DNA of 64,000 bases. Source: Patescibacteria group bacterium (GTDB lineage: Bacteria > Patescibacteriota > Minisyncoccia > Minisyncoccales > Staskawiczbacteraceae). Shown here piece by piece: positions 1 to 64,000 of the stretch. Numbering within the stretch: the stretch's first letter is position 1; every line of letters begins with the position of its first letter. The translations under genes were made by a program, and so were the position numbers. The DNA lies in assembly GCA_038065715.1 (NCBI GenBank), contig JBBTQL010000006.1, forward strand, positions 2,127 to 66,126, written 5' to 3'. The notes beneath the pieces are model-generated. The model saw nothing but the letters and a program-made list of their open reading frames with translations, did not search any database and was not told where the DNA came from.

Positions 1-2
1 AA

Positions 3-1451
3 ATAGATAATACTTTATCTGCAGGCGGCAATAGCCCTGGAATTGTAATTTCTGCACCAAGCATTCTATATACAGACGAGAGCGGCAAAACAGACACATT
101 TCAAATTAATCTTTCAACTAAACCATCTTCAAACGTATCTATAAGTTTTAGCAGTTCTAACTCTAAAGAAGGAACCGTATCACCTTTGGCAGTTAATTTT
201 GACCAGGCAAATTGGAACATACCAAAAACTATTACTGTTACGGGCGTTGGTGATACTGTAGTTGATGGGGATAAAACTTATTATGTGATTATAAATCCTG
301 CAGTAAGCAACGACTTAAATTACAACAAAAAAACCGTAAATGACATTAAAGCTATTAATAAAGATGTTCAACCCCCTCAAACGCCAACGAGCTTAAAGGC
401 AGAAGCAACATCTTCTAGCCAAGTAAATCTTACATGGACAGCTGACCAAAATGCAACTAATTATATTATTGAGAGAAAACTGGTTTCTAACTCGCAATGG
501 TCAATTATTGCGACATTAGGAAGCGATAAAATAAGTTATTCTGACACTGGCCTTTCTCCTGAAACTCAATATGAATATAAATTAACTGCCAAAAACAGCG
601 TTGCGCAAGCAACTTCTAATCCTGTGGCAGTAAAAACTCCGCCTGTCGCAGTTACACCCGATAATTCTGCCTTAATAGCATATTATACTTTTGACGATGG
701 CACTGTTACTGATTTAAGTGGTAAGGGCAACAATGGCACCCTTGTAGGGAATCCGAGCGTAGTTACAGGAAGAGTGGGTAAAGCATTAATGTTCACAGGC
801 GGTGCCGATGAATCTAATATAAAAAGAGTAGATTTAGGGAATCCTGCAAATCTTGTAACCCCATCAGAAATAACCGTATCTGTATGGGCAAAATCAAATA
901 ATTTAACATCCATCGGATCTATTGTTTCTAAATATGCATTCAGCACTGGAAAAAATGGGTTTGCGATATATCAAAGAGCAGGAAATATGGTGGCTATAGT
1001 TGCTGATTCTACGGGTATGGGTTTTGTAACCTTAACTGGCGCTTCTGATTTGAATTGGAACTTATGGACAATGACTTTTAAAAATAATGTAATTACTTTC
1101 TATAAAAATGGTGTAGAAAAAGGTACTGCAAATTGGGCTGGCGGAATTAATTCATCATCAAATCGTCTTTTTATTGGGGCGGCATATTATACAAATACTA
1201 TAGCTAAAGATGGATTTGATGGTGCTATTGATGACGTGAGAATTTATAATAAGGTGTTATCAGCAGCAGAAGTTCTTGGGCTTTATAATAGTTATCCCTC
1301 TTCAATAGCAACAACAAAATATAATTTAGCAAGTCTATTAGAAAATATTATTAAATCTACGGTAATATTTCTCGCTTCTGTTGCTACATCTCTGCAAGAA
1401 ATTATTAAATTTATAATAAATAATATAAATAATATTTTCACTGGAAAATAG
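3..1451 (+). CDS. Large surface protein, C-terminal part (5'-truncated by the window edge): adhesin-type repeat, FN3 domain, LamG/concanavalin-A-like lectin domain
   Basis: The frame is open from nt 3, with no stop before the TTG listed at 186. FN3-like segment (PPQTPTSLKAEATSSSQVNLTWTA...YEYKLTAKN). LamG-type signature (LSGKGNNGTL...NRLFIGA...FDGAIDDVRIYNKVLSAAEV). Confidence 0.75.
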   Translation: MDNTLSAGGNSPGIVISAPSILYTDESGKTDTFQINLSTKPSSNVSISFSSSNSKEGTVSPLAVNFDQANWNIPKTITVTGVGDTVVDGDKTYYVIINPAVSNDLNYNKKTVNDIKAINKDVQPPQTPTSLKAEATSSSQVNLTWTADQNATNYIIERKLVSNSQWSIIATLGSDKISYSDTGLSPETQYEYKLTAKNSVAQATSNPVAVKTPPVAVTPDNSALIAYYTFDDGTVTDLSGKGNNGTLVGNPSVVTGRVGKALMFTGGADESNIKRVDLGNPANLVTPSEITVSVWAKSNNLTSIGSIVSKYAFSTGKNGFAIYQRAGNMVAIVADSTGMGFVTLTGASDLNWNLWTMTFKNNVITFYKNGVEKGTANWAGGINSSSNRLFIGAAYYTNTIAKDGFDGAIDDVRIYNKVLSAAEVLGLYNSYPSSIATTKYNLASLLENIIKSTVIFLASVATSLQEIIKFIINNINNIFTGK

Positions 1452-1473
1452 AAAAAACGGCTTTGCTGTTTTA

Positions 1474-1503
1474 ACGGCTCAGACAGGTCTGAGCCGTTTT
1501 TTT
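1474..1503. terminator. Intrinsic terminator hairpin between convergent genes
   Basis: CGGCTCAGAC / GTCTGAGCCG stem followed by a T-run. Confidence 0.6.
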
Positions 1504-1521
1504 ACAAGGCCGTTTTAAGTT

Positions 1522-1839
1522 TCAGAGCGTTGCTCTGTTTCTTTTTTTCCTTTTTGGAGAGCCGCGATCGTTTTTGTATAAATGAGTTTTGTCCCTGATT
1601 TTTCCATTTTTTCCTTCTTGGCAGAATATTCTAAAGGAGATTTTAAGCCCAACCCTGCTTCTCCATAAGAAGAGGATTAGTCCAGATGGGCACTGCCAAA
1701 GATTACGCTTTTTTCCATCTGCGCAAAGCGTATCCTGCATAGCGTTTTCTTCGCCAATGTTTCTTGATATTACTTCGTTTGACCAGGCAACATCGCCTCT
1801 TGGCTCAATAAACCAAGTATATTCACGCTGTTTTTCCAT
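1522..1839 (-). CDS. Hypothetical small protein (GC-richer ORFan)
   Basis: AAGGAAGG lies just upstream of the ATG. Local composition is GC-richer than the flanks. No motif recognised. The overlapping + strand ORF 1589-1915 looks less protein-like. Confidence 0.5.
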   Translation of the reverse strand: MEKQREYTWFIEPRGDVAWSNEVISRNIGEENAMQDTLCADGKKRNLWQCPSGLILFLWRSRVGLKISFRIFCQEGKNGKIRDKTHLYKNDRGSPKRKKRNRATL

Positions 1840-2020
1840 TTTTTGCCTTCCTTATATTAAAGTGAAGGATTTTGTCAATGTTCAGTGTTTGTTATTTTAT
1901 CATTTTTTGTTATAAAAGTCAAAAAAATGAGTTTAAATTATCCCCAGTTTAGGGGTTGCTTTACTCTTAATTTTAAGGTAAAATAGAAGAATAATAGACT
2001 AAGAAAAATATACTGAAAAT

Positions 2021-3166
2021 ATGAGAAAAAATATAGTTATAGAGGATAAAAAAGAAGCGGAGCTTATTAAAGAATTAGAGGCCAGAAAAGATGTTAAAGC
2101 AGAGAGAATAAAAAGGCTTTTAAAACTACCCGACCTGACAAAAAAAGACAATTCTTCTGTAAAAATTTTGGTTGACCAAATAATAAATTTGCCGCGATTC
2201 AAAGATTTTGATTTGGTTGATTTTCCAAGAATTGTAACAGTAGAACAAAATTTTGATGTTTTAAATGCGCCAAAAGACCATCCAAGCCGTAGAGAATCAG
2301 ATACTTATTACTTAGACGATTCTAATATTTTACGCACGCAGACAACAGCAATGTGGCTGTTTTATCTAAGAAATCCAGAAGTGCTAGAGAGATTAAAGAA
2401 TGAGGGCGAAGTAAAAGCATTGTCATCTGGAATAGTGTTTCGCAAAGACGAAATTGACAAAAAGCATTTTCCGGCCTTTCACCAAATAGATGGATTGTTA
2501 ATCTGCAAAAAAGATAAAAAAGTTATAACCTTGGATGATTTAAAAGAGGTTGAAGTTGAAATGACAAAAAGCATTTTTGGCAGTGATGTTGAATACAGAT
2601 TTTTAGTTGACTCGTTTCCGTTTACCGATCCATCAGTGCAAATTGAAATTAAATTTAATGGAGATTGGATGGAGGTAGTCGGTTCTGGTTTGGTGCATAA
2701 TCAAGTTTTGAAAAATTTTGGACTGGATCCGGAAATTTATAACGGCTGGGCATTTGGATTTGGAGTGGAGAGATTGGCAATGATAAAAATGCAAATTCCA
2801 GATATTAGAATTTTATGGTCGGATGACTCAAGAATAACCAGCCAGTTTAAAGATATAAACAGCAAATATAAAGAAGTAAGCAAGTATCCTGAAACCTCAA
2901 GAGACATTTCATTTGTTATTGATAAAAATATAAATTTAAATAATTATTACGAAATTGTGCGAGATTATGCCGAAAATTTAATTGAAGAAGTAAAGCTTGT
3001 TGACGAGTATGAAGACGAAACAAAATTTGGCAAAGATAAAAAAAGTTATACATTTAGAATAATTTACCGTTCTCCGGAAAGAACTTTAACTAATGAAGAA
3101 ATAAACAAAATCCAGGAAGAAATTCGTGAAAAAACGAAAACAGACTTAAGCGCAATTTTAAGGTAA
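2021..3166 (+). CDS. pheS: Phenylalanine--tRNA ligase, single-chain form: alpha-type catalytic core fused to a C-terminal FDX-ACB anticodon-binding domain
   Basis: Class II core motifs ([42 protein letters not shown]). C-terminal module [14 protein letters not shown]...[22 protein letters not shown]. Collinear with mitochondrial FARS2 as I recall it. No pheT follows. Confidence 0.9.
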   Translation: [381 protein letters not shown]

Positions 3167-3170
3167 AATA

Positions 3171-3779
3171 ATGAATTACGCTTTCATTGATTTTCAAAAT
3201 ACAGATAATACCACAAAACAATTGCTTGGTTTTTCGATTAATTGGAAAAAATTGTACGATTTTTTAAAAAATAATTGGAAATGCGAAAAAGTTTTTTTGT
3301 ATATTGGTGTTGATGATAGAGATATGGAAGCAGGAGAATTATCAGAAGAACTAAAGAGTATCGGATTTGTTGTTAGAGGCAAAAAATTGTTTTCGTATAA
3401 AAATAGGGATAAGGAAATAAATGTTTCTTGTTCTAAATGTGGGAACAAATTTATAGAAAAAATTGATATGGGTTATAACAAAAAAGCTAACTGCGATGTT
3501 GATTTGACTGTTGATGCTATGGATTTGGCCCAAAAAGATAATGTGTTCTATATTTTTACTGGAGACGGGGATTTTGAATTTTTAATCAGAAATGTTATTT
3601 TAAAAGAAGTTAAAACTTATATTATATCCAGCGCCAGAAAAATAAAAACAAGAGGGCACAGATATTTTACTTCGCGTCTTTCAAAAAAATTGAGAATACT
3701 GGCAATGGAAAACAAAGACAAGGTTTATATTATTGAAATAAACAATTTACGAATGAAATTTGCGAAAGATATCCGCTAA
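3171..3779 (+). CDS. NYN/LabA-like (PIN-like) domain protein with an inserted zinc-ribbon-like segment
   Basis: FIDFQN ... CDVDLTVDAMD ... FTGDGDFEFLI motif set. CSKCGNKF insert. Confidence 0.7.
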   Translation: MNYAFIDFQNTDNTTKQLLGFSINWKKLYDFLKNNWKCEKVFLYIGVDDRDMEAGELSEELKSIGFVVRGKKLFSYKNRDKEINVSCSKCGNKFIEKIDMGYNKKANCDVDLTVDAMDLAQKDNVFYIFTGDGDFEFLIRNVILKEVKTYIISSARKIKTRGHRYFTSRLSKKLRILAMENKDKVYIIEINNLRMKFAKDIR

Positions 3780-3893
3780 TAAAAAAAAGGAAAAGGACAC
3801 GAAGCGTGGCCTTTTCTAATGATGAGTTCAGTATATCAAAATAAAAGGCCTTGTCAAGAGGCGTAAACTATTTATAATATTTAGTATAAAAAC

Positions 3894-4490
3894 ATGAGCG
3901 AAACACCGCGAGAACAAGAGTCAATTTTACCGGATAAAGTTTTAGAAGTTGAACCGATAGAAGTGAGCAGGGGTACTATTATAAAAATAAGAGAACAAAT
4001 TAAGGAATTAGTTGAAGCTCCCCTTTTGAGTGCGTGCGAGGAGTTATATGATAAAAATATTCAAACATCCGGTACAAGTGCAAACAAAAAAGATATTGAG
4101 AGCCATATGCCTGGTTATATAGTAATAGTTTTTGATTCTTTATCTGACAAAAATAAAGAGATAGCCAAGCAATTTGGTAAAGCAGAAAAATTTGAATTTA
4201 GCGATGACCCATGTCAGGTAAAAATTGAGATTCCGTTAAACGAAAATAGTTCTGCAGAAGAAATAAAGACTTATGCTGAAGCAGTTGCTCATAAGTTTTT
4301 TAAACAAAGAATGACTTGGGCGCCACATTTTACAATAGAAGAATTGAGAGAGGCTTATGCGGGAGATCCTAATGACGAATCTATTACAATAGAAGAGCTT
4401 GAAGATACATATTATTATGATCCACAAAGTAAATTATTCTATTTAAGTGAAGAGCATTTTAGAAAAGTTAACGAAAAAATTGAAGATTAA
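3894..4490 (+). CDS. Hypothetical acidic protein
   Basis: Long ORF preceded by TTGTCA-N16-TATAAT (3851-3879). No motif recognised. Confidence 0.55.
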   Translation: MSETPREQESILPDKVLEVEPIEVSRGTIIKIREQIKELVEAPLLSACEELYDKNIQTSGTSANKKDIESHMPGYIVIVFDSLSDKNKEIAKQFGKAEKFEFSDDPCQVKIEIPLNENSSAEEIKTYAEAVAHKFFKQRMTWAPHFTIEELREAYAGDPNDESITIEELEDTYYYDPQSKLFYLSEEHFRKVNEKIED

Positions 4491-4523
4491 AAATCAGAAA
4501 TTTTAAATTAAAAATTCGTAATT

Positions 4524-6722
4524 ATGAAATTAAACATAAAAGAAAAAGACGAAGAAAAACCAGAGAAACCCGACAAAAGCCCTAAAGGGCATTTTGACGG
4601 GCCCGCCACAATCTCGCCGCCTGCCCGCAATGCTGACAGCATAGCTGCTGCAGGCGGGAAGGCGAGTTTGGGCGGGAAGTCTGCGTCCGTTAAAGTTGCA
4701 AAAAAGATAGAAAAAATTGGAGACAAACCCGCCTCCGCTAAAAGCTCTGGCGAGGCGAAGGAAGAACCCGACAAAAGCGTTTCGCGCATTTTGACGGGTG
4801 CGAGCAAAGCTCGCAAAGACGGCGAATATACGGCTAAAGATATTTACGTTTTAAAGGGTTTAGAGCCCGTTCGCAAAAGGCCTGGAATGTATATAGGTTC
4901 TACCAGCATAGACGGGCTTCATCATTTAATTTGGGAAGTTGTAGATAATTGCTTAGATGAAGCAATGGCAGGATACGCCAAAAATATTGAGGTTATTCTT
5001 TTGCCAAACAATAGAGTAAAAATTTCTGATGACGGAAGAGGCATTCCTGTTGAAAAACATGCGGATACAAAAAAATCGGCTTTAGAAACAGTTATGACAA
5101 CTTTGCATGCTGGAGGAAAATTTGGCGGAGACGCGTATAAGGTCTCTGGAGGCTTGCACGGGGTCGGTATCTCTGTAGTATGCGCGCTTTCAACATATAT
5201 GCTCTCTGAGGTGCATCGCGACGGCGGAGTTTATCAGCAGGAATATTTTAGGGGAGAGCCAAAAACATCAGTAAAAAAAGTCGGTGAATCAAAGAAAACA
5301 GGAACCACCCAAACTTTTGACGCAGACCCGCAAATTTTTTCTGAAATAAAATATGATTCAAAAAGAATTTTAACTCATTTACGCCAGCAGGCTTATTTAA
5401 CAAAAGGGGTAAGAATTTCTTTCTTAGACCATAGAGAAAAAGGGAAAGAAGCAAGTTATGATTTTTATTTTGACGGCGGCGTCGGTTCTTATGTCAAATA
5501 TTTAGTTTTAAGCAATACTCCGCGCCATGAAAATGTTTTTTCAACGGCTTCAGAAAAAAATGAAATTTATGTTGAAGCTGCTTTTCAATACACTCAAGAA
5601 ATGGAGTGCACTGAAGAAAGTTTTGCTAATAATATTTATACCCCAGAAGGCGGAACCCATATTTCAGGATTTCGCGCGGCTTTAACAAGATGCTTAAATG
5701 ATTATGCGAGGCGCGAAGGATTTTTAAAAGAAAAAGACGAGAACTTTACAGGAGATGATGTGAGAGAAGGTTTAACTGCAGTAATCTCTGTAAAAATAAG
5801 AACTCCGCAGTTTGAAGGCCAAACAAAAGCGAAATTAGGAAACCCTGAAGCAAAAAATGCAGTAGAAATGGCTTTGTCAGAGGGTTTGTCAGATTATTTA
5901 GAAAGATTTCCTCAAGACGCAAAAGCAATTATTGAAAATTGCCTTTTGGCGACCAAGGCAAGGCTGGCCGCTAAAGCTGCAAGGCAGACAGTTTTAAGGA
6001 AAGGAATTTTAGAGGGCTTAGCATTGCCTGGTAAATTGGCTGATTGCTTGTCAAAAAAACCCGAAGATTCTGAATTATATATAGTTGAGGGAGAGAGCGC
6101 CGGAGGAAGCGCCAAACAAGCAAGGGATAGGGGATTTCAGGCAATTTTGCCTTTGCGAGGAAAAATTTTAAATGTTGAAAGGGCAAGAGTTGATAAAATG
6201 CTGGCGTCAAAAGAAATTAAATCGTTAATTATTGCTTTAGGAACTGCTGTGGCAGAAGATTTTGATATAGAAAAATTAAGATATCACAGAATAGTTATTA
6301 TGACTGATGCTGACGTTGACGGAGCTCATATAAGAACTTTGCTTTTAACTCTTTTTTATAGATATTTTAAGTCCATAATAGAAGCAGGATATATTTATAT
6401 CGCCCAGCCGCCGCTTTATAAAATTCAGGCAGGAAAACGCATAGAATATGCTTATACAGAAGAACAAAAAGACAAAATTGTAAAAGAAATTGGAAAAGCC
6501 ACTGGCATATCCTTGCAAAGATATAAAGGTTTAGGAGAAATGAATTCTGAACAGCTTTGGGAAACAACAATGAATCCTGAAAACAGATTATTATTGCAAG
6601 TAACAATTGAAGACGGCCACGAAGCAGACAAAACTTTGGATATGTTAATGGGTGAAGAAGTCGGGCCAAGAAAAAAATTTATCCAGACGCACGCAAAAAC
6701 AGTTAAAAACTTAGACGTTTAA
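4524..6722 (+). CDS. gyrB: DNA gyrase subunit B with an N-terminal extension of about 100 codons built from GC-rich repeats
   Basis: GHKL ATPase (LEPVRKRPGMYIG, HHLIWEVVDNCLDEA, DDGRGIP). Toprim (YIVEGESAGGSAKQARDR, LPLRGKILNVE). Tail (IMTDADVDGAHIRTLLLTLF, QRYKGLGEM). The start is uncertain: ATG 4524 or in-frame TTG 4791. Confidence 0.95.
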   Translation: MKLNIKEKDEEKPEKPDKSPKGHFDGPATISPPARNADSIAAAGGKASLGGKSASVKVAKKIEKIGDKPASAKSSGEAKEEPDKSVSRILTGASKARKDGEYTAKDIYVLKGLEPVRKRPGMYIGSTSIDGLHHLIWEVVDNCLDEAMAGYAKNIEVILLPNNRVKISDDGRGIPVEKHADTKKSALETVMTTLHAGGKFGGDAYKVSGGLHGVGISVVCALSTYMLSEVHRDGGVYQQEYFRGEPKTSVKKVGESKKTGTTQTFDADPQIFSEIKYDSKRILTHLRQQAYLTKGVRISFLDHREKGKEASYDFYFDGGVGSYVKYLVLSNTPRHENVFSTASEKNEIYVEAAFQYTQEMECTEESFANNIYTPEGGTHISGFRAALTRCLNDYARREGFLKEKDENFTGDDVREGLTAVISVKIRTPQFEGQTKAKLGNPEAKNAVEMALSEGLSDYLERFPQDAKAIIENCLLATKARLAAKAARQTVLRKGILEGLALPGKLADCLSKKPEDSELYIVEGESAGGSAKQARDRGFQAILPLRGKILNVERARVDKMLASKEIKSLIIALGTAVAEDFDIEKLRYHRIVIMTDADVDGAHIRTLLLTLFYRYFKSIIEAGYIYIAQPPLYKIQAGKRIEYAYTEEQKDKIVKEIGKATGISLQRYKGLGEMNSEQLWETTMNPENRLLLQVTIEDGHEADKTLDMLMGEEVGPRKKFIQTHAKTVKNLDV
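4569..4601 (+). repeat. Palindromic element family 1 (CCCGACAAAAGC..GCATTTTGACGGG), copy 1, in frame in gyrB
   Basis: cccgacaaaagccctaaagggcattttgacggg. Same ends as 4767-4798 and the reverse complement of 41005-41036. Confidence 0.85.
4728..4760 (+). repeat. Family 2-like GC-rich element, in frame in gyrB
   Basis: cccgcctccgc...ggcgaggcgaag. Shares GCCTCCGC and GGCGAG.CGAAG with the copies in gatB, rnhB and gatC. Read in the same frame (A-S-A). Confidence 0.6.
4767..4798 (+). repeat. Palindromic element family 1, copy 2, in frame in gyrB
   Basis: cccgacaaaagcgtttcgcgcattttgacggg. Confidence 0.85.
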
Positions 6723-6808
6723 GAAGACTTGACTTATTTTTATGGTTCAGCTACTATAATAAGTAGATGGCCTTCGGGCTGTTTTTTAAAACAATAAAGA
6801 TATATATT

Positions 6809-7003
6809 ATGAATATTGCGCAAAAAATAAAGATATTTTTTAAAGAGGTTTATTTTGAATTGAAAAGAGTAAGCTGGCTGTCGCGTAAAGATGTTTTAAG
6901 ATATACATTAATTGTTTTAGCCCTTACTATTATAGTAGCCTTCTTTTTAGGGGGGCTGGATTTTATTTTTACTGAAATAATAAAGAGATTTGTCCTTAAA
7001 TAA
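6809..7003 (+). CDS. secE: Preprotein translocase subunit SecE
   Basis: Short protein with one C-terminal TM helix (LIVLALTIIVAFFLGGLDFIF). Canonical position directly upstream of nusG. The internal ATG at 6809 is preferred over 6767. Confidence 0.8.
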   Translation: MNIAQKIKIFFKEVYFELKRVSWLSRKDVLRYTLIVLALTIIVAFFLGGLDFIFTEIIKRFVLK

Positions 7004-7008
7004 AAAAT

Positions 7009-7557
7009 ATGCCAAAACAAGTAATAGAACAAGAAAGAGGCTGGTATGTGATTCACACATATTCTGGTTATGAAGATGCAGTTGCAAAAAACCTTAAACA
7101 AAGGATAGAGAGTTTGGGTATGGAAGATAAAATTTTTAATGTTATTGTTCCAAAAGAGAAAAAAATTAAAATTAAAAATGGTAAGAGAAAAACAATTGAA
7201 GAAAAAATTTATCCAGGATATGTGCTGGTTGAAATGATAATTACCGATGCTTCTTGGTATGTGGTTAGAAATACTCCGAGAGTAACAGGATTTTTAGGGG
7301 CAGGAACCACGCCAATCCCAGTTTCAAAAAAAGACATTGACGACCTAATGAAAAGAATGGAAGTTGGCGAACCGGAGTTTAAAATTGATTTTGAAATTGG
7401 AGCTTCAATTAAAATTACAGACGGCCCGTTTAAGGGTTTTGAAGGAAAAGTTTCTGAGATTGACCAGACAAGGGGTAAAATTAAAGTGCTGGTTAATATG
7501 TTTGGAAGAGATACCCCTGTAGAATTAGATTCTTTGCAAATAAAGAAGGTAGATTAA
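7009..7557 (+). CDS. nusG: Transcription termination/antitermination factor NusG
   Basis: NGN domain (WYVIHTYSGYE). KOW motif (ITDGPFKGFEGKVSEID). secE-nusG-rplK order. Confidence 0.95.
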   Translation: MPKQVIEQERGWYVIHTYSGYEDAVAKNLKQRIESLGMEDKIFNVIVPKEKKIKIKNGKRKTIEEKIYPGYVLVEMIITDASWYVVRNTPRVTGFLGAGTTPIPVSKKDIDDLMKRMEVGEPEFKIDFEIGASIKITDGPFKGFEGKVSEIDQTRGKIKVLVNMFGRDTPVELDSLQIKKVD

Positions 7558-7563
7558 ATTAAA

Positions 7564-7635
7564 ATCCGAAGCACGAAATCCGAAATCCGAAACAAATCCA
7601 AATTTTCGAATTTCGAAATTCGAATTTCGAGTTTC
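7564..7635. repeat. Tandem heptamer array (consensus YCGAAWT, about 8-9 units) with partly self-complementary halves
   Basis: tccgaag cacgaaa tccgaaa tccgaaa ... ttcgaat ttcgaaa ttcgaat ttcgag, in the nusG-rplK spacer. TTCGAA is itself palindromic. Confidence 0.7.
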
Positions 7636-7655
7636 TTTTACGGAGTAAAAGTATT

Positions 7656-8078
7656 ATGGCTAAACAAATTAAGGCAATAATAAAAGTGCAGATTCAGGCT
7701 GGCAAAGCAACGCCAGCGCCTCCAGTAGGGCCGGCGTTAGCTCAATACATTAATGTTGCTGAATTTTGCCAAAAATTTAATGCGGCGACACAGGCAATGG
7801 CGGGCTATACGGTTCCAGCAGAGGTAACAATTTATAATGATAGGTCATATATTTTTAAACTTAAAACGCCGTTAGCTTCAGAGTTATTAAAAAAAGCAGC
7901 TGGCGTTGAAAAAGGATCTGGCGCGCCAAATAAAACAAAAGTAGGCAAAGTCACAAAAGCCCAATTAAAAGAAATTGCTGAAAAGAAATTGCAGGACCTA
8001 AACACCACAGATATAGAACAAGCAATGAAAATAATTGCAGGAACAGCAAAAAATATGGGGATAGAAGTAAGAGACTAA
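7656..8078 (+). CDS. rplK: 50S ribosomal protein L11
   Basis: [22 protein letters not shown]-terminal signature. Position after nusG. Confidence 0.95.
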
Positions 8079-8091
8079 TTTTTAAACAAAA

Positions 8092-8118
8092 AACGGACAC
8101 AGCAAGTTCGTTTTTTTA
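8092..8118 (+). terminator. Putative intrinsic terminator after rplK
   Basis: AACGGAC / GTTCGTT stem (one G-U pair) followed by TTTTTTT. Confidence 0.5.
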
Positions 8119-8269
8119 TTCAGCAAAAGTTTTTGCTTTGAGAAAGAGGTTAAAATAAAGACGATTAAAATTTGACGAATTAACAAAAAGGTTGTAAATT
8201 GACAATAGCTCGCTGGGAGTGTTTCCCGGCTTTGAAAATTGGATATATTAAGAAAGAAAGGGTGATAAA

Positions 8270-9205
8270 ATGGACGTTATATGGAATCTAACACGAGTTT
8301 GTCCTTGGAATTGTAGGATTTGTTGTGTTTCTGCTGTTTATGCCACAGGCAAAACAAAACACAAGGTCGTCACTGCCCAAAAAGAATCAGGCAAAGAACT
8401 AAGTCTCGCTGAGAAATTAACTGTGTTAAGATTATTAGTCGACAGAAACTTTGAAATAGATTTTTCTGGCGGAGACCCGTTGTATTATGAAGAAGATTTT
8501 TTTGTGGTAGAACAAGCTACTCAATGGCTACCATCAAAGAAAATCGGAATTAGTATGACAGGCAGTGAAATTACTGAAGCAAAAATAAACCTTCTTAGAA
8601 AGGTCGGCGTTGTGGAATTCACTTTGGATAATTTGCCAAAAACAAAAAATCCATTTCGCCCGAATGATTTTAATGTTGCATCGATGAAGGCTATGAGAAA
8701 ATGTGTCGCAAACGGAATAAGAGTAAGGGCTATTACAGTTTTATATTCTAAAACAATGCCTGAGAGAAACCTCATAGATTTGTATTCTTGGTTGTGCAAG
8801 AATAATGTTTCAGAATGGGAACTGCTTAGGTATTATCCTATTGGAAGGGGCAGAAATCTGGCAAAAAATTTACCTTCTAAGGAAAAGTACTTGGAGGTAA
8901 TGAGATTTTTAAGGAGTCTTCACGGCTCGACTAGAGTCTTTTTTCAACATTCATTAAATCTGTTGGAGAAAGACATATCTTGCCCAGCAGTAACAAATTC
9001 GTTTGGCATTCTGCCAGATGGCACAGTGGTTGCTTGCGCATGGGCTTTAGACAGAAACTGTTTTCCATTAAGTGAATTCTATCTTGGAAAACTTCCAGAG
9101 GAAGACATTGATAGTATTATTGCAAGGGCACAACAAAAGCCAATGTACTGCAAAACAGCAAATTTTTGCAGAACAATGGTAGAATTAGAAAAAGGAGAAA
9201 AATAA
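8270..9205 (+). CDS. Radical SAM protein with SPASM/twitch-like C-terminal Cys cluster
   Basis: CPWNCRIC (CX3CX2C). GGDPL. C-terminal CPAVTNSFGILPDGTVVACAW...C...C pattern. Confidence 0.8.
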   Translation: MDVIWNLTRVCPWNCRICCVSAVYATGKTKHKVVTAQKESGKELSLAEKLTVLRLLVDRNFEIDFSGGDPLYYEEDFFVVEQATQWLPSKKIGISMTGSEITEAKINLLRKVGVVEFTLDNLPKTKNPFRPNDFNVASMKAMRKCVANGIRVRAITVLYSKTMPERNLIDLYSWLCKNNVSEWELLRYYPIGRGRNLAKNLPSKEKYLEVMRFLRSLHGSTRVFFQHSLNLLEKDISCPAVTNSFGILPDGTVVACAWALDRNCFPLSEFYLGKLPEEDIDSIIARAQQKPMYCKTANFCRTMVELEKGEK

Positions 9206-9206
9206 C

Positions 9207-10007
9207 ATGGTTATCAAAAGTATCAGGTGCAAAACCCTGCTAACCAAGAGCAGATTGCCAGAAGTTGATTATTGCATAAACCCCTATATAGGGTGCTTGC
9301 ATGGATGTGTTTATTGCTACGCCAGATTTATGAGGAGATTTGCCAAGCATACCGAAAGGTGGGGAGATTTTTTGGATGTAAAAATCAATGCTCCTGAGGT
9401 TTTGGAGAAGGAGCTATCAAGACATCCTAAAAGAGGAATAGTGTTGCTGGGCAGTGTTACTGATGCTTATCAACCAGTCGAAAGGAAATATAAAATCACT
9501 CGATCTGTCTTACAGGTATTGTTAAAGCATAATTTTCCTGTTTCCATACTAACCAAATCAGATTTGGTGGTTAGGGATATGGATGTGCTAAAACAGTTAA
9601 AGGATTGCGAAGTCGGTTTGACCATCACAACTTTGGATGGAGGGGTCGCGTCCGATTTCGAACCTCGCACTAATAGTCCGCAGGAGAGAATAGACGCCTT
9701 GAAAGCGCTCCATTCGGCAGGAATAAAAACCTATGCATTTATAGGGCCAATCCTGCCAGGCTTTACGAACCTTAAGGCAATTTTTTCTGAATTAAACGGT
9801 AGAGTTGATTTTGTAATGGCCGAAGTCCTGAATACCAGATGTGGTAACCGGGAAGATATTAAAAAAATAATCGGGGAAAAGTATACCGAATTATTGCCTC
9901 TCTATAACGATGGTTTCAGTAAGGAATACTGGGCTCAAATTGAGAGGGAAGCAAAAGCGTTAAGCGCAAAATTTAGCATACCCTTGAAAGGATTTTACTA
10001 TCATTAA
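9207..10007 (+). CDS. Radical SAM protein, SplB/COG1533-like (DNA photolyase-like family)
   Basis: NPYIGCLHGCVYCYARF context typical of that family. Translationally coupled to the upstream radical SAM gene (1-nt gap). Confidence 0.8.
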   Translation: MVIKSIRCKTLLTKSRLPEVDYCINPYIGCLHGCVYCYARFMRRFAKHTERWGDFLDVKINAPEVLEKELSRHPKRGIVLLGSVTDAYQPVERKYKITRSVLQVLLKHNFPVSILTKSDLVVRDMDVLKQLKDCEVGLTITTLDGGVASDFEPRTNSPQERIDALKALHSAGIKTYAFIGPILPGFTNLKAIFSELNGRVDFVMAEVLNTRCGNREDIKKIIGEKYTELLPLYNDGFSKEYWAQIEREAKALSAKFSIPLKGFYYH

Positions 10008-10030
10008 AATCTGAAGTCAAAATTAAGAAT

Positions 10031-10060
10031 AGCCGCTATTTAAAAAGGCGGCTTTTTTTC
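10031..10060 (+). terminator. Intrinsic terminator after the radical SAM pair
   Basis: AGCCGC / GCGGCT stem followed by TTTTTTT. Confidence 0.7.
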
Positions 10061-10126
10061 TCTACATTTTTGTATTACAATAAGAACATATATTTAAAAT
10101 AATAAATCAAAATAAATTTTTACAAT

Positions 10127-10573
10127 ATGGCCCAAGAAAGACACAAAATAGTTCCAGCATCCTATTTGGTTTTAATAAAAGACGGCAAGATTTTTTTGCA
10201 GAGGCGTTTTAACACTGGTTATGAAGACGGAAAGTATAGTATAGTTGCCGGTCACGTTGATAAAGGCGAAACATTTACTCAGTGCATAATTAGAGAGGCA
10301 GAAGAAGAGTCTGGCATAATATTAAAGGATGATGATTTAAAAGTAGCTCATGTAATGTGCAGAAACTCTGGTACAGAGGAAAACAACGAGAGGATAGATG
10401 TATTTTTTGTAGCCGAAGAATGGGATGGTAAAATTGAAAATAAAGAACCGAATAAATGCGACGATTTATCTTGGTTTGATTTAAATAATTTACCGGAAAA
10501 TATTATTCCTTATGTTAAGCAAGTGATTGATTGCATAAAAAATAAGATATTTTACAGCGAATTTGGTTGGTAA
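10127..10573 (+). CDS. NUDIX hydrolase
   Basis: Nudix box GHVDKGETFTQCIIREAEEESGI. Confidence 0.85.
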   Translation: MAQERHKIVPASYLVLIKDGKIFLQRRFNTGYEDGKYSIVAGHVDKGETFTQCIIREAEEESGIILKDDDLKVAHVMCRNSGTEENNERIDVFFVAEEWDGKIENKEPNKCDDLSWFDLNNLPENIIPYVKQVIDCIKNKIFYSEFGW

Positions 10574-10591
10574 AATTTAAATACGTAATTT

Positions 10592-11428
10592 ATGAAAAAG
10601 AAATCTCTTATAATTTATATTCCTGTAATACACAAAGGATATTTTGATTTTTTAAATAATATAAAAGAAAAAATTTTTTCTGTTTATATTATTGATGAAA
10701 AATTATTAGAAAACATTTCTGAATTTAAGCCAGATATTGCGGCAATGAGCGCAGTGGTGGTTAAAGATTTGTTGGGTAAAATGGGATTTACAAATGTTTC
10801 TATTTTATCTGAAGAAAATATTAAAGAATTAAAAGATAAAGAAGTTATTTTAGCGCAAGATGAAGTTTCCCGTAATTTAGTTGATAAATATTTGAACAAA
10901 GAAAAAGTAGAGTGGCAAACAGTTTTTTTAAGATGGGATAAATCTAAAGTTTTAGCTAAACCTAATCTTGACGATATTCCTATTTCTAAAAACGAGTTTG
11001 ATATTAGAATGATGAAAGAGGCATCCGGAGAATCTGTAAAAAGTGGAGATTGGTGGCGACAAATTGGCGCTGTACTGGTAAAAAACAAAGAAATTATATT
11101 AAAAGCATATAACAAAAACTTGCCCTCTGACCACACGCCATATCAGGTTGGGGAAGTAAGAGATTTGTTTAATCCAGGAGAAAATCAAGAGTTTGCGAAT
11201 ACTATTCACGCTGAACAAAATATTATTGCACAGGCAGGAAAAAATGGAATTTCTGCTATGGGTTCCTCTATGTATGTTACAACTTTTCCTTGCCCTGTGT
11301 GCGCAAAGCTTATTGCTTGTTCTGGCATAGAAAATCTTTATTTTGGCGAGGGCGGTTCAAACTTTGACGCCAAAAAAGTTTTAGAATCCGCAGGTGTAAA
11401 AATAATTTATGTTCCAACAATTAAATAA
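10592..11428 (+). CDS. dCMP deaminase (ComEB-type) with an uncharacterised N-terminal domain of about 130 aa
   Basis: HAEQNII ... PCPVCAKLI zinc-binding deaminase motifs in the C-terminal half. Confidence 0.85.
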
Positions 11429-11439
11429 TAAAAAATAAT

Positions 11440-12261
11440 ATGCAACAATATTTGGATTTGCTAAAATATCTTTTAGAAAACGGAGAGCAAAAAGGCGACC
11501 CGCAGGGAGTGGGTAATATTGCTGTTTTGGGCTATCAAATGCGCTTTAGAATAGATGACGGTTTCCCCTTGCTTACTACAAAAAAAATGCCCTTAAAATC
11601 TGTTATTTATGAATTATTATGGTTTTTAAGAGGTGATACTAATGTTAAATATTTGAATGACCATGGAGTGACGATTTGGGACGAATGGGCCACGCCAGAA
11701 GCAACTGCCCGCTACAATTTGCCAGCTGGCGAGTTGGGGCCAATTTATGGAGAAAAATGGCGACGCTGGAAAAAAAGAGATGGGGGGACAATTGACCAAA
11801 TTGCAAATGTTATCGAGGAAATAAAAACAAATCCAAACTCAAGAAGATTAATTGTAACTTCTTGGGACCCTGAAGACGTTGACAAGGTTTTTGTTGCGCC
11901 TTGCCACTGTTTTTTTAAATTTTTTGTTTCTCAAGGAAAATTATCTTTGCATCTTTTTCAGAGAAGTTGCGATGTTTTTTTGGGAGTGCCTTTTAATATT
12001 GCTTCTTATTCTTTGTTGCTTATGATGATGGCTCAGGCAACAGGGTTGAGGGCTCACGAGTTTGTTCACACTCTGTCTGACGCTCATATATATTTAAACC
12101 ATATTGATCAGGTAAAACTTCAATTAACAAGAGAGCCAAAACCCTTGCCTAAAATGACTATAAACCCTGAAATAAAAAAAATAGACGAATTTAAGTTCGA
12201 AGATTTTAAACTCGAGGGTTATGATTTTCATCCGGCAATTAAGGGCGATATTGCCATTTAA
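11440..12261 (+). CDS. thyA: Thymidylate synthase (ThyA type)
   Basis: [42 protein letters not shown]. The Asn in PFNIAS indicates dUMP specificity. Confidence 0.95.
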
Positions 12262-12701
12262 CCAATTGGAAAGTTAACCGTTTTTGCGCGTTTTGTTTTT
12301 TTATCTATTTTTGGAGAAATTATATGAAAATGCAAATGGCTTACAGAGGCGCCAGTATAATCTGTGTTTCCAAATCTCATTGCTACGCCCCCGCCTTTTA
12401 TTTTCCATTTTTTAATTACCCAGTTTGTTAAATAGGCAATTGACTCAAAATCTTTTTTTGTAAGCTCTGAAAAATTTTCTTTATGTTCATCTCCCAAAAT
12501 TATCAGATGATTTTCTGTGTTTTTGTATGGCCAACTATTGTTGCTTAAAAACCACTTGCCGTTTTTTTTATATATTGGCTTTTTATGGTACTTAAAATTT
12601 TCTTTGCAAAATGGGCATTTGCCAGTTGACTCTATCTCTTTGATAATATTTTTGTATTCGCCTTTTCTGGCGTTTTTTATGTTAACAAATTTTTTTGTCA
12701 T
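12258..12701 (-). CDS. HIT family nucleotide hydrolase/transferase
   Basis: Histidine triad HLHFHII. N-terminal CPFC motif. Confidence 0.75.
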
Positions 12702-13243
12702 ACTATCTTTTTTCCATTGCCAAGATAATCTAAAACTGCTTCAACGTGTTTTTTCATTGTTTTTTCAATAATATTTGAAGTAGATGTGTTTTCAGCTTGG
12801 CGGGGTAAAACTAAAACATCTTCTGAATGCGATTTAATGGCTTGAATCTGTTCTTCAGAATAGCTGTCTTTTGTTGCTACAAAAAGGTCAGGAGTTATTG
12901 TTTCTATCAATTTATATTGCCATTTGCCCTTGTCATCAATATCATCGATTAAAGTGATATAATCAACGCAGTCCTGATATTTTAACATTTCCATTCTTTC
13001 TTCTTGCGGTATAATAGGCCTTAATTCATTCTTATAAAGTTTAATACCTCTGTCTGAGTCTACCCCAACAACTAAAACATCGCCTTGCTCCTTTGCTTTT
13101 ATTAAATATCTTAGGTGACCAATATGAAGCATATCCCATGACCCAACTGTGCACACAATCCTGTGTCCTAAGGTTCTGTGGGCATCAATTATTTTTTTTA
13201 ATTCAGCATAGTCAGAAATAATAGATTTTTTTTGATTTTTCAT
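12698..13243 (-). CDS. Cytidylyltransferase-like nucleotidyltransferase (TagD/RfaE domain II-like)
   Basis: GSWDMLHIGHLRYL (HxGH motif). Overlaps the start of the downstream HIT gene by 4 nt. Confidence 0.75.
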   Translation of the reverse strand: MKNQKKSIISDYAELKKIIDAHRTLGHRIVCTVGSWDMLHIGHLRYLIKAKEQGDVLVVGVDSDRGIKLYKNELRPIIPQEERMEMLKYQDCVDYITLIDDIDDKGKWQYKLIETITPDLFVATKDSYSEEQIQAIKSHSEDVLVLPRQAENTSTSNIIEKTMKKHVEAVLDYLGNGKKIV

Positions 13244-13348
13244 AAATAGTTTTGTATTTTCAGTTATTTTAGCAAATCGAACATAGAGATGTCAATGTTG
13301 ATTTACTTGGCGTTTATGATAATATATATCAAAACAAGATAAAAATTT

Positions 13349-13966
13349 ATGGATAAAAATGATGAGCAAATTTTAGTGGTAAAATCAGGCATAATTTTTG
13401 AGAAAGGTGTTTGGCAGGGGTTAAAAACTGATAATTTGGATTATTATATTGATTTGATAAAAAATAACTGTGAATTTAAAAGAAGGGGCGATGCTGAAGA
13501 AGACGATTCTTTTCAGCAGATAATTCCATATATTGTTTTTAACTTTAAGGAACAATATTTTATTTATAAATATTTGCCTGAGGCCGGAGAAAAAAGGTTA
13601 GTTGATACTTATCAACTTGGAGTTGGCGGCCACATAAATCCGATTGATGAAAAAAATGGCAATACTTTGGAAGCTGGAATGATGCGGGAGTGGAATGAAG
13701 AGGTAGATTTTAAGGGAAACATTTTAGAAAAAAAATTAGTTGGATTATTAAATGACGATTCAAGGCCAGTTGAAAGGGTGCATTTGGGATTAGTTTATAA
13801 TTTTGTAGGAGATAGCCCTGAAATTTCTATAAAAGAAACAGATAAAATGGAAGGCAAATTGGTTGATTTAAAAGACATCGGAAAATATATTGAAGGCAAC
13901 AAAGGAATTTGGGTTCAACTGGTTTATAGGGATTATTTATCAAAACCGCAAAATGATAAAAAATAA
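13349..13966 (+). CDS. Hypothetical protein with a degenerate Nudix-like box
   Basis: GGHINPID...EAGMMREWNEEVDF. Confidence 0.5.
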   Translation: MDKNDEQILVVKSGIIFEKGVWQGLKTDNLDYYIDLIKNNCEFKRRGDAEEDDSFQQIIPYIVFNFKEQYFIYKYLPEAGEKRLVDTYQLGVGGHINPIDEKNGNTLEAGMMREWNEEVDFKGNILEKKLVGLLNDDSRPVERVHLGLVYNFVGDSPEISIKETDKMEGKLVDLKDIGKYIEGNKGIWVQLVYRDYLSKPQNDKK

Positions 13967-14564
13967 TTATCCGGGCAAATTTATTGTTGTTGAGGGGCTT
14001 GATGGCTCTGGAAAATCGGCTCAAGTTGATTTAGTTATTGATTATTTAAAACAACAGGGCAGAGAAGTTGTTGTTACAAAAGAACCAACTGTTGAATCTG
14101 AAGCTGGAAAAAAAATAAAGCAAGCGCTCAGAAATGAAATAACCGTTGAGCCTTTAGAACTACAAAAATTATATGTGCAGGATAGGCGCGAGCATTTAGA
14201 AAACAAAGTAATTCCCGCGCTGAAAGAAGGAAAATTCGTAGTTTCAAGCAGGTATGCTTTTTCAACATTTGCATATGGACATTCTGACGGATTAGACGTT
14301 GATCTGTTAGTAGAATTGAACGAGGAGTTTATATTGCCGGACTTAACAATTATTATTGATGTTCCGCCTGAGTCCTGCATAGAAAGAATAGAAGGCAGGG
14401 GGGAGCCAAAAGAATTATTTGAAAAAAAAGAAAAATTAACAAAAGTAAATGAGATTTATAAAAAAATTCCTGAAATATTTGAAAACGTTATTATGATAAA
14501 TGGAGAGAGGCCAATATCTGAAGTTTTTATCGACATTAAAAAAACAATAGAAAAAGTTTTATGA
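13953..14564 (+). CDS. tmk: Thymidylate kinase
   Basis: P-loop VVEGLDGSGKS. The internal ATG at 13953 is preferred over 13890. Confidence 0.9.
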   Translation: MIKNNYPGKFIVVEGLDGSGKSAQVDLVIDYLKQQGREVVVTKEPTVESEAGKKIKQALRNEITVEPLELQKLYVQDRREHLENKVIPALKEGKFVVSSRYAFSTFAYGHSDGLDVDLLVELNEEFILPDLTIIIDVPPESCIERIEGRGEPKELFEKKEKLTKVNEIYKKIPEIFENVIMINGERPISEVFIDIKKTIEKVL

Positions 14565-15046
14565 TTTCAATGATTGCCGCAGTGGCTGAAAACAAAGTAA
14601 TAGGGAATAAAAATGCTTTGCCATGGCATTTGCCGGCCGATTTTAAATATTTTAAAGAAACTACGCTGGGCAAAACAATTGTAATGGGTTTGAATACTTT
14701 TAAATCAATCGGAGAAAAACCTTTACCCGAAAGGAAAAATGTAGTTTTAAATAATGACCCGAATTATATAGCTCCTGAAGGATGTTTTTTAGCAAAATCA
14801 ATTGAAGAAGTTTTAGAAATGGCAAAAAGCGAAGAAGTAATGGTTTGCGGGGGAGCGTCGGTTTACAAGCAATTTTTACCTTACGCAGACAGATTATATT
14901 TAACTTTTATACATCAAAATTTTGAAGGCGATACATATTTTCCAGAAATAAATACGGTAGAATGGAAGGAAATTAGAAGGGAAGACCATAAAGCCGACGA
15001 AAAAAATTCATTTGATTATTCATTTGTAGTATTAGAGAAAAAGTAA
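14561..15046 (+). CDS. folA: Dihydrofolate reductase
   Basis: ISMIAAVAENKVIGNKNALPWHLPADFKYFKETT. Confidence 0.9.
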   Translation: MISMIAAVAENKVIGNKNALPWHLPADFKYFKETTLGKTIVMGLNTFKSIGEKPLPERKNVVLNNDPNYIAPEGCFLAKSIEEVLEMAKSEEVMVCGGASVYKQFLPYADRLYLTFIHQNFEGDTYFPEINTVEWKEIRREDHKADEKNSFDYSFVVLEKK

Positions 15047-15050
15047 ATTT

Positions 15051-16565
15051 ATGGCATACAAACCAACAATTGGATTAGAAATACACGCAGAACTAAAAAC
15101 ACAGAGTAAAATGTTTTGCGGCTGTAAAAACGATCCAGATGAAAAACGGCCAAATTTTAATATTTGCCCGGTCTGCACAGCTCAGCCGGGATCTCTGCCT
15201 GTTGCAAACGAAGAAGCAATAAAAAAAGTTATAAAAACTGGGCTTGCTTTAAATTGCGAAATTGCAGAAAATTCAAAATTTGACAGAAAAAACTATTTTT
15301 ATCCAGATTTGCCAAAAGGTTATCAAATTTCACAATATGATCAGCCACTGTGTACTGGCGGATTTTTGGAAATAGAAGGTAATCCTTCGGCAGGCTCAGG
15401 ACGTAGAAAAATAAGAATTACAAGAATACATTTAGAAGAAGATACAGGAAGCTTGATGCATCCGGACGGCACGGATTACTCCCTGGTTAATTTAAACAGG
15501 GCAGGGGTGCCTTTAATGGAGCTGGTTACAGAGCCAGATATTATTTCAGGAAAACAGGCCAGAGAATTTGCAGAAGAACTTCAATTAATTTTAAAATATT
15601 TAGGTGTTTCCGATGCTGATATGGAAAAAGGGTTAATGAGAGTCGAGGTTAATATAAGCGTCAGTGATAATCATAAACTGGGAACTAAAGTTGAAATTAA
15701 AAACTTGAACTCATTTAAAGTTGTTGAAAAAGCCGTTGATTTTGAAATTAAAAGGCAGACAGAGTTATTAGAGGCAGGAGAAAAAATTGTGCAGGAAACA
15801 AGGGGCTGGCACGACAAAAAAGAAATTACTTTTTTACAAAGAGAAAAAGAAGAAGCGCATGATTATAGATATTTTCCTGAACCTGATTTGCCTTCACTGC
15901 ATTTTGATAAAAAATTTATTAATGGAATAAAAGCAACAATACCTGAATTGCCAGAGCAAAAAAGAGAGAGGTTTAAAAAAGAATACGGCTTAAATGAGCC
16001 TTTGATTGAAATTTTTGTTTCCAATAAAGACCTTAGCGAATATTACGAAAAAGTTGTTTCTGAATTTGAGCAGTGGCTTAAAGATGAAGCCGCCTCCGCC
16101 TTCGGTACGCCAAAGGCGACAGAAGCTACGGCGAGTCAAGGAAAAAAAATATTTAAGATGATTGCCAATTATTTAATTTCAGATGTTCAAGGTTTGCTTT
16201 TAGGAAAACAGTTTATTGAAACTGACTTCAGAATTACACCAGAAAATTTTGCAGAATTTATTAAAATGATTTATAAAAACGAAATTTCAAGCAAGGTGGC
16301 AAAAATGGTTTTAGCAGATATGTTTAATACGGGCTCTGACCCTTCAACCATTGTAGATGAAAATAATTTAAGGCAGATGTCAGACAATTCTGAACTTGAG
16401 AAAATTATAGAAGAAGTCATTTCAAAAAATTCAAAAGCTGTTGAAGATTATAAAAAAGGAAAACAAAATGCTCTGCAATTTTTAGCAGGGCATGTGATGG
16501 CTGAAACAAGAGGAACAGCAAATCCAGAAAAAGTTAGGGAACTATTGAACAAGCTACTGAATTAA
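15051..16565 (+). CDS. gatB: Asp/Glu-tRNA(Asn/Gln) amidotransferase subunit B
   Basis: PTIGLEIHAEL, CPVCTAQPGSLP, RIHLEEDTG. C-terminal YqeY-like tail. Confidence 0.95.
   Translation: MAYKPTIGLEIHAELKTQSKMFCGCKNDPDEKRPNFNICPVCTAQPGSLPVANEEAIKKVIKTGLALNCEIAENSKFDRKNYFYPDLPKGYQISQYDQPLCTGGFLEIEGNPSAGSGRRKIRITRIHLEEDTGSLMHPDGTDYSLVNLNRAGVPLMELVTEPDIISGKQAREFAEELQLILKYLGVSDADMEKGLMRVEVNISVSDNHKLGTKVEIKNLNSFKVVEKAVDFEIKRQTELLEAGEKIVQETRGWHDKKEITFLQREKEEAHDYRYFPEPDLPSLHFDKKFINGIKATIPELPEQKRERFKKEYGLNEPLIEIFVSNKDLSEYYEKVVSEFEQWLKDEAASAFGTPKATEATASQGKKIFKMIANYLISDVQGLLLGKQFIETDFRITPENFAEFIKMIYKNEISSKVAKMVLADMFNTGSDPSTIVDENNLRQMSDNSELEKIIEEVISKNSKAVEDYKKGKQNALQFLAGHVMAETRGTANPEKVRELLNKLLN
16086..16140 (+). 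repeat. GC-rich element family 2 (GAAGCCGCCTCCGCC...GGCGAG.CAAG), in frame in gatB
   Basis: gaagccgcctccgccttcgg...ggcgagtcaag, encoding EAASAFGTPKATEATASQG. Confidence 0.75.
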
Positions 16566-16580
16566 TTCAGTAGCAGCGTA

Positions 16581-16625
16581 AAAAAAACAGCCCCGACTCG
16601 CATAAAGCAAGCTGGGGCTTTTTGA
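16581..16625. terminator. Bidirectional intrinsic terminator
   Basis: An A-run, then the AGCCCC ... GGGGCT stem, then a T-run. Lies between convergent gatB and the 129-aa ORF. Confidence 0.65.
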
Positions 16626-16638
16626 TTTGTTTGGAGGC

Positions 16639-17028
16639 CTAGTAGTGAGGCCTTGGCGTTGGATCGGCAATGCCGCAGAAGTTGTCAAAAGGGTTGGTAT
16701 GCCGCCCCAACAAATAGAATGCGCAAGGAAGGATCATTGGTGGAGTTGCTTTGTTTCCGTGCGGGCAAGTCCTGTGGAGGATTATCAGCGTTTCTCTGTC
16801 TGGGCCGCCTGCGCGAATCCAAACTTCTCCGTTTTCAAGGACTGCTACCGTATGGCCTTCGTTGTAGCCCCAGCTGCCAAGCTGATAATGCAAAGCCTGT
16901 ATAGGCTCCTCTTCGTCCATGCCTGCTGTGTGGTCGCACACTGGCAAGCCAGTCACGTGGATGAACTTTTTTCTTATCAGTTCATTCCTTTGGTCTTTAA
17001 TCGGCATTGTTGCGGCTGTTGCGTTCAT
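16639..17028 (-). CDS. Hypothetical protein (GC-rich ORFan cassette)
   Basis: GGGAGG Shine-Dalgarno just before the ATG at 17028. The most protein-like of three overlapping ORFs. Markedly GC-richer than its neighbours. Confidence 0.55.
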   Translation of the reverse strand: MNATAATMPIKDQRNELIRKKFIHVTGLPVCDHTAGMDEEEPIQALHYQLGSWGYNEGHTVAVLENGEVWIRAGGPDRETLIILHRTCPHGNKATPPMILPCAFYLLGRHTNPFDNFCGIADPTPRPHY

Positions 17029-17081
17029 GGGTAGCCTCCCTTATCTCAAAAGAACAAATATTGGTTAAAACCCAATAATTA

Positions 17082-17110
17082 AGTATATCATTTTAAAATG
17101 AAGTTGTCAA
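17082..17110 (-). promoter_or_regulatory. Sigma70-type promoter TTGACA-N17-TATACT for the 129-aa ORFan
   Basis: Minus strand reads ttgaca acttcattttaaaatga tatact. The -35 box lies inside the last codons of miaA. Confidence 0.5.
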
Positions 17111-18089
17111 TAGTCTGCGTAATTTTTTTATAATTATTTAGCCAATTTATTTTTTTGCTTCCCCCGCATCTAACTTGTTCTGGCGCGGGGTGTCTTCTAA
17201 ACCAAGTCATCTGGTGCTTTGCAAAATGCTCTGATTCTATTTGAATTTTATCTATCATTTGTTGATATGTAATTTTATTTTGTCCCGATTTTGTCGAGGA
17301 TCCTCGATTGTTTTGCAATCGGGATAAATATTGCGCGACGAAACGATATTCTAAACCAAATTCTTCAAGGCGTTTCCATGACAAGCCAGCTATATGAAGT
17401 TTTTTAACCTCATTTATCATTGCCTGATTACGTAATCGATTAAGCAATCTTTTACGTATTAATTTTTTTAATTCAATAGGAGATTTTGCAATTCCTATTT
17501 GCAACACAGAAAATTGCGACGTCTGCCGTTGCAATTCTGGCACTGGCTTTTTTGTAGTTAAAACAATTTCTAATGCCCTTATCAATCTGCGGGGGTTTTG
17601 CCTGTCAATTAATTCAGCCCGTTTTGGGTCTAATTTTTTTAATTTTTCAAAAAGTTCTTCGTTGCTCAATTTTTCCAATTTTTTTCGTAATTTCCAGTCG
17701 GGTTTTACTTCAGGGATAATAATTCCATCAACAACAGATTGTATATAAAAACCGGTTCCGCCAACTAAAATAGGCAGTTTGTTTCTTTTTTGAATATCTT
17801 TAATTACTTTCAGCGCTAATTTTTGATATTGAGCCACAGTAAATTTTCTTTTTGGATTTGCCACATTTAAAAGATGATGGGGGATTCCTCGCATTTCTTT
17901 TTTAGTTATCTTTCCAGAGCCGATATCCATTCCTTTATAAATTTGCCTTGAATCAGCCGAAATAATTTCTACGCCCTTAATGCCAAGTTTTTTAAATCGT
18001 TGCCCTTCGGCTATGCTCAGGGCCAATTTGATGGACAAATTGGTCTTTCCAGAAGCGGTGGGCCCCAAAATTACAATAAGTTTATTCAT
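17088..18089 (-). CDS. miaA: tRNA dimethylallyltransferase
   Basis: P-loop GPTASGKT. VGGTGFY. Confidence 0.9.
   Translation of the reverse strand: MNKLIVILGPTASGKTNLSIKLALSIAEGQRFKKLGIKGVEIISADSRQIYKGMDIGSGKITKKEMRGIPHHLLNVANPKRKFTVAQYQKLALKVIKDIQKRNKLPILVGGTGFYIQSVVDGIIIPEVKPDWKLRKKLEKLSNEELFEKLKKLDPKRAELIDRQNPRRLIRALEIVLTTKKPVPELQRQTSQFSVLQIGIAKSPIELKKLIRKRLLNRLRNQAMINEVKKLHIAGLSWKRLEEFGLEYRFVAQYLSRLQNNRGSSTKSGQNKITYQQMIDKIQIESEHFAKHQMTWFRRHPAPEQVRCGGSKKINWLNNYKKITQTIDNFILK
18001..18025. repeat. GC-rich hairpin, in frame in miaA
   Basis: tgcccttcggctatgctcagggcca, encoding part of LALSIAEGQRF. Confidence 0.5.
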
Positions 18090-19381
18090 TTAATTATTTT
18101 TGCTTTTAATGTAAAGGGCGCAACTTCGGTTATTTTTACTTTTACTAATTTTCCTAAAATATTTTTGTTTGATTTCACTTTAATCGTTTTGTATTGTTCG
18201 TTTTTGCCAAACCAGTAATCGCCGCGATTACTGTCTATTAAAACCATTGTTTCTTTTCCAATTAGTTTTTTGTTTTTTTCTAAAGCAGTTTGTTTTAAAA
18301 TTTCTGTTAAAACTTTTTCTCTGCGTTTTTTTTCAACAATTGAAACATCATCTTTTAATTTAGCGGCAGCAGTGCCAGTTCGCGGGGAATATTTGTTTAT
18401 ATAAGCCATATCAAATTTAATTTCACGGAAAAGTTTTGCAGTATTTTCAAATTGTTTTTTTGTTTCTCCAGGGAACCCAACAATTATGTCTGTGGACAAG
18501 GCAATGTTTTTAATTTTTTCTCTTAATTTTTTAATTTTATTTTTATAATCTTTTACAGTATAATGCCGATTCATTGATTTCAAAACTTTATCATCACCAG
18601 CCTGAACGGGCAAGTTTAAGTAGGGCGTCACCTTCTTACAAGTTGCCATCGTTTTTATAGCTTCGTCATTAAAGTCTTTTGGGTGGCTGGAAGTAAACCT
18701 TATCCAAAATTCGCCAGGGATATCATTTACCGTTCTTAATAATTTTGGAAAATTTATGCTGTTATCTTTATAGCTATTAACATTTTGCCCCAAAAGCCAA
18801 ATTTCCTTTGCCCCGCGAAGCCTTGGCGAAGTGGGGTTTGTAATATTTTTTATTTCTTGAATAATGTTTTTGGCTGGCCGCGAAATTTCCCTTTCGCGGG
18901 TGTAGGGGACAACGCAATAGGCGCAAAAATTATTGCAGCCTGTCATTATTGGCACATTAGCTGAAAATTTGTTTGAATATTTTGGAGTTATATCTAAATA
19001 ATCACCCTCGTCATATTTTAAGCGATAGCGTGAAATATGACGAGGGTTGGTTTTTATAATTTTTGGGATTTTTTTTATGTTTTTTATATCCAAAACGCAG
19101 TCAAAACCTTTTATAAAAATATTTTTGTCTTTTTTTAAAACACAGCCGGTTAAAATTGTTTTTAAATTTTTATTATTTTTTCTGATATTTTTAAATTTTT
19201 CAACAAGACCGTGAACGCGGTTTACCGCAGACTGCCTGACAGAGCACATTGCCACAACAACTAAATCTGCCTCTTTAAGATTAGAAGTGTTTTTATATTT
19301 TACAGAATCTAAAATCGTGGCAATTCTTTCAGAATCAGATATATTCATTTGGCATCCATATGTTATAATGTGATATTTCAT
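18086..19381 (-). CDS. miaB: tRNA-2-methylthio-N6-dimethylallyladenosine synthase
   Basis: N-terminal YGCQMN. Radical SAM GCNNFCAYCVVPYTRERE. C-terminal TRAM-like domain. Confidence 0.9.
   Translation of the reverse strand: MKYHIITYGCQMNISDSERIATILDSVKYKNTSNLKEADLVVVAMCSVRQSAVNRVHGLVEKFKNIRKNNKNLKTILTGCVLKKDKNIFIKGFDCVLDIKNIKKIPKIIKTNPRHISRYRLKYDEGDYLDITPKYSNKFSANVPIMTGCNNFCAYCVVPYTREREISRPAKNIIQEIKNITNPTSPRLRGAKEIWLLGQNVNSYKDNSINFPKLLRTVNDIPGEFWIRFTSSHPKDFNDEAIKTMATCKKVTPYLNLPVQAGDDKVLKSMNRHYTVKDYKNKIKKLREKIKNIALSTDIIVGFPGETKKQFENTAKLFREIKFDMAYINKYSPRTGTAAAKLKDDVSIVEKKRREKVLTEILKQTALEKNKKLIGKETMVLIDSNRGDYWFGKNEQYKTIKVKSNKNILGKLVKVKITEVAPFTLKAKIIK
18811..18836. repeat. GC-rich hairpin, in frame in miaB
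   Basis: ccccgcgaagccttggcgaagtgggg, encoding PTSPRLRGA. Confidence 0.55.
19005..19046 (-). repeat. Palindromic element family 3 (CCCTCGTCA...TGACGAGGG), 42 nt, in frame in miaB
   Basis: ccctcgtcatattttaagcgatagcgtgaaatatgacgaggg, with a 14-bp perfect stem. Inverted orientation relative to the copies at 30617 and 31310. Confidence 0.85.
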
Positions 19382-19458
19382 AGTGCTTATAATACAATAA
19401 ATTTAGTGTTTTGAAAAGATATTGCGCTTTGATTATTATAGGTTTAGACTTATATATT

Positions 19459-21333
19459 ATGTGCGGAATAATTGCTTATTTGGGAAACAAACAGGCTTTC
19501 CCCATTTTAATTAACGGATTAAAAAAATTAGAATACCGAGGTTACGATTCGGCCGGCATTTGCATTGGCGATAATCATCAGTTATTTCTTGCTAAAAAGA
19601 AAGGCAAGGTCAGCGAACTGGAAAAAGAGTTTTTAAGAGAATATGGTGTTTGTTCCATAGACGGCAATTACTGTGAAATAAAAAAAGAGTTCAAAGAAGT
19701 TATTGGTAATATGGGTATTGCCCACACTCGTTGGGCAACACACGGCGAGCCAAATGAAATAAACGCCCATCCTCATTTCGATTGTAAAAAAGAGATAGCA
19801 GTTGTTCATAATGGTATTATAGAAAACTATAATGCGCTAAAAGAGATTTTGGAAAAAGATGGTCATGTTTTTCTTTCAAAAACAGACACAGAAGTTATAA
19901 GCCATTTAATAGAAAAATTTTATAAAGATAATTTAGAAGACGCCGTAATAAAAGCTTTAAAGCTTGTTGAGGGAACTTTTGGCGTAGCGGTAATTTCTAA
20001 AAAAGAAAAAAATATTATTGTTGCCAGACGCGGCTCTCCAGTTGTTTTAGGAATTGGTGAAGGCGAAAATATTGTTGCTTCTGATGCTGTGGCTGTTCTG
20101 CCATATACAAAAAGAGTCATATATTTAAGCGATAACGAAATGGTCGTGTTGACTGAAAATAATTATATAATTAAAAATCTTAATGGCGATAAAATTGAAA
20201 AAGTAATTGACGAAATAAAATGGACCGCAAGCGAGATAGAAAAAAAGGGGTACAAACATTTTATGTTAAAAGAAATTTTTGAACAGCCTAGTGCGATAGA
20301 AAATACGTTGCGCGGCAGAATAGATAATGATTTTAACGTAAGACTAAGCTTAGATATTGATTTTAAATTTATAAAGAGAATAATAATTGTTGCTTGCGGA
20401 ACGAGCTGGCATTCAGCGTTAATTGGCAAGTATTTGATTGAAAAAATGGCTGATTTTCCAGTTGAAGTTGATTATGCTTCTGAATTTAGATATAGAAATC
20501 CTATTATAGGTTCGGATGATTTACTTTTAGTAATTTCGCAGTCAGGAGAAACAGCGGATGTTTTAGCGGCTTTAAGAGAGGCAAAAAATAAAGGGACAAA
20601 AACTTTGGGTATAATAAATGTAGTCGGTTCAACAATATCAAGAGAGGTTGATTCGGGAATTTATTTGCATGCTGGCCCGGAAATTGGAGTAGCAACGACC
20701 AAAGCTTTTTCTTGCCAGGTAACAGCCTTATTGATGTTTGCACTATTCTTAGCCCAAGAAAAAAACAATAAAACAGGACCTTCTATGGAATGTAAAAAGG
20801 AATTTTTTGAAGACTTATATTCTTTGCCAGATAAAATTAGGGAAGTTCTTTTGCAGTCGGAAAAAATTATTCCTCTGGCAGAAAAATTTAAAGACAGTAA
20901 AAATTTTCTCTATTTAGGCAGGGGAGTAAATTTTCCAGTTGCTTTAGAGGGCGCACTAAAACTTAAAGAAATTTCTTATATTCATGCTGAAGGATACCCG
21001 GCAGCCGAAATGAAACACGGACCAATAGCTTTAATAGATAGCGAAATGCCGGTAGTTTTTATTGCTACCAAAGACCATACCTATAACAAAATTTTAAGCA
21101 ATATGGAAGAGGTTAGCGCCAGGGGCGGACAAATAATAGCTCTGGTTAACGAAGTTGATAAAGATATACTTAATTTAGCAAAAAATGTAATAATAGTCCC
21201 AAAATGCAGGGAGGAATTAATGCCAATATTAAACACCATTCCTTTACAAATTTTAGCTTATCATATTGCTAATTTAAAGGGTATAGATGTTGATAAGCCT
21301 AAAAATTTAGCAAAATCAGTAACTGTTGAATAA
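19459..21333 (+). CDS. glmS: Glutamine--fructose-6-phosphate aminotransferase
   Basis: N-terminal MCGI. Two SIS domains. C-terminal KSVTVE. The ATG at 19459 is preferred over 19411. Confidence 0.95.
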   Translation: MCGIIAYLGNKQAFPILINGLKKLEYRGYDSAGICIGDNHQLFLAKKKGKVSELEKEFLREYGVCSIDGNYCEIKKEFKEVIGNMGIAHTRWATHGEPNEINAHPHFDCKKEIAVVHNGIIENYNALKEILEKDGHVFLSKTDTEVISHLIEKFYKDNLEDAVIKALKLVEGTFGVAVISKKEKNIIVARRGSPVVLGIGEGENIVASDAVAVLPYTKRVIYLSDNEMVVLTENNYIIKNLNGDKIEKVIDEIKWTASEIEKKGYKHFMLKEIFEQPSAIENTLRGRIDNDFNVRLSLDIDFKFIKRIIIVACGTSWHSALIGKYLIEKMADFPVEVDYASEFRYRNPIIGSDDLLLVISQSGETADVLAALREAKNKGTKTLGIINVVGSTISREVDSGIYLHAGPEIGVATTKAFSCQVTALLMFALFLAQEKNNKTGPSMECKKEFFEDLYSLPDKIREVLLQSEKIIPLAEKFKDSKNFLYLGRGVNFPVALEGALKLKEISYIHAEGYPAAEMKHGPIALIDSEMPVVFIATKDHTYNKILSNMEEVSARGGQIIALVNEVDKDILNLAKNVIIVPKCREELMPILNTIPLQILAYHIANLKGIDVDKPKNLAKSVTVE

Positions 21334-21814
21334 AATGTTAATCATAAAAAATGCAGAAAAAGAAAATTTAAAAGATATAGCCAAAATTTCTTCAGAAAAT
21401 TTTTCTGGGCTTAAAAATATTAAAGATGCAGAACAATGGATCGGCTGCAATTTTTTAGCGTTTCCAAGAATTCAATATTTTATTGCAGAAGAAAACGGTA
21501 AAATAGCTGGATATATTGAATGGATAGAAAAAGGCGGATTTAGGGAAAATTCAGTTTGGGAATTAGAGCAAATCTCAGTGGCAAAAGATTTTCAAGGTCA
21601 GGGAGTTGGAACGCAACTTATAAATAAATCTTTTTTAGAAGTAAAAAAATATACAGAAAAAAGAGGGGCAAAATTAAAAGCAATTGAGATTACTACTGGA
21701 ACAGATAATAATGCCCAAAGCCTTTATAAAAAAACATTGGGAGCTGAAAGCGAGTGCGTCATAAAAAATTTATTCCGCGGAGACGAAATTATAATGATAG
21801 CAAGGTTTGAATGA
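21326..21814 (+). CDS. GNAT family N-acetyltransferase
   Basis: QGQGVGTQLI acetyl-CoA binding motif. Confidence 0.8.
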   Translation: MNKMLIIKNAEKENLKDIAKISSENFSGLKNIKDAEQWIGCNFLAFPRIQYFIAEENGKIAGYIEWIEKGGFRENSVWELEQISVAKDFQGQGVGTQLINKSFLEVKKYTEKRGAKLKAIEITTGTDNNAQSLYKKTLGAESECVIKNLFRGDEIIMIARFE

Positions 21815-21821
21815 TCATTAT

Positions 21822-21856
21822 AAAAAAAACAGCTCCGTAAAGGAGCTGTTTTTTTG
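21822..21856. terminator. Bidirectional intrinsic terminator
   Basis: AAAAAAAA CAGCTCC gtaaa GGAGCTG TTTTTTT, between convergent genes. Confidence 0.75.
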
Positions 21857-21878
21857 TTGTATATGGTCCGCAGAATTA

Positions 21879-22913
21879 TTATTCTGTTGCAGCGCATTTG
21901 CCTCGTGAAACTATTTCTATCCCAGCCGCTCTTGCCAAACATTTGTTTCCGTATGTTTTTCCGTTTTTACCGCATACTGGAGCATATTCCTCTGTGCAAA
22001 CTTTTTGCTCTGAAGGAGTTAAACAGTTAAATGCTGTGGCGCATCCTTTCTGGTCTCTCTGTACTTTTATTGTTCCGTTTTTGCAAAAGTCTGCAGATGG
22101 TTTTGACGCAACAGGGCATTTTTTTTCTGTATTTTTTCCTGTCGTTTTTTCTATTAATTTATTGTTTATTTTTTCTCTCACGTTTTCTTTTATGCCATCT
22201 AATCTTTCTTTTACGTCATTTGGCATTTTTTCTTTTATTTTATCTAAAATATCAGAGTTGCTTTCGTCTCCATTTTGCAAAGAATTCTTTATTTTTTCAC
22301 TAATTTTTTCCTTGTTGTCTTGAAGTTTTGTCATTACATCTTTAAACCTTTCCAAGTGCTGTTCTCTTGCTTCTTTAATTTTTTCAAACACCGCCGGTGG
22401 CGCCTGACCTTCAAGTTTTTGGAGAATTTTTTCCTGCAATACCTGCTGGTTTGTGAATTTTTCTAAAAATTTATTTACTTCTTGATTGTTATCTGCCTTA
22501 TCTTTAATTTTATCAGCTGCGTTTTTTAACTTGTCTATGGATTTTCGGTAATTTTCTGTTGCCTTTTTTATTTTTTCAGCATTTGCCCCTTTGTCAGACA
22601 TTTTTTGCAATTCAATCAGTTTTTCGTTCGTAAACTTGCTTTCCAATTCTGCTTTTTTAATTTGGTTTATAGTAAAAAATATTTTAATCCCCCTAGTCCA
22701 ATTTTTTAGAAAATAAAAAGGGCTGTCTGGTAAAATATTTTGGTCGCTTACCTCAAGGTCTGTTGCTGAAACCTGAACAGCAGTATCTTGGGTGGCGGTT
22801 GTTGCCACAGTTTGAGCGCCAGTAGAATCAGTTTGAGCATTTATAGCAGGCGAAAATCCAATAAAAGTTAAGCAGATTAGCGCTGTTAATATATTTTTTA
22901 ATGCAATTTTCAT
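21879..22913 (-). CDS. Secreted protein: DUF5667-like N-terminal/coiled-coil region plus a C-terminal Kazal-type domain
   Basis: Signal peptide. LPDSPFYFLKNWTRGIKIFF. C-terminal CTEEYAPVCGKNGKTYGNKCLARAAGIEIVSRGKC (Kazal cysteine pattern). Confidence 0.7.
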   Translation of the reverse strand: MKIALKNILTALICLTFIGFSPAINAQTDSTGAQTVATTATQDTAVQVSATDLEVSDQNILPDSPFYFLKNWTRGIKIFFTINQIKKAELESKFTNEKLIELQKMSDKGANAEKIKKATENYRKSIDKLKNAADKIKDKADNNQEVNKFLEKFTNQQVLQEKILQKLEGQAPPAVFEKIKEAREQHLERFKDVMTKLQDNKEKISEKIKNSLQNGDESNSDILDKIKEKMPNDVKERLDGIKENVREKINNKLIEKTTGKNTEKKCPVASKPSADFCKNGTIKVQRDQKGCATAFNCLTPSEQKVCTEEYAPVCGKNGKTYGNKCLARAAGIEIVSRGKCAATE

Positions 22914-22989
22914 ATTATGTTTTTTTTATTGTTAATGTTATTGCGAATTTTCGACCTTTACCCCGAAAATTAACCTCTAACGGGGGAGT

Positions 22990-24612
22990 TTAACGGATTT
23001 CTTCTTTTTTTTCTTTTATAAAATATCGCCATCTCTCCAAAAACTCAACAAAAACAGAGAATGGCATATCAATTAAAGCATTAAAAAAAGTGGCAATGGC
23101 ATTGTATTGTTTCCATGTGTTTGAAAGCCATTGTCCAATTCCAGCCATCGGCAGAAATAATATATCAGACACAAAGCTAAAAAAACTTTCTGATTCTTCT
23201 TCAATTGTCAGCTCTTCTGCGCGTTTTCTGATTGCCTTGCCCGCAAAAAGTATTAAAGTAATAAATACTATGTTTATTATAATTGAAGTAATGGAGAATT
23301 TAAAGAAATTGAAAATCCAAATAATTGTTCCAAGGGATATTACAGCTCCCAGCGAGTAAAAAATAGAAATAATTAATCTTGTGAAAAACCCTCGTTTTTT
23401 TTGTATTTTTATTTCATATTTATCTATCTTTTCTTTTTGATATGCAATTTTCATTGTTTCCATTACAGCTATGCTTAAGTTTCTGTTAGAAGGTTTTTTT
23501 ATTGTTGCAACTAAAATAAACATTAAAATAGTTGGTATTAAAATATCTGCCGCCAATAAAATAAAATTAAGATGCCCAGTAAGTATTTTAGACAGCAATA
23601 CTTCCAATAATACTAAGGATAAAACTTTGGTTAAAAAAATAGATAGAGTTGAATAAATAGCCGCCCTTTGAAGCCTTGCTTTAAGCGTGGATAACCTTTT
23701 ACCATAAGCTGATTTTATTAAATTTTCTAATACGGCTGGGTCTTGTATTTTTTTGCCAATTTCTAAAGGATTGTCAGCGGATAATATATCTCCCAATAAT
23801 AAATACGGAGTGTCGTATTTTTCGCAAATTGCATAGAATTTTTTTAAAAGAGGGTGATTCAGTTCTTTTTCTATTTTATTCCATATTTTATAAATATTTT
23901 GAGCTATTTTAAAAAGCAAATCATCGCTGTTTTTGTGCCAATTCGGGTATTTATGCGTTATAAGATTATAACTTATAATCGGCTTGTCTAATTTAAAAAG
24001 AGCTTGTTGAACCGCAATATAAATTTGCATATCCTCGTCCTCTTTTTTTAACAAATCCCTTTCAAAAATATTTTCGCTTACTTTTATTCTTTCTTTCATC
24101 AACTCAAACATATAATCTATTAAAGCTCTCTCTTTTATGGCTGGAACTAAAATTTCTTCTATTTCGCAGGCAGTAATTTCTAAAAGCCAATTGTAAAATT
24201 GCAGTCCAGCTTTGCCCTTTTTATTTTCTGGGCTGTTTTTCAAAATAAAAACATATTTGTCTATTACTTTTTGAGCATCAGCGATTTTTGATTCTTCAAT
24301 TTTGTCATTTAAAAAGTGCCCCCCGCGGATCAATTCTAAAACCAAAGGTTCTGCTATTTGTTCATTGGGCGAAAAATTGCTTAGTTCTAAATCGAAAAAT
24401 CTCCTTTTTAATTTTCTTATAATAGCTGCCCTGCGCATTAAATGTTCTTCTTTCCAGTCAACTATTGTTCTTATATGCTCGTAAAAAGCAGCCACCCTTT
24501 GGGCAACTTCGTCAACATGTAAGGTTAAAACGCCTTCTTTTGGCTTTAAAGATTGCTGCCAGAGATTATATTTTGAAATTAAATTTTTTGTGGCCGCAGA
24601 AAGTTCTGCCAT
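22990..24612 (-). CDS. Hypothetical multi-pass membrane protein
   Basis: 540-aa ORF with several hydrophobic helices in the C-terminal third. No catalytic motif recognised. Confidence 0.6.
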   Translation of the reverse strand: MAELSAATKNLISKYNLWQQSLKPKEGVLTLHVDEVAQRVAAFYEHIRTIVDWKEEHLMRRAAIIRKLKRRFFDLELSNFSPNEQIAEPLVLELIRGGHFLNDKIEESKIADAQKVIDKYVFILKNSPENKKGKAGLQFYNWLLEITACEIEEILVPAIKERALIDYMFELMKERIKVSENIFERDLLKKEDEDMQIYIAVQQALFKLDKPIISYNLITHKYPNWHKNSDDLLFKIAQNIYKIWNKIEKELNHPLLKKFYAICEKYDTPYLLLGDILSADNPLEIGKKIQDPAVLENLIKSAYGKRLSTLKARLQRAAIYSTLSIFLTKVLSLVLLEVLLSKILTGHLNFILLAADILIPTILMFILVATIKKPSNRNLSIAVMETMKIAYQKEKIDKYEIKIQKKRGFFTRLIISIFYSLGAVISLGTIIWIFNFFKFSITSIIINIVFITLILFAGKAIRKRAEELTIEEESESFFSFVSDILFLPMAGIGQWLSNTWKQYNAIATFFNALIDMPFSVFVEFLERWRYFIKEKKEEIR

Positions 24613-24616
24613 AAAA

Positions 24617-26422
24617 TCATTTTTTATTTTCTATCTCTCCTTTTACCTTATCAATAAATTTTTCCAATGGCATTTGGCCTAAGTCTCCCTCGGCCATAGC
24701 CCTTTCGGGCGCAGCCGAACGGGCGAGGCCCTCGCCGCGCTTTCTGACAGAAACCGCGTTTGCAGAAATTTCTTTGTCGCCAACAATTAAAAGATAAGGG
24801 ATTTTTTGCATTTCAGCCTCTCTTATTTTTTTGCCCAAAGTTTCGTTTTCAGATTTTAATTCAATGCGTATTTTTTTTTCTTTTAATTCTTTTTCAATTT
24901 TTTTAGCGTAATCAAAATGTTTTTCTGAAATCGGAATAACTGCAACCTGAACAGGGGACAGCCACAAAGGAAAAGCCCCTTCGTATTTTTCAATAAGAAA
25001 AGCCATTGTTCTTTCTATGGCGCCTATAGACGAGCGATGTATCACAATAGCTTCTTTATCTTTACCATCTTTATCTGTATAAACTAAACTAAATCTTTTT
25101 GGACCCACAAAATCATATTGCACGGTAAAAGCGGTTTCTTCTTTTCCGGCGAAATTTTTCATTTGGATGTCTATTTTTGGGCCATAAAAAGCAGCTTCAT
25201 TTTTTGCCTCAAAAAAAGGAGCATTTCTGTTTTTTAAAACTTTTCTTAAAATGTTTTCTGCGTAATTCCAAGCCTTGTCGTCTTTGTAATATTTTTTGCT
25301 GTCTTTACGGTCGCCTAAGGAAAGCCTGTATCTGTAATCAGTGTTTAATTCTAAATCGAAAATTTTTGCCATGTGGTCAATTAAATCTAATACATTGTTT
25401 ATTTCTTCTTCAATTTTTTCAGGCTGGCAAATTATATGAGAGTCGGCAAGGCAAAAGCTTCTTACTCTTATTAAGCCCGTTAATTCACCGGATTTTTCGT
25501 AGCGAAATTGTTTTGCCAGTTCAGCAATTTTGAAAGGCAGTTCTCTATATGAACGAGGTTTTGCCAAATAAAGTTGGTAGTGGTGGGGGCATGTCATTGG
25601 CCTTAATATAAGTTCTTCTTCGTCAACTTTCATCACGGGGTACATTGTGTCTTTGTAATATGGATAATGTCCGGATTTTTTGTATAAATCTACCTTCGCT
25701 AATTCTGGAGTATAAACATGTTTGTATCCTCTTTTTATTTCTTCATCAACCACCAATCCTTCCAATTCGCGTCTTATTGCAGAACCTTTTTCAGTAAACA
25801 ATGGCAATCCTTTTCCTACTAAATCCGAAAACACAAATAAATCCAGTTTTTTTCCTAAAACTCTGTGGTCGCGTTTTTCAGCTTCTTCCTGCATTTTTAT
25901 ATAATCTTGCAATTCTTTTTCAGTTTCAAAAGCTAAGCCGTAAATTCTTGTCAGCATTTTATTTTTTTCTGAACCCTTCCAGTAAGCCCCTGCTATTTTT
26001 GTTAATTTAAAAGCTTTTGGATTTATTTCATTCGTTGATTTTACATGCGGCCCTTTGCACAGATCCACAAATTCCCGCGAATTCCCGGTATTCGCGGGAA
26101 TGGTGTAAATTGAAACCGTTTTTCCAGGAAGTTCTTTTATTAATTCTAATTTATATGGCTGGTCTTTAAATATTTTTTTTGCTTTTATTTTTGAGATTTC
26201 TTCTTTTTTAAACTTTTGGTTTTGCAAAATCAGCTCGCGCATTTTTTCTTCAATTTTTTTTAGGTCGTCTGGCTCTAATGGTTTTGTTAATTGAAAATCA
26301 TAGTAAAATCCATTTTCAATTGCAGGTCCTATGCCTAATTTTGTTTTAGGCCAAAATTCTAAAACAGCCTCGGCCATTATATGTGATAGGGAATGACGTA
26401 TTTTTTCTATATTTTCTGACAT
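24617..26422 (-). CDS. thrS: Threonine--tRNA ligase (no N-terminal TGS domain)
   Basis: Editing-domain HSLSHIMAEA. Class II core (RPMTCPHHYQ, FRYEKSGELTGLIRVRSF). Anticodon-binding tail. Confidence 0.95.
   Translation of the reverse strand: MSENIEKIRHSLSHIMAEAVLEFWPKTKLGIGPAIENGFYYDFQLTKPLEPDDLKKIEEKMRELILQNQKFKKEEISKIKAKKIFKDQPYKLELIKELPGKTVSIYTIPANTGNSREFVDLCKGPHVKSTNEINPKAFKLTKIAGAYWKGSEKNKMLTRIYGLAFETEKELQDYIKMQEEAEKRDHRVLGKKLDLFVFSDLVGKGLPLFTEKGSAIRRELEGLVVDEEIKRGYKHVYTPELAKVDLYKKSGHYPYYKDTMYPVMKVDEEELILRPMTCPHHYQLYLAKPRSYRELPFKIAELAKQFRYEKSGELTGLIRVRSFCLADSHIICQPEKIEEEINNVLDLIDHMAKIFDLELNTDYRYRLSLGDRKDSKKYYKDDKAWNYAENILRKVLKNRNAPFFEAKNEAAFYGPKIDIQMKNFAGKEETAFTVQYDFVGPKRFSLVYTDKDGKDKEAIVIHRSSIGAIERTMAFLIEKYEGAFPLWLSPVQVAVIPISEKHFDYAKKIEKELKEKKIRIELKSENETLGKKIREAEMQKIPYLLIVGDKEISANAVSVRKRGEGLARSAAPERAMAEGDLGQMPLEKFIDKVKGEIENKK
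24685..24740. repeat. GC-rich double hairpin, in frame in thrS
   Basis: TTCGG..CCGAA and GGCGAG..CTCGCC stems, encoding GEGLARSAAPERAMAEG. Confidence 0.7.
26071..26101. repeat. GC-rich hairpin with a perfect 12-bp stem, in frame in thrS
   Basis: attcccgcgaat tcccggt attcgcgggaat, encoding IPANTGNSRE. Confidence 0.8.
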
Positions 26423-26484
26423 AATTTTTATAGTTAATAAGTATATTTAATAATCTTACCACCTTTACTTTTATCAAGAAAGTC

Positions 26485-26513
26485 TTGACAAAAGTGTATT
26501 ATGGGTGTATGAT
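26485..26513 (+). promoter_or_regulatory. Sigma70-type promoter TTGACA-N17-TATGAT
   Basis: ttgaca aaagtgtattatgggtg tatgat, followed by TAATATAG. Confidence 0.5.
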
Positions 26514-26592
26514 TAATATAGCACACAATAGGTTTTTTTCTTAGCCGAGCTTGTCGCGAGGCAGAAGAAGACCAAACTACAGGAGTTCTGTT

Positions 26593-26916
26593 GTGGACAG
26601 TTTTTCTAAATACATCGTTGTCGCTGTTGCTTTTGTAACCAGCATTGGTGTTGTGGCGCTTGTTGTGTTGGATAAAAAAAACACAAATCAGCCCCTGCAT
26701 CAGGAATCAGCTAAGGCGGAAAGCGATCAAGGACATCAAGAGGAGGCCGACAAGATTGTTAGCCAGATTAGGTATATCAAGGATGAGCGAACCGAACTAT
26801 GTTTTGCCTATATCTTGGACGAACAGGGGAAAATTCAGTTTTTCACCTGCGTGCCAAGCAACATGGTTCAACCAAAGTTGCTAAAAATTGGCAAGACGGA
26901 GGGCAAACAGCCTTAA
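26593..26916 (+). CDS. Hypothetical small membrane-anchored protein (GC-richer cassette)
   Basis: AGGAG lies 7 nt before the GTG at 26593. N-terminal TM helix (YIVVAVAFVTSIGVVALVVL). The ORF track starts at TTG 26551. Confidence 0.5.
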   Translation: MDSFSKYIVVAVAFVTSIGVVALVVLDKKNTNQPLHQESAKAESDQGHQEEADKIVSQIRYIKDERTELCFAYILDEQGKIQFFTCVPSNMVQPKLLKIGKTEGKQP

Positions 26917-26947
26917 GTAATAAAAGGACTTAGCAGGCCTACTGCTT

Positions 26948-26977
26948 ACCGCATTGAAATATATGCGGTTTTTTTAT
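26948..26977 (+). terminator. Intrinsic terminator
   Basis: ACCGCAT / ATGCGGT stem followed by TTTTTTT. Confidence 0.7.
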
Positions 26978-26984
26978 GCAGAAA

Positions 26985-29900
26985 TTATGCAGAATAGAGG
27001 TCGCCTTTTGGGACAATAATTTCTTGGGCGTCGTCGGCAACAATTTTTATTTCTCCATTTCTGTCGTCAACTCTTCCTGCCACAAAAATAATTTTATTTT
27101 CCTGCAAGGCCGCTGGATTTCTTTCTAAAAGATTTGGAAAAATTATAATTTCTGTTTTTCCGGTTAAATCTTCAAGTTTCATAAACAACATTGGCTTGCC
27201 GTTTTTAGTGATAATTTTTTTGACAGAAGAAACTAACCCGCCGACAATAATTTTTTTGTTTACAAAACTTGCGTCAATTCTTGAGATTGGCGTTGTTTTA
27301 TTTTCAAAAAGTTTTTTAAAGCTGTATAAGGGGTGCGAACTTACATAAAGGCCAAGCAATTCTTTTTCCCAGCCCAGCTTTTCAAAGTTGCTTGCTGGAG
27401 TTGCGGGTTCTAATTTTATTTCACTTGTAATTTTTACGCCAGCCGATGCAAAAAGCCCAATTTGGTTTGAATTATTGTTTTTGTTGTTTTCTCTTGCAAT
27501 TTCAAGCATTTTTTCAAGGTTTTGCAAAAGCCTGTTTCTTTCTGCAAACTCGTCAAAAGCTCCAGCTTTTATTAAAGCCTCCATTGATTTTTTATTTAAG
27601 TCTTTTGATTTTACCCTATGTATGAAATCGCTGATAGACGAAAATTTTCCATTTGCTTTTCTTTCTTCAACAACTGCATCTATAATATTTACGCCAACAT
27701 TTTTTATTGCTAATAAGCCAAAGCGAATTTGTCCGCCAGCTGGCGGATTTTTCGGCACAACGGTAAAGTTTTTCAAACTTTCATTTATATTTGGCGGTAA
27801 AACCTCAACATTCATTTTTTTGCATTCGTCAATTAAAAAGGCAATTCTTTCAACGTCGGCTTTTTCTGAAGTTAAAACCGATGCCATAAATTCAACAGGG
27901 TAGTGGGATTTTAAGTAAGCTGTTTGATAGGCAATTGTGGCGTAAGCAGCAGAATGAGATTTGTTAAATCCGTAAGCTGCAAAAGGTAAAATCCATTGCC
28001 ACAATTCTTCGCCAATTTTTTTTGAAACCCCATTTTTTACAGCTCCATCAATAAATTTTACTTCTTGAGCATCTAAAAGATTTTTAATTTTTTTGCCGAC
28101 TGCTTTTCTTAAAACATCGGCTTCGCCCAAAGTAAATCCGCAAATTTCTTGGGCAATTTTCATAAGCTGTTCTTGGTAAATGCAAATGCCCTGCGTTTCT
28201 TTTAATATAGGCTCTAATTTTGGATGTAAATATTCTATTTTTTGGCCACCATGTTTTCTTGAAATATAATCTGGAATAAATTGCATAGGTCCCGGGCGAT
28301 ATAAGGCAACCATTGCGGTAATATCTTCAAAAGTTGTTGGATGCAATTCTTTTAAATATCTTTTCATTCCGTCAGATTCTAATTGAAAAACAGAAGTTGT
28401 TATTGCGTCCTGTAAAAGTTTAAAAGTTTTTTGGTCGTCATAAGGAATATTATCTAAATCAATTTTTAAATTATTATGCAAAACATAAATGCGCGCCAGA
28501 GTGTCTTCTATTATAGTAAGGTTTTTTAACCCTAAAAAATCCATTTTTAAAAGGCCCAAGTCTTCAATGCTGTGCATTTCATATTGGGTTATAATGCCTT
28601 CTTCTGATTGGGTTGACCTCTGCAAAGGAACAGATTCAGTTAAAGGGTCTGCTGAAATCACAATTCCGCAAGCGTGAGTTGAGGCGTGGCGGGCAACTCC
28701 TTCAAGTTTTTTTCCTAAATCAATTAAGCGCTTTGCCTGGTCGTCCATTTTATACATATCCTTAAACTCCGAAACTTTTTCTAATGTTTCTGCCAAATCC
28801 ATGCCGGTTGGAATCATTTTTGCGAGCGAGTCGCAATATGAATAAGTGTACTGCAAAGCCCTGCCAACGTCGCGAATAACAGCGCGGGCCGCCATTGTTC
28901 CAAAAGTAATAATTTGGGCAACACGGTCTTGTCCATATTTTTCTGCAACATATTTTATAACTTCGTCTCTTCTTCTGTCGGCAAAATCTAAATCAATATC
29001 AGGCATAGAAATTCTTTCAGGATTTAAAAATCTTTCAAAAAGCAAATTATGTTTTAAGGGGTCAACGTTAGTGATATTTGTTAAATAGGCAACTAATGAA
29101 CCGCCGGCAGAACCTCTGCCAGGCCCCACAATTATTCTGTTTTGCTTTGCCCAGTTCACAAAATCCTGCACAATTAAAAAATATCCGGCAAAACCGGTTT
29201 TTTCTATAACTGAAATTTCATAATTCATCCTATCTTTTATTTTTTGCAGATGCTCGGTATCTGTGATATTGCCGAATCGTGTTTTCAATCCTTGATGGCA
29301 CAATTCTTCTAAAAATTGTTCTGTTGTTTTTCCTTCTGGTAAAGGGAAAACAGGCAATTTTGTTTTTCCCAGTTCAATTCGCAAATTACATTGTTCAGCT
29401 ATTTTTTGCGTGTTTTCTATAGCTTCTGGAACATCTTTAAAATATTCTGCCATTTCTTCCGGGCTGAGCATTGAAAAATTATCTTGAGCCATAGATAATC
29501 TTTCTGGGTCGTTTGCGTCGGCTCCAGTGTTTATTAACATTAAAACATCTTGGGCTTCTGCGTCTTCTTTTTTTAAATAATGTATGTCGTTTGTGGCAAC
29601 AAGAGGTATGCCTGTTTTTTTAGAAAGCTCTATTAGTTTTTTGTTTACAGTTGCTTGCTCTGGTATGTTGGCATGGCGCTGTAATTCTAAATAAAAATTT
29701 CCTTTGCCAAAAAAAGATTCATATCTTTTTGCGGTTTCTTCTGCTTCATCATCCTTTTTAGATAAAAGAAGCCGAGGAATTTTTCCCTGTATGCAGGCCG
29801 ACAAGCCAATTAATCCTTCTGCGTGAGCGCTTAAAAGTTCTTCGTCTATTCTGGGTTTATAATAAAAACCTTCTAGGTGCGCTTTTGACACAAGTTTCAC

Positions 29901-30203
29901 TAAATTTTTATATCCCTGCTCATTTTTTGCAAGCAGAATTAAGTGATGCCTTCTGTTGTCTATATTTGGCCTTTTGTCTTGCATTTTATCTATAGCAACA
30001 TAAACTTCGCATCCGATAATCGGTTTTATTCCTTTTGTTTTTGCTTTTTTAAAAAATTCAATGGCGCCATACATTACTCCGTGGTCGGTTAAGGCAACAG
30101 AGTCCATTCCAAGCTCTTTTACATAATCTAAAAGTTCGTCAATTTTTGGCAGACCGTCAAGAAGGGAATAGTGGCTATGAACGTGAAGATGAGTAAACTT
30201 CAT
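26985..30203 (-). CDS. dnaE: DNA polymerase III subunit alpha
   Basis: PHP domain FTHLHVHSHYSLLDG. Polymerase core. C-terminal OB fold. Confidence 0.95.
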   Translation of the reverse strand: MKFTHLHVHSHYSLLDGLPKIDELLDYVKELGMDSVALTDHGVMYGAIEFFKKAKTKGIKPIIGCEVYVAIDKMQDKRPNIDNRRHHLILLAKNEQGYKNLVKLVSKAHLEGFYYKPRIDEELLSAHAEGLIGLSACIQGKIPRLLLSKKDDEAEETAKRYESFFGKGNFYLELQRHANIPEQATVNKKLIELSKKTGIPLVATNDIHYLKKEDAEAQDVLMLINTGADANDPERLSMAQDNFSMLSPEEMAEYFKDVPEAIENTQKIAEQCNLRIELGKTKLPVFPLPEGKTTEQFLEELCHQGLKTRFGNITDTEHLQKIKDRMNYEISVIEKTGFAGYFLIVQDFVNWAKQNRIIVGPGRGSAGGSLVAYLTNITNVDPLKHNLLFERFLNPERISMPDIDLDFADRRRDEVIKYVAEKYGQDRVAQIITFGTMAARAVIRDVGRALQYTYSYCDSLAKMIPTGMDLAETLEKVSEFKDMYKMDDQAKRLIDLGKKLEGVARHASTHACGIVISADPLTESVPLQRSTQSEEGIITQYEMHSIEDLGLLKMDFLGLKNLTIIEDTLARIYVLHNNLKIDLDNIPYDDQKTFKLLQDAITTSVFQLESDGMKRYLKELHPTTFEDITAMVALYRPGPMQFIPDYISRKHGGQKIEYLHPKLEPILKETQGICIYQEQLMKIAQEICGFTLGEADVLRKAVGKKIKNLLDAQEVKFIDGAVKNGVSKKIGEELWQWILPFAAYGFNKSHSAAYATIAYQTAYLKSHYPVEFMASVLTSEKADVERIAFLIDECKKMNVEVLPPNINESLKNFTVVPKNPPAGGQIRFGLLAIKNVGVNIIDAVVEERKANGKFSSISDFIHRVKSKDLNKKSMEALIKAGAFDEFAERNRLLQNLEKMLEIARENNKNNNSNQIGLFASAGVKITSEIKLEPATPASNFEKLGWEKELLGLYVSSHPLYSFKKLFENKTTPISRIDASFVNKKIIVGGLVSSVKKIITKNGKPMLFMKLEDLTGKTEIIIFPNLLERNPAALQENKIIFVAGRVDDRNGEIKIVADDAQEIIVPKGDLYSA
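27732..27747. repeat. 16-nt perfect GC-rich palindrome, in frame in dnaE
   Basis: tccgccagctggcgga, encoding part of NPPAGGQ. Confidence 0.6.
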
Positions 30204-30280
30204 AGAATTACTAAATTGCTAATAGCTACGAATATACTAATACGTATTCGTAAATTAGTAATTATTCGTAATTTAGTAGT
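30204..30280. promoter_or_regulatory. Cluster of about 4 operator-like AT-rich motifs directly upstream of dnaE
   Basis: attcgtaaattagta and attcgtaatttagta are direct copies. tactaaatt...tacgaat is a split inverted copy. gctaatagc is a mini-palindrome. Confidence 0.4.
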
Positions 30281-30315
30281 TCTATTTTACTTTTTATGTT
30301 CTGCGCGGTCAACTA

Positions 30316-30344
30316 TTGACAACAATAAAAAATAGGTGTATAGT
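30316..30344 (+). promoter_or_regulatory. Sigma70-type promoter TTGACA-N17-TATAGT
   Basis: ttgaca acaataaaaaataggtg tatagt. Confidence 0.5.
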
Positions 30345-30405
30345 TAAATATATGGGTGGCTTGTTGCTATCTCATATAAAAAGCCTAATTCTGAAAGGAA
30401 AATAC

Positions 30406-30519
30406 ATGGACGAAACAGGCGATAGGTTTAGGGCTATTCTTTTTGGAGCGGTAATTGTCGCGACATTGTTTGCCTTAGCTATGTTGATAGCGGTGGCTGG
30501 CGGTATCGGCGGCAATTGA
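30406..30519 (+). CDS. Hypothetical 37-aa single-TM peptide
   Basis: AAAGGAAA precedes the ATG at 30406. Sequence MDETGDRFRAILFGAVIVATLFALAMLIAVAGGIGGN. Flanked by its own promoter and terminator. Confidence 0.4.
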   Translation: MDETGDRFRAILFGAVIVATLFALAMLIAVAGGIGGN

Positions 30520-30556
30520 CGTTTTGGTCTGCGGCATCAGATGCTTTGCAGACTCG

Positions 30557-30585
30557 GCTGTAGTGTTTTACACTACAGCTTTTTA
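30557..30585 (+). terminator. Intrinsic terminator
   Basis: GCTGTAGTG / CACTACAGC stem followed by TTTTT. Confidence 0.7.
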
Positions 30586-30616
30586 TATTATAAATTCGTC
30601 TTTTTCTACTTTTTTA

Positions 30617-30658
30617 CCCTCGTCATATTTCACGCTATCGCGTGATTTCTGACGAGGG
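30617..30658 (+). repeat. Palindromic element family 3, intergenic copy
   Basis: ccctcgtcatatttcacgctatcgcgtgatttctgacgaggg. The 41 nt at 30618-30658 are identical to 31310-31350. Confidence 0.9.
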
Positions 30659-30679
30659 TTTTATTTTGTGATATAATAA

Positions 30680-30709
30680 AACAATTATAAACAATTATAA
30701 ACAATTATA
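30680..30709 (+). repeat. Three perfect tandem copies of AACAATTATA, followed by a partial inverted copy (TAATTGTT)
   Basis: aacaattata x3, about 45 nt upstream of the PaaX-like gene. Confidence 0.85.
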
Positions 30710-30751
30710 GGTAATTGTTAGTTAGGCAAATTAAAATAACAAATAAGCAAC

Positions 30752-31288
30752 ATGAATAAAACTAAAGAAAAAATATTACTACTTTTATTGGGCGGACTAG
30801 CCTTTGGTTGCAGTTATACATTTGGCAAACAACGTATGGTTTTGAAAACCGTTTCACGGGAATGGAAAAAATTAAACCCAAAAGAACTAAGAGAGGGAAT
30901 AAGTTATTTATATAGATTAGAATTTATTGATAAAAAGGAATATGAAAATGGATTAACCACATTGTCGCTTACAAAAAAGGGAAAGTTAAAAGCGCTGAAT
31001 TTTCAATTAGAAAATATAAAAAATAAAAAAGAGAAATGGGACGGAAAATGGAGAATGGTGGCATTTGATATTCCAGAGAAATATAAAAAAGGCAGAGATG
31101 CTCTGCGTCAAAAACTAAAAAAGATTGGTTTCTGCGAATTACAGAAAAGCGTTTTGATAACGCCTTTCAATTGCAGAGAGGAGATAGGGCTTTTAGTAGA
31201 TTTTTTTAATTTGGAAAAATATGTGCGCTTTGCTGTTTTGGAATTTATTGATAATGAATATTATTTAAAAAAAGTTTTTAAATTATAA
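30752..31288 (+). CDS. PaaX-like (winged-helix plus Cas2/VapD-like fold) putative transcriptional regulator
   Basis: WDGKWRMVAFDIPEKYKKGRDALRQKLKKIGFCELQKSVLITP matches the PaaX-family central motif as I recall it. Confidence 0.65.
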   Translation: MNKTKEKILLLLLGGLAFGCSYTFGKQRMVLKTVSREWKKLNPKELREGISYLYRLEFIDKKEYENGLTTLSLTKKGKLKALNFQLENIKNKKEKWDGKWRMVAFDIPEKYKKGRDALRQKLKKIGFCELQKSVLITPFNCREEIGLLVDFFNLEKYVRFAVLEFIDNEYYLKKVFKL

Positions 31289-31309
31289 TAAATATTATGT
31301 TAATTTAGA

Positions 31310-31350
31310 CCTCGTCATATTTCACGCTATCGCGTGATTTCTGACGAGGG
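31310..31350 (+). repeat. Palindromic element family 3, intergenic copy
   Basis: cctcgtcatatttcacgctatcgcgtgatttctgacgaggg, identical to 30618-30658. Confidence 0.9.
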
Positions 31351-31413
31351 TATGTTGCATATGTTGTTTTATCGTTTTATCGTTTTATTGTTGTCTTATT
31401 ATTATTTTATTTT

Positions 31414-32142
31414 ATGAAATACCCGAATTTTAATGAAGAAAAAAAGTTATGGAAAAAAGGATATAAATATATAGCTGGTTTAGATGAAGCAGGCAGAGGG
31501 CCTTTGGCGGGGCCAGTTGTTGCTGCGGCTGTTGTTATATTAAATCCCAATGACCAAATTCCAATGACCAACAAAATTATAAATATCAAAGCTCAAAAAA
31601 ATTTTGGACATTGGACATTGGGGTTTGGGATTTCTGAAATTAAAGATTCAAAACAACTTTCATATAAAAAACGAGAGCAACTTTATGATATTATTACAAC
31701 AAATCAAAATATTAAATGGGGAGTTGGCATTGTTTCAGAAAAAGTTATTGATAAAATAAATATTCTTGAGGCAACAAAATTGGCTATGAAAAAATCGATT
31801 AAAAATTTAAATCCTGATTTTTTGTTGATAGACGGAAATTTTAAAATAAATATAGATGAAGCCGCCTCCGCCCCGCCATGGCGGCGCTTCGGCGAGCCGA
31901 AGCAAAAGTCTATCATAAAAGGAGATTCAAAAGTTTTTTCAATATCTGCCGCATCAATTATTGCCAAAGTTACAAGAGATAGAATAATGAAAAAAGAGCA
32001 TAAAAAATATCCGCAATATGGATTTGATGGGCACAAAGGATATGGCACAGCTTTTCATTTTAAAATGATTAAAAAACACGGCTCGTGCAAAATTCACAGA
32101 AAAAGTTTTTGGCCCGTCAGCAGTTACAATAATGCAAAATAA
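31414..32142 (+). CDS. rnhB: Ribonuclease HII
   Basis: [33 protein letters not shown]. Carries two apparent in-frame insertions. Confidence 0.9.
31542..31633. repeat. AT-rich composite palindrome, in frame in rnhB
   Basis: aaatcccaatgaccaaattccaatgaccaa ... ttggacattggacattggggtttgggattt, encoding about 25-30 extra residues between the AAV and DSKQLS motifs. Confidence 0.6.
31858..31902 (+). repeat. GC-rich element family 2, in frame in rnhB
   Basis: gaagccgcctccgccccgccatggcggcgcttcggcgagccgaag, encoding [15 protein letters not shown]. Confidence 0.8.
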
Positions 32143-32179
32143 AAAGCCCTGATCGTCCATAATCAGGGCATGTTTTTTG

Positions 32180-34183
32180 CTACTCTGTCGTAGCTACTTC
32201 TACTGCGTTTTTAACGGATGGCCAGTACCTCCATTCGTAGGTCATTGACCGCCAGTTAGTTTTCCATGAGCTTGCAGTAAACTTTGGTTTTTTTATGCCA
32301 TCAATGCTTCCGTACTTTTCTATAGTCTTTTTTTTCCAGTTTGCCTCCATTCTCCTTATTTCCTTTTCATCTTGACCAGGCTTATTTAATGGAGACATGT
32401 CCATATCTATTTCCACTGGCTTTATAGCGGCGTAAGTATTGCCAATCCTTAGTACGATTATCTTTTTTACGGGAACTAAAACCTGTGGCAGACTTTTACC
32501 CTTGCTATCACTAAAGCCTGTTTGATTCAGTCCCTTGAACTCGTACTTGGAAGGGTCGGTAATCTTGCTGATATCAGTTTCGTCTATAAGGGCGAATAAC
32601 AAAAGCCCTTGTCCGCTGTTTTTTGCTTCTTCTGTTTCCAAAAAAATAGTGATAGCGCCATTCGGACTCGAAGGAATGGGGCCAATTGATCCTCGCCAGC
32701 CGGTTTTAATAGATCCAACAGTGAACGCAGAAAAACTAGGCCAGATGTTTTGGTTTGCCGGTAATTTATTTTTACCGGATACTGACTGGAGAAGGCTATC
32801 TGGAGTTTTACCGCTTGAAACCATTGGCATATTTGCTTTTAAGCCCAATGGATTACAGTAAAAGAATGCTTCTGGAACAAAATCCAAGAGCATGCTCAAC
32901 TCTCCACCGCCGTCCCACAGCCTTAAAATGCCTTTCTCATCTCTAAATATAAAGGCATTGTTGCTTATCCAGTGGTATTTGCTGCCTTTTATTTCAGTGA
33001 TGATTGTTTTTGGCTGGATTGGGAAAACATTATTCACCGGCAAGTTGCGGAAAGAATATTTTGGATGTTTTACCAAACCGCTGTTTTTGATGCCGTTTTT
33101 TATTTGTTCTCCATCCAGTAAAAATACAGTTCCTTCTGAAAAAAAAGCAAGCCCGCCGTCTGGTTCTGGTTTCCATGCCAAGCCTTCGCAGTTGCGAAGT
33201 TGCACCGGTATTTCATAAATCCCAGGGTGTAAGTTTTTAGATACTTTGCCTGTTGCGCTATTTCTTATCATAGCTTGGCTTTGTCCTCTAATTTCAATAG
33301 GACCCCATCCAAAAGGAGTTTGGTATATTACAGCAAACAGTTCTTCATCAGGATTTTCGGCCGTTAACCAGACTGCGAAATGTCCGTCTCTCCTAAATGA
33401 AAACCTTTTAATGCACTCGTTTCCCATAAGGCTTGCGTTAGCCTCTATGTCATGCTCGGGTCCACTAAAAACAAGAGGATTTTTGAATTTATATGCATCT
33501 TCTCCAAAATATGACGGGTTTGTTCTAAAAGGCCAGACTGGCGCGCAGAAATTAGTGTTTCCGCAGTATTGCCAAGCAGGCAATGGCGACGGCATGTTGC
33601 CATTAATATCTTTTTTGAAAAAGACAACAGCGTTGCACACATCTTTTTTTGCTATATACAGCGGCCAATATTGGGCAACATGCGGCTTATACTTGGCAAA
33701 CCACATTTTGTCTATTTCGCTCCCCGGCTTTATGGGAACCATAGAGTCGCCTGTTTTTTCAAGCTCAAAAGATATATTGTTTCCGTTTCTTGAAACAACA
33801 ATATTTTTGGCAGACTGCGGCACAATCACGTCTGTAATTCCGTTTGCAACCTCTCTATCTTTTCCAATAGGTTTGAAAACAGTTCTCTTAAGAGTATATG
33901 ATTTTCCGTTAGGCAGAAGCTTTATCCAAAGCTTGCGGTCCTTTATCCAAAATAGAGTTGTTCCATCCTCTGAAACAGTGAAAGGATCGTTGCCGATTGT
34001 TTCCTCAACGCCGCCTGTAAGGTTTATCCGCTGTTTTGTTGTGAAATCGCAGTAAACAAGGTCTTTGCCGTCAGAGAAAACAATGCCTCCCGGGATTTCT
34101 TTGGCTTTTGCAGAAACGCAAAGAGCCAAAAAGATCAAAACTATCAAAACGATCAACCAGAACAATGCGATTGCCTTTTTCAT
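32180..34183 (-). CDS. Hypothetical secreted protein (GC-richer), possibly beta-propeller-like
   Basis: Signal/TM MKKAIALFWLIVLIVLIFLALCVSAKA from the ATG at 34183, preceded by GGGAG. The ORF track extends to 34282. Own promoter upstream. Confidence 0.65.
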   Translation of the reverse strand: MKKAIALFWLIVLIVLIFLALCVSAKAKEIPGGIVFSDGKDLVYCDFTTKQRINLTGGVEETIGNDPFTVSEDGTTLFWIKDRKLWIKLLPNGKSYTLKRTVFKPIGKDREVANGITDVIVPQSAKNIVVSRNGNNISFELEKTGDSMVPIKPGSEIDKMWFAKYKPHVAQYWPLYIAKKDVCNAVVFFKKDINGNMPSPLPAWQYCGNTNFCAPVWPFRTNPSYFGEDAYKFKNPLVFSGPEHDIEANASLMGNECIKRFSFRRDGHFAVWLTAENPDEELFAVIYQTPFGWGPIEIRGQSQAMIRNSATGKVSKNLHPGIYEIPVQLRNCEGLAWKPEPDGGLAFFSEGTVFLLDGEQIKNGIKNSGLVKHPKYSFRNLPVNNVFPIQPKTIITEIKGSKYHWISNNAFIFRDEKGILRLWDGGGELSMLLDFVPEAFFYCNPLGLKANMPMVSSGKTPDSLLQSVSGKNKLPANQNIWPSFSAFTVGSIKTGWRGSIGPIPSSPNGAITIFLETEEAKNSGQGLLLFALIDETDISKITDPSKYEFKGLNQTGFSDSKGKSLPQVLVPVKKIIVLRIGNTYAAIKPVEIDMDMSPLNKPGQDEKEIRRMEANWKKKTIEKYGSIDGIKKPKFTASSWKTNWRSMTYEWRYWPSVKNAVEVATTE

Positions 34184-34311
34184 AGCACTAGCTCCCGTTA
34201 ATGTTTGCCTTGTTAAATATCTTCCAAAATACAATTTTAGAAGATGCGCCAGAAGTAGGGCGTTTAACAGGCAAGTTGTCAAGGTGCTTTCTATATTAAC
34301 TATCTATATTA

Positions 34312-34339
34312 ACTATATGATGTCATAATGTTTTGTCAA
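34312..34339 (-). promoter_or_regulatory. Sigma70-type promoter TTGACA-N16-TATAGT
   Basis: Minus strand reads ttgaca aaacattatgacatca tatagt, followed by TAATATAG. Confidence 0.45.
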
Positions 34340-34505
34340 GTCTTCACCATACTTATTAAAAAAGTTATCCACAGATACAAATAATTGACATACTTGTTTT
34401 AAAATACATAAAAAGTTAAAATAATAAAATATGTAAATAATGTTAAATTATTAAACTGTTAATTTTCAACAATTTAATAGCAAAGTAATTTAGCAATTCA
34501 ATCAA

Positions 34506-34970
34506 ATGAATAAGTCATTAGCATTTTTATTGGTAATTGGCGGAGTAATTATTTTTATTTTAGGTGGCGGCGCAGGCGTTTTTTATCAAACACAGCAAAC
34601 ACAGCAAAATATTCCCCCAAATAATGAAGCAGTGGCGGCAACAACGGCAGTAAAATCATTGTCTTCAAAAGTTATTCCTTCAATTGTTGCATTTGGCGAA
34701 GTTGCAAGCATATCTGGAAGAAATATCACATTAAAAAACGCGGGAGAAAGCTTAATAATAAAAATTGATGAAAACGCGCAAATTTCTTCTTTTAATGCAG
34801 TTCCAGTAAAAGGAACAAACACCCCTACTCAAGGAAAAGCTGAATTTAAAGACATTAAGGTTGGCAATACTTTAAGCATAAATTTAAGGCTTTTACCCAG
34901 TGCCGTTTTAAAGGGCATGTCGGTTGTTATTATCAATTCTTTGCCAAACACAAACGTTGCTCCAAAATAA
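34506..34970 (+). CDS. Hypothetical membrane-anchored protein
   Basis: N-terminal TM helix (LAFLLVIGGVIIFILGGGAGVF). No motif recognised. Confidence 0.55.
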   Translation: MNKSLAFLLVIGGVIIFILGGGAGVFYQTQQTQQNIPPNNEAVAATTAVKSLSSKVIPSIVAFGEVASISGRNITLKNAGESLIIKIDENAQISSFNAVPVKGTNTPTQGKAEFKDIKVGNTLSINLRLLPSAVLKGMSVVIINSLPNTNVAPK

Positions 34971-35029
34971 TAACTTTTTAGCATAAATTAGTTCGCGGTT
35001 TTAAAATAGAATTTTTAAAAATATAATTT

Positions 35030-37108
35030 GTGACAAAAATAAATTCGTTTTATTTCGTTTTTTTTGGATTAATTTTTTTATTAGTCATTTTTGGTTTACG
35101 AGCGAATATAAATCCATCTATAATTACAGTTTTAGCGCAAAATTCTAGCAGCGGCGGAGGTGTATGTCAAACTGATAGTAATTGCGCATACCCAAACGTT
35201 TGTATTGCAAATATTTGCCAGCCCCCGAGCAGCAGTAGCAGTGGTTCCAGTGGCGGGACAACATGCAACGCTATTGACCCCGGCGCGAATTGCACGCCCG
35301 ATTTGCCTATCAGTGTAAATTTTTGTATGACCACTAAATCTATTGGAGAGCGGCTAAACACAGCATCTTGTATTGATAATGAATGTTTAAAGGGGACTAC
35401 TGTAACAAAGATTTCAGATTGTCCGCTTCCGGAGTTGATAGAAAAATATTGTGGGCCTAATAATACTATTAAGGAAAGGAAAAGAGTTTGGTATTGCCGG
35501 GAAAATCAGCCGGTGGGTTCGGGCGTTGTTGGACCGGCATGCGTGCCAGGAACTCAAAATAGCACAGTAGGCAACTGCGGTCCATGCCGGCCAGGAGCCG
35601 CGCGGTGCGCAGGTAGTCCGCCTCAATCAAGCATAGAAGTTCAAATGAATTGTCCTGTTTGCAAGGTCACGGGGTTAAATGCGGCGTGCGTTGATAACCC
35701 TGCTGGCTGGGTAAAAGTTACAGATTGTCCTTTTCAACAAGATATAATTTTGCCTCCAATGGGTTGTACAAATGGTGTTGAATGCAGTGTTGTGATACGT
35801 TTTTCTGGTGAATGCTTTGAGGTTTTCGGCGTTCCTGGTTGTAAAAGTCCTGAAGTTGGTGTTGTTTGTACTCCCTGCGAAGGCGGCGGCGGCGGCAGTT
35901 CAAGCTCAAGTTCCAGTTCCAGTTCAAGTTCCAGTAGTAGCAGTTCTAGCTCAAGTTCAAGCGGCGGCGGTCCTTGCATTGAAGGTAGTCATTCTGAATG
36001 TATAGGCAATCAATGTGTTTGCGTAAATGGTACCGGAATTAGCGCCTGTTTTTATGCTGGTTCTTATTGTTCAGGGTCTGGCAGTAGTTCAAGCAGTTCT
36101 AGTTCAAGTTCCAGCTCCAGCTCCAGCTCCAGTTCAAGCTCTAGCTCCAATGGCGGCGGTATCGTTTGCATATTAAATGGCAAAGGAGTGCCTAATGGAA
36201 CTACTAAATCTTGTTTTTGCGGCGGCGTTACCCCTTGCGTTAATGGCGTGTGGGCTCCTTGTTCGGGTTCTCATTCTTCTTGTGATGGCGGCCAATGTAA
36301 ATGTGTTTCTGGTCCAGGTAATGACCTCTGCGCAAATAATAATATTTGTACAGAAAATGATTATCCGTATGCAGATAATCTACAGGCTTTTACAGGCAGT
36401 TATTGCACGGGAATTCCGGGCACTGAAATGGCTATTTTTAGATGGAATTACGAGCACACGGCTAACATAGGAGAGATAAAATTTCAGTTTCAAGTAGACG
36501 ACAATTCTAATTTTTTATCGCCTGAAGTTGACAGAGTTTATGATAATCTTAATTATCGGGCAGGAGACTTAAATGAGCAAATGGTGCTTGTGCAAATAGA
36601 TCCTTCGCTTCATTATTGCGATGTTAATAATTTATCTAATCCGTATCCTAATAACCAATGCGACCACATTAATTTTAATACTGGCTATTATTGGCGGGTA
36701 AAAGTGTGGGCAAAAGATTATACTCCTTCTGAATGGAAAAATGCTGAGCAAATATTTACATACGGGTATGCCCATGCTTGTCCAAATCCCGACTATTATT
36801 TTAATCCAGATCCTCCGCTTATAAACAATTTAACTACTCTTGTAGATACTTCTACTTGTTATACCTCTACTGGATCTTATCCTTGCAACACGAGCCCAAT
36901 TGTTTCGTATACTTGGGATTGCGCAGACGGTTCTGCTAAAAAATATACCAAAGGAAATATCTCCTGTACTTATACTACTCAATGTTCTCATTATTCTAAC
37001 TTAAAAGTTTGTGATGAAACAGGAGGCTGCGGTTATGTTTCTAAAAACGTTTTTATTTCTCCTTGTTCAAATAATTTACCAGGCAATAAAGAAATTTCTC
37101 CATTTTAA
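35030..37108 (+). CDS. Secreted cysteine-rich protein with two poly-serine linkers and a C-terminal PKD-like domain
   Basis: GTG start. N-terminal TM/signal. Many Cys-rich modules. Two runs of 22 Ser flanked by Gly. C-terminal YTWDCADGS...CTYT...YSNLKVCDETGGCG (PKD-like). Confidence 0.7.
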   Translation: MTKINSFYFVFFGLIFLLVIFGLRANINPSIITVLAQNSSSGGGVCQTDSNCAYPNVCIANICQPPSSSSSGSSGGTTCNAIDPGANCTPDLPISVNFCMTTKSIGERLNTASCIDNECLKGTTVTKISDCPLPELIEKYCGPNNTIKERKRVWYCRENQPVGSGVVGPACVPGTQNSTVGNCGPCRPGAARCAGSPPQSSIEVQMNCPVCKVTGLNAACVDNPAGWVKVTDCPFQQDIILPPMGCTNGVECSVVIRFSGECFEVFGVPGCKSPEVGVVCTPCEGGGGGSSSSSSSSSSSSSSSSSSSSSSGGGPCIEGSHSECIGNQCVCVNGTGISACFYAGSYCSGSGSSSSSSSSSSSSSSSSSSSSSSNGGGIVCILNGKGVPNGTTKSCFCGGVTPCVNGVWAPCSGSHSSCDGGQCKCVSGPGNDLCANNNICTENDYPYADNLQAFTGSYCTGIPGTEMAIFRWNYEHTANIGEIKFQFQVDDNSNFLSPEVDRVYDNLNYRAGDLNEQMVLVQIDPSLHYCDVNNLSNPYPNNQCDHINFNTGYYWRVKVWAKDYTPSEWKNAEQIFTYGYAHACPNPDYYFNPDPPLINNLTTLVDTSTCYTSTGSYPCNTSPIVSYTWDCADGSAKKYTKGNISCTYTTQCSHYSNLKVCDETGGCGYVSKNVFISPCSNNLPGNKEISPF
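35897..35962 (+). repeat. Poly-serine coding tract 1 (22 mixed AGY/TCN codons)
   Basis: agttcaagctcaagttccagttccagttcaagttcc... Confidence 0.9.
36083..36148 (+). repeat. Poly-serine coding tract 2 (22 codons)
   Basis: agtagttcaagcagttctagttcaagttccagctccagctcc... Confidence 0.9.
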
Positions 37109-38151
37109 TAAACGCCGGGGATAAACATATACTTTGTTTTTTTCATATATTCAACATAAGCCTCGTCTTTGATTAAATGCCTTTCTTCGGTTAAAGCTCT
37201 TAAGAAATAAATAAAAGTCCATACAGCTAAGCTTAAAATTGCCACAAAACCATATGTTTTTATAAATGGAATGCCCATAATCCACCAGCTTAAATTTTTT
37301 GAAATGTAGGCTGGATGCCTAACATATTTATAGGGGCCGCCAGAAACAATTCCTCTGTTCGTTAAATTAGAAGCCTTAAATCCCAAAGCAATGGAAGCCC
37401 AGCAATAAATGGCAAACGCCAAAAGAGAAAATGCTCCGGCTATAATGTTTATGTTTATGTTTCCAAAATCATTAAAATCAGAAGAATACCATCCTAAAAA
37501 TCTTCCTGTTAAATCGTTAAACGGCGGGTAGCACATAAGAGTCACCATCCATCCTAAAGCAGTGGGCTCTACTGATTTTACTGTATTTTTTAAAAAAGAA
37601 GACTCAAAAAGATATCCAAACGCGAATATCGCTGTGTCTATCATTAAAATTAAATAAAAAATAAGATAAAAATAAGAGCCTAAAATATTTGCTTTTGTGA
37701 ATTCAAATGAATTTGAATTAGATAGAAATTGGATAAGAGATCTGGTGTTGTTTATTAAAAAATTTATCATTATTGGCGTAAAAAATATTTTTACAAAATA
37801 AAAAAGAACAGACACTTTTTCTGCTTTAGATATTGCTAAGTCTTTTTTTATTTTATCTATAAAAACGAAACTAAATATTTTTTTTAATCCAGAATATACA
37901 AGATAAACCCTTTCTTCTTCAATTGAAATATCATCTCTTATAAACAAATAAGCGCAGTAAAGCAAAAGCAAATCAAAAATAATTCCAGTTGGAGAAAATA
38001 AAATTTTTCCATTAAATAAAAAGTTGAAAATAGGGGATTCAAAATCGCCGAAAAAGCCTTTTGAAAACGGCAGAATAGACAAAATAAAAATCGGCAAACC
38101 GTAAATCAGCAAAGTTAGCGCTATAAGTTTTGTTTTTGGCTTTATATCCAT
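37105..38151 (-). CDS. Multi-pass membrane protein with a C-terminal ICMT/PEMT-like methyltransferase domain
   Basis: GPYKYVRHPAYISKNLSWW ... LTEERHLIKDEAYVEY. Confidence 0.6.
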   Translation of the reverse strand: MDIKPKTKLIALTLLIYGLPIFILSILPFSKGFFGDFESPIFNFLFNGKILFSPTGIIFDLLLLYCAYLFIRDDISIEEERVYLVYSGLKKIFSFVFIDKIKKDLAISKAEKVSVLFYFVKIFFTPIMINFLINNTRSLIQFLSNSNSFEFTKANILGSYFYLIFYLILMIDTAIFAFGYLFESSFLKNTVKSVEPTALGWMVTLMCYPPFNDLTGRFLGWYSSDFNDFGNININIIAGAFSLLAFAIYCWASIALGFKASNLTNRGIVSGGPYKYVRHPAYISKNLSWWIMGIPFIKTYGFVAILSLAVWTFIYFLRALTEERHLIKDEAYVEYMKKTKYMFIPGVY

Positions 38152-38178
38152 TGTTTTTGTTTTTAAATTTTTAATATT

Positions 38179-38889
38179 TTATTTTATAATTTTATTAAAT
38201 AATTGCCTTTTATACAAGCTTAGCACAGAAACAGCCATTTCTAAACTGTCGTGAAAAATTTTAATTTTTGAACCCGGAATTTCTTTCCACTCTAATCCAA
38301 CTTCTTTTATTTTTAAATTTAAATTTTTAGCCAGCCACAAAATTTCAATATCAAAAGCAAAACGTTCAATTTTCTGCATTTCAAAAATTTTTTTGGCGCA
38401 GTCTTTTCTAAAAAGCTTAGCTCCGCAGGAAGCATCTTTTATTTTTGGCAGAAGAGGCCAGCAAAAAATATGAAAACATATTCCTACTATGTGGCGCATA
38501 AAAGATATTTTTGCTTTTGCTCCTTTTGCGGTTCTTGAGCCAATTACTATATCTGCATTTTTTATTTGTAAAAGAAGTTTATTGATTTCAAGTGGCGCCA
38601 CTGCGCCGTCAGCGTCATATATAAAAATCAAATCGCCTAGCGCTTTTTTTACCCCGTTTTTTACTGCATATCCCTTTCCCCGGTTAGGAATTACCTTTAT
38701 TATTTTTATCGGCAGCTGATTTTTAAAAGATTCGGCGACTTCTTCAGTTTTATCTTCTGAACCGTCGTCAACAATTATTATTTCAACAACTTTATAGCCT
38801 GGATTTAAAAAATTTTGCCATTTTGATAAGGTTTTTGAAAGCCTTTTTTCTTCGTTGTAAGCTGGTATTATTATTGAAATAGTTTCCAT
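38179..38889 (-). CDS. Family 2 glycosyltransferase (polyprenol-phosphate sugar synthase-like, Dpm1/Ppm1-like)
   Basis: IIIPAYNEE, IIVDDGSEDKT, DADG. Confidence 0.8.
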   Translation of the reverse strand: METISIIIPAYNEEKRLSKTLSKWQNFLNPGYKVVEIIIVDDGSEDKTEEVAESFKNQLPIKIIKVIPNRGKGYAVKNGVKKALGDLIFIYDADGAVAPLEINKLLLQIKNADIVIGSRTAKGAKAKISFMRHIVGICFHIFCWPLLPKIKDASCGAKLFRKDCAKKIFEMQKIERFAFDIEILWLAKNLNLKIKEVGLEWKEIPGSKIKIFHDSLEMAVSVLSLYKRQLFNKIIK

Positions 38890-40157
38890 ATTTTTTTAAT
38901 TAAAGCGCTGGCGGCTGGAATAGATAAAATTATTAATAACGGAGCATAAGGCATAAGGTAGCGTTCTTCGCCAATGTTTTGCAAATAAACGGTAAGCGGA
39001 ACAGAAAAAATAATTAAAGCCATAAAGTAAAAATATTTTTTGTCAGACTCGTTAATTTTAAGGCGCTTGCCAGAGAGCCCGATGGTTGTTAAAATACTGA
39101 AAATAAATAATAATCCAGTTAAAAGCTTGAATATAAGGCGGAAAGTTTCCCAGCCTGCTATGTTTCCAATAGTTGGAAAAAGATGGCTGTGAAATAATTT
39201 TATTATAGAAGAAAAATTATTTATTAGTTGCTGGGGATGGTTTTTTAAGCAATTAAGCCCTATTTGATAATAATATTTTTGGTTTTCAAAGGGAACTGCG
39301 GTAAAAATTCTGCTATTTTCAGGATAATCAATATTGGCTGGAGGACCAAATCCAAAACTGTATCCATTGTTTGAAAATTGAAGCGATTTTGCATCGCACC
39401 ACAGCATTGCAAATCCAACGCCCCCGTTTGAAGAAATAGATTTTTCAGCTCCGTTTGTGTAATAAAAATTAAAAAGAGCCATAGATGCAACTATAGCTGC
39501 TGCTGTCAAGGTAAAAGTTATCAATAACCGCCAATTAATTTTATAATATAATCCCCAAAGCAAAAAAAGAGGCAAAACTAATGCAAAAATAGGACGGGTC
39601 AAAAAAGCAAGGCCAAAAAATAATCCTATCCATAGCCCGGTTGATGAATTTTGTGGCTTTGTTATTAAAAAATAAAGGCCGAGAAAAAGCAATGGAAAAA
39701 ATAAATTTTCACTCATTACTAAATAATTTAAGTAAATGAGAGGATACCATAAAATTAAAAGCGCCAAAACAATTAAAGCTGTTTTTTGAGACTTGCCTGC
39801 AGGGGCAGGAAACAGCTTTTTTACGATTTGATAAACGCACCAAAAACCAACCATTGCCAGCAACGCCGAAATTACAACATAAATTTCAATTCGCCAATTT
39901 TCCAAGCCAAGCCATATAAGCGGCCGGTAAATAAGGCTTAGCCAAATATGATAAAACGGAGGCCAATATGTTGAAAACATCATGTGTATTCCTTTTGCCA
40001 TTTGCAAGGCCCGCAGGTCATAGGCACCTGGGTCAGACCAAAGATAAAGTTTTGGAGTTGTAAAAATAAAAATATAAAATAAGCGCAGTACAAAACCGAG
40101 CATTAACATAGCATACAACAAAATATCATTTTTTATGGCAAGAAAAAGTTTTCTCAT
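38871..40157 (-). CDS. GT-C fold membrane glycosyltransferase (ArnT/PMT, GT39-like)
   Basis: About 11 predicted TM helices. First loop carries an acidic motif (LWSDPGAYD). Overlaps the downstream GT2 gene. Confidence 0.65.
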   Translation of the reverse strand: MRKLFLAIKNDILLYAMLMLGFVLRLFYIFIFTTPKLYLWSDPGAYDLRALQMAKGIHMMFSTYWPPFYHIWLSLIYRPLIWLGLENWRIEIYVVISALLAMVGFWCVYQIVKKLFPAPAGKSQKTALIVLALLILWYPLIYLNYLVMSENLFFPLLFLGLYFLITKPQNSSTGLWIGLFFGLAFLTRPIFALVLPLFLLWGLYYKINWRLLITFTLTAAAIVASMALFNFYYTNGAEKSISSNGGVGFAMLWCDAKSLQFSNNGYSFGFGPPANIDYPENSRIFTAVPFENQKYYYQIGLNCLKNHPQQLINNFSSIIKLFHSHLFPTIGNIAGWETFRLIFKLLTGLLFIFSILTTIGLSGKRLKINESDKKYFYFMALIIFSVPLTVYLQNIGEERYLMPYAPLLIILSIPAASALIKKIWKLFQ

Positions 40158-40269
40158 TCTTATAATTATACATTTTGTATTAAGTATTGCAAAATAATAA
40201 ATTATCTGTTATATTAAAAAATACCTTAGTATTAAAAATTAAAAATTAGAAATTAAAAATTTCGTTGAT

Positions 40270-40554
40270 ATGGCAGTTCCAAGACATAGGCACACAAAAG
40301 GCAAAAGAAACAAAGTTCGGATGCATTTATATATAAAGCCGGCTGTTTTAACTGTTTGTCCAAAATGCAAAAAACCGGTTAGGCCGCATACAATTTGTAA
40401 GAATTGCGGTTTTTATAAAGGAAAAAAAATTATTGATGTTTTAAAAAATCTTACAAGAAAAAATAAAAAAGCAAAAGAAAAAGAAATAAAGGCTGCCGAA
40501 AAACAGGAAAAACAAGAAAAGCCGATAACAATGGAAGAACTTTCAAAGAAATAG
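40270..40554 (+). CDS. rpmF: 50S ribosomal protein L32 with a Lys-rich C-terminal extension
   Basis: [23 protein letters not shown]...CKNC zinc ribbon. Confidence 0.85.
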
Positions 40555-40556
40555 AA

Positions 40557-41000
40557 ATGGCATCAAGACATTTATCACGTTCAATTGTAATGCAAAGTTT
40601 GTACGAATGGGATTTTTACGGTAAAAAAGATAATGCTTTGAATGGCATAGTTGAAAGAAATTTGGAAGATTTTGGACCTGGGTTGGAGGATAAAAAATTT
40701 GTTTGGGAATTAATTGCCGGAGTTGAAAAGCATTTAAAAGAAATTGATAAAATTATTGAAAAAGCGGCGCCAGAATGGCCAATTTCCCAAATACCAATTA
40801 TTGACAGAAATGTTTTAAGGATTGGGCTTTTTGAGCTTTTATATTCAAACAAAGACGAAGTTCCTCCAAAGGTTGCCATAAACGAAGCAATTGAATTGGC
40901 AAAAACCTTTTCAGGGCCGATTTCAGGAAAATTTATTAACGGAGTTTTAGGCACAGTTTATAAGCAAATATCCGACAGCAGCCCCGAAGGGGCAGCTTGA
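40557..41000 (+). CDS. nusB: Transcription antitermination factor NusB
   Basis: [14 protein letters not shown]...[14 protein letters not shown]...INEAIELAK. The C-terminal codons lie in a GCCCCGAAGGGGC hairpin. Confidence 0.9.
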
Positions 41001-41004
41001 CGGA

Positions 41005-41036
41005 CCCGTCAAAATGCGCGGAGCGCTTTTGTCGGG
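41005..41036 (-). repeat. Palindromic element family 1, copy 3, at the nusB-rnc junction
   Basis: cccgtcaaaatgcgcggagcgcttttgtcggg is the reverse complement of the gyrB copies. It contains the ATG at 41014 listed by the ORF track. Confidence 0.85.
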
Positions 41037-41049
41037 GAACAAAAAAACA

Positions 41050-41739
41050 ATGACAAAAAATTTTGAAAAACTTGAAAAAAAATTGGGATTGAAATTTAAA
41101 AACAAAGACCTTTTAACCCAAGCATTCGTGCACAGGTCTTATTTGAATGAAAATCCGAGTTTTCATTTAAACAACAACGAAAGGCTTGAATTTTTAGGGG
41201 ACGCTGTTTTAGAATTAGTTGTTACAGACCACCTTTACAGAGATTATCCAGAAAAATCAGAGGGCGATTTAACAAATTGGCGGGCGGCATTAGTAAATGC
41301 TAAAATGCTCACCAAGGTTGCAGAAGAATTAGGTTTTAACGATTTTTTATTGTTGTCACGAGGCGAAACAAAAGAATTAGGCAAAGCAAGGCAGTATATT
41401 TTAGCCAATTCTTTTGAAGCGTTAATTGGTTCTATTTATTTGGATTCAGGATACGAACCTGCCGATAAATTTATTAAAAAATATTTAATGGTAAATTTGC
41501 CAAATATTATAAAAAATCAGCTTTATAAAGATTCAAAATCGCAACTTCAAGAAGAGGCGCAGGAAAAAGAGGGGATAACGCCAACTTATAAAGTGGTAAA
41601 AGAATGGGGTCCAGATCACTCTAAAAAATTTATAGTCGGAGTTTTTTTGGGAGAGAATAAAGTGGCAGAAGGAGAAGGCTCTTCAAAACAGGAGGCAGAA
41701 GAAAGCGCGGCAAAAAATGCTTTAGTAATTAAAAAATAA
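41050..41739 (+). CDS. rnc: Ribonuclease III
   Basis: ERLEFLGDAVLELVV signature. C-terminal dsRBD. An alternative start at 41014 lies inside the repeat. Confidence 0.9.
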   Translation: MTKNFEKLEKKLGLKFKNKDLLTQAFVHRSYLNENPSFHLNNNERLEFLGDAVLELVVTDHLYRDYPEKSEGDLTNWRAALVNAKMLTKVAEELGFNDFLLLSRGETKELGKARQYILANSFEALIGSIYLDSGYEPADKFIKKYLMVNLPNIIKNQLYKDSKSQLQEEAQEKEGITPTYKVVKEWGPDHSKKFIVGVFLGENKVAEGEGSSKQEAEESAAKNALVIKK

Positions 41740-41761
41740 AAATATAAAAAACTAAAAATAA

Positions 41762-42235
41762 ATGCTTACAATTCGTTTATCAAGAAAAGGCAAAAAGAAT
41801 CAGCCATTTTTTAGGGTGGTTGTTATAGATAAAAGAAGATCGACAAAAGGAGGAAGGTCGGTTGAAGATTTGGGTTACGTTAATCCTTTAACTAAAAAAA
41901 TATCTTTAAATAAAGAAAGAATTCAGTATTGGCTAAAAACCGGCGCCCAGCCATCGGACACAATTCACAATTTGCTTGTAAAAGAAAAAGTTATAGACGC
42001 AAAAAAAATTCACGTTTCAAAATTAAGCAAAAAAAAGCAAGCAGAAATACTCGCCCGCAATAATGTAGCAGCTTTAGGCGGGGATAAAGAAAATGCAGCT
42101 AAAGTTCAGGCAGCCGCCTCGTCCGCTGACGAGGCGAGCCTCGCCCCCGAAGGGGCGGGAAGCAATCCAGAAGAAGTCGCGAAAGAAGAGTCAAAACCAA
42201 CAGAGGAAGTCGCAGGGGAAGAAGTTAAAGCATAA
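41762..42235 (+). CDS. rpsP: 30S ribosomal protein S16 with a C-terminal extension
   Basis: MLTIRLSRKGKKNQPFFRVVV. Confidence 0.9.
   Translation: MLTIRLSRKGKKNQPFFRVVVIDKRRSTKGGRSVEDLGYVNPLTKKISLNKERIQYWLKTGAQPSDTIHNLLVKEKVIDAKKIHVSKLSKKKQAEILARNNVAALGGDKENAAKVQAAASSADEASLAPEGAGSNPEEVAKEESKPTEEVAGEEVKA
42113..42160. repeat. GC-rich double hairpin in the rpsP C-terminal extension
   Basis: CCTCGTC cgct GACGAGG and CGCCCC cgaa GGGGCG, encoding AASSADEASLAPEGAG. Confidence 0.7.
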
Positions 42236-42255
42236 TATATTAAAAAACAGTCTAA

Positions 42256-42281
42256 AATTCGCCTCAAAAAGCGGATTTTTG
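42256..42281 (+). terminator. Putative terminator after rpsP
   Basis: AATTCGC / GCGGATT stem running into TTTTT. Confidence 0.45.
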
Positions 42282-42298
42282 GTTTAAACAGCGTGCTA

Positions 42299-42326
42299 TT
42301 GACAAGCTTTTTAATAGTGGTATAAT
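42299..42326 (+). promoter_or_regulatory. Sigma70-type promoter TTGACA-N16-TGgTATAAT (extended -10)
   Basis: ttgaca agctttttaatagtgg tataat, followed by TAATATATAG. About 200-nt leader before the ATG at 42536. Confidence 0.55.
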
Positions 42327-42535
42327 TAATATATAGGGTAAATTAAGGCGTTTGGGAGGTCTCTTCTTCATAATCGGTTTCTTGGCTTTTGCTGAGGAAT
42401 TCGGGCAATGAAGTTTTGTGAAAAGGCTCAATAGTCTTTCAAAAAAAACAAGGAGAGATCCCCCAAGCATCTTAGCTTGAAAGGTGCGCGTTCGCCTTTA
42501 ATGAACGCATTTGGCAAATTCTGAAGGAGAAAGTC

Positions 42536-42913
42536 ATGAAAGGTCACCAGGATTCTATGGGATGTTATTTGGTAGTATGTGTTTTAACGGCGATGATTCT
42601 CATATTTTGTATCCTTTTCCTCGGCTTGCGTCGAGAAAAGTTTTTACAGGAGGAGAACGAGAAACTCGTGCAACAGTTAGGGCAGGCTAAGGCCGAAGCA
42701 AAGGACAACATTGGAAAACCGATCACCATTCACAATTTGCCCGATGGTAATTACCTTCGGGCAGAAAATGGGCAGTATGCCTTTGTGCAGATGAACGTGG
42801 ACTATCCGGTCGGCCCTAAGGGACCGCACATTGCAGTTTACTACGAAGAAGATGTGCCTGGAGCACTTAGGGTTAATAAAGGCTCCGTGCAACCCATGGA
42901 AACTCCTAGGTGA
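42536..42913 (+). CDS. Hypothetical small membrane-anchored protein (GC-richer cassette)
   Basis: GGAGAAAG Shine-Dalgarno. N-terminal TM helix (CYLVVCVLTAMILIFCILFLGL). Interrupts the canonical rpsP-KH-trmD operon. Confidence 0.5.
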   Translation: MKGHQDSMGCYLVVCVLTAMILIFCILFLGLRREKFLQEENEKLVQQLGQAKAEAKDNIGKPITIHNLPDGNYLRAENGQYAFVQMNVDYPVGPKGPHIAVYYEEDVPGALRVNKGSVQPMETPR

Positions 42914-42928
42914 AGTTCATGGCCTATT

Positions 42929-42974
42929 GGGAAACAGGCCAAGCGATAAATTTCGCAGTTTCCCCTTTTTTTTC
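42929..42974 (+). terminator. Intrinsic terminator
   Basis: GGGAAAC ... GTTTCCC followed by CTTTTTTTT. Confidence 0.6.
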
Positions 42975-43139
42975 AAATCATTAGTTGAATAACAGAAAAT
43001 TGTCTGATTTCTCAGAAGTAATAAATTTCTTTAGTGGTTTGAAAAAAGGGGAGAGTATAAAAATAAAATTTGACATCTACTGATAAAGGAGTAAAATAAA
43101 AAATAAAGGTCGCAGAACGATTATAGATTTAATGACAGA

Positions 43140-43167
43140 CCCGCCTTCGCATAAAGCTACGGCGGGG
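43140..43167. repeat. GC-rich hairpin in the 5' leader of the KH-domain gene
   Basis: cccgcc ttcgcataaagctac ggcgggg. Confidence 0.6.
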
Positions 43168-43174
43168 CAAAGCA

Positions 43175-43489
43175 ATGACAAAAGAAAACGACAAAGAGTT
43201 TCTTGAGTACATTGTCAAAGAGTTAGTTGATAACCCAAAAGACGTCAAAGTTGAGAGAAAAGTTGACGAAATGGGAGTTTTACTTTCTTTGAAAGTAAAT
43301 CCTGAAGATATGGGCCAAATAATCGGCCGCGAAGGATCAACTGCCAAGGCAATAAGAAATTTAGTCCGAATTGTCGGATTAAAAAATCACGCCAGAGTGA
43401 ACCTCAAAATTGAGGAACCAGAAGGCGGACGCGCTCCAAGAACTGAGAAAAAAGAACTCTCAGAAGATATAGACAATATCAGTTTGTAA
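43175..43489 (+). CDS. KH-domain RNA-binding protein (YlqC/UPF0109-like)
   Basis: GQIIGREGSTAKAIRNLV. Canonical position between rpsP and trmD. Confidence 0.8.
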   Translation: MTKENDKEFLEYIVKELVDNPKDVKVERKVDEMGVLLSLKVNPEDMGQIIGREGSTAKAIRNLVRIVGLKNHARVNLKIEEPEGGRAPRTEKKELSEDIDNISL

Positions 43490-43651
43490 TTTGTAGATTT
43501 TACATATTACCGAAGGCGGTGCTATCATACAGGTAGTACCGTTTTCGTTTTATGTGCCGCTGATTTATACGGATTTTAGCGGATTTATGCGGAAAAATTA
43601 TCAGTATAAATTAGTTAAAATCTGCATTAATCCGTGATTTGCGAAGCAAAT

Positions 43652-44359
43652 ATGAAGTTTGATGTAATTACAATTTTTCCGGAAATTTTTAAGTCCTATT
43701 TGGGCGAGAGTTTAATTGCAAGGGCGCAGAAAAAAAAATTGATAAAAATAAATGTTCATAATTTGCGGAAATGGGGAAAGGGCCCTCATAAACAGGTTGA
43801 TGACAGGCCATTTGGCGGAGGCTTGGGAATGGTTATGCAGGTAGAGCCAATTTATAAAGCTGTAAAAAAAATAAAAAAGCGAGGAAAGACTAAAATAATT
43901 TTGTTTACGCCAAGAGGCAAAAAATTTAACCAAAAACTTGCTTTTCAGTTTTCAAAGTTAGACCAGATAATTTTTATTTGCGGTAGATATGAAGGAGTTG
44001 ACGAAAGAGTGGCAAAAAATATTGCAGACGTTGAGCTATCAATTGGAGATTATGATTTAATGGGAGGGGAGCTTCCGGCAATGGTGGCAATAGAAACAAT
44101 TTCAAGATTAATACCCGGAGTTTTAGGAAAGCCACAATTGTTGGAAGAAAGAGTTACAAAAAAAGGCGGATTTTTAGAATATGCTCAATACACCCGCCCG
44201 GAAATTTTTAATGTTGGTAAATACGAAAAAAGAGGGAGGGCTTGCCCGCCTAAATCTTCTAACAAGAAGTTTTGGCGGGTTCCAAAATTATTGCTTTCTG
44301 GCGACCACAAAAAAATAGAAGAGTGGAAAAAATCCCACTCTAAAGAAATTTTATCTTAA
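43652..44359 (+). CDS. trmD: tRNA (guanine37-N1)-methyltransferase
   Basis: MKFDVITIFPEIF...GRYEGVDERV...GDYDLMGGELPAM...LLSGDHKKIEEW. The ATG at 43652 is preferred over 43634. Confidence 0.9.
   Translation: MKFDVITIFPEIFKSYLGESLIARAQKKKLIKINVHNLRKWGKGPHKQVDDRPFGGGLGMVMQVEPIYKAVKKIKKRGKTKIILFTPRGKKFNQKLAFQFSKLDQIIFICGRYEGVDERVAKNIADVELSIGDYDLMGGELPAMVAIETISRLIPGVLGKPQLLEERVTKKGGFLEYAQYTRPEIFNVGKYEKRGRACPPKSSNKKFWRVPKLLLSGDHKKIEEWKKSHSKEILS
44245..44279. repeat. GC-stemmed hairpin, in frame in trmD
   Basis: cccgcc taaatcttctaacaagaagtttt ggcggg, within an apparent insertion of about 19 aa before VPKLLLSG. Confidence 0.65.
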
Positions 44360-44387
44360 ACTTTACAACAATTTTTTACAACAAATT

Positions 44388-44415
44388 GCCCTTTCAAAAG
44401 GGCTATTTGTTTTTA
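44388..44415 (+). terminator. Putative terminator after trmD
   Basis: GCCCTT tcaa AAGGGC followed by a T-rich tract. Confidence 0.5.
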
Positions 44416-44478
44416 AATTTTAAAACTTGCAATTATTATTTTTTTAGATTAAGATAGGGTATAATTAATTATAAAAAC

Positions 44479-45741
44479 TTGGCAGATAAATTTGTAATTA
44501 AGGGGCGAAAAACTCTTTCAGGAGAAATAGAAGTCAGGGGTTCAAAAAATGCAGCAGGGCCTGTTTTGGCAGCCTGTCTTTTAACCGAAAAAGAGTGTGT
44601 GATAGAAAATCTTCCTTTAATAGAAGATATTTTTAATATACTGGAGGTTTTGAAAAGTATGGGAGTTAAGGTTGAAAATATCGGAGAGAGAAAAGTAAAA
44701 ATTATTGCAGACTCTCTTGATGTTGAAAAAATAGATTTTGAAAAAATTTCAAAAACAAGAATTTCAGTTTTATTATTTGGAAGCTTACTGCACAGGATAA
44801 AGCATTTTAAAATCGGGGCGCCAGGCGGAGACAGAATTGGCCTAAGGCCAATTTCAGTGCACTTGAAAGCGTTAGAAAAATTAGGGGCAAGAATTAAAAG
44901 AGAAAATGGTTTCTATGAAGTTGATTGCGAAAAGCTTAAAGGAACTGAAATTATTTTGGAGGAATTTTCAGTTACTGCCACTGAAAATGTTATGCTGGCA
45001 GCTGTTTTAGCAGAGGGGAAAACAATAATAAAGGGAGCTGCTTGTGAACCCCATGTGCAAGATTTAGGAAAAATGTTGGAAGCAATGGGAGCTAAAATAA
45101 ACGGAGTTGGAACTCATACAATTGAAATTGAAGGAGTAAAAAGCTTAAATGGCGTTTTACATTCTATTATTTCTGATCCGATAGAGGCGGCAACGTTTAT
45201 TGTTTTGGGAGCTGTTGTTCCTGGTAAAATTATTATAAAAAATGTAGACTTCGATTATCTGGACTTATTTTTAGAAAAGCTTTCTTCAATGGGGGTTAAA
45301 TTTGAAAAAGGAAAAAATGAGATAACAGTTTTTTATGCTCCAGATTTAGAGCATACTAAAATTCAGGCATTGCCTTGCCCGGGATTTCCAACAGATTTTT
45401 TGCCTGTGGTTATTCCATTGCTGACGCAGGCGAAAGGAAAGAGTTTGGTGCACGATCCTTTATATGAAAGCAGGTTTAATTATGTGCAAGAGCTAAGAAA
45501 AATGGGCGCTGACATAGAAATAGTTGATCCTCATAGGGCGTTTGTATTCGGCCCAGTAAAACTAATTGGATCGAATATTGCATCGTGGGATATTAGGGCT
45601 GGAGCTTGTTTGGTTATTGCAGGATTAATGGCTGAAGGCGAAACTGTTATTGATAACGTTTTTCAAATTGACAGAGGGTATGAAAAGATAGAGGAGCGTT
45701 TACAGAAATTGGGAGCAGACATTAAGCGCGTAAACGCTTAA
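44479..45741 (+). CDS. murA: UDP-N-acetylglucosamine 1-carboxyvinyltransferase
   Basis: TTG start. FVIKGRKTLSGEIEVRGSKNAAGPVL...; EPSP-synthase-fold repeats. Confidence 0.9.
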   Translation: MADKFVIKGRKTLSGEIEVRGSKNAAGPVLAACLLTEKECVIENLPLIEDIFNILEVLKSMGVKVENIGERKVKIIADSLDVEKIDFEKISKTRISVLLFGSLLHRIKHFKIGAPGGDRIGLRPISVHLKALEKLGARIKRENGFYEVDCEKLKGTEIILEEFSVTATENVMLAAVLAEGKTIIKGAACEPHVQDLGKMLEAMGAKINGVGTHTIEIEGVKSLNGVLHSIISDPIEAATFIVLGAVVPGKIIIKNVDFDYLDLFLEKLSSMGVKFEKGKNEITVFYAPDLEHTKIQALPCPGFPTDFLPVVIPLLTQAKGKSLVHDPLYESRFNYVQELRKMGADIEIVDPHRAFVFGPVKLIGSNIASWDIRAGACLVIAGLMAEGETVIDNVFQIDRGYEKIEERLQKLGADIKRVNA

Positions 45742-45765
45742 ATCTTAAATTAAAAATTAGTTTTT

Positions 45766-46773
45766 ATGTTTAACTCAAAAATTGCAATTGATTTAGGAAC
45801 CTGCAACTCTCTGGTTTATGTCCAGGGCAAGGGGATAGTTTTACACGAGCCTTCGGTTGTTGCTATTTCTTTAACTGACAACAAAATTTTAGCAGTTGGC
45901 GCGCGGGCAAAAGAAATGATAGGCCGCACGCCAGATGACATTAGAGTTTACAGGCCGTTAAAAGACGGGGTTATAGCTGATTATAAAGTAACGCAGGCAA
46001 TGATACGTTATTTTATTGCAAAAACAGCAAGCAGATTCAGGTTTTTTAAACCAGAATTAGTGATATCTGTTCCTGCTGGAATTACCAGCACTGAAAGAAG
46101 GGCTGTTATTGAGGCGGCTCTGTCTTCTGGAGCCAAGCAGGCTTTTGTGGCAAAAGAGCCAATATTGGCTGCAATTGGAGCTGGCATACCAATTAACTCG
46201 TGTTCAGGCCATATGGTAATTGATATTGGCGGAGGCACTTCAGAAGTTGCTGTTATTTCGCTTGGCGGAATTGTAACTTCTCATTCTGTAAGGGTGGCTG
46301 GCGACAAAATAGATACAGCTATAGCCGAATATATAAAAAAGAAATATAATTTGGCTATTGGCACGCAATCAGCAGAAGAAATAAAAATAAAAATTGGCAC
46401 AGCGCTTCCTCAAAGAGAACCAAAGTATTTGGAAATTCAGGGAAGAGATTTAATTTTAGGTTTACCAAGAAATATTAAAATATCAAGCAATGAAGTTTGC
46501 GAGGCAATTTCTGATGTTTTGGTTGAAATAGTGCAAGCCGCTAAAATTGTTTTATCTGAAACACCGCCAGAGCTTTCTGCTGATATAATGAATAAAGGAA
46601 TTGTTGTTGCCGGCGGCGGAGCGCTTTTGCCAAAAATAAATGAATTGATTGCTCAAAGCACAGGAGTGCCATGTTTTGTTGCAGAAGAGCCGCTGTTCTG
46701 CGTAGTAAAGGGAACAGGATTGGTTTTAGAGCATTTAGAGGAGTATAAAAAAGTGGTAATGAGTAAAAAATAA
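45766..46773 (+). CDS. mreB: Rod shape-determining protein MreB (paralog 1)
   Basis: IAIDLGTCNSLVYV, VIDIGGGTSEVAVISLGG, VVAGGGALL. Confidence 0.9.
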   Translation: MFNSKIAIDLGTCNSLVYVQGKGIVLHEPSVVAISLTDNKILAVGARAKEMIGRTPDDIRVYRPLKDGVIADYKVTQAMIRYFIAKTASRFRFFKPELVISVPAGITSTERRAVIEAALSSGAKQAFVAKEPILAAIGAGIPINSCSGHMVIDIGGGTSEVAVISLGGIVTSHSVRVAGDKIDTAIAEYIKKKYNLAIGTQSAEEIKIKIGTALPQREPKYLEIQGRDLILGLPRNIKISSNEVCEAISDVLVEIVQAAKIVLSETPPELSADIMNKGIVVAGGGALLPKINELIAQSTGVPCFVAEEPLFCVVKGTGLVLEHLEEYKKVVMSKK

Positions 46774-46779
46774 CTTTTT

Positions 46780-47682
46780 ATGTTAGTTGGGCATAGCAAA
46801 CAATGGGAGTTTTTAAAGAAAAAGCTTGAACAAAATCAGCTTTCACATGCTTATTTGTTTTCTGGCCAAAATGGAATAGGCAAAAAAACTTTTGTAATAG
46901 AATTTGTAAAATATATAAATTGCCTTGCCTCGCAGAAGCCCCGCCTTGGCGGGGCGGAGGCGGGTCAAATAAATGCAAAAATACCTTGCCAAAAGTGCGC
47001 AAATTGCCTAATGATAGAAAAAAACAGTTTTCCGGATTTAACGGTTTTATCGCCAAATGGAAAAGATGAGAAATTCGGAGATGGAGGCGAAATAAAAATT
47101 TCCAGAATCAGGGAGGCGCAAAATTTTTTAAGCTATAAATCGTATTACGGCTCTTTTAAATCTGTTATCATTGACTGCGCAGAAAGCATGAATCAAGAGG
47201 CGCAAAGCTGTTTATTAAAAACTTTAGAAGAGCCAAAAGGGAAAACACTGATTTTTTTAATTTCTTCAAGGCCAGAAATAATTCTGCCGACAATTTTTTC
47301 AAGATGCCAGCAAATAAAGTTTTTTTGGGGCAAAAATTTGCCAGAAAATTTAGAAAAAAAAGAAATAGAGAAAGAAATTTTAAACAGCTTGATTCCTGTT
47401 TTAAATTCTAATCTTTCAGAAAAGTTTAAATTTGTAAAATCCATTGATGCAGAAAAGCAAAAAATTGAAGACATTATAAAGGTTGCGCAGAAATATTTAA
47501 GGCATTTATTGCTTGCAAAAATAGGCATAGAGAAATTTGATGTTAAAGACGGAGTTTTTGCAAAGTATTCAATTGGCGATTTAAAAAGAGTATTAAATTT
47601 GGCAGAAGCAATAAACAGAGAATTAACGTTTACCAATGCCAGCCCTAAATTGGCATTGGAAATATTATTAATGGAAACATAA
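46780..47682 (+). CDS. holB: DNA polymerase III subunit delta'
   Basis: HAYLFSGQNGIGKKT. Zinc module C..(insert)..CQKCANC. SRCQ. Confidence 0.8.
   Translation: MLVGHSKQWEFLKKKLEQNQLSHAYLFSGQNGIGKKTFVIEFVKYINCLASQKPRLGGAEAGQINAKIPCQKCANCLMIEKNSFPDLTVLSPNGKDEKFGDGGEIKISRIREAQNFLSYKSYYGSFKSVIIDCAESMNQEAQSCLLKTLEEPKGKTLIFLISSRPEIILPTIFSRCQQIKFFWGKNLPENLEKKEIEKEILNSLIPVLNSNLSEKFKFVKSIDAEKQKIEDIIKVAQKYLRHLLLAKIGIEKFDVKDGVFAKYSIGDLKRVLNLAEAINRELTFTNASPKLALEILLMET
46926..46964. repeat. GC-rich hairpin, in frame in holB
   Basis: gccccgcc ttg gcggggc plus flanks, encoding SQKPRLGGAEAGQ inside the zinc-module loop. Confidence 0.7.
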
Positions 47683-47688
47683 AAATAT

Positions 47689-48243
47689 ATGTCGTATAAA
47701 GAATTTATCGACAAAGCCAGGCCAGAGTTTGAAAAGGCTTTAAAATTTTTAGAGAACGAAATTGCGAAAATACGTACATCAAGAGCATCTCCTTCGCTGG
47801 TTGAAGATATAGAAGTTAATGCTTTTGGCTCAAAGTTTGCCTTAAAGCAATTGGGGGCCATTTCTGCGCCACAAACAAACCAGATTGTTATTCAGCCATG
47901 GGATATTTCTTATATTGAACCGATAGAAAAAGCCATTTCTCAGTCTGGATTAGGCATGTCATCGGCCGTTGATAAAAATGTTATAAGAATCGGCTTGCCG
48001 CTTTTAACAGAAGAATACAGGCAAGGCTTAATTAAAATTTTAAATGAAAAGGGCGAGCAGGCAAGGCAGACAATAAGGCATTGCAGAGAAGACGCATGGA
48101 ATAAAATTCAGGACGCTTTTAAAGAAAAAAATATTTCAGAAGACGATAAATTTCGCGGAAAAGACGAACTGCAAAAATTGATTGACGAATACAACGAAAA
48201 AATAAAAAATTTAATTGAAAAGAAAAAAAACGAAGTAGCTTAA
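47689..48243 (+). CDS. frr: Ribosome recycling factor
   Basis: Typical length and motifs (IRTSRASPSLVEDIEV, NVIRIGLPLLTEE). Confidence 0.95.
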   Translation: MSYKEFIDKARPEFEKALKFLENEIAKIRTSRASPSLVEDIEVNAFGSKFALKQLGAISAPQTNQIVIQPWDISYIEPIEKAISQSGLGMSSAVDKNVIRIGLPLLTEEYRQGLIKILNEKGEQARQTIRHCREDAWNKIQDAFKEKNISEDDKFRGKDELQKLIDEYNEKIKNLIEKKKNEVA

Positions 48244-48262
48244 AAATTAAAGATTTCATCAA

Positions 48263-49417
48263 ATGTTATCAACAATTTTAACTTTAGTCATTGCTTTTTT
48301 AAGTTTAATTGCTTTAATGATAATCCACGAATTTGGACATTTTATAATAGCCAAAAAATTTGGCGTTAAAGTTGAAGAATTTGGAGTAGGATATCCTCCA
48401 AGAATTATCGGAAAAAAATTTGGCGATACAATTTATTCTATAAACTGGATTCCATTAGGCGCTTTTGTCAGGATTTACGGCGAAGAAGGAGGGTTGGATG
48501 ATTATAGGAGTTTTTCTAGTTTAGCCATATGGAAAAGAGTTTTAATCGTTATTGGTGGAGTTGCTGCTTTTTGGCTGGCCAGCATAATTATTTTTTCTGT
48601 TGTTTTTGGCATAGGAGCTGATATTCCCGTGGGAGATCAAGACTTGCAAGGTTTAACCAATGCAAGAGTTATAATTGTATCTGTGTCTTATAATTCTCCA
48701 GCAGAGAAAGCAGGATTAAAAGCGGGAGATGTTTTATTGGGCGCTAAAAGCAATAAATATGAAAGCGCAAATGCGGGCACTGAAGAAACAAAAATAGATA
48801 AAGTAAAGGATATTCAAGATTTCTCAAAAAGCCATGCTTCAGAACAAATTAAATTGTCTATTAAAAGGGGCGATAAAACATTAGAAGTTTCTCTTTCGCC
48901 AAGGGCCGAGTATCCTGAAGGAGAAGGGTCAATTGGAGTTGGCTTAGAAAGAATGGCAACTTTAATTCAAAAATATCCGTGGTATCAAGCTCCTATTCAG
49001 GGAACAATTTATTGCTGGGATATTACAGTAAAATCAGCGCAGGGATTATATGACGTTTTTAAAAATATTTTTTCAGGCAAAGGGGTTCCGCAGGGAGCTG
49101 AACTGGCAGGTCCTTTGGGAATTACTATATTTTTAGCAAGGGCTGTGGATTATGGAGTTGGATTTTTTCTGTATTTTATAGGATCTATTTCTGTTTTTAT
49201 TGCCATATTTAATTTGTTTCCAATTCCGGCTTTAGACGGAGGAAAACTGTTGTTTTTGCTTATTGAAAAAATAAAGGGCAGGCCGGTTTCTGCCAAAACA
49301 GAGCAAACAATAACTGCAATATTTTTCTTTTTGCTTATTGCAATGTCTATTTTTGTCACAATAAAATTTGACATCCCGCGTTTTACAGAATTTTTAAAAT
49401 CATCATTGCAAAAATAA
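48263..49417 (+). CDS. rseP: RIP metalloprotease RseP (site-2 protease, M50)
   Basis: HEFGHF zinc motif. PDZ-like middle region. NLFPIPALDGG. Confidence 0.85.
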   Translation: MLSTILTLVIAFLSLIALMIIHEFGHFIIAKKFGVKVEEFGVGYPPRIIGKKFGDTIYSINWIPLGAFVRIYGEEGGLDDYRSFSSLAIWKRVLIVIGGVAAFWLASIIIFSVVFGIGADIPVGDQDLQGLTNARVIIVSVSYNSPAEKAGLKAGDVLLGAKSNKYESANAGTEETKIDKVKDIQDFSKSHASEQIKLSIKRGDKTLEVSLSPRAEYPEGEGSIGVGLERMATLIQKYPWYQAPIQGTIYCWDITVKSAQGLYDVFKNIFSGKGVPQGAELAGPLGITIFLARAVDYGVGFFLYFIGSISVFIAIFNLFPIPALDGGKLLFLLIEKIKGRPVSAKTEQTITAIFFFLLIAMSIFVTIKFDIPRFTEFLKSSLQK

Positions 49418-49432
49418 TTTATATATAACAAT

Positions 49433-50704
49433 ATGTTGCAATCAAAATTGTTTTATAAAACAGATAAACCTGCCCGCAGCGGCTTCGCCGCAGGCGATGC
49501 AGGCGGGGAAAAGTCAGCAATTTCCCACGATTTGCTGGCGCGGGCTGGGTTTGTTGACCAGCTAATGGCTGGAGTTTATAGTTTTTTGCCCTTGGGGTTT
49601 TTGGTTCTGCAGAAAATTGAAAATATAATCAGAAAAAATATGTTGGAGGCCGATGGACAGGAAATTTTAATGCCGGCATTAAATCCAAAAGAAAATTGGC
49701 AAAAAACAGGCAGATGGGATAATTTAGATATACTTTTTAAATTAAAAGGCAATGGCGATAAAGATTATGCTTTGGCTCCAACGCACGAAGAAGTTGTGGT
49801 GCCTTTAGCTAAAAAAATTATTTTTTCGCATAAAGATTTGCCGTTGTCTATTTTTCAATTTCAGACCAAATTTAGAAATGAGTTAAGGGCGAAATCTGGA
49901 ATTTTAAGGACAAGAGAATTTTTAATGAAAGATTTATATTCTTTTCATTCTACGGAAAGGGACTTAGATAAGTATTACGACAAAATGATAAAGATATATA
50001 TGAATATTTTTAAAGAATGCGGCATTGGTAAAAATACTTACCAAACATTGGCCTCTGGCGGAAGTTTTTCTAAGTACTCAGACGAATTTCAAACAACAAC
50101 AGAAGCAGGAGAAGACATAATTTATATCTGCAAAAAATGTAAGTTGGCAATTAATAAAGAAATTAAGCCAGAAAATTCGGTTTGTCCAAAATGCGGCGCA
50201 GGCGAGTTTGACGAAAAAAAAGCTGTTGAAGCAGGAAATATTTTTAAGCTGGGGACAAAATATTCTTTGCCATTTGATTTAAAATTTAGGGATAAAGACG
50301 GCCATGAAAAAGATGTTATTATGGGGTGTTTTGGAATTGGGTTAGGAAGATTATTGGGGACAATTGTTGAGATAAATCATGATGACAAAGGAATTATTTG
50401 GCCAAAATCAGTTGCCCCGTTTTTAGTCCATTTAATAGAAATTAAATCTGATAAAAAAAATATAAAGGCCACAGCAAATAAAATTTATCAAGAATTGAAA
50501 AAAAATGGTATTCAGGTATTATACGATGATAGGCAAGATAAATCAGCTGGAGAAAAATTTGCAGAAGCCGATTTAATGGGTATTCCTTTTAGGGTTGTGG
50601 TTTCAGAGAAAACATTAGCGAAAAATTCTGTTGAAGTAAAAGAAAGAAATAAAAATACAGCGAGATTAATAAAAATAAAACAATTATCAAAAATTTTAAA
50701 GTAA
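49433..50704 (+). CDS. proS: Proline--tRNA ligase, short form lacking the INS editing domain (small CxxC...CxxC insert instead)
   Basis: Class II motifs (FRNELRAKSGILRTREF, GCFGIGLGRL). CKKCKLA...CPKCG. C-terminal anticodon-binding domain. Confidence 0.9.
   Translation: MLQSKLFYKTDKPARSGFAAGDAGGEKSAISHDLLARAGFVDQLMAGVYSFLPLGFLVLQKIENIIRKNMLEADGQEILMPALNPKENWQKTGRWDNLDILFKLKGNGDKDYALAPTHEEVVVPLAKKIIFSHKDLPLSIFQFQTKFRNELRAKSGILRTREFLMKDLYSFHSTERDLDKYYDKMIKIYMNIFKECGIGKNTYQTLASGGSFSKYSDEFQTTTEAGEDIIYICKKCKLAINKEIKPENSVCPKCGAGEFDEKKAVEAGNIFKLGTKYSLPFDLKFRDKDGHEKDVIMGCFGIGLGRLLGTIVEINHDDKGIIWPKSVAPFLVHLIEIKSDKKNIKATANKIYQELKKNGIQVLYDDRQDKSAGEKFAEADLMGIPFRVVVSEKTLAKNSVEVKERNKNTARLIKIKQLSKILK
49469..49508. 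repeat. GC-rich nested hairpin, in frame in proS
   Basis: cctgcccgcagcggcttcgccgcaggcgatgcaggcgggg, encoding PARSGFAAGDAGG before the conserved SH..L..AG motif. Confidence 0.7.
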
Positions 50705-51766
50705 ATGTTTAAAAAACTTTTTTCATTTTTGTCAGTAGATATGGCGATTGATTTGGGTACTGCCAACTCTTTGGTTTACGTAAAAGACAGGGGAATAATT
50801 ATAAATGAGCCGTCTGTTGTTGCTGTTAATAACAAAACAGGCCAAATTTTAGCTATTGGAGAAGAAGCAAAAAAAATGGTTGGCCGCACGCCTTCCTATA
50901 TTACTGCTACAAGGCCATTGGTTAATGGAGTTATTTCTGACTTTGAGGTCACAGAGCAGATGTTAAAATATTTTATTGAAAAAGCGGCTTCGGGCAGTAA
51001 AAAAATGTTTGGAATAGGCCACATGCCAAGAATAATAATTGGAATTCCTTGCGGAGTTACAGAAGTTGAAAGAAAAGCGGTAAGGGATGCCGCAAAAAAT
51101 GCCGGAGCAAGAACAGTGTTTTTAATTGAAGAGCCTTTGGCTTCAGCTATTGGGGCAAAACTTTCCATTCAAGATGCCGGGGGAAACTTCATAGTTGATA
51201 TTGGCGGAGGGACAACAGAAGTGGCAGTTATTTCGCTTGGCGGAATAGTTGCTTTTAGGTCTTTAAGAATTGCCGGAGACAAGCTTAATGACGATATTGT
51301 GCAATTTGCCCAAAAAGAATATAAGTTATTAATTGGCGAAAGAACAGCTGAACTTATTAAAATAAATATTGGTTCTGCTATGCCCCTAAAAGAAAAGAAA
51401 GAAATGCCTATGCGGGGAAGAAATTTAGTTACAGGTTTGCCCGAAGAAGTTGTTATTTTTAATGATGACGTCCAAAGAGCTTTGGAAAGATCGGTAAAAC
51501 AGATATTAGCTGCTATTAAAGTGACAATTGAAGAAACTCCTCCAGAGCTTTTGGCAGATGTAATGACAAATGGCATTTATTTGGCTGGCGGAGGCAGTTT
51601 GCTGAGAGGATTGGATGCTTTAATTTCAAAAGAAACAAAAATGCCATGTAAAATTATTGATGATCCATTAACCTCGGTTGTAAGGGGAGCTGGAATGGCT
51701 TTGGAAAACCTTGAAACATTATCTGAAGTAATGTCAAAAGACGAAGACAGCGGCTTATTTGCGTGA
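50705..51766 (+). CDS. mreB: Rod shape-determining protein MreB (paralog 2)
   Basis: MAIDLGTANSLVYV, IVDIGGGTTEVAVISLGG, YLAGGGSLLRGL. Confidence 0.9.
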   Translation: MFKKLFSFLSVDMAIDLGTANSLVYVKDRGIIINEPSVVAVNNKTGQILAIGEEAKKMVGRTPSYITATRPLVNGVISDFEVTEQMLKYFIEKAASGSKKMFGIGHMPRIIIGIPCGVTEVERKAVRDAAKNAGARTVFLIEEPLASAIGAKLSIQDAGGNFIVDIGGGTTEVAVISLGGIVAFRSLRIAGDKLNDDIVQFAQKEYKLLIGERTAELIKINIGSAMPLKEKKEMPMRGRNLVTGLPEEVVIFNDDVQRALERSVKQILAAIKVTIEETPPELLADVMTNGIYLAGGGSLLRGLDALISKETKMPCKIIDDPLTSVVRGAGMALENLETLSEVMSKDEDSGLFA

Positions 51767-51786
51767 AATTTGTATTTTTAAATTTT

Positions 51787-52062
51787 ATGCTTAGCAAAGA
51801 CGAAGTAAAACGTATTGCAAAGTTGGCGCGGTTGGAATTAACTGAAAAGGAAATAGAAAAAATGCAGAAAGATATGTCTGCGATTTTGGATTATTTTGAT
51901 TTGTTAAAAAAAGCCCCGAAGGTAAAAGTTGAAGCCGCCTCCACCAAGGCTTCGGCGAGCCGAAGAGATGAGGTAGTTTCCAGCCACAATATAAGAGATG
52001 AGCTAATTACTGCAGCTCCCTGTAAAAAAGATGATTACATTAAAGTTAAAACAATATTATAA
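51787..52062 (+). CDS. gatC: Asp/Glu-tRNA amidotransferase subunit C
   Basis: [20 protein letters not shown]. Directly upstream of gatA. The ATG at 51787 is preferred over 51763. Confidence 0.85.
51931..51965 (+). repeat. GC-rich element family 2, in frame in gatC
   Basis: gaagccgcctccaccaaggcttcggcgagccgaag, encoding [12 protein letters not shown]. Confidence 0.75.
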
Positions 52063-53510
52063 TGGATTTAACAGAGTTAGCAATTAAAGAAGCGCACGAA
52101 GGATTAAAAAAGGGAGAATTTACTTCTGTTGATTTAACAAAAGCATATTTAGATAAAATTAAAAAAAATAATAAAAAAGTAAACGCTTATTTATCTGTGA
52201 CCGAAAATTTGGCGTTGGAAATGGCAGAGGAAGCGGATAGAAAAATAAAATCAGGAACTTTAGAAATGTTAACAGGAATTCCTTGTGCCATAAAAGACGC
52301 AATTTTAGTTGAGGGGGAAAAATGCACAGCTGGTTCAAAAATTTTAGAGAATTATATTGCTCCTTACGACGCAACAGTTATTAAAAAATTAAAGGAGCAG
52401 GGAGCTGTTATTTTAGGAAAAACAAATTTAGATGAGTTTGCAATGGGTTCGTCTACTGAAAATTCGGCATTCAGCGCGACAAAAAATCCGCACGATAAAA
52501 CAAGAGTTGCCGGCGGAAGTTCTGGCGGATCGGCGGCCGCGGTTGCGGCAAATATGGCGGTTTTCGCTTTGGGCTCTGACACTGGAGGTTCAATAAGACA
52601 GCCGGCATCCTTTTGCGGGGTTGTTGGATTATGCCCAACATATGGAGCAGTTTCCCGTTATGGTTTAATTGCCCATGCATCTTCTTTAGACCAAATTGGG
52701 CCTCTTGCTAAGAATGTTGAAGATTGTAAAATTGTTTTTGATGCAATTAAAGGCAAAGATCCGCTTGACGCAACAAGCGTTGAGTTGGGAATACAGAATA
52801 CAGAATTTAAAATTAAGAATTTACGCATTGGGGTTCCAAAAGAATATTTTGCGAAGGGATTGGAAAAAGAAGTAGAAGAAATAATCAGAGAAGCGATAAA
52901 AAAAGCAAAGGACGCAGGCGCTGAAATTATTGAAATAAGTTTACCGAGCTCAGAATACGCCTTGGCTTGTTATTATATAATTGGTCCGTCTGAAATATCA
53001 GCTAATTTGGCAAGATTTGATGGAATAAAATACGGGTTGTCCGAACCAGCGGAAAATCTCTTGGATGTATATTTAAAAACAAGAGGGAGGGGATTTGGAG
53101 TTGAAGTAAAAAGAAGAATTATGTTGGGAACATATAGTTTGTCTTCTGGGTATTATGACGCTTATTATCAAAAAGCCCAGGAAGTTAGAGAATTGATAAA
53201 GCAGGATTTTAAAGAGGTATTTGTCCCGCCAGGAGCGGGATCCCGCAGTGGCGGGAAAAAAGTTGATTTATTATTTTGCCCCGTTTCACCATTTCCGGCA
53301 TTTAAAATAGGCGAAAAAACAGATGATCCAATGTCTATGTATTTAGCTGATATTTATACTATTCCTTTAAAATTAGCAGGATTGCCCGGAATTTCTGTTC
53401 CTGTTGGAAAAATTAAAAGCCTGCCAGTTGGTTTGCAGATAATTGGAAATCATTTTGAAGAAGATAAAATTTTTAGTATAGCATCGCAAATAGAAAATAT
53501 GGTAAAATAA
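52062..53510 (+). CDS. gatA: Glutamyl-tRNA(Gln) amidotransferase subunit A
   Basis: Amidase signature [13 protein letters not shown]...[12 protein letters not shown]. Confidence 0.95.
53224..53256. repeat. 33-nt GC-rich nested palindrome, in frame in gatA
   Basis: tcccgcc aggagcggga tcccgcagt ggcggga, encoding [10 protein letters not shown]. Confidence 0.8.
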
Positions 53511-53514
53511 AATA

Positions 53515-54057
53515 ATGACGTGGATTGATTTTTACAATTTTCTTGGAATAAAAGATTTTATTTATTTTATATCAAATCCCTCTATTCAGGATATGCTTTT
53601 TCCTGTAAAGCTTGTTTTTGTTTCTTTTGCAATGTTTTTTTTGGCAGCTGTTGTGTATTTTATGATGAATTCAAGCTGGCTGAAGTTTAAATTTTTAGAA
53701 GATGTTACAGAGTTTTTTTCCTGGCAGGCTTACGGGTTAAAAGAAATATCCAGGCGCTGGAGCAAAATTCAAAAAAGAATGGATATAGGAGCCGAAAGCG
53801 AATATAAGCTTGCCATAATAGAAGCAGACGATTTTTTAGCTGAGATGTTAGGTGATAGAGACTTTACAGGCAAAACGCCAGATGACTTAATAAAAAATGC
53901 CGGAAGCATAATTGTCCCTAATATGGAAAAAGTTTTAGAGGCGCGCAAAATAAGGAATTCTATAGTATATGATCCGGATTTCAAAATAGACCAAAATCAA
54001 GCCAAAAACATATTGGTAATTTACGAGGCGGCAATTAAAAATGTAGGGTCTTCATAG
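53515..54057 (+). CDS. Hypothetical membrane protein
   Basis: One clear TM helix (VKLVFVSFAMFFLAAVVYFMM). No motif recognised. Confidence 0.5.
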   Translation: MTWIDFYNFLGIKDFIYFISNPSIQDMLFPVKLVFVSFAMFFLAAVVYFMMNSSWLKFKFLEDVTEFFSWQAYGLKEISRRWSKIQKRMDIGAESEYKLAIIEADDFLAEMLGDRDFTGKTPDDLIKNAGSIIVPNMEKVLEARKIRNSIVYDPDFKIDQNQAKNILVIYEAAIKNVGSS

Positions 54058-54166
54058 TTTATCTATAAAGGCCTGTTCCCACAGACCAAAGAATGGTGCT
54101 TAATCCCACCAGGCTTATTAATGTAATCCAAACTATTTTAAAAATTGTTTTTGATTTCATATTATA

Positions 54167-54586
54167 ATGGTAGCAAATTTTAAGAAAAAACAAAAGAACA
54201 GATATTCGGCAAACATTGTTTTTTTTGTTTTCGCCGCGAGCTTGATGCTAACAATAATTCTTTTATTAGTGTTTAAAGATATTGGAATATATAAGAAAAA
54301 AGAAAAACTAAATTCTGAATTTGATAATATAAAAAAACAGATCCAGGAAACAATTAAAAAAAACCAAGAATTAAAACAGGGCATAAGCCAGTCAAATAGT
54401 ATAGATTATTTAGAAAAAGTTGCCAGAGAGCAGTTGAACCTTCAAAAACAGGGAGAAAAAGTTGTGTCCTTCATATTGCCCCAGCAACAGCCAAAAAATG
54501 AAGATAAGCAGCAAAATTTTATGGATATAAAAATTTTTACAGGCTGGTTTAGCAGCGGTTGGGATTGGATAAAAAGCAGATTTTAA
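54167..54586 (+). CDS. Septum formation initiator (FtsB/DivIC-like)
   Basis: N-terminal TM helix, coiled coil, and IDYLEKVAREQLNLQKQGEKVV. Confidence 0.7.
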   Translation: MVANFKKKQKNRYSANIVFFVFAASLMLTIILLLVFKDIGIYKKKEKLNSEFDNIKKQIQETIKKNQELKQGISQSNSIDYLEKVAREQLNLQKQGEKVVSFILPQQQPKNEDKQQNFMDIKIFTGWFSSGWDWIKSRF

Positions 54587-54591
54587 TTTAT

Positions 54592-54626
54592 GCGGGATTA
54601 GTATAGTGGCAGTACATAACCTTCCC
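54592..54626 (+). pseudogene. Orphan 5' half of a tRNA-Gly(CCC)-like gene, broken in the anticodon loop
   Basis: GCGGGAT TA GTAT AGTGGCA GTAC A TAACC TTCCC gives acceptor strand, D-arm, 5' anticodon stem and loop up to CCC. No matching GGTTA, T-arm or ATCCCGC occurs downstream. Confidence 0.45.
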
Positions 54627-54675
54627 CCGCCCCGAAAGGGCGAGGCTCGCCCCGCCGCGGCGGGGCGGCAAGGCA
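54624..54675. repeat. GC-rich hairpin cluster abutting the tRNA half
   Basis: ccccgcccc gaaa gggcgagg, plus the 20-nt perfect palindrome cgccccgccgcggcggggcg (54648-54667). Confidence 0.8.
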
Positions 54676-54702
54676 AGATTTGGATTTCATTTTTTAAAAA
54701 AA

Positions 54703-54960
54703 ATGTTTTCAGTATATATTTTACAAAGTTTAAAGGATAAACGCACTTATGTTGGTTTTAGTGATAATGTTGAAAAGAGGTTGATCAGACATAATCAAGG
54801 ATATATCAATGCAACAAAATATAGGCGTCCTTTCAAGGTTTTATTTACAGAAAAAGCAAGAGACATGCAAGAAGCTAAAAAAAGAGAAAAATATTGGAAA
54901 AGTGGAGCCGGACGGCGGAAATTAAAATATTATTTTGAAAACGGGTTTCCCTGCCCTTAA
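54703..54960 (+). CDS. Small GIY-YIG nuclease family protein (UPF0213/COG2827-like)
   Basis: VYILQS...RTYVGFSDNVEKRLIRHNQG...EAKKREKYWK. The stop codon lies in the hairpin ccctgccc ttaaa gggcgggg (54949-54969). Confidence 0.8.
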   Translation: MFSVYILQSLKDKRTYVGFSDNVEKRLIRHNQGYINATKYRRPFKVLFTEKARDMQEAKKREKYWKSGAGRRKLKYYFENGFPCP

Positions 54961-54977
54961 AGGGCGGGGCAGTAAAG

Positions 54978-56579
54978 TTACAGTATGCGAGTGTGGTTCA
55001 ATGGTAGAATGATTCCTTCCCAAGGAATAGACGGGGGTTCGATTCCCCTCACTCGCTCCGTAATAAAACTTTTTTCTCTTTTCCCGACGAATTCGCGGGC
55101 GGCCAAAACGGCCGCCCATTGCGTTTTGAGAGGGGAATTCGTTTCGCTCGGCGCGCTGCGGCGCGCCTCGCGGTTTTGCAAAATGAGGTTCGAGCCGAAG
55201 ATTTCTTTGGTGGCGACCTTTTTCGCAAAAAGGTCGCTGTCGTTTGCGATTTTATCTATGGATTCCGCTTCCTTTATCCAATTTCTCATCGGTTCGAGCC
55301 AGCCAATTTGCTTTTGTTCAAGATGAGATATTTTCTCCTCCAGCGACTTTTTCTCGGAAAGCAATTTTGCTTTTTCAGTTCGGTAGATTTCTCTTTCAAT
55401 ATCCTGTTCTAAATAACCGTCTAAAAGTCGCTGGAGCTTAACGGAAATTTCCACAATTCTTTTTTTGTTTTCTTGAACAAAAGCGATTAAGGATTGGGCG
55501 GTTTTGGTTTTGTCTTTTTCCAGCATTTTATTCAATTCGTCCGCCCAATCTTTTTTCAAAGAAAATTTTTGAAGCAAAAGCGAAATTTGTTTATTCAAAA
55601 CTTCTTGGCGAATGCAAGGTTCGTTGCATTTTGTAATTTTTGATTTATGAGTACAGTGGTAGTAAGTGTAGTAATGTTGGTTTCCGTTTTTTTGTTTTTT
55701 AACCTTGTATTCGCCGGTTATTGCCATTCCGCAATTTCCGCAACGAAGTAGTCCGCAAAATGCTTGCGGTTCATTCTTTTGTTTGTGGTGAGGTCTGCCT
55801 CTTTGCTTTAAAATTTCCTGAACTCTATCAAAAATTTTCTTTGAAATTATTGGCTGGTGTTTACCTTCGTGTGTTTCGCCAGCATAACGGAATAATCCGA
55901 CATAGAACGGATTGGAAAGGATAAAAGAAATTCTGTCTCGTTTTAATAGTTTTCCGCTTCTCGCGCTAATTCCTTGTTGCGCCAAAAAGTTAGAAATATC
56001 TTCAAGACGAGAATTGTTTTCGGCGTACAATTCAAACATTTTTCGGATTATTGGCGATTTCTTTTTATCTACAACTACATTTTTAATTCTCGGGTCGTTT
56101 AAATATCCTATCGGGGCAAAGCCTGGATATTCGCCTCGTTTAACTTTTTGGCGCAAACCTCGTTTTGTGTTTTCGGAAAGACTGTCAACATAGTATTTGC
56201 TTTGCCCGAAAGCAATATTTAACATAAATTTTCCCTGCGGAGTTGATTCAAACCAGAATGTTGGAAATTTCAGCATCGTTAAATGCCCGCAGTCCAAAAG
56301 ATAAATGATTTTCCCTCCGTCAACAGAATTGCGCGCCAGACGGTCGGGGTGCCACGCCAAAATTCCTTGGGCTTGGCCTTTTTCAATTCGTTTTATCATT
56401 TCGTTAAAAATCGGGCGGCCGGGAATTTTGGCTGATTGTTTTTCAATCAGCTCCTCAAGTATTTCAAGGTTTTCCTGTTTGGCAAAAGCGCGCAATTCTG
56501 CAATTTGGTCCTCAATAGAACGAACTTGTTTGTCCTCAACATCTGTGGATTTGCGGGCATACAAAAAGAATTTTTGCAT
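54978..56579 (-). CDS. Large serine recombinase
   Basis: N-terminal resolvase domain (YARKSTDVEDKQVRSIEDQ, catalytic Ser context; HPDRLARN). Recombinase domain. Zinc ribbon (CGNCG...HC). Coiled coil. The last ~70 codons are encoded by inverted repeat a and by the antisense of tRNA-Gly. Confidence 0.85.
   Translation of the reverse strand: MQKFFLYARKSTDVEDKQVRSIEDQIAELRAFAKQENLEILEELIEKQSAKIPGRPIFNEMIKRIEKGQAQGILAWHPDRLARNSVDGGKIIYLLDCGHLTMLKFPTFWFESTPQGKFMLNIAFGQSKYYVDSLSENTKRGLRQKVKRGEYPGFAPIGYLNDPRIKNVVVDKKKSPIIRKMFELYAENNSRLEDISNFLAQQGISARSGKLLKRDRISFILSNPFYVGLFRYAGETHEGKHQPIISKKIFDRVQEILKQRGRPHHKQKNEPQAFCGLLRCGNCGMAITGEYKVKKQKNGNQHYYTYYHCTHKSKITKCNEPCIRQEVLNKQISLLLQKFSLKKDWADELNKMLEKDKTKTAQSLIAFVQENKKRIVEISVKLQRLLDGYLEQDIEREIYRTEKAKLLSEKKSLEEKISHLEQKQIGWLEPMRNWIKEAESIDKIANDSDLFAKKVATKEIFGSNLILQNREARRSAPSETNSPLKTQWAAVLAAREFVGKREKSFITERVRGIEPPSIPWEGIILPLNHTRIL
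54987..55057 (+). tRNA. tRNA-Gly (anticodon CCC)
   Basis: Manual cloverleaf: GCGAGTG TG GTTC AATGGTA GAAT G ATTCC TTCCCAA GGAAT AGAC GGGGG TTCGATT CCCCT CACTCGC T. Confidence 0.9.
55056..55190 (+). repeat. Inverted repeat a (135 nt), left end of the element
   Basis: Perfect reverse complement of 56794-56928, checked base by base. Confidence 0.95.
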
Positions 56580-56600
56580 AGATTTTTAAACTAAAAGCGA

Positions 56601-56707
56601 CTGGAAGTAATGAGCTAATTGTTGAGGTTAGCCAGTTTCCAGCCGCTTTTAATATTCTATTGTTAGGAATAAAATACTCATTACTGAACTAACTAACCTC
56701 AACAATT
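56601..56707. promoter_or_regulatory. Interleaved inverted repeats upstream of the recombinase start
   Basis: X agtaatgag (56606-14) pairs with ctcattact (56677-85). Y aattgttgaggttag (56617-31) pairs with ctaacctcaacaatt (56693-707). A local hairpin ctggaa...ttccag spans 56601-56642. Confidence 0.4.
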
Positions 56708-56793
56708 TCATTATACCACGCTAAATCCAAAAGCAAAAATTCTTTTTTTCTGGCAAAGAAAAAAACGAGACAGAATTAAAATCGCAACGACGA

Positions 56794-57122
56794 AACCTCA
56801 TTTTGCAAAACCGCGAGGCGCGCCGCAGCGCGCCGAGCGAAACGAATTCCCCTCTCAAAACGCAATGGGCGGCCGTTTTGGCCGCCCGCGAATTCGTCGG
56901 GAAAAGAGAAAAAAGTTTTATTACGGAGTATATTTACAACTACGCTCGAACTTACTTTATCAAAAATTCGTGAGAAAAACAATTGCCCACCCGCCGCAAA
57001 GCGGCGGGCGGGCAGAAAACCCAAAAATCGCTCGGGCGGGGCGGGAAGAAAAAGGGGTGTGGGGAAAATGAATTCCCGCCCCGCCCTCGCTCTCGTCGCA
57101 GGCAAAATTTTTTTAGAGCAGA
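56794..57122 (-). repeat. Internal 329-nt inverted copy of the joined element ends (a' + b')
   Basis: 56794-56928 is the reverse complement of 55056-55190. 56926-57122 is the reverse complement of 60831-61027. Both matches are perfect and overlap at the GAG core. Confidence 0.95.
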
Positions 57123-57797
57123 CTAATCATTCAAAATTTCGTCCATACAAAATTTAGCAAGATCGGCCTTGCTTATTTTTTTGCAAATCGATAAATCCTT
57201 CGTGTTCCACGCTAACAATACGTAGCAATCATCCGCATGAGCTTTATAATTGGTCGACTGAATACAGACGTCTGGGTTCGGATTTGAAACATTTCTGACA
57301 AACGTTAAAAAGCATTGCGCTTTTAGCACGTCATCATATGCATTATTTTGGCAAATTGATATATTATTCAGTTTAGCGGCAAAAAAACCAAAACAATCTC
57401 CTCTTATCCAAGAATCTTTTTCTGAAATATCTAGACACTTTTTAGACGCTTCCCTCAAATCCATACCACTCAATACATAACATTGATTCCGAAAATCTAT
57501 ACCTGTCTTATCGGCAGAAGAACCTCCAATGCTTATAAAATCGCAAGCTTTTGGATTTTTATTATTTATAGCAACATCATTAAAGCAAAGCTCTGGCTTG
57601 GCACACGGGAAACTTTCTTCGCAATGATCTGTTGGTGGAGCTAAATAACACAAAATGGGCACGTTGAGTTTGGTTGCCAATGCGGTTAAATCTTGACGAT
57701 CGTAAAAAGATGCACTGATAAAATGCAAAGCAAAAAGTATAAAGGGGAGAAGGATTATTAATACTAGTATCGATATAGCAATTATTGCTTTTTTCAT
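57123..57797 (-). CDS. Secreted/membrane-anchored protein built of about 5 cysteine-pair repeats
   Basis: N-terminal signal/TM. Recurrent C-x(2)-I-S...C-(Y/F) units (ACDFIS..NQCY, KCLDIS..GDCF, ICQNN..AQCF, VCIQS..DDCY, ICKKIS..KFC). Confidence 0.6.
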   Translation of the reverse strand: MKKAIIAISILVLIILLPFILFALHFISASFYDRQDLTALATKLNVPILCYLAPPTDHCEESFPCAKPELCFNDVAINNKNPKACDFISIGGSSADKTGIDFRNQCYVLSGMDLREASKKCLDISEKDSWIRGDCFGFFAAKLNNISICQNNAYDDVLKAQCFLTFVRNVSNPNPDVCIQSTNYKAHADDCYVLLAWNTKDLSICKKISKADLAKFCMDEILND

Positions 57798-57820
57798 CTT
57801 GGAAGTGTTTTTATTTTATA

Positions 57821-57850
57821 AAATCCGCCCCATGTTTCAGGAGCGGATTT
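57821..57850 (-). terminator. Possible terminator between the two cargo genes
   Basis: AAATCCGC ... GCGGATTT stem. The T-rich tail is weak. Confidence 0.35.
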
Positions 57851-57854
57851 AGGA

Positions 57855-60488
57855 TTATTGTCCAAGCAAAGCTTTAATTTGTTGCATTATCGCTTGCAGA
57901 GCGGATGAAATAGATGCCAAACTGCTCTGTGAAACATTATAACTTGTCGCAGACGAAGCAATGGTGAATGACGAGCTGTTAACTGACACGGATTGTCCAT
58001 TGTAATAATCTTGTATGTTTATGAAATAATTACCGGCAGGTGTAAGTGATGCAGGGATTGTCCATGCATATGAGCCATTATTGGGCACATTGGTCGCAAC
58101 CCAATCGCCTGGATTTGAGCCACTTGCAAATGAAATATCCATAGTCTCGGAACCTGGAAGATTTTGCGAAGTCCATGTGATATTATGTGTTTCTCCGACT
58201 TTCCACGTTTCGCCACCACTCGGTGAAGTAATAATAATCGAAGGTTGGGCGGAATTCGCCGTTACGATATTGAAAGAATTATCACTATAATCCCTTCCTA
58301 TTTCGGTTCCGTTTCTTTGAACCATTACAAAAAGTTTGTATGCATATTGCGGGTTTGCTAACGAACTGGGTATTGTTGCTGAACAACTAATAGAGCTACC
58401 TGATAAATTACTGCAGAGTTGAGCCACCGCCGTTTCATTGGAATAAGCTATGTAAACAAATATTTTGTCTGTAGACAATAAATTAGCAGAACTCCATTTA
58501 AAATTATATGTTGAACCAGCATTAAGTTGCCCCCCGCCATTCGGATCAGTAACAGTGATTGATGGAGGCTGAACAGTTGGCGAACTTATGGTAAAGTAAT
58601 TGTCGCTGGAATCAGTAACTTGTGGAGCGTCCGGACCACTTTTTGAAACATATATCTTAAAATTACTACCGATGTTGTCGGAACTTGGAATAGTCCATGA
58701 ATATGTTCCAGCAGAAGCTGGGATATCATTGCCTACGCCAATATTTTGATAAGGGCCACCTATAAGGCCGATGTCTATATTTTGAGAGCTTAATCCTGTC
58801 GAATTCCATGTAATACTGTGGGTTTCTCCTACTTTCCACGTTTCTCCGCCATTTGGCGAAGTAACTGTAATAGAGGCAGTTGCCTGCGCCGTGGAGATAG
58901 TGAAAGCGTTGCTTAAAATTGTTCCGCTGGAGCCATTGTTTTGATAATCAATAGCGATTTTATATGTTCCAGGGATATAATTTGGATTATTAGGGTCTAT
59001 GAACCACGAATAACTACCCAAATTTGCCGAAACACTGGCTGGATTTCCAGATCCAATAGCATATCCATAGGTTTGTCCATTAGAATATCTTACTAATGTA
59101 AGACTAACTGTACTGTTTTGAGAAAAATTTGTTGTAGTCCAAGTTATGTTGTGCGTTTCTCCAACTTTCCAAGTCTCTCCGCCGTTTGGCGAAGTGACGG
59201 TGATTGATGGAGTATTTGTCTGACAATCACTATTTGTAGAACATGCCTTTCCACCCCCGCCAACAACACACTGATTACTGGAATTACAACTCGTTTGCGC
59301 TGTGGCGATAGTGAAATCGCTGTCGCTATAATCCCGCCCTATTTCCGTTCCATTTCTTTGAACCATTACAAAAAGTTTAAACTGTCTGTTTGGCAACGAT
59401 CCCAATAAGACGGGCACAGTGTCTGAACAAGTAGTAGCATTACCAGCTAAAACACCGCAAATTTGGTAGTTTGAAGCCCCGCCGTTATTTAAATAGACAT
59501 ATATTTTATCTGTAGAAAATAAATTGTTAGAACTCCACCTAAAGGTATATGTTGATCCAGCATTAAGAGTCTCTCCACCACTCGGATAGGTAGCCGTAAT
59601 TGAAGGTGGCTGAACTGTCGGAGAACTTATGGTAAAATAGTTATCGCTAGAATCAGTTACACTTGGAGAAGATGGGCCACTTTTTGAAACATATATTTTA
59701 AAATTACTGCCGACATTGTCCGAAGATGGAATGGTCCAAGAATAAGTTCCGGCAGAAGCTGGAATGTCATTGGCAACGCTAATGTTCTGGTAAGGACCGC
59801 CTATAAGCCCAATGTCTATATTTTGAGAACCCATTCCAGTAGAAGCCCATGTTATATTGTGTGTTTCTCCGACTTTCCAAGTCTCTCCGCCGTTTGGCGA
59901 AGTTACAGTAATGGTTGGCTGTGTCGAACTGCATGTCTGCGTTGACACTGGCTGACCCGTAGTTATTCCACAATTATTGGAATCAGTGCAGGTTCTTGTT
60001 TGCTGACCATTGGAACAGGTTGACCAATTTGTGCAAGTCCAATTTCGGGTACAGGTCGGCGGAGTTACCCCGCATCCATATAAACCATTTAATTTTACTC
60101 TTGTTTTCGGACCAACATAACCACTTAAAGGGGTGATTGAATATTTCTGTTGGAATTGAATAACTGCTGATGCGGTTCCTTCATTATAAATATTTCCTGT
60201 GTCCGGGGAATAAGAAAATCCCTGTTTATCTAAAATTGTATGCAAAGCACCAACTTCGGTGCTTCCTGAATTTGCAAATCCTAAATTAGTATTAAAAGTA
60301 TGACACCAAGCTTGTCCACCTTGTTGCTGAGCAATTAATTGCTGTATTTGTTGCATTAGAGATTGAATTTGTGCCTGCAATTGCGCAATTAATGCTGAAT
60401 TATCTGTGGCTTGTGCACTAACAAAACCAGCAGAACCTAAAATTGCTGTTGCGAGAACAGCTGTTACTAATAAAAATTTAATCTTCAT
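57855..60488 (-). CDS. Large surface protein: signal peptide, Gln-rich coiled coil, peptidoglycan-binding-like domain, repeated Ig-like modules
   Basis: PG_binding_1-like (GALHTILDKQGF...SAVIQFQQKYSI...GYVGPKTRVKL). Four modules starting I(T/I)VTSP(N/S)GGETWKVGETH(N/S)ITW. Two near-duplicate blocks of about 250 aa. Confidence 0.75.
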   Translation of the reverse strand: MKIKFLLVTAVLATAILGSAGFVSAQATDNSALIAQLQAQIQSLMQQIQQLIAQQQGGQAWCHTFNTNLGFANSGSTEVGALHTILDKQGFSYSPDTGNIYNEGTASAVIQFQQKYSITPLSGYVGPKTRVKLNGLYGCGVTPPTCTRNWTCTNWSTCSNGQQTRTCTDSNNCGITTGQPVSTQTCSSTQPTITVTSPNGGETWKVGETHNITWASTGMGSQNIDIGLIGGPYQNISVANDIPASAGTYSWTIPSSDNVGSNFKIYVSKSGPSSPSVTDSSDNYFTISSPTVQPPSITATYPSGGETLNAGSTYTFRWSSNNLFSTDKIYVYLNNGGASNYQICGVLAGNATTCSDTVPVLLGSLPNRQFKLFVMVQRNGTEIGRDYSDSDFTIATAQTSCNSSNQCVVGGGGKACSTNSDCQTNTPSITVTSPNGGETWKVGETHNITWTTTNFSQNSTVSLTLVRYSNGQTYGYAIGSGNPASVSANLGSYSWFIDPNNPNYIPGTYKIAIDYQNNGSSGTILSNAFTISTAQATASITVTSPNGGETWKVGETHSITWNSTGLSSQNIDIGLIGGPYQNIGVGNDIPASAGTYSWTIPSSDNIGSNFKIYVSKSGPDAPQVTDSSDNYFTISSPTVQPPSITVTDPNGGGQLNAGSTYNFKWSSANLLSTDKIFVYIAYSNETAVAQLCSNLSGSSISCSATIPSSLANPQYAYKLFVMVQRNGTEIGRDYSDNSFNIVTANSAQPSIIITSPSGGETWKVGETHNITWTSQNLPGSETMDISFASGSNPGDWVATNVPNNGSYAWTIPASLTPAGNYFINIQDYYNGQSVSVNSSSFTIASSATSYNVSQSSLASISSALQAIMQQIKALLGQ

Positions 60489-60682
60489 ATTTTTTTACCT
60501 AAATAAATTCGCAAAGTTTAGCCACTGCTGGCGAGACTACAAATTTAAAAAAGCAATTTTAAATTATTTAATTATATAACTTGCTCTAAAATTGTACAAC
60601 TTATGCACTTGCCTGTGGCGTAGAAACACAAAGCCCGCCGCTAGACCGAGACTTGCACCTCCCATACCCTTTCGGATATAGA

Positions 60683-60734
60683 CCACGAACATGGAGTCTG
60701 AACGACGGGTTCAGTATGTTCGTGGAATTTTTTT
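60683..60734. other. Long hairpin (10-bp outer and 6-bp inner stems) with a T-run on the + strand, inside the cargo-gene leader
   Basis: ccacgaacat ... ctgaac gacgg gttcag ... atgttcgtgg aattttttt. Confidence 0.5.
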
Positions 60735-60830
60735 GCCATGCTCAAAAATTTTAATTCTTGAGTTTAGGCAGTCAATATTTAATTGTTAAATTATTATACC
60801 AAAGAAAATAAGAAAGGTGAAGTGAGCAAA

Positions 60831-61027
60831 TCTGCTCTAAAAAAATTTTGCCTGCGACGAGAGCGAGGGCGGGGCGGGAATTCATTTTCCCCACACCCCT
60901 TTTTCTTCCCGCCCCGCCCGAGCGATTTTTGGGTTTTCTGCCCGCCCGCCGCTTTGCGGCGGGTGGGCAATTGTTTTTCTCACGAATTTTTGATAAAGTA
61001 AGTTCGAGCGTAGTTGTAAATATACTC
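60831..61027 (+). repeat. Inverted repeat b (197 nt), right end of the element
   Basis: Perfect reverse complement of 56926-57122, checked block by block. Contains the 13-bp stem gggcggggcggga/tcccgccccgccc and a second long GC hairpin. Confidence 0.95.
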
Positions 61028-61038
61028 ACGAATTTTTT

Positions 61039-61111
61039 GCCAGAGTAGCTCAGCTGGTAGAGCAACGGTATCGTAAACCGTAGGCCGCGAGTTCGAATCT
61101 CGCCTCTGGCT
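61039..61111 (+). tRNA. tRNA-Thr (anticodon CGT)
   Basis: Manual cloverleaf: GCCAGAG TA GCTC AGCTGGTA GAGC A ACGGT ATCGTAA ACCGT AGGCC GCGAG TTCGAAT CTCGC CTCTGGC T. Confidence 0.9.
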
Positions 61112-61158
61112 CTGTTTTTCAAGGCTTTACAAGTTCTTTGACAATGAGGGCCATAGCT

Positions 61159-61329
61159 ATGAAGTTTTCTGATTTATCTCCGGGATATTTTGTGGTTATA
61201 AAACCGGAAGAATCGGTTGGATTATTGGTTAAAGACACAAAAGGGCGAGTTCGTTTTGCAGACTATAATTTGTTAGAAGGCCACAGCATTGGCTCAGAAA
61301 CAGAAGTTCAAAAAGTGCATTTGAAGTAA
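61159..61329 (+). CDS. Hypothetical 56-aa protein
   Basis: GAGGG lies 8 nt before the ATG at 61159. Followed by a clean terminator. No motif recognised. Confidence 0.4.
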   Translation: MKFSDLSPGYFVVIKPEESVGLLVKDTKGRVRFADYNLLEGHSIGSETEVQKVHLK

Positions 61330-61339
61330 ATAATTTTAT

Positions 61340-61360
61340 AGACCCAAAAGGGTCTTTTTA
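61340..61360 (+). terminator. Intrinsic terminator
   Basis: AGACCC aaaa GGGTCT TTTT. Confidence 0.7.
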
Positions 61361-61396
61361 TTTTACTTCAATTAAAATAATAGATAAAAGTAAAAT

Positions 61397-61523
61397 AACC
61401 CCTCACTAATTTTACCAATAATTTATGTATTACCCCAATGACAGACGGAGTGAAGTAAGGCGAAGTCGCTTCGCCTAATAAAAATCTATTTCAACTTACA
61501 TGGCTGAAATTAGTGATGGGGTT
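61397..61523. repeat. 127-nt intergenic unit bounded by 17-nt inverted repeats (MITE-like)
   Basis: aacccctcactaattt ... aaattagtgatggggtt (one mismatch). Inner hairpin aggcgaag tc gcttcgcct. Confidence 0.6.
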
Positions 61524-61557
61524 TGGAATTTTATTAAAAATATGTTAAATTAGAAAA

Positions 61558-62671
61558 ATGACAGATTTAACTCCGCAAATAAAAGAGCTTCAAGAAAAAC
61601 TCCAGCATTTGGGAGACTGCCTTTGACGTTGAGCAAAAAGAAAAAGAAATAAAAGAGTTTGAAAAAGAAATGCAACTGCCTGGCTTTTGGAATGATAACG
61701 AAAAAGCAAAAAACATAAGCCAAAAAGTTTCTGTCCTAAAAGAGGATATTGAAAACAACGAATTGCTAAAAAAAGAATTGGCCGATTTAGTTGAGTTTAA
61801 TAGTTTAACGAAAGAAGACGAAAGTTTATCAGAAAACTTGGAAGACAAATTTTTGCAGCTTAAAATAAAAATAGAAAAAGAAGAGATAAAAACATTCTTG
61901 TCTGGAAAGTACGATAAAAATAATGCCATATTGGAAATATATTCTGGGGCAGGAGGCCAAGATTCGCAAGATTGGGCAACAATGCTGTTGCGCATGTATC
62001 AAAGATATTGCGCGACAAAAGGTTTTGAAACAGAAATTTTACATCAGTCATTTGGCGAATCTGGAGGGCCTGAAGGAAGAATTGGCACTAAAGCTGTAAC
62101 GCTGGAAATAAAAGGTAATTACGCTTTTGGTTTTTTGAAAAAAGAAACAGGAGTGCATAGATTAGTAAGGCAATCGCCTTTTTCAGCTCAAAAATTAAGG
62201 CACACTTCTTTTGCATTAATAGAGGTAATGCCAGAATTAAAAAAAGAAGAATCAGATATAGAAATAAAGCCAGAAGATTTGAAAATTGATACATTTAAGG
62301 CTTCGGGGCCCGGAGGGCAATATGTAAACAAAACAGAATCAGCAATAAGGCTGACCCATATAAAAACCGGCATAGCAGTTTCTTCGCAGTCAGAAAGATC
62401 TCAGGGAAAAAACAGGGAGAACGCAATGAAAATTTTGTATGCCAAGCTTTACCAGTTGAGAGAATCAGAAAAATCAAAAGAAATAAAAGAAATAAAGGGC
62501 GACAGGGTTTCAGCTCGCTTTGGGAATCAAATAAGGTCTTATGTATTGCATCCTTACAAAATGGTAAAAGATTTAAGGACTCAATATGAAACATCGGATG
62601 CAGAGGGGGTTTTAAACGGAAAGCTTGAAGAATTTATAGAGTCAGAAATTAAAGACAAAGAAATAAAATGA
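61558..62671 (+). CDS. prfB: Peptide chain release factor 2, with programmed +1 frameshift at 61621-61627
   Basis: Frame 0 gives MTDLTPQIKELQEKLQHLGDCL, then CTT TGA C with GGGAG upstream. The +1 frame continues DVEQKEKE... into the 61670 ORF. SPF and GGQ motifs are present (QSPFSAQ; SGPGGQYVNK). Confidence 0.9.
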
Positions 62672-63348
62672 TTAAGTTTGATAAAGTAACAAAAATTTAT
62701 ACAGAAGATACAGCGGTTTTAAATGATATTTCTTTTGAAATAAAAGAGGGAGAGTTTGTTTCTATTGTCGGAAAATCAGGAGCTGGCAAATCAACTTTAA
62801 TTAAATTGCTTTTAGGATTAGAAAAACCAACGTCAGGTGAAATTTATTTCGGAGACGTAAACGTGGAAAAAGCTGACGGCTTAGAACTGCAAAAAATAAG
62901 AAAGCGAGTAGGGTGTATTTTTCAGGATTACAGGCTTTTTCCGCAAAAAACAGTTTATGAAAATGTTTCATATATACTAACAGTTGAGGGAAAAGATAAC
63001 GAAGAAATAGCAGAAGAAGTGCCTAAAGTTCTTGAAGCAATTGGGTTAAAAGACCGCGCAGAAAGTTTTCCAAGAGAGTTATCTGGAGGGGAACAGCAAA
63101 GGCTGGCGGTTGCCAGAGCGTTAATAAATCATCCAGATGTTGTTGTTGCGGACGAACCAACTGGAAACCTTGATCCATATAATACTTATGAAGTTATTTC
63201 TCTTTTAGAAAAATTAAATAAGGCGGGCAAAACAGTGATTTTATTCACTCACGATAGGGAAGTGGTAAATAAGTTAGGAAAAAGAGTGATTACTTTAGAA
63301 AATGGTAAAATAATTCGCGACGAAGAAAAAGGAAGATTTATAATTTGA
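62668..63348 (+). CDS. ftsE: Cell division ATP-binding protein FtsE
   Basis: Walker A GKSGAGKST. ABC signature LSGGEQQR. Walker B VVVADEPT. Confidence 0.9.
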   Translation: MIKFDKVTKIYTEDTAVLNDISFEIKEGEFVSIVGKSGAGKSTLIKLLLGLEKPTSGEIYFGDVNVEKADGLELQKIRKRVGCIFQDYRLFPQKTVYENVSYILTVEGKDNEEIAEEVPKVLEAIGLKDRAESFPRELSGGEQQRLAVARALINHPDVVVADEPTGNLDPYNTYEVISLLEKLNKAGKTVILFTHDREVVNKLGKRVITLENGKIIRDEEKGRFII

Positions 63349-63367
63349 ACAAGCGAAGCGAGTGAAA

Positions 63368-63466
63368 ACCCCGCCCTCTACGCCGATTAAGCGTGAATCA
63401 ATAAAATTAAATATTAATATATAATTTGTTCATCTTGCTTTTTAATAACAGCTTAGAGGGCGGGGT
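63368..63466. repeat. 99-nt unit bounded by perfect 12-nt GC-rich inverted repeats, between ftsE and ftsX
   Basis: accccgccctct ... agagggcggggt with an AT-rich interior. Confidence 0.7.
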
Positions 63467-63481
63467 GCTCATTGTGTTCGC

Positions 63482-64000
63482 ATGCTAACAAATTTTGAAA
63501 GAATTTTTAAATTTGCAATTAATGATTTCAGCAGAAATAAGGGAGTAAGTTTAGCTGCTATTTTTATTTTATTTGTTGTTATTATGCTGGCAACATCGCT
63601 TTTATTTTTTCAGGGATTTGCCAGTTATTTGACAAATCAAATCCAAAACAAAATTGATATTACAGCTTATTTTAAAGACAACGCTACAGAGGATGATATT
63701 TTACAAGCCAAAAGTCAAATTTTGAAAATGTCTCCTGATGTAAAAAGCGTTGAGTATGTATCAAAAGAACAGGCATTGCAGGTATTTAACGAAAAGCATA
63801 AAGGAAATGAAATTATTTCGCAGGCAATAGAAGAGGTGGGAGCCAATCCTTTTTTGCCGTCTTTAAATATTATTACAACGGGCTCCACTTTGCAGTATGA
63901 ACAGATTTCAAATATTTTACAGTCAGACCAATTCAGCAATTTAATTGATAAGGTTGATTTTTCTGAAAAAAAGGATACAATTGAAAAGGTATTTTCGATT
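63482..64000 (+). CDS. ftsX: Cell division permease FtsX (3'-truncated by the window edge)
   Basis: Manual translation MLTNFERIFKFAINDFSRNKGVSLAAIFILFVVIMLATSLLFF... stays open to nt 64000. Follows ftsE. Absent from the ORF track because it has no stop. Confidence 0.8.
   Translation, partial: MLTNFERIFKFAINDFSRNKGVSLAAIFILFVVIMLATSLLFFQGFASYLTNQIQNKIDITAYFKDNATEDDILQAKSQILKMSPDVKSVEYVSKEQALQVFNEKHKGNEIISQAIEEVGANPFLPSLNIITTGSTLQYEQISNILQSDQFSNLIDKVDFSEKKDTIEKVFSI

Follow-up and report, generated by a model that had tools for sequence, protein, structure and literature searches.

A GC-rich small-protein gene behind miaA in groundwater Patescibacteria is probably old and vertically inherited

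Introduction

In a stretch of 64,000 nucleotides from a Patescibacteria group bacterium (hereafter the window; 35.6% GC), a short GC-rich open reading frame with promoter-like and terminator-like signals of its own lies between the housekeeping genes miaA and gatB. Is such a unit foreign DNA? A sequence-only reading of the window took this unit, here called U2 (16581-17110, minus strand), for a laterally acquired or mobile promoter-ORF-terminator cassette. It listed further units of the same build: U1 (at about 1522), U3 (26485), U4 (30316), U5 (32180-34339, minus strand), and U6 (42299). Frequent horizontal transfer has been reported for groundwater Patescibacteria (PMC12455944), and this was counted in favor of the cassette reading. 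A full-text literature search returned no description of this gene class; the paper just cited treats horizontal transfer in general and not these units. Most genes in the organisms that host U2 lack known function.

Table 1. Coordinates of the six units and of the genes around U2. Promoter and terminator assignments are consensus matches only.
Feature	Position	Strand	Description
U1	1455..1922	-	CDS 1839-1522 (105 aa), terminator-like hairpin around 1505-1455
gatB	15051-16565	+	Pfam label
U2 terminator hairpin	16580..16619	both	((((((.((((((.....)))))).)))))) then U8
U2 CDS	16639..17028	-	129 aa; family size about 125-145 aa
U2 5' leader, predicted extent	17029..17076	-	hairpin, GTTCTTT motif, ribosome-binding site
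U2 extended -10 TGATATACT	17082..17090	-	its TGA is the miaA stop codon
U2 -35 TTGACA	17105..17110	-	within the last miaA codons, ..T-I-D-N.. (..ATT GAC..)
miaA	17088-18089	-	Pfam label
miaB	18086-19381	-	Pfam label
U3	26485..26976	+	promoter 26485-26513, CDS 26593-26916, terminator 26948-26976
U4	30316..30585	+	promoter 30316-30344, peptide 30406-30519, terminator 30556-30585
U5	32141..34339	-	promoter 34339-34312, CDS 34183-32180, terminator 32169-32146
U6	42299..42974	+	12/12 promoter 42299-42326, CDS 42536-42913, terminator about 42929-42973

Results

Anatomy of the unit behind miaA

All the parts that the sequence-only reading had described for U2 are present: a -35 TTGACA inside the end of miaA, a 17-nt spacer, a -10 hexamer, a leader, a GC-rich ORF, and a terminator (Table 1). 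The hexamer reads TATACT (17087-17082) and has a TG two bases upstream; against the consensus, the promoter scores 11 out of 12. Transcription is predicted to start near 17076. The leader opens with a 5' hairpin, TTGG-GTTTTAA-CCAA (17075-17061), that is present in the minimum-free-energy fold, followed by GTTCTTT at 17055-17049 and by GGGAGG at 17040-17035, six bases ahead of the ATG at 17028. The terminator hairpin is bordered by A8 at one side, with T-runs present on either strand, and probably also terminates the convergent gatB, i.e., it would be bidirectional. The unit had been described as interrupting a housekeeping operon; it is located instead at the 3' end of miaB-miaA, between convergent genes.

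The encoded protein (~14 kDa) is soluble by sequence, as a hydrophobic N-terminus is absent. The window belongs to a genome assembled from a metagenome of Hainich groundwater. The exact protein was found on the Hain_H43 contigs of ENA ERZ1292635 (Hainich well H43), and its NCBI entry reads 'MAG: hypothetical protein AAB352_01465, Patescibacteria group bacterium'. The nearest species-level relatives of the window carry the label Candidatus Staskawiczbacteria.

U2 encodes a member of an undescribed protein family

RNA genes in AT-rich genomes are typically GC-rich islands with their own promoter and terminator, and U2 fits this description. Each of its strands contains an open frame of some 130 codons, as might be expected if the island were a structured non-coding RNA (like RNase P RNA, tmRNA, or 6S RNA) and the ORF incidental. 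The substitutions are nevertheless those of a protein-coding gene. U2 and its L005 ortholog differ at 0.20 of first, 0.19 of second, and 0.47 of third codon positions, and dN/dS against the sister genome is 0.16, reflecting purifying selection. The 495-nt transcript folds no better than shuffled sequences (z=-1.2), Rfam gave no match, whether searched at the gathering threshold or at E<=1, and ARAGORN detected no tmRNA. The frame on the opposite strand owes its existence solely to the absence of TTA, CTA, and TCA from the sense ORF. Together with the protein family and the structure model described below, this leaves the RNA gene a negligible probability.

The antisense ORF itself (16627-17034, plus strand) was considered as a gene and rejected: its codons run exactly antiparallel to those of the sense ORF, and L005 and L009 do not keep it open.

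A word-indexed search with the U2 protein returned two homologs only. When a profile made from three sequences was scored against 1.84 billion cluster representatives, 156 representatives matched at E<=1e-3 and 29 at E<=1e-10; with few exceptions, they are 110-150 aa long. Cluster look-ups yielded hardly any taxonomic label other than Staskawiczbacteria, Nealsonbacteria, and 'Patescibacteria group'. An alignment of 40 members has the motifs GF(V/I)HVTGL, IQA, LGxW..NNG.TV.V..GEVW, CPxGxGAxVPCSNGE, and R..DPY in common; used as the query of a word-indexed profile search, it found nine proteins, named merely 'hypothetical protein'.

From the same 40 sequences, AlphaFold2 predicted a fold with the order helix, small sheet, helix, helix (pLDDT 92.4, pTM 0.86). 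This model superseded a shallow one from three sequences (pLDDT 68), with which a fold search gave nothing. Foldseek found no neighbor of the newer model in the PDB (best E=0.68, TM<=0.25) or among the predicted viral structures of BFVD (best E=0.6), and the best match of the profile to PDB sequences was an RCC1 repeat at merely E=0.2. None of the 40 family members matched Pfam (0/40), and U2 had no match in NCBIfam, PHROGs, or PADLOC; indeed, none of the ORFs of the six units matched Pfam, PHROGs, NCBIfam, or PADLOC. With a family of 156 representatives, U2 is not an ORFan. It is a member of an undescribed family of ~130-aa proteins.

The gene keeps its place and diverges with its neighbors

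We looked up the genomic context of family members in ten genomes. The gene directly follows miaA in nine of them, and it faces gatB wherever the contig is long enough. The miaA-gatB slot is occupied in the window and in L005/L008, L007, L009, L090/91, L092, L094, and L176; in L178 the homolog follows miaA, and L177 is the single genome of the ten with the gene in another context. The identity to the U2 protein of the window drops in step with GatB identity over six comparisons: 66% (GatB 81%) for L005/L008, 48% (79%) for L007, 44% (77%) for L009, 41% (76%) for L090/91, 38% (70%) for L094, which is labelled Nealsonbacteria, and 32% (69.5%) for L092. The dS to the sister genome is 1.36 for U2 and 0.47-1.32 for eight core genes, values that we read as matching.

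The expression signals are conserved along with the gene. The -35 TTGACA is kept in nine related genomes as the (I/L)-D codons of MiaA, and the extended -10, ATGA(T/C/A)A...T, in all related genomes examined. A 5' hairpin at the same position, followed by GTTCTTT..AGGAGG, recurs in L005, L009, L090, and L094, and an equivalent terminator hairpin is found behind the gene in all relatives that carry it. The MiaA tail ..(I/L)-D-x-F.. occurs only in genomes with U2; in genomes without U2 the tail reads ..KL(I/V)K.F.., and there is no TTGACA at this place. This contrast suggests that the promoter is selected for and shapes the tail of MiaA.

Traces of mobility were sought around the unit. No repeat family, direct or inverted, touches 16.5-17.2 kb, and neither attC-like sites nor an integrase flanking U2 were found. 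The sole recombinase in the window (54978-56579) is 38 kb away, the only tRNAs of the window, at 54987 and 61039, provide no target at U2, and there were no PHROG hits for the unit. Among the hallmarks of a genomic island, U2 displays an atypical composition; its divergence is not discordant with that of its flanks, and it keeps its locus in nine of the ten genomes.

The distribution of U2 is patchy. In many equally close relatives (L010, L015-L018, L023, L035, and L070), U2 is absent and miaA and gatB abut; the slot of other relatives holds unrelated genes, several of them GC-rich. We regard U2 as an old, vertically inherited, dispensable gene of Staskawiczbacteria/Nealsonbacteria-like groundwater Parcubacteria that is best read as repeatedly lost. 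In view of these absences, the pattern may instead have arisen through exchange among relatives, with recombination in the flanking regions, and not through repeated loss.

The GC-richness is persistent and gene-specific

The GC content of the U2 ORF is 0.52, against 0.35 in the flanks, and its GC3 is 0.56, against 0.26-0.29 in the neighboring genes; in a 500-nt profile, GC rises at U2 from 0.33 to 0.49 and falls again. The same offset was observed in all nine genomes compared. GC of the gene is 0.48-0.57 and its GC3 0.48-0.60 across ten genomes, compared with a GC3 of 0.26-0.31 in the flanks and a GC of 0.34-0.39 in the rest of the locus. At two-fold sites, C/(C+T) is 0.43-0.74 in the orthologs vs 0.17-0.40 in the flanking genes, and G/(A+G) is 0.40-0.57 vs 0.15-0.40; at four-fold sites, GC is 0.44-0.62 vs 0.28-0.48. 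The codon signature is alike in nine genomes, and third positions differ between orthologs at 47-61%.

The synonymous sites have thus turned over while GC3 has remained high, so the GC-richness is maintained and is not the relic of a recent transfer; an offset that is alike in nine genomes likewise argues against foreign DNA that has yet to ameliorate. The third positions of U2 sit at a gene-specific equilibrium.

The origin of U2 can be judged from these comparisons. A recently acquired or mobile cassette would account for the atypical composition of the unit, for its own expression signals, and for its absence at the same slot in many relatives, a slot that in other genomes holds other GC-rich small ORFs. 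The same gene is, however, in the same place in nine of the ten genomes that carry the family, with a protein identity that follows that of GatB and a dS equal to that of the flanking core genes. GC3 stays high though synonymous sites are saturated in the deeper comparisons, the -35 box is integrated into the reading frame of miaA, direct or inverted repeats do not flank the unit, and the only recombinase is distant. Synteny with similar composition in diverged genomes is an outcome that, by the sequence-only reading's own account, speaks against lateral acquisition, and it is what comparing relatives for presence and absence revealed for U2. We consider the cassette very unlikely; recent transfer of U2 is already largely refuted.

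Two candidate causes of the GC enrichment are GC-biased gene conversion, acting at slots prone to recombination, and selection on the mRNA. The codon bias of highly expressed genes was tried as a cause and is not supported: the ribosomal protein genes rplK, rpmF, and rpsP lack the signature, so that a high level of expression alone does not account for the GC3 of U2. Under biased conversion, U2 would have the same history, and the slots would be recombination hot spots at which alleles are swapped between related strains. This would also explain the patchy presence, and it agrees with a slot occupancy that varies between conserved flanks. All synonymous classes in U2, U3, and U6 are shifted toward G and C, four-fold sites included, as conversion would predict, and the units evolve fast, with a dN of 0.11-0.41 vs 0.02-0.10 in slower core genes such as KH, p540, DnaE, GatB, and TrmD. 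In contrast, four-fold sites in U5 are unshifted (0.31) and two-fold C-ending codons are shifted (0.52), a pattern that looks more like selection, and the dS of the units is neither consistently lower nor consistently higher than that of their flanks. Overall, biased conversion appears an unlikely source of the enrichment. U1 shares the signature of C-ending codons, with a C/(C+T) of 0.57 at two-fold sites.

The other units of the window

The GC contrast between the units and their flanks, which the sequence-only reading had noted, is real in the sliding-window profile and graded: 0.52 in U2, 0.47 in U6, 0.45 in U3, 0.41 in U5, 0.40 in U4, and 0.37 in U1, against ~0.33-0.35 in core genes. Putative terminators were seen in all six: a terminator scan found those of U3, U4, and U5, and inspection of sequence and fold showed those of U2, U6, and U1.

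U3, U5, and U6 have homologs at the same place in relatives, and at the depth examined their description as laterally acquired or mobile is not supported. U3 starts with GTG and encodes 107 aa with an N-terminal membrane anchor; the dnaE/thrS gap also holds homologs of it in L005/L008 (sister, 80%), in L018, which has two copies, and in L033. The 667-aa product of U5 has an N-terminal signal or anchor, and homologs at the same place were found in L008 (74%), L050, L011, L025, L015, and L009, with a GC3 of 0.38-0.60. TTGACAA..TATA(A/G/C)T TAA promoters are conserved upstream of the U5 homologs of L008, L011, L025, and L015. U6 has a leader of 209 nt and encodes 125 aa comprising a membrane anchor, a coiled coil, and a C-terminal domain; its homologs are located between rpsP and KH in L088 (55%), L101, L110, and L164. 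For these three units, dN/dS ranges from 0.21 to 0.31 (0.24 for U3 and 0.31 for U6), and dS from 0.46 to 1.32, inside the range of core genes.

For U1 and U4, neither tblastn nor blastn in the related loci nor jackhmmer found homologs. U4 encodes a hydrophobic peptide of 37 aa, and its promoter is divergent from that of dnaE at 30312. This divergent promoter block is kept in L008 and L010; in L008, a different hydrophobic peptide of 41 aa, with its own terminator, lies behind a U4-type promoter block. In U1, the -10 at the site first proposed (1878) reads TATAAG and not TATnnT, and a better site exists at 1922: TTGACT-N17-TAAAAT (1922-1894), with an upstream TG, is the likelier promoter.

A lineage-wide class of GC-enriched genes with TTGACA promoters

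The window contains nine copies of TTGACA-N16-18-TAnnnT where 2.3 would be expected, and none of 100 shuffles reached nine. Five of the nine sites belong to the listed units, whose promoters score highest among the promoter-like sites of 16-35 kb and 41-45 kb. The motif TTAATATAG, which had been pointed out behind several unit promoters, was found four times vs 1.1 expected; six of 100 shuffles reached four, and the excess is not significant by itself, but the motif is conserved in the orthologous promoters of relatives.

We compared 1,024 ORFs from 78 related loci, expressing the GC content of each ORF relative to the median of its locus. A perfect TTGACA-N16-18-TAnnnT was present upstream of 29% of the ORFs more than 0.07 above the median and of 5.7% of those within +0.03 (Fisher's test with the split at +0.07, p=1e-12). 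Restricting the comparison to ORFs preceded by 80 nt or more of spacer gave 37% vs 14% (p=4e-6), and short ORFs gave 34% vs 20%. The shared build is therefore that of a real class, and it holds lineage-wide, with five times more perfect TTGACA promoters before GC-enriched ORFs in the 78 loci.

Near-consensus promoters also precede dnaE (30312), KH (43070), trmD (43499), and the gene at 12698-13243 (promoter at 13295). The possibility that TTGACA promoters are simply ordinary in this genome is thus borne out in part: they serve core genes as well, and they are still commoner before GC-enriched ORFs. We regard the TTGACA type as the lineage's normal strong promoter, its strength being predicted from the match to the consensus.

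The slots vary in size and content. Among relatives, the miaA/gatB gap measures -14 to 2302 bp, and the rpsP/KH gap measures 123 to 3056 bp and contains diverse GC-rich small ORFs; with contents that vary in this way, genes turn over at these slots. The class can be described as GC-enriched small accessory genes with putatively strong promoters of their own, in variable slots between core genes. Most of its members encode envelope or secreted proteins; U2 is cytosolic.

Discussion

Taken as a whole, the observations make it highly probable that U2 is a self-contained, old, vertically inherited small-protein gene whose GC-richness is maintained. It is an ordinary monocistronic gene with a promoter and a terminator, and its odd, reproducible property is the persistent gene-specific GC3.

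Its signals suggest how the gene would be expressed. RNA polymerase with the housekeeping sigma factor would start at ~17076 from the near-consensus promoter, whose -35 box is written into the last codons of miaA and whose extended -10 takes its TG from the miaA stop codon; initiation would be strong and constitutive. The transcript would open with a small stabilizing 5' hairpin, would be efficiently translated from a strong ribosome-binding site, and would end at the hairpin shared with gatB, which approaches it from the opposite direction. Since miaA and U2 are not separated by a terminator, read-through from miaBA should add to the output of the unit's own promoter.

The protein may be a cytosolic factor of high abundance that is connected with MiaA, tRNA, or translation, a proposal that has the conserved adjacency as its one basis and that we consider possible though doubtful. 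Backbone gene order is well kept in this clade, so that proximity to miaA says little about function. A broader proposal is that small accessory genes with their own promoters form a distinct class that is retained in Parcubacteria. Selection would hold their synonymous sites far above the genomic GC equilibrium, e.g., to aid mRNA survival or to suit a translation regime of their own in a cell that is very AT-rich and poor in tRNAs. In that case, the U2 family would represent a new fold acting together with the tRNA-modification or translation machinery. We offer this as a speculation that is probably wrong in this full form.

A GC-rich islet furnished with perfect expression signals is not necessarily foreign DNA in reduced, AT-rich genomes such as these, and detection of islands by composition may mislead in Patescibacteria. 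A GC3 at about twice the genome level that persists across saturated synonymous divergence is a test case for separating selection, biased conversion, and mutation. With its fixed genomic address, a confidently predicted fold, and no known relatives, the U2 family is also a tractable target for structural and functional work.

Comparison with known systems

A cassette of an integron has no promoter; its 3' end is an attC site, and an integrase lies beside it. The units resemble such cassettes as compact single-ORF modules without assigned function; they differ in having their own promoters and ordinary intrinsic terminators, with no common 3' repeat and no integrase nearby. Genomic islets and hypervariable slots, described in many bacteria, share with the units' slots the conserved flanks and a varying, compositionally atypical content. 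However, the slots described here are without integrases, tRNA targets, or repeats, their content is GC-richer than the host whereas that of islets is usually AT-richer, and U2 is old and vertically inherited.

Type I toxins are membrane peptides of 30-50 aa with a strong promoter and an overlapping antisense RNA. U4 has the peptide and the promoter in common with them, as far as the sequence indicates, and a positional analog exists in L008.

Uncharacterized families without Pfam annotation reportedly set the bacteria of the Candidate Phyla Radiation apart (Meheust et al. 2019). U2 resembles such lineage-restricted families as a small protein that has no database match and so far occurs only on AT-rich Patescibacteria-like contigs. 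It differs from them in its one fixed slot after miaA, in the conserved promoter written into miaA, and in a persistent GC3 about twice that of the genome.

Bidirectional intrinsic terminators between convergent genes belong to general bacterial gene organization, and the single hairpin of U2 and gatB, with T-runs on both strands, appears to be of this kind. Promoters embedded in the 3' end of an upstream gene are likewise a general phenomenon, and U2, with its -35 in miaA and the stop codon in its -10, is not different in principle. What stands out is the persistence of this overlap in deeply diverged genomes and the constraint that it appears to place on the MiaA C-terminus.

Leader sequences and promoters

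The leader of U2, the small-protein gene that follows miaA, carries GTTCTTT at 17049-17055, a few bases 5' of the ribosome-binding site. This string is kept in the leaders of U2-family members in L005, L009, L090, and L094, and takes the form GTTCC in L007; homologs of U3 and U5, two of the GC-richer promoter-ORF-terminator units, have comparable strings, (G/C)TTCTTT or GCTCTTT, in their leaders. The leader of a further such unit, U6 (42327-42535), is 209 nt long; its sister-genome counterpart measures about 80 nt. It had no match in Rfam, and an antisense ORF (42264-42470) overlaps it.

The sole perfect DnaA box in the window (TTATCCACA, 34365-34373) is located directly upstream of the U5 promoter. 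L008, L050, L011, L025, and L015 all retain the sequence TGTGGATAA(C/G), preceded by TGTCAA, upstream of their U5 homologs. The box may mark a promoter under DnaA control or an element related to the origin.

A near-consensus promoter on the minus strand (Table) is divergent from the plus-strand promoter at 3851 of the 3894 gene and is directed into the terminator of the upstream plus-strand gene. No ORF lies behind this promoter, which may give rise to a short antisense RNA or may be a chance match.

Small genes between core genes and a conserved protein

In related loci, the gaps between core genes that hold GC-rich small genes contain tandem or multiple GC-rich small ORFs. The arrangements in L018, L135, and L131 (Table) suggest that genes of this class duplicate locally and turn over.

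The 540-aa protein had no match in Pfam or NCBIfam. Its sequence is 94% identical to that of the sister genome, with a dN/dS of 0.05, which places it among the most conserved genes of the window; across the Staskawiczbacteria-like loci, identity is 58-73%, and the gene adjoins thrS in every such locus compared. This conserved protein of no assigned family is worth attention.

Features in the window and in related loci
Feature	Sequence	Position	Strand	Remarks
Promoter TTGACA-N16-TATACT	window	3830-3857	-	extended -10 (TG upstream); 3779/3894 intergenic region
540-aa protein	window	22990-24612	-
Palindromic repeat copies	window	18993-19060, 30605-30672, 31297-31364
Large serine recombinase	window	in 54978-61122		domain matches: Resolvase, Recombinase, Zn_ribbon_recom
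tRNA-Gly(CCC)	window	54987-55059	opposite to serine recombinase	overlaps recombinase gene
877-aa protein	window	57855-60488		internally repetitive (repeat search)
LOOT RNA	window	60648-60770		73.6 bits
tRNA-Thr	window	61039		in probable integrated element
Two U3 paralogs	L018	13304-13992
Three ORFs	L135	2248-3459		GC 0.52-0.59; between rpsP and KH
208-aa ORF	L131	552-1178		GC3 0.69

Candidate mobile elements

The region 54978-61122, which has a GC content of about 0.41 and contains the large serine recombinase, is a probable integrated element.

A repeat search also revealed a palindromic repeat, about 68 nt long and with the core CCCTCGTCATATTTCACGC-TATC-GCGTGAAAT.TGACGAGGG, that is present three times in the window. 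One copy falls within the miaB coding sequence, in frame, and the other two bracket a PaaX-like gene (30752-31288); in the sister genome, the PaaX-like gene is located across dnaE, on the side opposite to its position in the window. The sequence-only reading had suggested that the GC-richer cassettes were laterally acquired or mobile; the palindromic repeat is the better candidate for mobility. It resembles either a small mobile unit or the palindromic elements known from Rickettsia.

Follow-up and report, generated by a model that had tools for sequence, protein, structure and literature searches.

The palindromic repeats that bracket a PaaX-like gene in the genome of an uncultivated groundwater bacterium (Staskawiczbacteria, CPR) are probably the cognate operators of an autoregulated, truncated PaaX-type repressor encoded between them, rather than terminators. 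Bracketing holds as a rule throughout the protein family, and each gene has its own private palindrome. A matching palindrome, defined by a flanking repeat score of at least 18, was present both upstream and downstream of 40 of the 44 homologous genes (45 loci), as compared to 1 of 426 control genes (p = 1e-27). At 50% identity the family falls into about 4,900 clusters, which makes it a large one, and genomes carry several paralogues each; a very divergent second family member (L035) was likewise bracketed.

The bracketed gene and its protein

The window, i.e., the whole 64-kb stretch of DNA analysed, holds three copies of the palindrome in total, two of which flank the gene:

30617 to 30658 (42 bp), + strand: upstream palindrome copy, proposed operator over the -35 region (exact repeat, hairpin, position in 40/44 homologous loci)
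30667 to 30677, + strand: extended -10 element TGTGATATAAT of the PaaX-like gene, its -10 hexamer 34 nt from the palindrome centre
30679 to 30708, + strand: three tandem copies of AAACAATTAT, predicted 5' leader (read from sequence)
30752 to 31288, + strand: gene of a winged-helix and Cas2-like protein, PaaX-like, 178 aa (Pfam PF20803 PaaX_M, 2e-22)
31310 to 31350, + strand: downstream palindrome copy, proposed second operator or roadblock (exact repeat)

The 41-nt sequence CCTCGTCATATTTCACGCTATCGCGTGATTTCTGACGAGGG occurs exactly twice in the window, at 30618–30658 and 31310–31350, both on the forward strand and in direct orientation. The preliminary description had reported identical 41-nt palindromes with the PaaX-like gene and the decamer array between them, and each of these elements was found again. 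No exact repeat of 41 nt is expected by chance (100 shuffles), and because the region 30560–31420 is 100% identical in three further independent assemblies from the same population the repeats are not an assembly artefact. The pattern CCCTCGTCA..TGACGAGGG also matches at 19005–19046. On folding, all three copies give hairpins of -25 to -31 kcal/mol (z -5.8 to -9.8), with -28.2 kcal/mol for the upstream copy, which is a palindrome of 44 bp when a flanking A/T pair is counted (30616–30659). The downstream copy lies 21 nt past the stop codon of the PaaX-like gene and 63 nt before rnhB.

The PF20803 (PaaX_M) domain of the encoded protein scored 79 bits against a cut-off of 24 (E = 2e-22) and was present in all 15 aligned homologues. 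The match to TIGR02277 (PaaX), 33 bits against a cut-off of 264.55, is far below equivalog level. In an AF2 model of the 178-aa protein (pLDDT 80.6) residues 3–73 are predicted to form three helices and a beta-hairpin, i.e., an N-terminal winged helix. The best Foldseek matches were E. coli PaaX (8a39), covering both domains, and Rv0674, followed by Cas2/VapD and wHTH proteins (F-93, TubR, ZitR). No Pfam HTH domain scored above threshold and PaaX_C gave no Pfam match; the protein stops at residue 178, right behind the Cas2-like domain. The predicted fold, with E. coli PaaX as the closest solved structure, would support a repressor.

The likeness of the second domain to Cas2 and VapD, i.e., a ferredoxin-like fold, an Asp-containing first strand and a Q-SVF strand, is weak but repeated among HMM and fold matches (cas2 HMM 6e-4; 4e-5 to 6e-4 across Cas2 HMM matches). 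It differs from these proteins in being fused to a winged helix and in its surroundings, as the Cas1 family was absent among called genes within 6–10 kb in four related loci (L004, L007, L136, L137), no CRISPR-like array was among the repeat families listed for the window, and the "repeats" here bracket the gene itself. F105-D106 and Q131-x-S133 are invariant in the homologues (Cas2-type motifs FDIPE and QKSVF), which suggests that dimerisation may not be the only role of the second domain and counts against a pure regulator. Profile searches matched only PaaX_M and Cas2 and gave no HUH/Tyr, DDE or integrase signature. A PDB sequence search returned marginal Cas2 and wHTH matches only, a PADLOC search for known defence systems weak Cas2 matches only, and no homologue was found on viral contigs.

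Promoter geometry, co-variation and the proposed repressor

A -35-like CTGACG lies at 30649–30654 in the right arm of the upstream copy, 17 nt before TATAAT. This geometry recurs, as the palindrome centre is found 29–36 nt from the extended -10 in 17 of 20 homologous loci with a strong -10, and the upstream copy therefore covers the -35 region. In 7 of the 20 loci the -10 ends 6 nt before the ATG, so that the mRNA is leaderless and the upstream copy is outside it. The downstream copies have no fixed phase relative to any -10, and are also found in homologues where the next gene is convergent.

The two copies at a locus resemble each other (identity about 0.88) far more than copies from different loci or paralogues do (about 0.48), and paralogues in one genome have 39–50% of palindrome positions in common. 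The arm positions span all four base-pair types and are nevertheless 82–100% complementary, compared to 25–49% with shuffled arms. The outer arms, at ±13 to ±20 of a dyad of 40–44 bp, are the most variable part of the palindrome across loci, and an invariant C:G at ±3 and A-tracts are also present.

It is likely that these observations reflect a repressor consisting of an N-terminal winged helix and a Cas2-like dimerisation domain, without a ligand domain. We infer DNA binding, repression and the role of the downstream copy along the following lines. A dimer, or a dimer of dimers, would read the variable outer arms (CTCGTCA and TGACGAG in the window) about 13–20 bp either side of the dyad centre, while a core ..ACG-C/TA-CGT.. 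with flanking A-tracts would be common to the family. With the -35 region of its extended -10 promoter lying under the upstream site, the gene would be shut off by binding of its own product (autorepression). The second site follows closely after the stop codon and would probably make repression stronger: protein bound there could bridge to the first site, or could stop transcription from running on into the gene that follows, which is rnhB in the window. Helical phasing between the two sites, a sign of looping, was not significant (Rayleigh p = 0.11–0.24, n = 24). The gene with both sites would make up a self-contained unit that is gained, lost and moved among related genomes, and paralogues would have diverged jointly with their sites, so that cross-talk is avoided. 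Extra solo copies of the site would have been copied to other places; within coding DNA they would persist only in the single frame without stops and where the protein has a permissive loop, the MiaB linker being one example.

PaaX of E. coli and Pseudomonas (PDB 8a39, 3l09) is a repressor that responds to phenylacetyl-CoA. It binds TGATTC-N27-GAATCA, a span of 39 bp, and at its own promoter it acts as a repressor by taking the place of RNA polymerase (PMC9493321). The family described here resembles it in the order of domains, a winged helix followed by a Cas2-like central domain (PaaX_M), which is also the best structural match. It further resembles it, in geometry and position only, in that the putative operator has inverted half-sites spanning about 39–40 bp with one copy over its own promoter; by analogy, this arm spacing supports the reading of the palindromes as putative operators. 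There are also clear differences. The protein has 178 aa instead of about 310 and is without the C-terminal phenylacetyl-CoA-binding domain, the Cas2-like FDIPE and QKSVF motifs are kept, and no paa genes were found nearby, the neighbours in the window and in related loci being dnaE, rnhB, thrS and miaB. Furthermore, the site is palindromic over its whole length, which the E. coli PaaX operator is not, a second copy lies behind the gene, and one genome carries several paralogues that each have a private site. For such a second site there is precedent elsewhere. Auxiliary operators inside or behind genes, hundreds of bp downstream of the promoter-proximal one, are known from lac (O2) and gal (OI). 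The putative second operator is at a similar distance downstream; it differs in following closely behind the end of the gene that encodes the regulator and in being kept nearly identical to the first.

Two features of the palindromes fit an operator less well. First, the dyad symmetry covers the full 36–52 bp, spacer included, which is unneeded for two distant half-sites and counts against operators; it may point to a hairpin or cruciform, or to perfect palindromes arising through some form of copying. Second, identity between the two copies of a locus often includes the asymmetric positions and in some cases continues for 5–25 nt past the palindrome, a pattern that resembles gene conversion or copying more than independent selection.

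Solo copies, movement of the unit and other readings

The third copy in the window lies on the other strand, inside miaB:

18086 to 19381, - strand: miaB, host gene of the solo copy (Pfam UPF0004, Radical_SAM, TRAM)
19005 to 19046, - strand: solo palindrome, in frame in MiaB where a linker joins the N-terminal domain to the radical-SAM domain (37/42 matches to the flanking copies)

This copy encodes NPRHISRYRLKYDEG (aa 112–126), so the in-frame copy that had been described within miaB is real. Its reported opposite orientation is favoured only marginally, with 37/42 matches to the flanking copies when inverted and 35/42 when direct. It also spans 42 nt in frame, as the proposed 14 codons demand, but the MiaB linker is just 8 aa longer than in orthologues without the insert, and a second insert (aa 182–191) accounts for part of the 14-aa difference in total length. 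In all, 7998 MiaB homologues were found; alignment of orthologues showed that most are without the segment, in agreement with the earlier view that this palindrome family is tolerated as coding sequence. Read from the sequence, stops occur in two of the three frames of the palindrome in either orientation, leaving only one open.

Solo copies cognate to the neighbouring PaaX-like gene were found in frame in miaB (the window), rnhB (L010) and the gene of a 1507-aa protein (L024), and between genes in L029, L034 and L053. The same miaB and rnhB loops hold different palindromes of like architecture in different genomes. Such palindromes are few, with 0–1 extra cognate copies per locus of roughly 17 kb and about seven of this architecture in 854 kb of miaB-chosen loci, five of them within miaB or rnhB. 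The miaB inserts of other genomes were also considered for comparison with the palindromes around the PaaX-like gene of the same genome; in L136 the miaB insert has decayed and the palindrome is lost, and L054 and L077 are short contigs without a PaaX-like gene. The unit of gene and both palindromes is itself variable. It is absent without a scar in L055 and L057 (L055 is without the dnaE-linked gene) and located elsewhere in L136 and L137, and its dnaE-linked position is stable across many species. Reading the palindromes as operators leaves the insertion of whole palindromes into coding regions unaccounted for.

These insertions would fit a selfish system akin to REP/RAYT, in which the palindromes are small non-autonomous mobile repeats that the wHTH-Cas2-like protein recognises, cuts and propagates. 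The bracketing palindromes would then be the two ends of an element that has become domesticated, and autoregulation would follow from one end overlapping the promoter, as in many insertion sequences. Cognate solos at new places, the repeated use of the same miaB and rnhB loops, scarless absence and relocation of the unit, near-perfect identity within loci combined with whole-length symmetry, and the invariant Cas2-type Asp motif all agree with this. We nevertheless regard it as rather unlikely, as the copy number is very low (even in the window just the three), the protein is without a recognised transposase or integrase signature, the dnaE-linked position is stable, near-identical gene copies within one genome were not found, and viral contigs carry no homologue. 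REPtrons consist of a single-copy, vertically inherited RAYT gene flanked by cognate palindromes of 20–40 bp, and different families of REP palindromes occur in one genome, with some copies inside genes (PMC3733652). The present units share palindromes of about this size, the single-copy, vertically inherited gene between its cognate palindromes, the several palindrome families and the copies inside genes. They differ in that the protein is not a HUH/Tyr (IS200/IS605-like) transposase, the flanking copies are direct where REPtron copies are inverted, a conserved unpaired GTAG or CGTC head is missing (the CGTC of the window copy is within the stem and is missing from most loci), and a handful of copies was found in the loci scanned as opposed to tens to hundreds of dispersed extragenic ones. 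An even less probable version is that wHTH-Cas2-like proteins and their private palindromes form a new REPtron-like selfish or semi-domesticated system of CPR bacteria, where a wHTH-targeted Cas2-family nuclease keeps the copies identical and seeds new ones, also in coding DNA.

It is doubtful that the palindromes act at the level of RNA, i.e., as hairpins at the 3' end of the gene's mRNA, between cistrons before rnhB and inside the miaB mRNA, bound or cleaved by the Cas2/VapD-like domain for post-transcriptional control. The hairpins are stable, compensatory change keeps complementarity along the whole stem, the downstream copy and the solos in reading frames are transcribed, and some relatives among Cas2 and VapD are RNases (PDB descriptions). 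In L019 and L017 rnhB starts 5–10 nt behind the downstream copy, which is therefore inside the operon transcript. The upstream copy, however, precedes the -10 and is outside the mRNA in leaderless homologues, yet is conserved as well as the downstream copy, and the invariant C:G at ±3, the A-tracts and the PaaX-like arm spacing point to recognition of duplex DNA.

The preliminary description had favoured a mobile or recombining cassette. What stands is that gene and palindromes behave as one unit, present in some relatives and missing or relocated in others (L055, L057, L136, L137). Recombination at the direct repeats, site-specific or homologous, with the gene excised or inserted as a circle in the manner of integron attC sites, is very improbable. 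A single gene is indeed bracketed by direct repeats, and L034 has two genes in succession marked off by three palindromes. After excision between the repeats a single one should remain, and the gene-less relatives L055 and L057, where this had been expected, kept none, which argues against it; in addition no integrase or recombinase was found among the called neighbours of related loci, single units and not arrays are the rule, and the repeat is phased to the promoter.

The suggestion of terminator-like insulators, or of common generic terminators unlinked to the presence of the gene and alike by chance, is contradicted by the data and the least probable reading: although the hairpins are strong and TTTTATTTT directly follows the upstream copy, there are just three copies in 64 kb, most copies across homologous loci (including the downstream copy in the window) are without the T-tract that directly follows the G+C-rich stem of intrinsic terminators, a terminator scan of 29800–32400 listed neither flanking copy, canonical terminators in these genomes do not resemble the palindromes and there is one at 30556–30580, 37 nt before the upstream copy, which itself lies over the -35 region of the gene's own promoter and is untranscribed in many homologues, and the sequence is private to each gene, common to its two copies and specifically associated with the PaaX-like gene family.

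Consequences and minor features of the locus

To our knowledge, CPR bacteria have very few recognisable regulators and none has been characterised. If the palindromes are operators, the probable binding site of each family member can be read from the flanks of its own gene, and regulons and rules of protein–DNA specificity therefore become testable in organisms that cannot be cultured. The paired, co-diverging sites also constitute a natural data set on the joint change of a DNA-binding protein and its site after duplication. Were the REPtron-like reading true, Cas2 relatives would gain a repeat-handling role outside CRISPR and there would be a candidate mechanism for many in-frame palindromic inserts in CPR proteins; catalytic involvement of the Cas2-like domain would bear on the origin of the CRISPR repeat-handling machinery.

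The solo copies indicate that MiaB and RNase HII of reduced genomes repeatedly accept in-frame palindromic DNA at the same loops. In-frame palindromic inserts in housekeeping proteins are known from Rickettsia. Ogata and co-workers reportedly described in 2000 how Rickettsia palindromic elements enter permissive sites of housekeeping genes without breaking the frame, so that the protein gains a stretch of peptide; these elements are about 100–150 bp long, numerous in each genome and without an associated protein gene. The palindromes described here resemble the Rickettsia elements (mentioned in PMC10969869) in being in-frame repeats at permissive sites of housekeeping genes, and differ in being shorter, few in number and associated with a protein gene. 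A literature search found no description of in-frame palindromic inserts in CPR.

An Rfam scan gave a LOOT RNA and two tRNAs only in the window, and no matches in L004, L055 and L057. A hammerhead-like reading of CTGACGAG was rejected by eye because the stretch is paired in the stem; Rfam had nothing there. A DnaA-box-like motif is about four-fold enriched in the flanks, a figure without an intergenic control. The array of AAACAATTAT is followed by a partial inverted copy, TAATTGTT, at 30712–30719. As the array is not conserved in the orthologues L004, L007 and L010, it is probably a local expansion.

The palindrome pair and its gene

The 41-nt sequence CCTCGTCATATTTCACGCTATCGCGTGATTTCTGACGAGGG has two exact matches in the window, where chance would give none, and they surround a PaaX-like open reading frame, so that the identical flanking repeats of the preliminary description are borne out. 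A third copy, of the pattern CCCTCGTCA..TGACGAGGG, lies in frame within miaB, as had also been described:

30618-30658, upstream copy, which with its first C is a 42-nt palindrome
30752-31288, plus strand, PaaX-like gene, bracketed by two palindrome copies
31310-31350, downstream copy
19005-19046, third copy, within miaB (18086-19381, minus strand), encoding NPRHISRYRLKYDEG

All three copies are predicted to form long hairpins, much more stable (-25 to -31 kcal/mol) than those of shuffled sequences, and the whole region is identical in three more independent assemblies from the same groundwater population (Hainich well H43). The opposite orientation earlier ascribed to the miaB copy is barely defined, as identity to the flanking copies is 37/42 inverted and 35/42 direct.

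Scanning a single genome of each species yielded 45 loci (handles such as L010 denote loci from related genomes) with homologues 44-78% identical. Nearly all have a near-perfect palindrome of 36-52 nt located 0-140 nt 5' of the start codon and a near-identical one 1-90 nt 3' of the stop, some distances being affected by the mechanical assignment of start codons. When each gene's upstream and downstream flanks, of 160 nt each, were compared by local alignment, a score of at least 18 was reached by 40 of 44 homologues vs. 1 of 426 other genes in the same loci (Mann-Whitney p = 1e-27). A much more divergent PaaX_M gene (L035, 1304-1831) is likewise bracketed by a palindrome of its own. Over the central 40 nt mean identity is 88% between the two copies of a locus and 48% between loci, palindrome similarity falls with protein similarity, and paralogues in one genome have only the family-wide palindrome positions in common.

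The 178-aa product matches PaaX_M ("PaaX central Cas2-like domain", 2e-22) and nothing else in Pfam above threshold; Cas2 matches are weak. The best solved structural match is E. coli PaaX (8a39), followed by Rv0674, with further matches to winged-helix proteins for the N-terminal half and to Cas2 and VapD for the C-terminal half. The stretches FDIPE and QKSVF, invariant in homologues, look like strands 1 and 3 of Cas2. Close homologues (877 at 60-89% identity) are nearly all 178-180 aa long and many are labelled Candidatus Staskawiczbacteria; clustering at 50% leaves about 4,900 representatives, and there are several PaaX-like paralogues per genome. The protein is proposed to work similarly to PaaX-type repressors, but it fails full PaaX membership, lacking a ligand domain and neighbouring paa genes and scoring far below the equivalog cut-off.

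Palindromes within coding DNA

Up to 10 kb from the PaaX-like gene, further copies cognate to the bracket palindrome of the same locus were seen:

L010, 8319, in frame in rnhB, encoding VSRHNLRYRVNYDD
L024, 12956, in frame in the gene of a 1507-aa lamin-tail-domain protein
L029, 7947, intergenic
L034, 3958, intergenic
L053, 18585, intergenic

Alignment of miaB with its orthologues agrees with an insertion: the TGC..PI block is mostly 60 aa, i.e., without the segment, and MiaB proteins with a block of 67-73 aa hold a palindrome that is alike in architecture and location but different in sequence (e.g., L054, L055, L077, L082). The insert of L054 is a perfect 44-mer with the arms of the window, that of L136 is decayed. 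The segment had been counted as 14 codons; the MiaB linker of the window is only 8 aa longer than in insert-free orthologues. RNase HII has a matching hot spot, occupied by a cognate palindrome in L010 and, in L021 and L025, by palindromes that are non-cognate with respect to the neighbouring gene; a palindrome also lies inside rnhB of L075, and the hot-spot insert of L019 looks palindrome-derived. The window palindrome has one stop-free frame of three in either orientation, which accounts for the likeness of the encoded peptides. The family is low-copy: 854 kb of loci chosen by miaB hold only about 7 palindromes of this architecture, 5 of them in miaB or rnhB, copy numbers being estimates from about 1.6 Mb of loci. 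The in-frame solo copies are like Rickettsia palindromic elements, from which they differ by their smaller size and their cognate gene.

A second class of insert was seen in the window, i.e., G+C-rich (>62%, genome 36%), partly palindromic islands in frame in many ORFs (24683-24767, 31852-31915, 42103-42184, 46918-46980, 49465-49522, 54614-54692 and others, with 18809-18838 within miaB). Hosts include ThrRS-like, RNase HII and MiaB proteins, and the encoded segments are Ala/Pro/Arg/Gly-rich (e.g., NPTSPRLRGA). Several islands have GATGAAGCCGCCTCCGCC in common (16079, 31851, 4718, 51924), and similar inserts occur in the same loops of orthologues in other genomes.

The proposed operator and competing accounts

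When 60 palindromes were aligned by dyad centre, position 3 was invariant C:G, position 1 mostly A:T, and positions 9-13 an A/T tract. At positions 4-8 and 12-20 all four base-pair types were seen, with complementarity of 82-100% vs. 25-49% when arms were exchanged among sequences. The site thus consists of a common core (..ACG C/TA..CGT..), flanking A-tracts and private outer arms. The private arms (CTCGTCA / TGACGAG at ±13 to ±19 in the window) are spaced as in the E. coli PaaX operator, which a phenylacetate-pathway review (PMC9493321) gives as TGATTC-N27-GAATCA, spanning 39 bp; according to the review, PaaX excludes RNA polymerase to repress its own promoter. The right arm of the window's upstream copy contains a -35-like CTGACG, separated by 17 nt from a TG-extended TATAAT (30667-30677). 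Of 20 loci with a strong extended -10 (TGnTATAAT), 17 have it at a distance of 29-36 nt from the palindrome centre; in 7 of the 20, exactly 6 nt separate the end of the -10 from the ATG, pointing to a leaderless mRNA. The extended -10 of rnhB in L057 (about 330-360, minus strand reading) also ends 6 nt before its ATG; this case and the 7 PaaX-like ones suggest that these Parcubacteria commonly make leaderless mRNAs.

The simplest account, which we hold with moderate confidence because it fits the protein fold, the precedent of PaaX, the phase to the promoter and the co-variation of the private arms, is that the palindrome would serve as operator of the bracketed gene's protein, that the protein bound there would repress its own gene, and that the second copy would be an auxiliary operator or roadblock.

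It is unlikely, but conceivable, that the protein itself handles and spreads the palindromes in the manner of REP/RAYT systems. Such a putative activity would cover what an operator leaves unexplained, i.e., dyad symmetry through the entire spacer, two copies near-identical even at asymmetric positions and sometimes past the palindrome, whole palindromes inserted into coding DNA, and the retained Cas2-type motifs. On the other hand, the arrangement is like REPtrons or insertion-sequence ends in form only: there is no HUH transposase, the flanking copies are direct rather than inverted, and copies are few. Full-text literature searches brought up no account of the bracket, or of palindromes inserted in frame into genes of CPR bacteria.

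That transcribed copies act as RNA hairpins is improbable. The -10 phase places the upstream copy at roughly -24 to -66, outside the transcript, which rules out a purely RNA-level role for this copy. Downstream copies have no fixed phase to any -10 across loci; they are kept where the next gene is convergent (L009, L030, L049, L051), and in L019 and L017 rnhB starts 5-10 nt after the downstream copy, within the operon transcript.

The recombining cassette suggested earlier is a weak alternative, since loss of the unit leaves no single-repeat scar. Many Parcubacteria have rnhB and dnaE as divergent neighbours; the gap measures 67-95 nt in distant relatives and 820-1400 nt wherever the PaaX-like unit is present. 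In L055 and L057, whose MiaB is 69-72% identical to that of the window, the gap of 469-605 nt holds other features and neither a PaaX-like gene nor any palindrome, where a single repeat had been expected. In L136 the spacing is 48 nt, and dnaE has a PaaX_M gene on the side away from rnhB. In L137 a homologue of 72% identity has a ribosomal-protein operon and a tRNA as its neighbours and is accompanied by an extended -10 and a perfect 40-nt palindrome. It follows that the unit, including both palindromes, has been gained, lost and moved. Among the closest homologues, a neighbour-joining tree, a quick distance tree whose short internal branches are not robust, does not separate the dnaE-linked genes from the others; it also has recent paralogue pairs within genomes. 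The terminator reading is also weak, as most copies lack a T-tract and the upstream gene in the window already has a canonical terminator of its own (30556-30580).

Other features of the window and related loci

Short tandem repeats (8-14-nt units, 2-6 copies) of varying position and mutually unrelated sequence adjoin many palindromes (flanks of L007, L009, L012, L026, L027, L028, L032, L034, L036); the decamer array of the window (30679-30708) is one of these and is not conserved in orthologues. A DnaA-box-like motif (AGTTTTCCACAG, TTATCCACA) flanks PaaX-like genes in L024, L029, L034, L039, L045, L048, L053 and others, 57-237 nt downstream or about 120-140 nt upstream; its 14 copies in the 300-nt flanks correspond to 0.52/kb vs. 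0.13/kb elsewhere in the loci, a comparison that is not confined to intergenic DNA. Long A+T-rich imperfect palindromes of TACGAATA / TATTCGTA-like words, which may be the site of another regulator, recur across several genomes:

window, 30202-30285, within the dnaE promoter region
L010, 8843-8927
L027, 13172-13249
L026, 10269-10323
L085, 6757-6790
L077, 7759-7794

Between dnaE and the next gene, three related genomes have at a conserved position a G+C-rich, structured-looking stretch of about 200 nt (L055 1240-1430, L057 600-850, L004 5660-5850) with its own promoter-like box and canonical terminator. It has no Rfam match at the gathering threshold and may be an undescribed small RNA; in its place the window has a 67-aa hydrophobic ORF (30316-30519) and a terminator. 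Two perfect inverted repeats of the window (56926-57122 / 60831-61027, 197 nt; 55056-55190 / 56794-56928, 135 nt) adjoin two tRNA genes (54987-55057, 61039-61111) and a LOOT RNA (60648-60770, minus strand, 73.6 bits), and the segment may be invertible or duplicated. Six diverged tandem coding repeats of roughly 320 nt each and 60-85% identity (58165-59918, minus strand reading) probably encode a repetitive surface protein.

Follow-up and report, generated by a model that had tools for sequence, protein, structure and literature searches.

At the divIC locus of the window, the whole 64-kb stretch of DNA analysed here, we identified an orphan 5′ half of a tRNA-Gly(CCC) gene, a GC-rich double-hairpin module, a gene for a minimal GIY-YIG nuclease and an intact tRNA-Gly(CCC), all on the forward strand and all at the coordinates given in a first-pass annotation of this DNA.

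Architecture of the tRNA-Gly locus

The orphan half (54592–54626; GCGGGATTAGTATAGTGGCAGTACATAACCTTCCC) covers tRNA nucleotides 1–36, comprising the acceptor strand, the D-arm, the 5′ strand of the anticodon stem and the loop as far as CCC, and is broken directly 3′ of the anticodon, after C36. It does not form the complete cloverleaf of a functional tRNA gene and is classed as a gene fragment. Neither ARAGORN nor the Rfam model RF00005 called it, even at E ≤ 10 on positions 54588–54630 alone (43 nt), an outcome that the first-pass annotation had named as evidence against a tRNA-like element. A stronger test is provided by the closest relative found, L005 (NCBI GCA_041643095.1; DivIC 78% identical to that of the window), in which an intact, ARAGORN-called tRNA-Gly(CCC) lies in synteny, directly after divIC. 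The 35 nt of the orphan are identical to the first 35 nt of this tRNA (35/35), which excludes chance resemblance and confirms the assignment of 54592–54626 as the 5′ half of a resident tRNA-Gly(CCC). The 3′ half of the L005-type tRNA is absent from both strands of the whole 64-kb window, in agreement with the earlier claim that no match exists there. Because the junction between orphan and hairpins is common to three independent assemblies (ERZ1292632, ERZ1292635 and ERZ1292638), an assembly artefact is ruled out.

The module (54627–54669, 43 nt) begins exactly at the break and has a GC content of 88%, compared with 35.6% for the window, and it corresponds to the GC-rich hairpin cluster previously noted after the anticodon. 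It is composed of hairpin 1 (CGCCC-CGAAA-GGGCG), the triplet AGG and hairpin 2 (CTCGCCCCGCC-GC-GGCGGGGCGG), with a palindromic core, GCGAG-G-CTCGC, at 54640–54650. The module core GCGAGGCTCGC has six matches in the window at no more than one mismatch, against 0.23 expected by chance, and two full module copies are present in the 64 kb. Elsewhere, each of the seven genome-collection loci (L011–L017) has the exact 10-mer GCGAGGCTCG alongside its GIY-YIG homologue, and the 8-mer GAGGCTCG lies a few hundred bases or less from the gene in 22 of 24 metagenome loci (at least 55% identity). Solitary modules away from the nuclease gene also occur, one of them within a protein-coding gene, as do tandem arrays. 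The module matched no known Rfam family, either in the gathering-threshold scan or at E ≤ 10 over 54400–55300. Folding energies were no better than those of shuffled sequences, whether 54592–54705 was folded as RNA (z −1.5) or 54620–54680 as DNA (z −1.4); the structural argument accordingly draws not on energy but on compensatory changes across loci. Both hairpins are kept in about 24 distinct module copies, in which the inner stems are wholly changed in a compensatory manner; the nested stems are so variable that the copies align poorly.

The module is followed by AAGG and a degenerate remnant of a tRNA 3′ half (54670–54702), which now serves as the leader of the nuclease gene and is cassette-borne rather than derived from the orphan. 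The gene itself (54703–54960) encodes an 85-residue minimal GIY-YIG nuclease of the UPF0213/Slx1-like branch, which matched the Pfam family PF01541 over residues 2–71 with 56.7 bits (cut-off 22.6; E 3e-15). No other domain was identified and a DNA-binding domain is absent. Across 19 homologues (35–89% identity), Y5, Y16, G18, R26 and H30 are invariant and E62 nearly so. We take the conserved Y, Y, R, H and E to match the catalytic residues by I-TevI numbering. The best solved relatives were 1ywl (E 3.7e-4), 1zg2 (E 1.3e-3) and the SLX1 structure 7wme (E 0.11), all with modest E-values, and the score against the group I intron endonuclease family TIGR01453 was 17.1 bits, below its cut-off of 56. 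Seg- or I-TevI-type enzymes would be expected to reach about 200–250 residues in total; the window protein has no C-terminal DNA-binding region and falls outside the homing-endonuclease cluster. Its single minimal GIY-YIG domain is that of stand-alone Slx1-like/UPF0213 proteins (about 85–110 residues), a branch usually seen as housekeeping repair nucleases that are vertically inherited (PMC1564403). Homologues are represented by 4136 cluster representatives at E ≤ 1e-3, all of them small (60–215 residues). The dN/dS values between cassette genes (0.04–0.14) indicate strong purifying selection on the protein. The phage collection yielded ten matches, all weak (36% identity) and all from Rhizobium phages; as no match lies next to a tRNA gene, a phage origin is unsupported. 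A promoter and terminator scan returned four promoter-like sites against 2.9 expected, with none standing out for the nuclease gene.

A remnant of a second module, consisting of the first hairpin only (CCCTGCCCT-TAA-AGGGCGGGG; 54949–54969, direct-repeat family D5), overlaps the stop codon of the nuclease gene and is preceded by GGGTTT (T-arm-like GFP codons). The alternative architecture with the tRNA upstream has an ORF end of ..GGGTTC, then a full module and then a tRNA 3′ fragment.

The intact tRNA-Gly(CCC) (54987–55059; called by ARAGORN, Rfam 69.3 bits) is the working copy and lies about 360 nt from the orphan, with only the GIY-YIG ORF in between. As the first-pass annotation had maintained, it differs from the orphan type; it represents another allele, with the acceptor stem GCGAGTG/CACTCGC and only 23 of 35 positions like those of the orphan, and its best match among the sampled tRNAs is 60/71. 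Its anticodon loop is the same as that of the orphan type. Two ways of deriving this copy were rejected. A chimeric restored tRNA, made from a 5′ half supplied by the cassette and a resident 3′ half, is incompatible with its stems, which pair perfectly with each other but would fail to pair if the 3′ half were of the L005 type. L011, whose orphan is identical to the first half of its intact tRNA, would suit a simple long target-site duplication; for the window this is likewise rejected, because its two copies differ at 12 of 35 positions.

Beyond the intact tRNA is a large-serine-recombinase element (55056–61027), located between the 3′ end of this gene and a tRNA-Thr(CGT). Its recombinase contains the Resolvase, Recombinase and Zn_ribbon_recom domains, and the element features inverted repeats I1 and I2, which are 100% complementary, and an internal inverted attP-like junction. 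The att core is CTC, with attL at 55056–55058 and attR 11 nt before the tRNA-Thr; in relatives the tRNA-Gly is followed directly by the tRNA-Thr, with no recombinase element between them. Since the element abuts the 3′ end of the intact tRNA and a related recombinase (82% amino acid identity) occupies the same site in L026/L027, the earlier description of this position as a hotspot stands.

Recurrence of the cassette in Patescibacteria and other phyla

The junction ..CCTTCCC|CCGC.. recurs in eight further loci (about six of them distinct) of Patescibacteria (CPR), at the same divIC locus, and every junction locus occupies the divIC–tRNA-Gly(CCC) position. The full arrangement ..CCTTCCC|CCGC..module..GGCGGC|AAGG.. 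was identified in L011/L028, L025, L026/L027, L029/L030, L031, L043 and L056. The comparison with related genomes recommended in the first-pass annotation thus places the uninterrupted tRNA of L005 beside eight other loci with the cassette at the same junction, in all eight of which the orphan 5′ half looks pristine. The leader AAGGCAAGAT.. is common to the window, L011/L028 and L043, although the orphans in L011/L028 and L043 are of a different tRNA type; this single leader lineage has a T1-type half on its left in the window but one of T3 type in L011 and L043. The equivalent of the leader in L026 still reads AAGGTTA..TTCGAAT, and that of L056 (GGTTA) is unable to pair with the anticodon stem of its orphan (ATTCC). 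The joining of one cassette lineage to differing 5′ halves, together with the mispairing in L056, identifies the DNA left of the junction as host-derived and that to its right as cassette-derived. Wherever a relative permits the check, the orphan half is of the host's own type.

Within the DivIC clade of the window (L005, 78%; L007, 55%; L008, 50%; L009, 47%), the cassette is present only in the window, whereas in a second DivIC clade it is present in all six members. The empty site for the window is that of L005, for which DivIC identity is only 78% and the downstream region differs. The window gene and that of L011 share 86% of their nucleotides, as near as any pair within the second clade. 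A recent horizontal transfer, considered in view of 87–89% protein identity against 31–37% DivIC identity, is at odds with synonymous sites, which are saturated between the sampled cassettes (dS > 1). The claim is accordingly weakened to one of horizontal acquisition by the window lineage, at a date that is not recent in relation to the sampled genomes; within the second clade, the cassette may have descended vertically for a long time. At divIC, every tRNA-Gly(CCC) allele type occurs both as an orphan and, in other genomes, as the working copy, and cassettes that are close relatives can adjoin very different intact tRNAs. The first-pass annotation had proposed that inserted DNA destroyed an older tRNA-Gly and brought a new one. 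Our analysis agrees that incoming DNA, the GIY-YIG gene among it, destroyed the older gene at its anticodon loop and that a different tRNA-Gly now supplies the function; the replacement itself may or may not have come with the insert, since related cassettes adjoin quite different intact tRNAs.

That annotation, correct in its core reading, overlooked a large family of tRNA-nested cassettes. Using peptide patterns from the window's protein, we recovered 49 loci from at least five phyla (Patescibacteria, Planctomycetota, Bacteroidota, Ignavibacteria and Verrucomicrobia), as well as from soil metagenomes; this census is biased by its search patterns and includes near-duplicates, with about 30 distinct arrangements. 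A same-strand tRNA gene lies beside the GIY-YIG homologue in 44 of the 49 loci, and most loci carry an exact copy of part of the adjoining tRNA (11 nt to over 30 nt). The family consists of elements of 0.3–0.45 kb, and the usual outcome is one intact tRNA plus a partial copy. The tRNA genes are broken where they encode a loop (the anticodon loop, the D-arm or, after C56, the T-loop), with one or more hairpins at the broken end. Two near-identical soil contigs, L048 and L052, provide an insertion polymorphism: their flanks are identical at 312 of 320 positions, and L052 contains a precise 332-nt insertion, lacking in L048, after G34 of a tRNA-Asn, within the anticodon loop. Within this insertion, the 3′ half of a tRNA is combined with a GIY-YIG paralogue and a GC hairpin. 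In L039, a resident tRNA-Gly is present in two pieces, which flank a foreign tRNA-Gly, a GIY-YIG gene and a module.

A probable mobile cassette and its alternatives

Based on these observations, we consider it probable that the module, the leader derived from a tRNA 3′ half and the GIY-YIG gene form a mobile selfish cassette that targets tRNA genes and was inserted 3′ of the anticodon of the native tRNA-Gly(CCC) following divIC. Direct support comes from the fixed junction and the recurrence of the cassette, from the descent of the orphan from a tRNA gene, from the nesting of the family in tRNA genes, from the presence/absence polymorphism of a related family member and from the purifying selection on the protein. 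The activity of the nuclease, its target and the repair route are inferred.

The same locus could alternatively be a domesticated and immobile arrangement, in which one copy of an old tandem tRNA-Gly(CCC) duplication decayed, the GIY-YIG gene is a host gene that rides on the tRNA promoters and the hairpins act as RNA-processing, stabilising or terminator signals. The saturated synonymous sites, the strong purifying selection and the presence of the cassette in all six members of one DivIC clade are compatible with such an arrangement, as are the lack of a stand-out promoter and the orientation of the gene, which is that of the tRNA at every locus. However, decay of a duplicate does not account for an orphan that is 35/35 identical to the working tRNA of a relative and yet adjoins decayed, cassette-specific sequence on the right of the junction, nor for one cassette lineage being joined to differing 5′ halves. 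Immobility also conflicts with the window being the sole carrier in its DivIC clade, with the clean L048/L052 insertion polymorphism in near-identical genomes and with the tandem arrays and solitary modules, including that within a protein-coding gene. We consider domestication unlikely, although it survives better than the other alternatives.

Slightly less credible is a recombinase footprint, whereby the tRNA fragments would be att remnants of tyrosine or serine recombinase elements and the cassette either what remains of such an element or an att-flanked unit that has no integrase of its own and is mobilised in trans. Integrases are known to insert preferentially in the anticodon loop, T-loop or 3′ end of a tRNA gene, with partial copies left behind (Williams 2002; Reiter 1989; both as cited in PMC9897764). 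A serine-recombinase element does adjoin the intact tRNA in the window and in L026/L027, and both polarities of the architecture would be compatible with integration of the Campbell type by a circle that bears a truncated piece of tRNA. However, the junctions of the element itself (core CTC) involve the 3′ end of the intact tRNA and not the anticodon, and the interval from the orphan to the intact tRNA contains no recombinase gene. Matches to the window recombinase were confined to L026/L027, with none in the 0.2–1.1 kb past the intact tRNA in L011, L025 and L031 (L029, L030 and L043 are too short downstream), and in about 45 loci from five phyla the space between the intact tRNA and the partial copy has room for the GIY-YIG gene alone.

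It is very improbable that the locus represents a degenerate group I intron with a homing endonuclease gene, or that the 5′ half is still used in a tRNA whose gene is split or contains an intron. In Nanoarchaeum, split tRNA halves are followed by GC-rich sequence, which together with the pristine-looking 5′ halves of all eight loci favours a split gene; against it, the 3′ half is absent from the 64-kb window, which also holds no separate Nanoarchaeum-type 3′ half gene with a complementary leader, the complete tRNA-Gly(CCC) 360 nt away makes a split gene unnecessary, and the archaeal splicing endonuclease is not known from bacteria. Bacterial group I introns do occupy tRNA anticodon loops and can carry GIY-YIG genes (PMC3984707), but we found no Intron_gpI match at E ≤ 10 in 54400–55300, the non-ORF sequence (only about 76 nt on the 5′ side and 26 nt on the 3′ side) is too short for an intron core, and the 5′ exon would end in C, not U.

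For the mobile cassette, we propose that the nuclease, probably structure- rather than sequence-specific, would cut a tRNA gene where its DNA extrudes a hairpin loop. Simple sequence-specific cutting of the anticodon loop would also hit the rescue copy, because the intact tRNA has the same loop. Repair of the break would then copy the cassette from a cassette-bearing allele in a homing-like manner, with the left crossover within the tRNA 5′ half or anticodon and the right crossover in or beyond the neighbouring tRNA. The module would fill the cut site and so render the orphan proof against further cutting or recombination, and the linked intact tRNA would rescue the cell, as a natural form of “cleave and rescue”. 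On site-specific cleavage of an element-free allele and preferential inheritance, the fixed junction, the patchy distribution and the insertion polymorphism of a related family member bear only indirectly. More broadly, and at somewhat less than even confidence, we suggest that a large subfamily of minimal UPF0213/Slx1-like GIY-YIG proteins, at present annotated as nucleases with repair or unknown roles, may drive undescribed, ultra-small selfish elements that break tRNA genes at loop-coding positions while a linked intact or restored tRNA keeps the host alive; at the CPR divIC locus this may have led to serial replacement of tRNA-Gly(CCC) alleles.

Relation to known systems and significance

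The GC-rich palindromic module is reminiscent of REP/RAYT and MITE-type hairpin repeats: it shares with them its short length, its conserved sequence, its compensatory stems and its solitary copies away from the nuclease gene. The enzyme of the REP/RAYT system is a Y1 transposase, whereas that of the module is a GIY-YIG nuclease, and the module also differs in its low copy number and in having its copies where tRNA genes encode loops.

Small GIY-YIG cassettes in tRNA genes were undescribed in the literature that we searched. The closest case, which is also a precedent for the proposed cassette, was that of the CPR rRNA genes, which contain non-intron insertions that encode GIY-YIG proteins and are located at stem-loops (PMC11270868). 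These share with the window cassette the bacterial group, a GIY-YIG ORF, a target at stem-loops of stable-RNA genes and the absence of group I or group II intron character. They differ in residing in rRNA genes, with tRNA unmentioned and neither a hairpin module nor a duplicated target reported (PMC11270868).

In phage T4, SegB is a free-standing GIY-YIG homing endonuclease encoded in a tRNA gene cluster, and its cutting can also drive duplication of the tRNA region (PMC2330249, PMC13096335). The parallel with SegB drawn in the first-pass annotation holds only as an analogy: in both cases a GIY-YIG gene lies among tRNA genes and outside introns, and co-conversion of the flanking tRNA genes would be expected. 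It does not extend to the protein, because SegB combines a catalytic domain with DNA-binding modules, whereas the window protein is an 85-residue catalytic domain nearest to UPF0213/SLX1 and below the group I endonuclease cut-off. Also unlike the phage-borne segB, the window gene is chromosomal in bacteria and lies inside a broken tRNA gene together with a hairpin module. In size and domain content the protein equals stand-alone Slx1-like/UPF0213 proteins (1ywl, 1zg2; PMC1564403), yet that family is described as vertical and repair-related (PMC1564403), whereas genes of the window type behave as mobile, tRNA-nested cassettes. The cassette resembles tRNA-targeting integrative elements in the intact tRNA and partial copy that flank it, in breakpoints at the anticodon loop and T-loop and in the preservation of tRNA function (Williams 2002; Reiter 1989; cited in PMC9897764). 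In contrast to such elements, it has no integrase, measures 0.3–0.45 kb and carries a single nuclease gene, and the fragment in the window is the 5′ half of a different allele and not, as in att copies, a repeat of the intact tRNA.

If this interpretation is correct, it would provide a concrete biological role for the very large family of small GIY-YIG proteins, so far without one, and the few kinds of mobile DNA with tRNA genes as targets would gain a nuclease-only member of about 0.35 kb. Orphan tRNA halves and odd “tRNA-like” calls in CPR and other bacterial genomes would be accounted for, and the arrangement would represent a natural counterpart of the cleave-and-rescue logic of synthetic gene drives. 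The nuclease might recognise DNA hairpin loops over sequence, which would make it of potential interest as a tool. Our findings further suggest that the single-copy tRNA genes of streamlined genomes are open to turnover by selfish DNA, which is relevant to tRNA-based phylogeny and to annotation.

A resident tRNA-Gly(CCC) broken after its anticodon

The forward strand of the locus carries an orphan tRNA-Gly(CCC) 5' half (54592-54626, GCGGGATTAGTATAGTGGCAGTACATAACCTTCCC), a GC stretch directly 3' of it (54627-54669, 88% GC), a GIY-YIG ORF of 85 codons (54703-54960) and a complete tRNA-Gly(CCC) (54987-55059). Only the complete tRNA was detected by ARAGORN and Rfam; the orphan received no tRNA call from either, and the Rfam tRNA model gave it no score in context or when 54588-54630 was scanned alone. 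Judged by the covariance model, the tRNA identity proposed for this fragment in the first-pass annotation would fail. Comparison with relatives is the stronger test for such an orphan, and we regard its outcome as decisive.

Relatives were retrieved via the upstream DivIC protein and share the gene order gatC - gatA - 180-aa gene - divIC - tRNA-Gly(CCC) - tRNA-Thr(CGT) - small ORF - prfB - ftsE - ftsX. In the closest of them, L005 (GCA_041643095.1; DivIC 78% identical to the window), divIC is followed by an intact tRNA-Gly(CCC), GCGGGATTAGTATAGTGGCAGTACATAACCTTCCCAAGGTTAGGGTGCCGGTTCGATTCCGGTATCCCGCT, whose first 35 nt equal the orphan at 35/35 positions. Because of this identity with an intact syntenic gene, the orphan is a genuine remainder of the resident tRNA, whose break follows C36 of the anticodon, as had been read from the sequence. 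The 3' half reported missing is indeed so, since an L005-type 3' half is absent throughout the window. The orphan locus is present in three independent assemblies from Hainich groundwater metagenomes. Further along, prfB of the window has at 61621 the usual programmed +1 frameshift site CTT TGA C; a short upstream frame ends in LGDCL and a stop, and the main ORF (61670-62671) goes on in the +1 frame.

One cassette, one junction and differing host halves

Searches with the GIY-YIG protein retrieved 14 loci from a genome collection and 35 from a metagenome collection. The eight closest matches, about six of them distinct, show 75-89% protein identity to the window protein, except L056 (67% over 30 residues only). 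Loci L011/L028, L025, L026/L027, L029/L030, L031, L043 and L056 all lie at divIC and have the architecture of the window. A tRNA-Gly(CCC) 5' half ending ..CCTTCCC is followed by CCGC.., opening a two-hairpin module with GCGAGGCTCG and closing ..GGCGGC, then by a leader of AAGG plus a decayed tRNA 3' half, and then by the GIY-YIG ORF. In the divIC-locus cassettes, 3-14 nt separate this ORF from the intact tRNA-Gly(CCC).

The leader AAGGCAAGAT is common to the window, L011 and L043, whereas the orphan is of L005 type in the window and of L009/L011 type in the other two; AAGGTTAGAA is likewise common to L029 and L056, whose 5' halves differ. Since one leader is joined to differing 5' halves, the host tRNA supplies the sequence to the left of the junction and the cassette that to its right. 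In L056 the leader GGTTA is unable to pair with the orphan ATTCC. L011 has a duplicated 5' half. The junction follows the anticodon in every divIC-locus cassette, and we read this constancy, together with the host-type halves, as the signature of repeated, site-specific insertion. In L029/L030 (1045-1116) the D-loop of the orphan half contains an extra long hairpin. In L030 (1525-1747), units made up of a partial 5' half, the module and the intact-tRNA 3' half form a tandem array, which runs to the end of the retrieved stretch, which is the contig end, and may be a real amplification or an assembly loop; one of its units is called as an 84-nt 'tRNA-Arg(ccg)' by ARAGORN.

Judging from about 24 distinct copies, the module is conserved as a structure: all keep a hairpin 1 closed by CGC/GCG, the linker AGG and a hairpin 2 closed by CTCGC/GCGG, and the inner stems differ completely with full compensation every time. 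The core GCGAG-G-CTCGC is an 11-bp palindrome. Solitary copies of the module also occur. A complete one, CCGCCCC..GGGGCGAGGCTCGCC..GGCGGC, is found at 42113-42158 of the window (minus-strand sense), with TTC flanking its 5' side. It lies in frame within the C-terminal extension of a 157-aa ORF (41762-42235), a putative ribosomal protein S16 (rpsP) from its N-terminal sequence, which suggests that the module may be mobile, or be maintained, independently of the nuclease gene.

DivIC identity separates two clades. The window's clade includes L005, L007, L008 and L009 (78, 55, 50 and 47%, respectively), and the cassette occurs in the window only; in the second clade, with 45-58% identity among members, it occurs in 6/6 loci. 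The nuclease genes of the window and L011 are 86% identical in nucleotides, at least as close as any pair inside the second clade. The cassette was most likely gained horizontally by the window lineage; no recent donor was found among the sampled cassettes. A caution is that synonymous sites among these are saturated (dS>1); dN/dS is 0.04-0.14, and the conserved nuclease is under strong constraint.

A minimal GIY-YIG protein and its relatives in tRNA genes

The GIY-YIG catalytic domain is the sole domain match of the window protein, whose score lies under the cut-off of the group I intron endonuclease model. Among solved structures, the best relatives are two UPF0213 proteins (1ywl and 1zg2) and SLX1; Y5, Y16, G18, R26 and H30 are invariant in 19 homologues and E62 nearly so. 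The single domain and these relatives place the protein in the minimal Slx1-like branch rather than with SegB/I-TevI, so the comparison with SegB drawn earlier holds as a functional analogy and not as to family. An earlier description of this branch ascribes to it vertical inheritance and a link to repair (PMC1564403).

The wider family numbers 4136 cluster representatives at E<=1e-3, small proteins throughout, and the relatives retrieved sit within tRNA genes at loop positions, accompanied by a partial tRNA copy. A same-strand tRNA gene adjoins the homologue in 44/49 loci, and two more have a tRNA fragment only. In the commoner polarity, an intact tRNA (Gly-TCC, Gly-GCC, Arg, Leu, Met, Ser, Asn or Pro) lies upstream, its end 0-110 nt from the start codon. 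The last codons of the ORF, ..GGG TTC CCn (Gly-Phe-Pro), form the T-stem and TTC of another, incomplete copy of the tRNA; the module follows directly after C56, and then the remaining T-loop and tRNA 3' end, an exact repeat of 17-24 nt. The GAGGCTCG core is missing from the Bacteroidota, Ignavibacteria and Verrucomicrobia members (36-45% identity), which still have GC hairpins and partial tRNA copies of 21 to >30 nt starting near the anticodon. The window's polarity recurs in L018/L045, at a tRNA-Glu broken in the D-arm, and in L039 both pieces of a resident tRNA-Gly flank a foreign tRNA-Gly, nuclease gene and module. Many representatives among proteins P0020-P0169 extend N-terminally by 20-60 residues beyond the conserved MFSVYILQ start. 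Their gene calls probably begin within the upstream tRNA gene, which would make the extension a systematic artefact of annotation in this family.

At L008 (10436-10507), which has no nuclease gene, an intact tRNA-Gly(CCC) of one allele is followed by two GC hairpins and these by CGATTCCCGTTACCCGCTCA, an orphan 3' fragment from another allele (L009 type). The arrangement lies at the same locus and resembles the tRNA-upstream architecture after loss of the gene. The cassette-free L007 (1573-1646; also L006) has a tRNA-Gly(CCC) with an acceptor A4.C69 mismatch (GCGAGTA / TACCCGC), as a two-allele chimera would look, and the stretch GGCGAGCCTG.. just upstream.

For at least one relative, near-identical genomes differ in its presence. 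The soil contigs L048 and L052 are identical at 312/320 flanking positions and are set apart by a precise insertion of 332 nt behind G34 of tRNA-Asn(GTT), in which a tRNA 3' half and 11 nt precede a GIY-YIG paralogue and a GC hairpin. Here a related element shows clean presence/absence polymorphism. L052-L055 and L059 (786-1476) have two different paralogues in tandem downstream of this tRNA, each with a GC hairpin and then a partial tRNA-Asn copy, and L048-L051 have the second only. The view that the arrangement is domesticated and immobile is contradicted by this polymorphism, the host-type orphans and the patchy distribution.

The adjoining recombinase element and apparent turnover of tRNA-Gly(CCC) alleles

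Between the tRNA-Gly 3' end and tRNA-Thr lies a large-serine-recombinase element (55056-61027; recombinase gene on the minus strand, about 55104-56579). It has two sets of perfect inverted repeats (55056-55190 with 56794-56928; 56926-57122 with 60831-61027), attL ..CACTCG CTC CGTAAT.., attR ..AATATA CTC ACGAAT.. and an internal inverted attP-like junction (56926-56928). The repeats could represent a pair of segments able to invert, or could stem from assembly; in the Hainich assemblies the contigs break at the repeat. L026/L027 have a related recombinase (82% aa identity) at the same site. A LOOT RNA (Rfam RF03000, 73.6 bits; 60648-60770, minus strand) within the element adjoins an 877-aa repeat-rich surface protein (57855-60488) and a 224-aa protein.

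Three findings contradict the reading of the cassette as a recombinase footprint: the element's own junctions are CTC at the tRNA 3' end, the DNA retrieved past the intact tRNA in L011, L025 and L031 has no match to the window's recombinase, and about 45 loci leave no space for an integrase. The Rfam scan of the locus gave no group I intron match, and this result, the adjoining intact tRNA and the lack of a 3' half in the window speak against such an intron; the latter two also make a split tRNA improbable.

That integrative elements leave tRNA fragments is well known (PMC9897764), and the T4 tRNA cluster is known to contain GIY-YIG homing endonucleases (PMC2330249). Insertions that encode GIY-YIG proteins and are not introns have been reported in CPR rRNA genes (PMC11270868); we found no description in the literature of nuclease-only cassettes nested in tRNA genes.

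In the mechanism that we propose for the cassette, the nuclease would make the break, which would be mended by copying a cassette-bearing allele; the module would fill the cut site and the intact neighbouring tRNA would provide function. Slx1-type enzymes are structure-specific, and the breakpoints, which fall in the anticodon loop, T-loop or D-arm of tRNAs unrelated to one another, fit cutting at hairpin loops extruded by tRNA genes better than sequence recognition. Because the intact tRNA has self-consistent stems of another allele, it is not a repaired chimera, in agreement with the first-pass annotation, and the whole tRNA rather than half was replaced in the window. Each tRNA-Gly(CCC) type occurs as an orphan in some genomes and as a working copy in others; the L056 orphan and the intact L039 tRNA are alike at 35/36 positions, and 67/71 positions agree between the intact tRNAs of L008 and L026, although the DivIC proteins of these two are just 31% identical. 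From these comparisons, the tRNA-Gly(CCC) locus looks like one of serial allele replacement.
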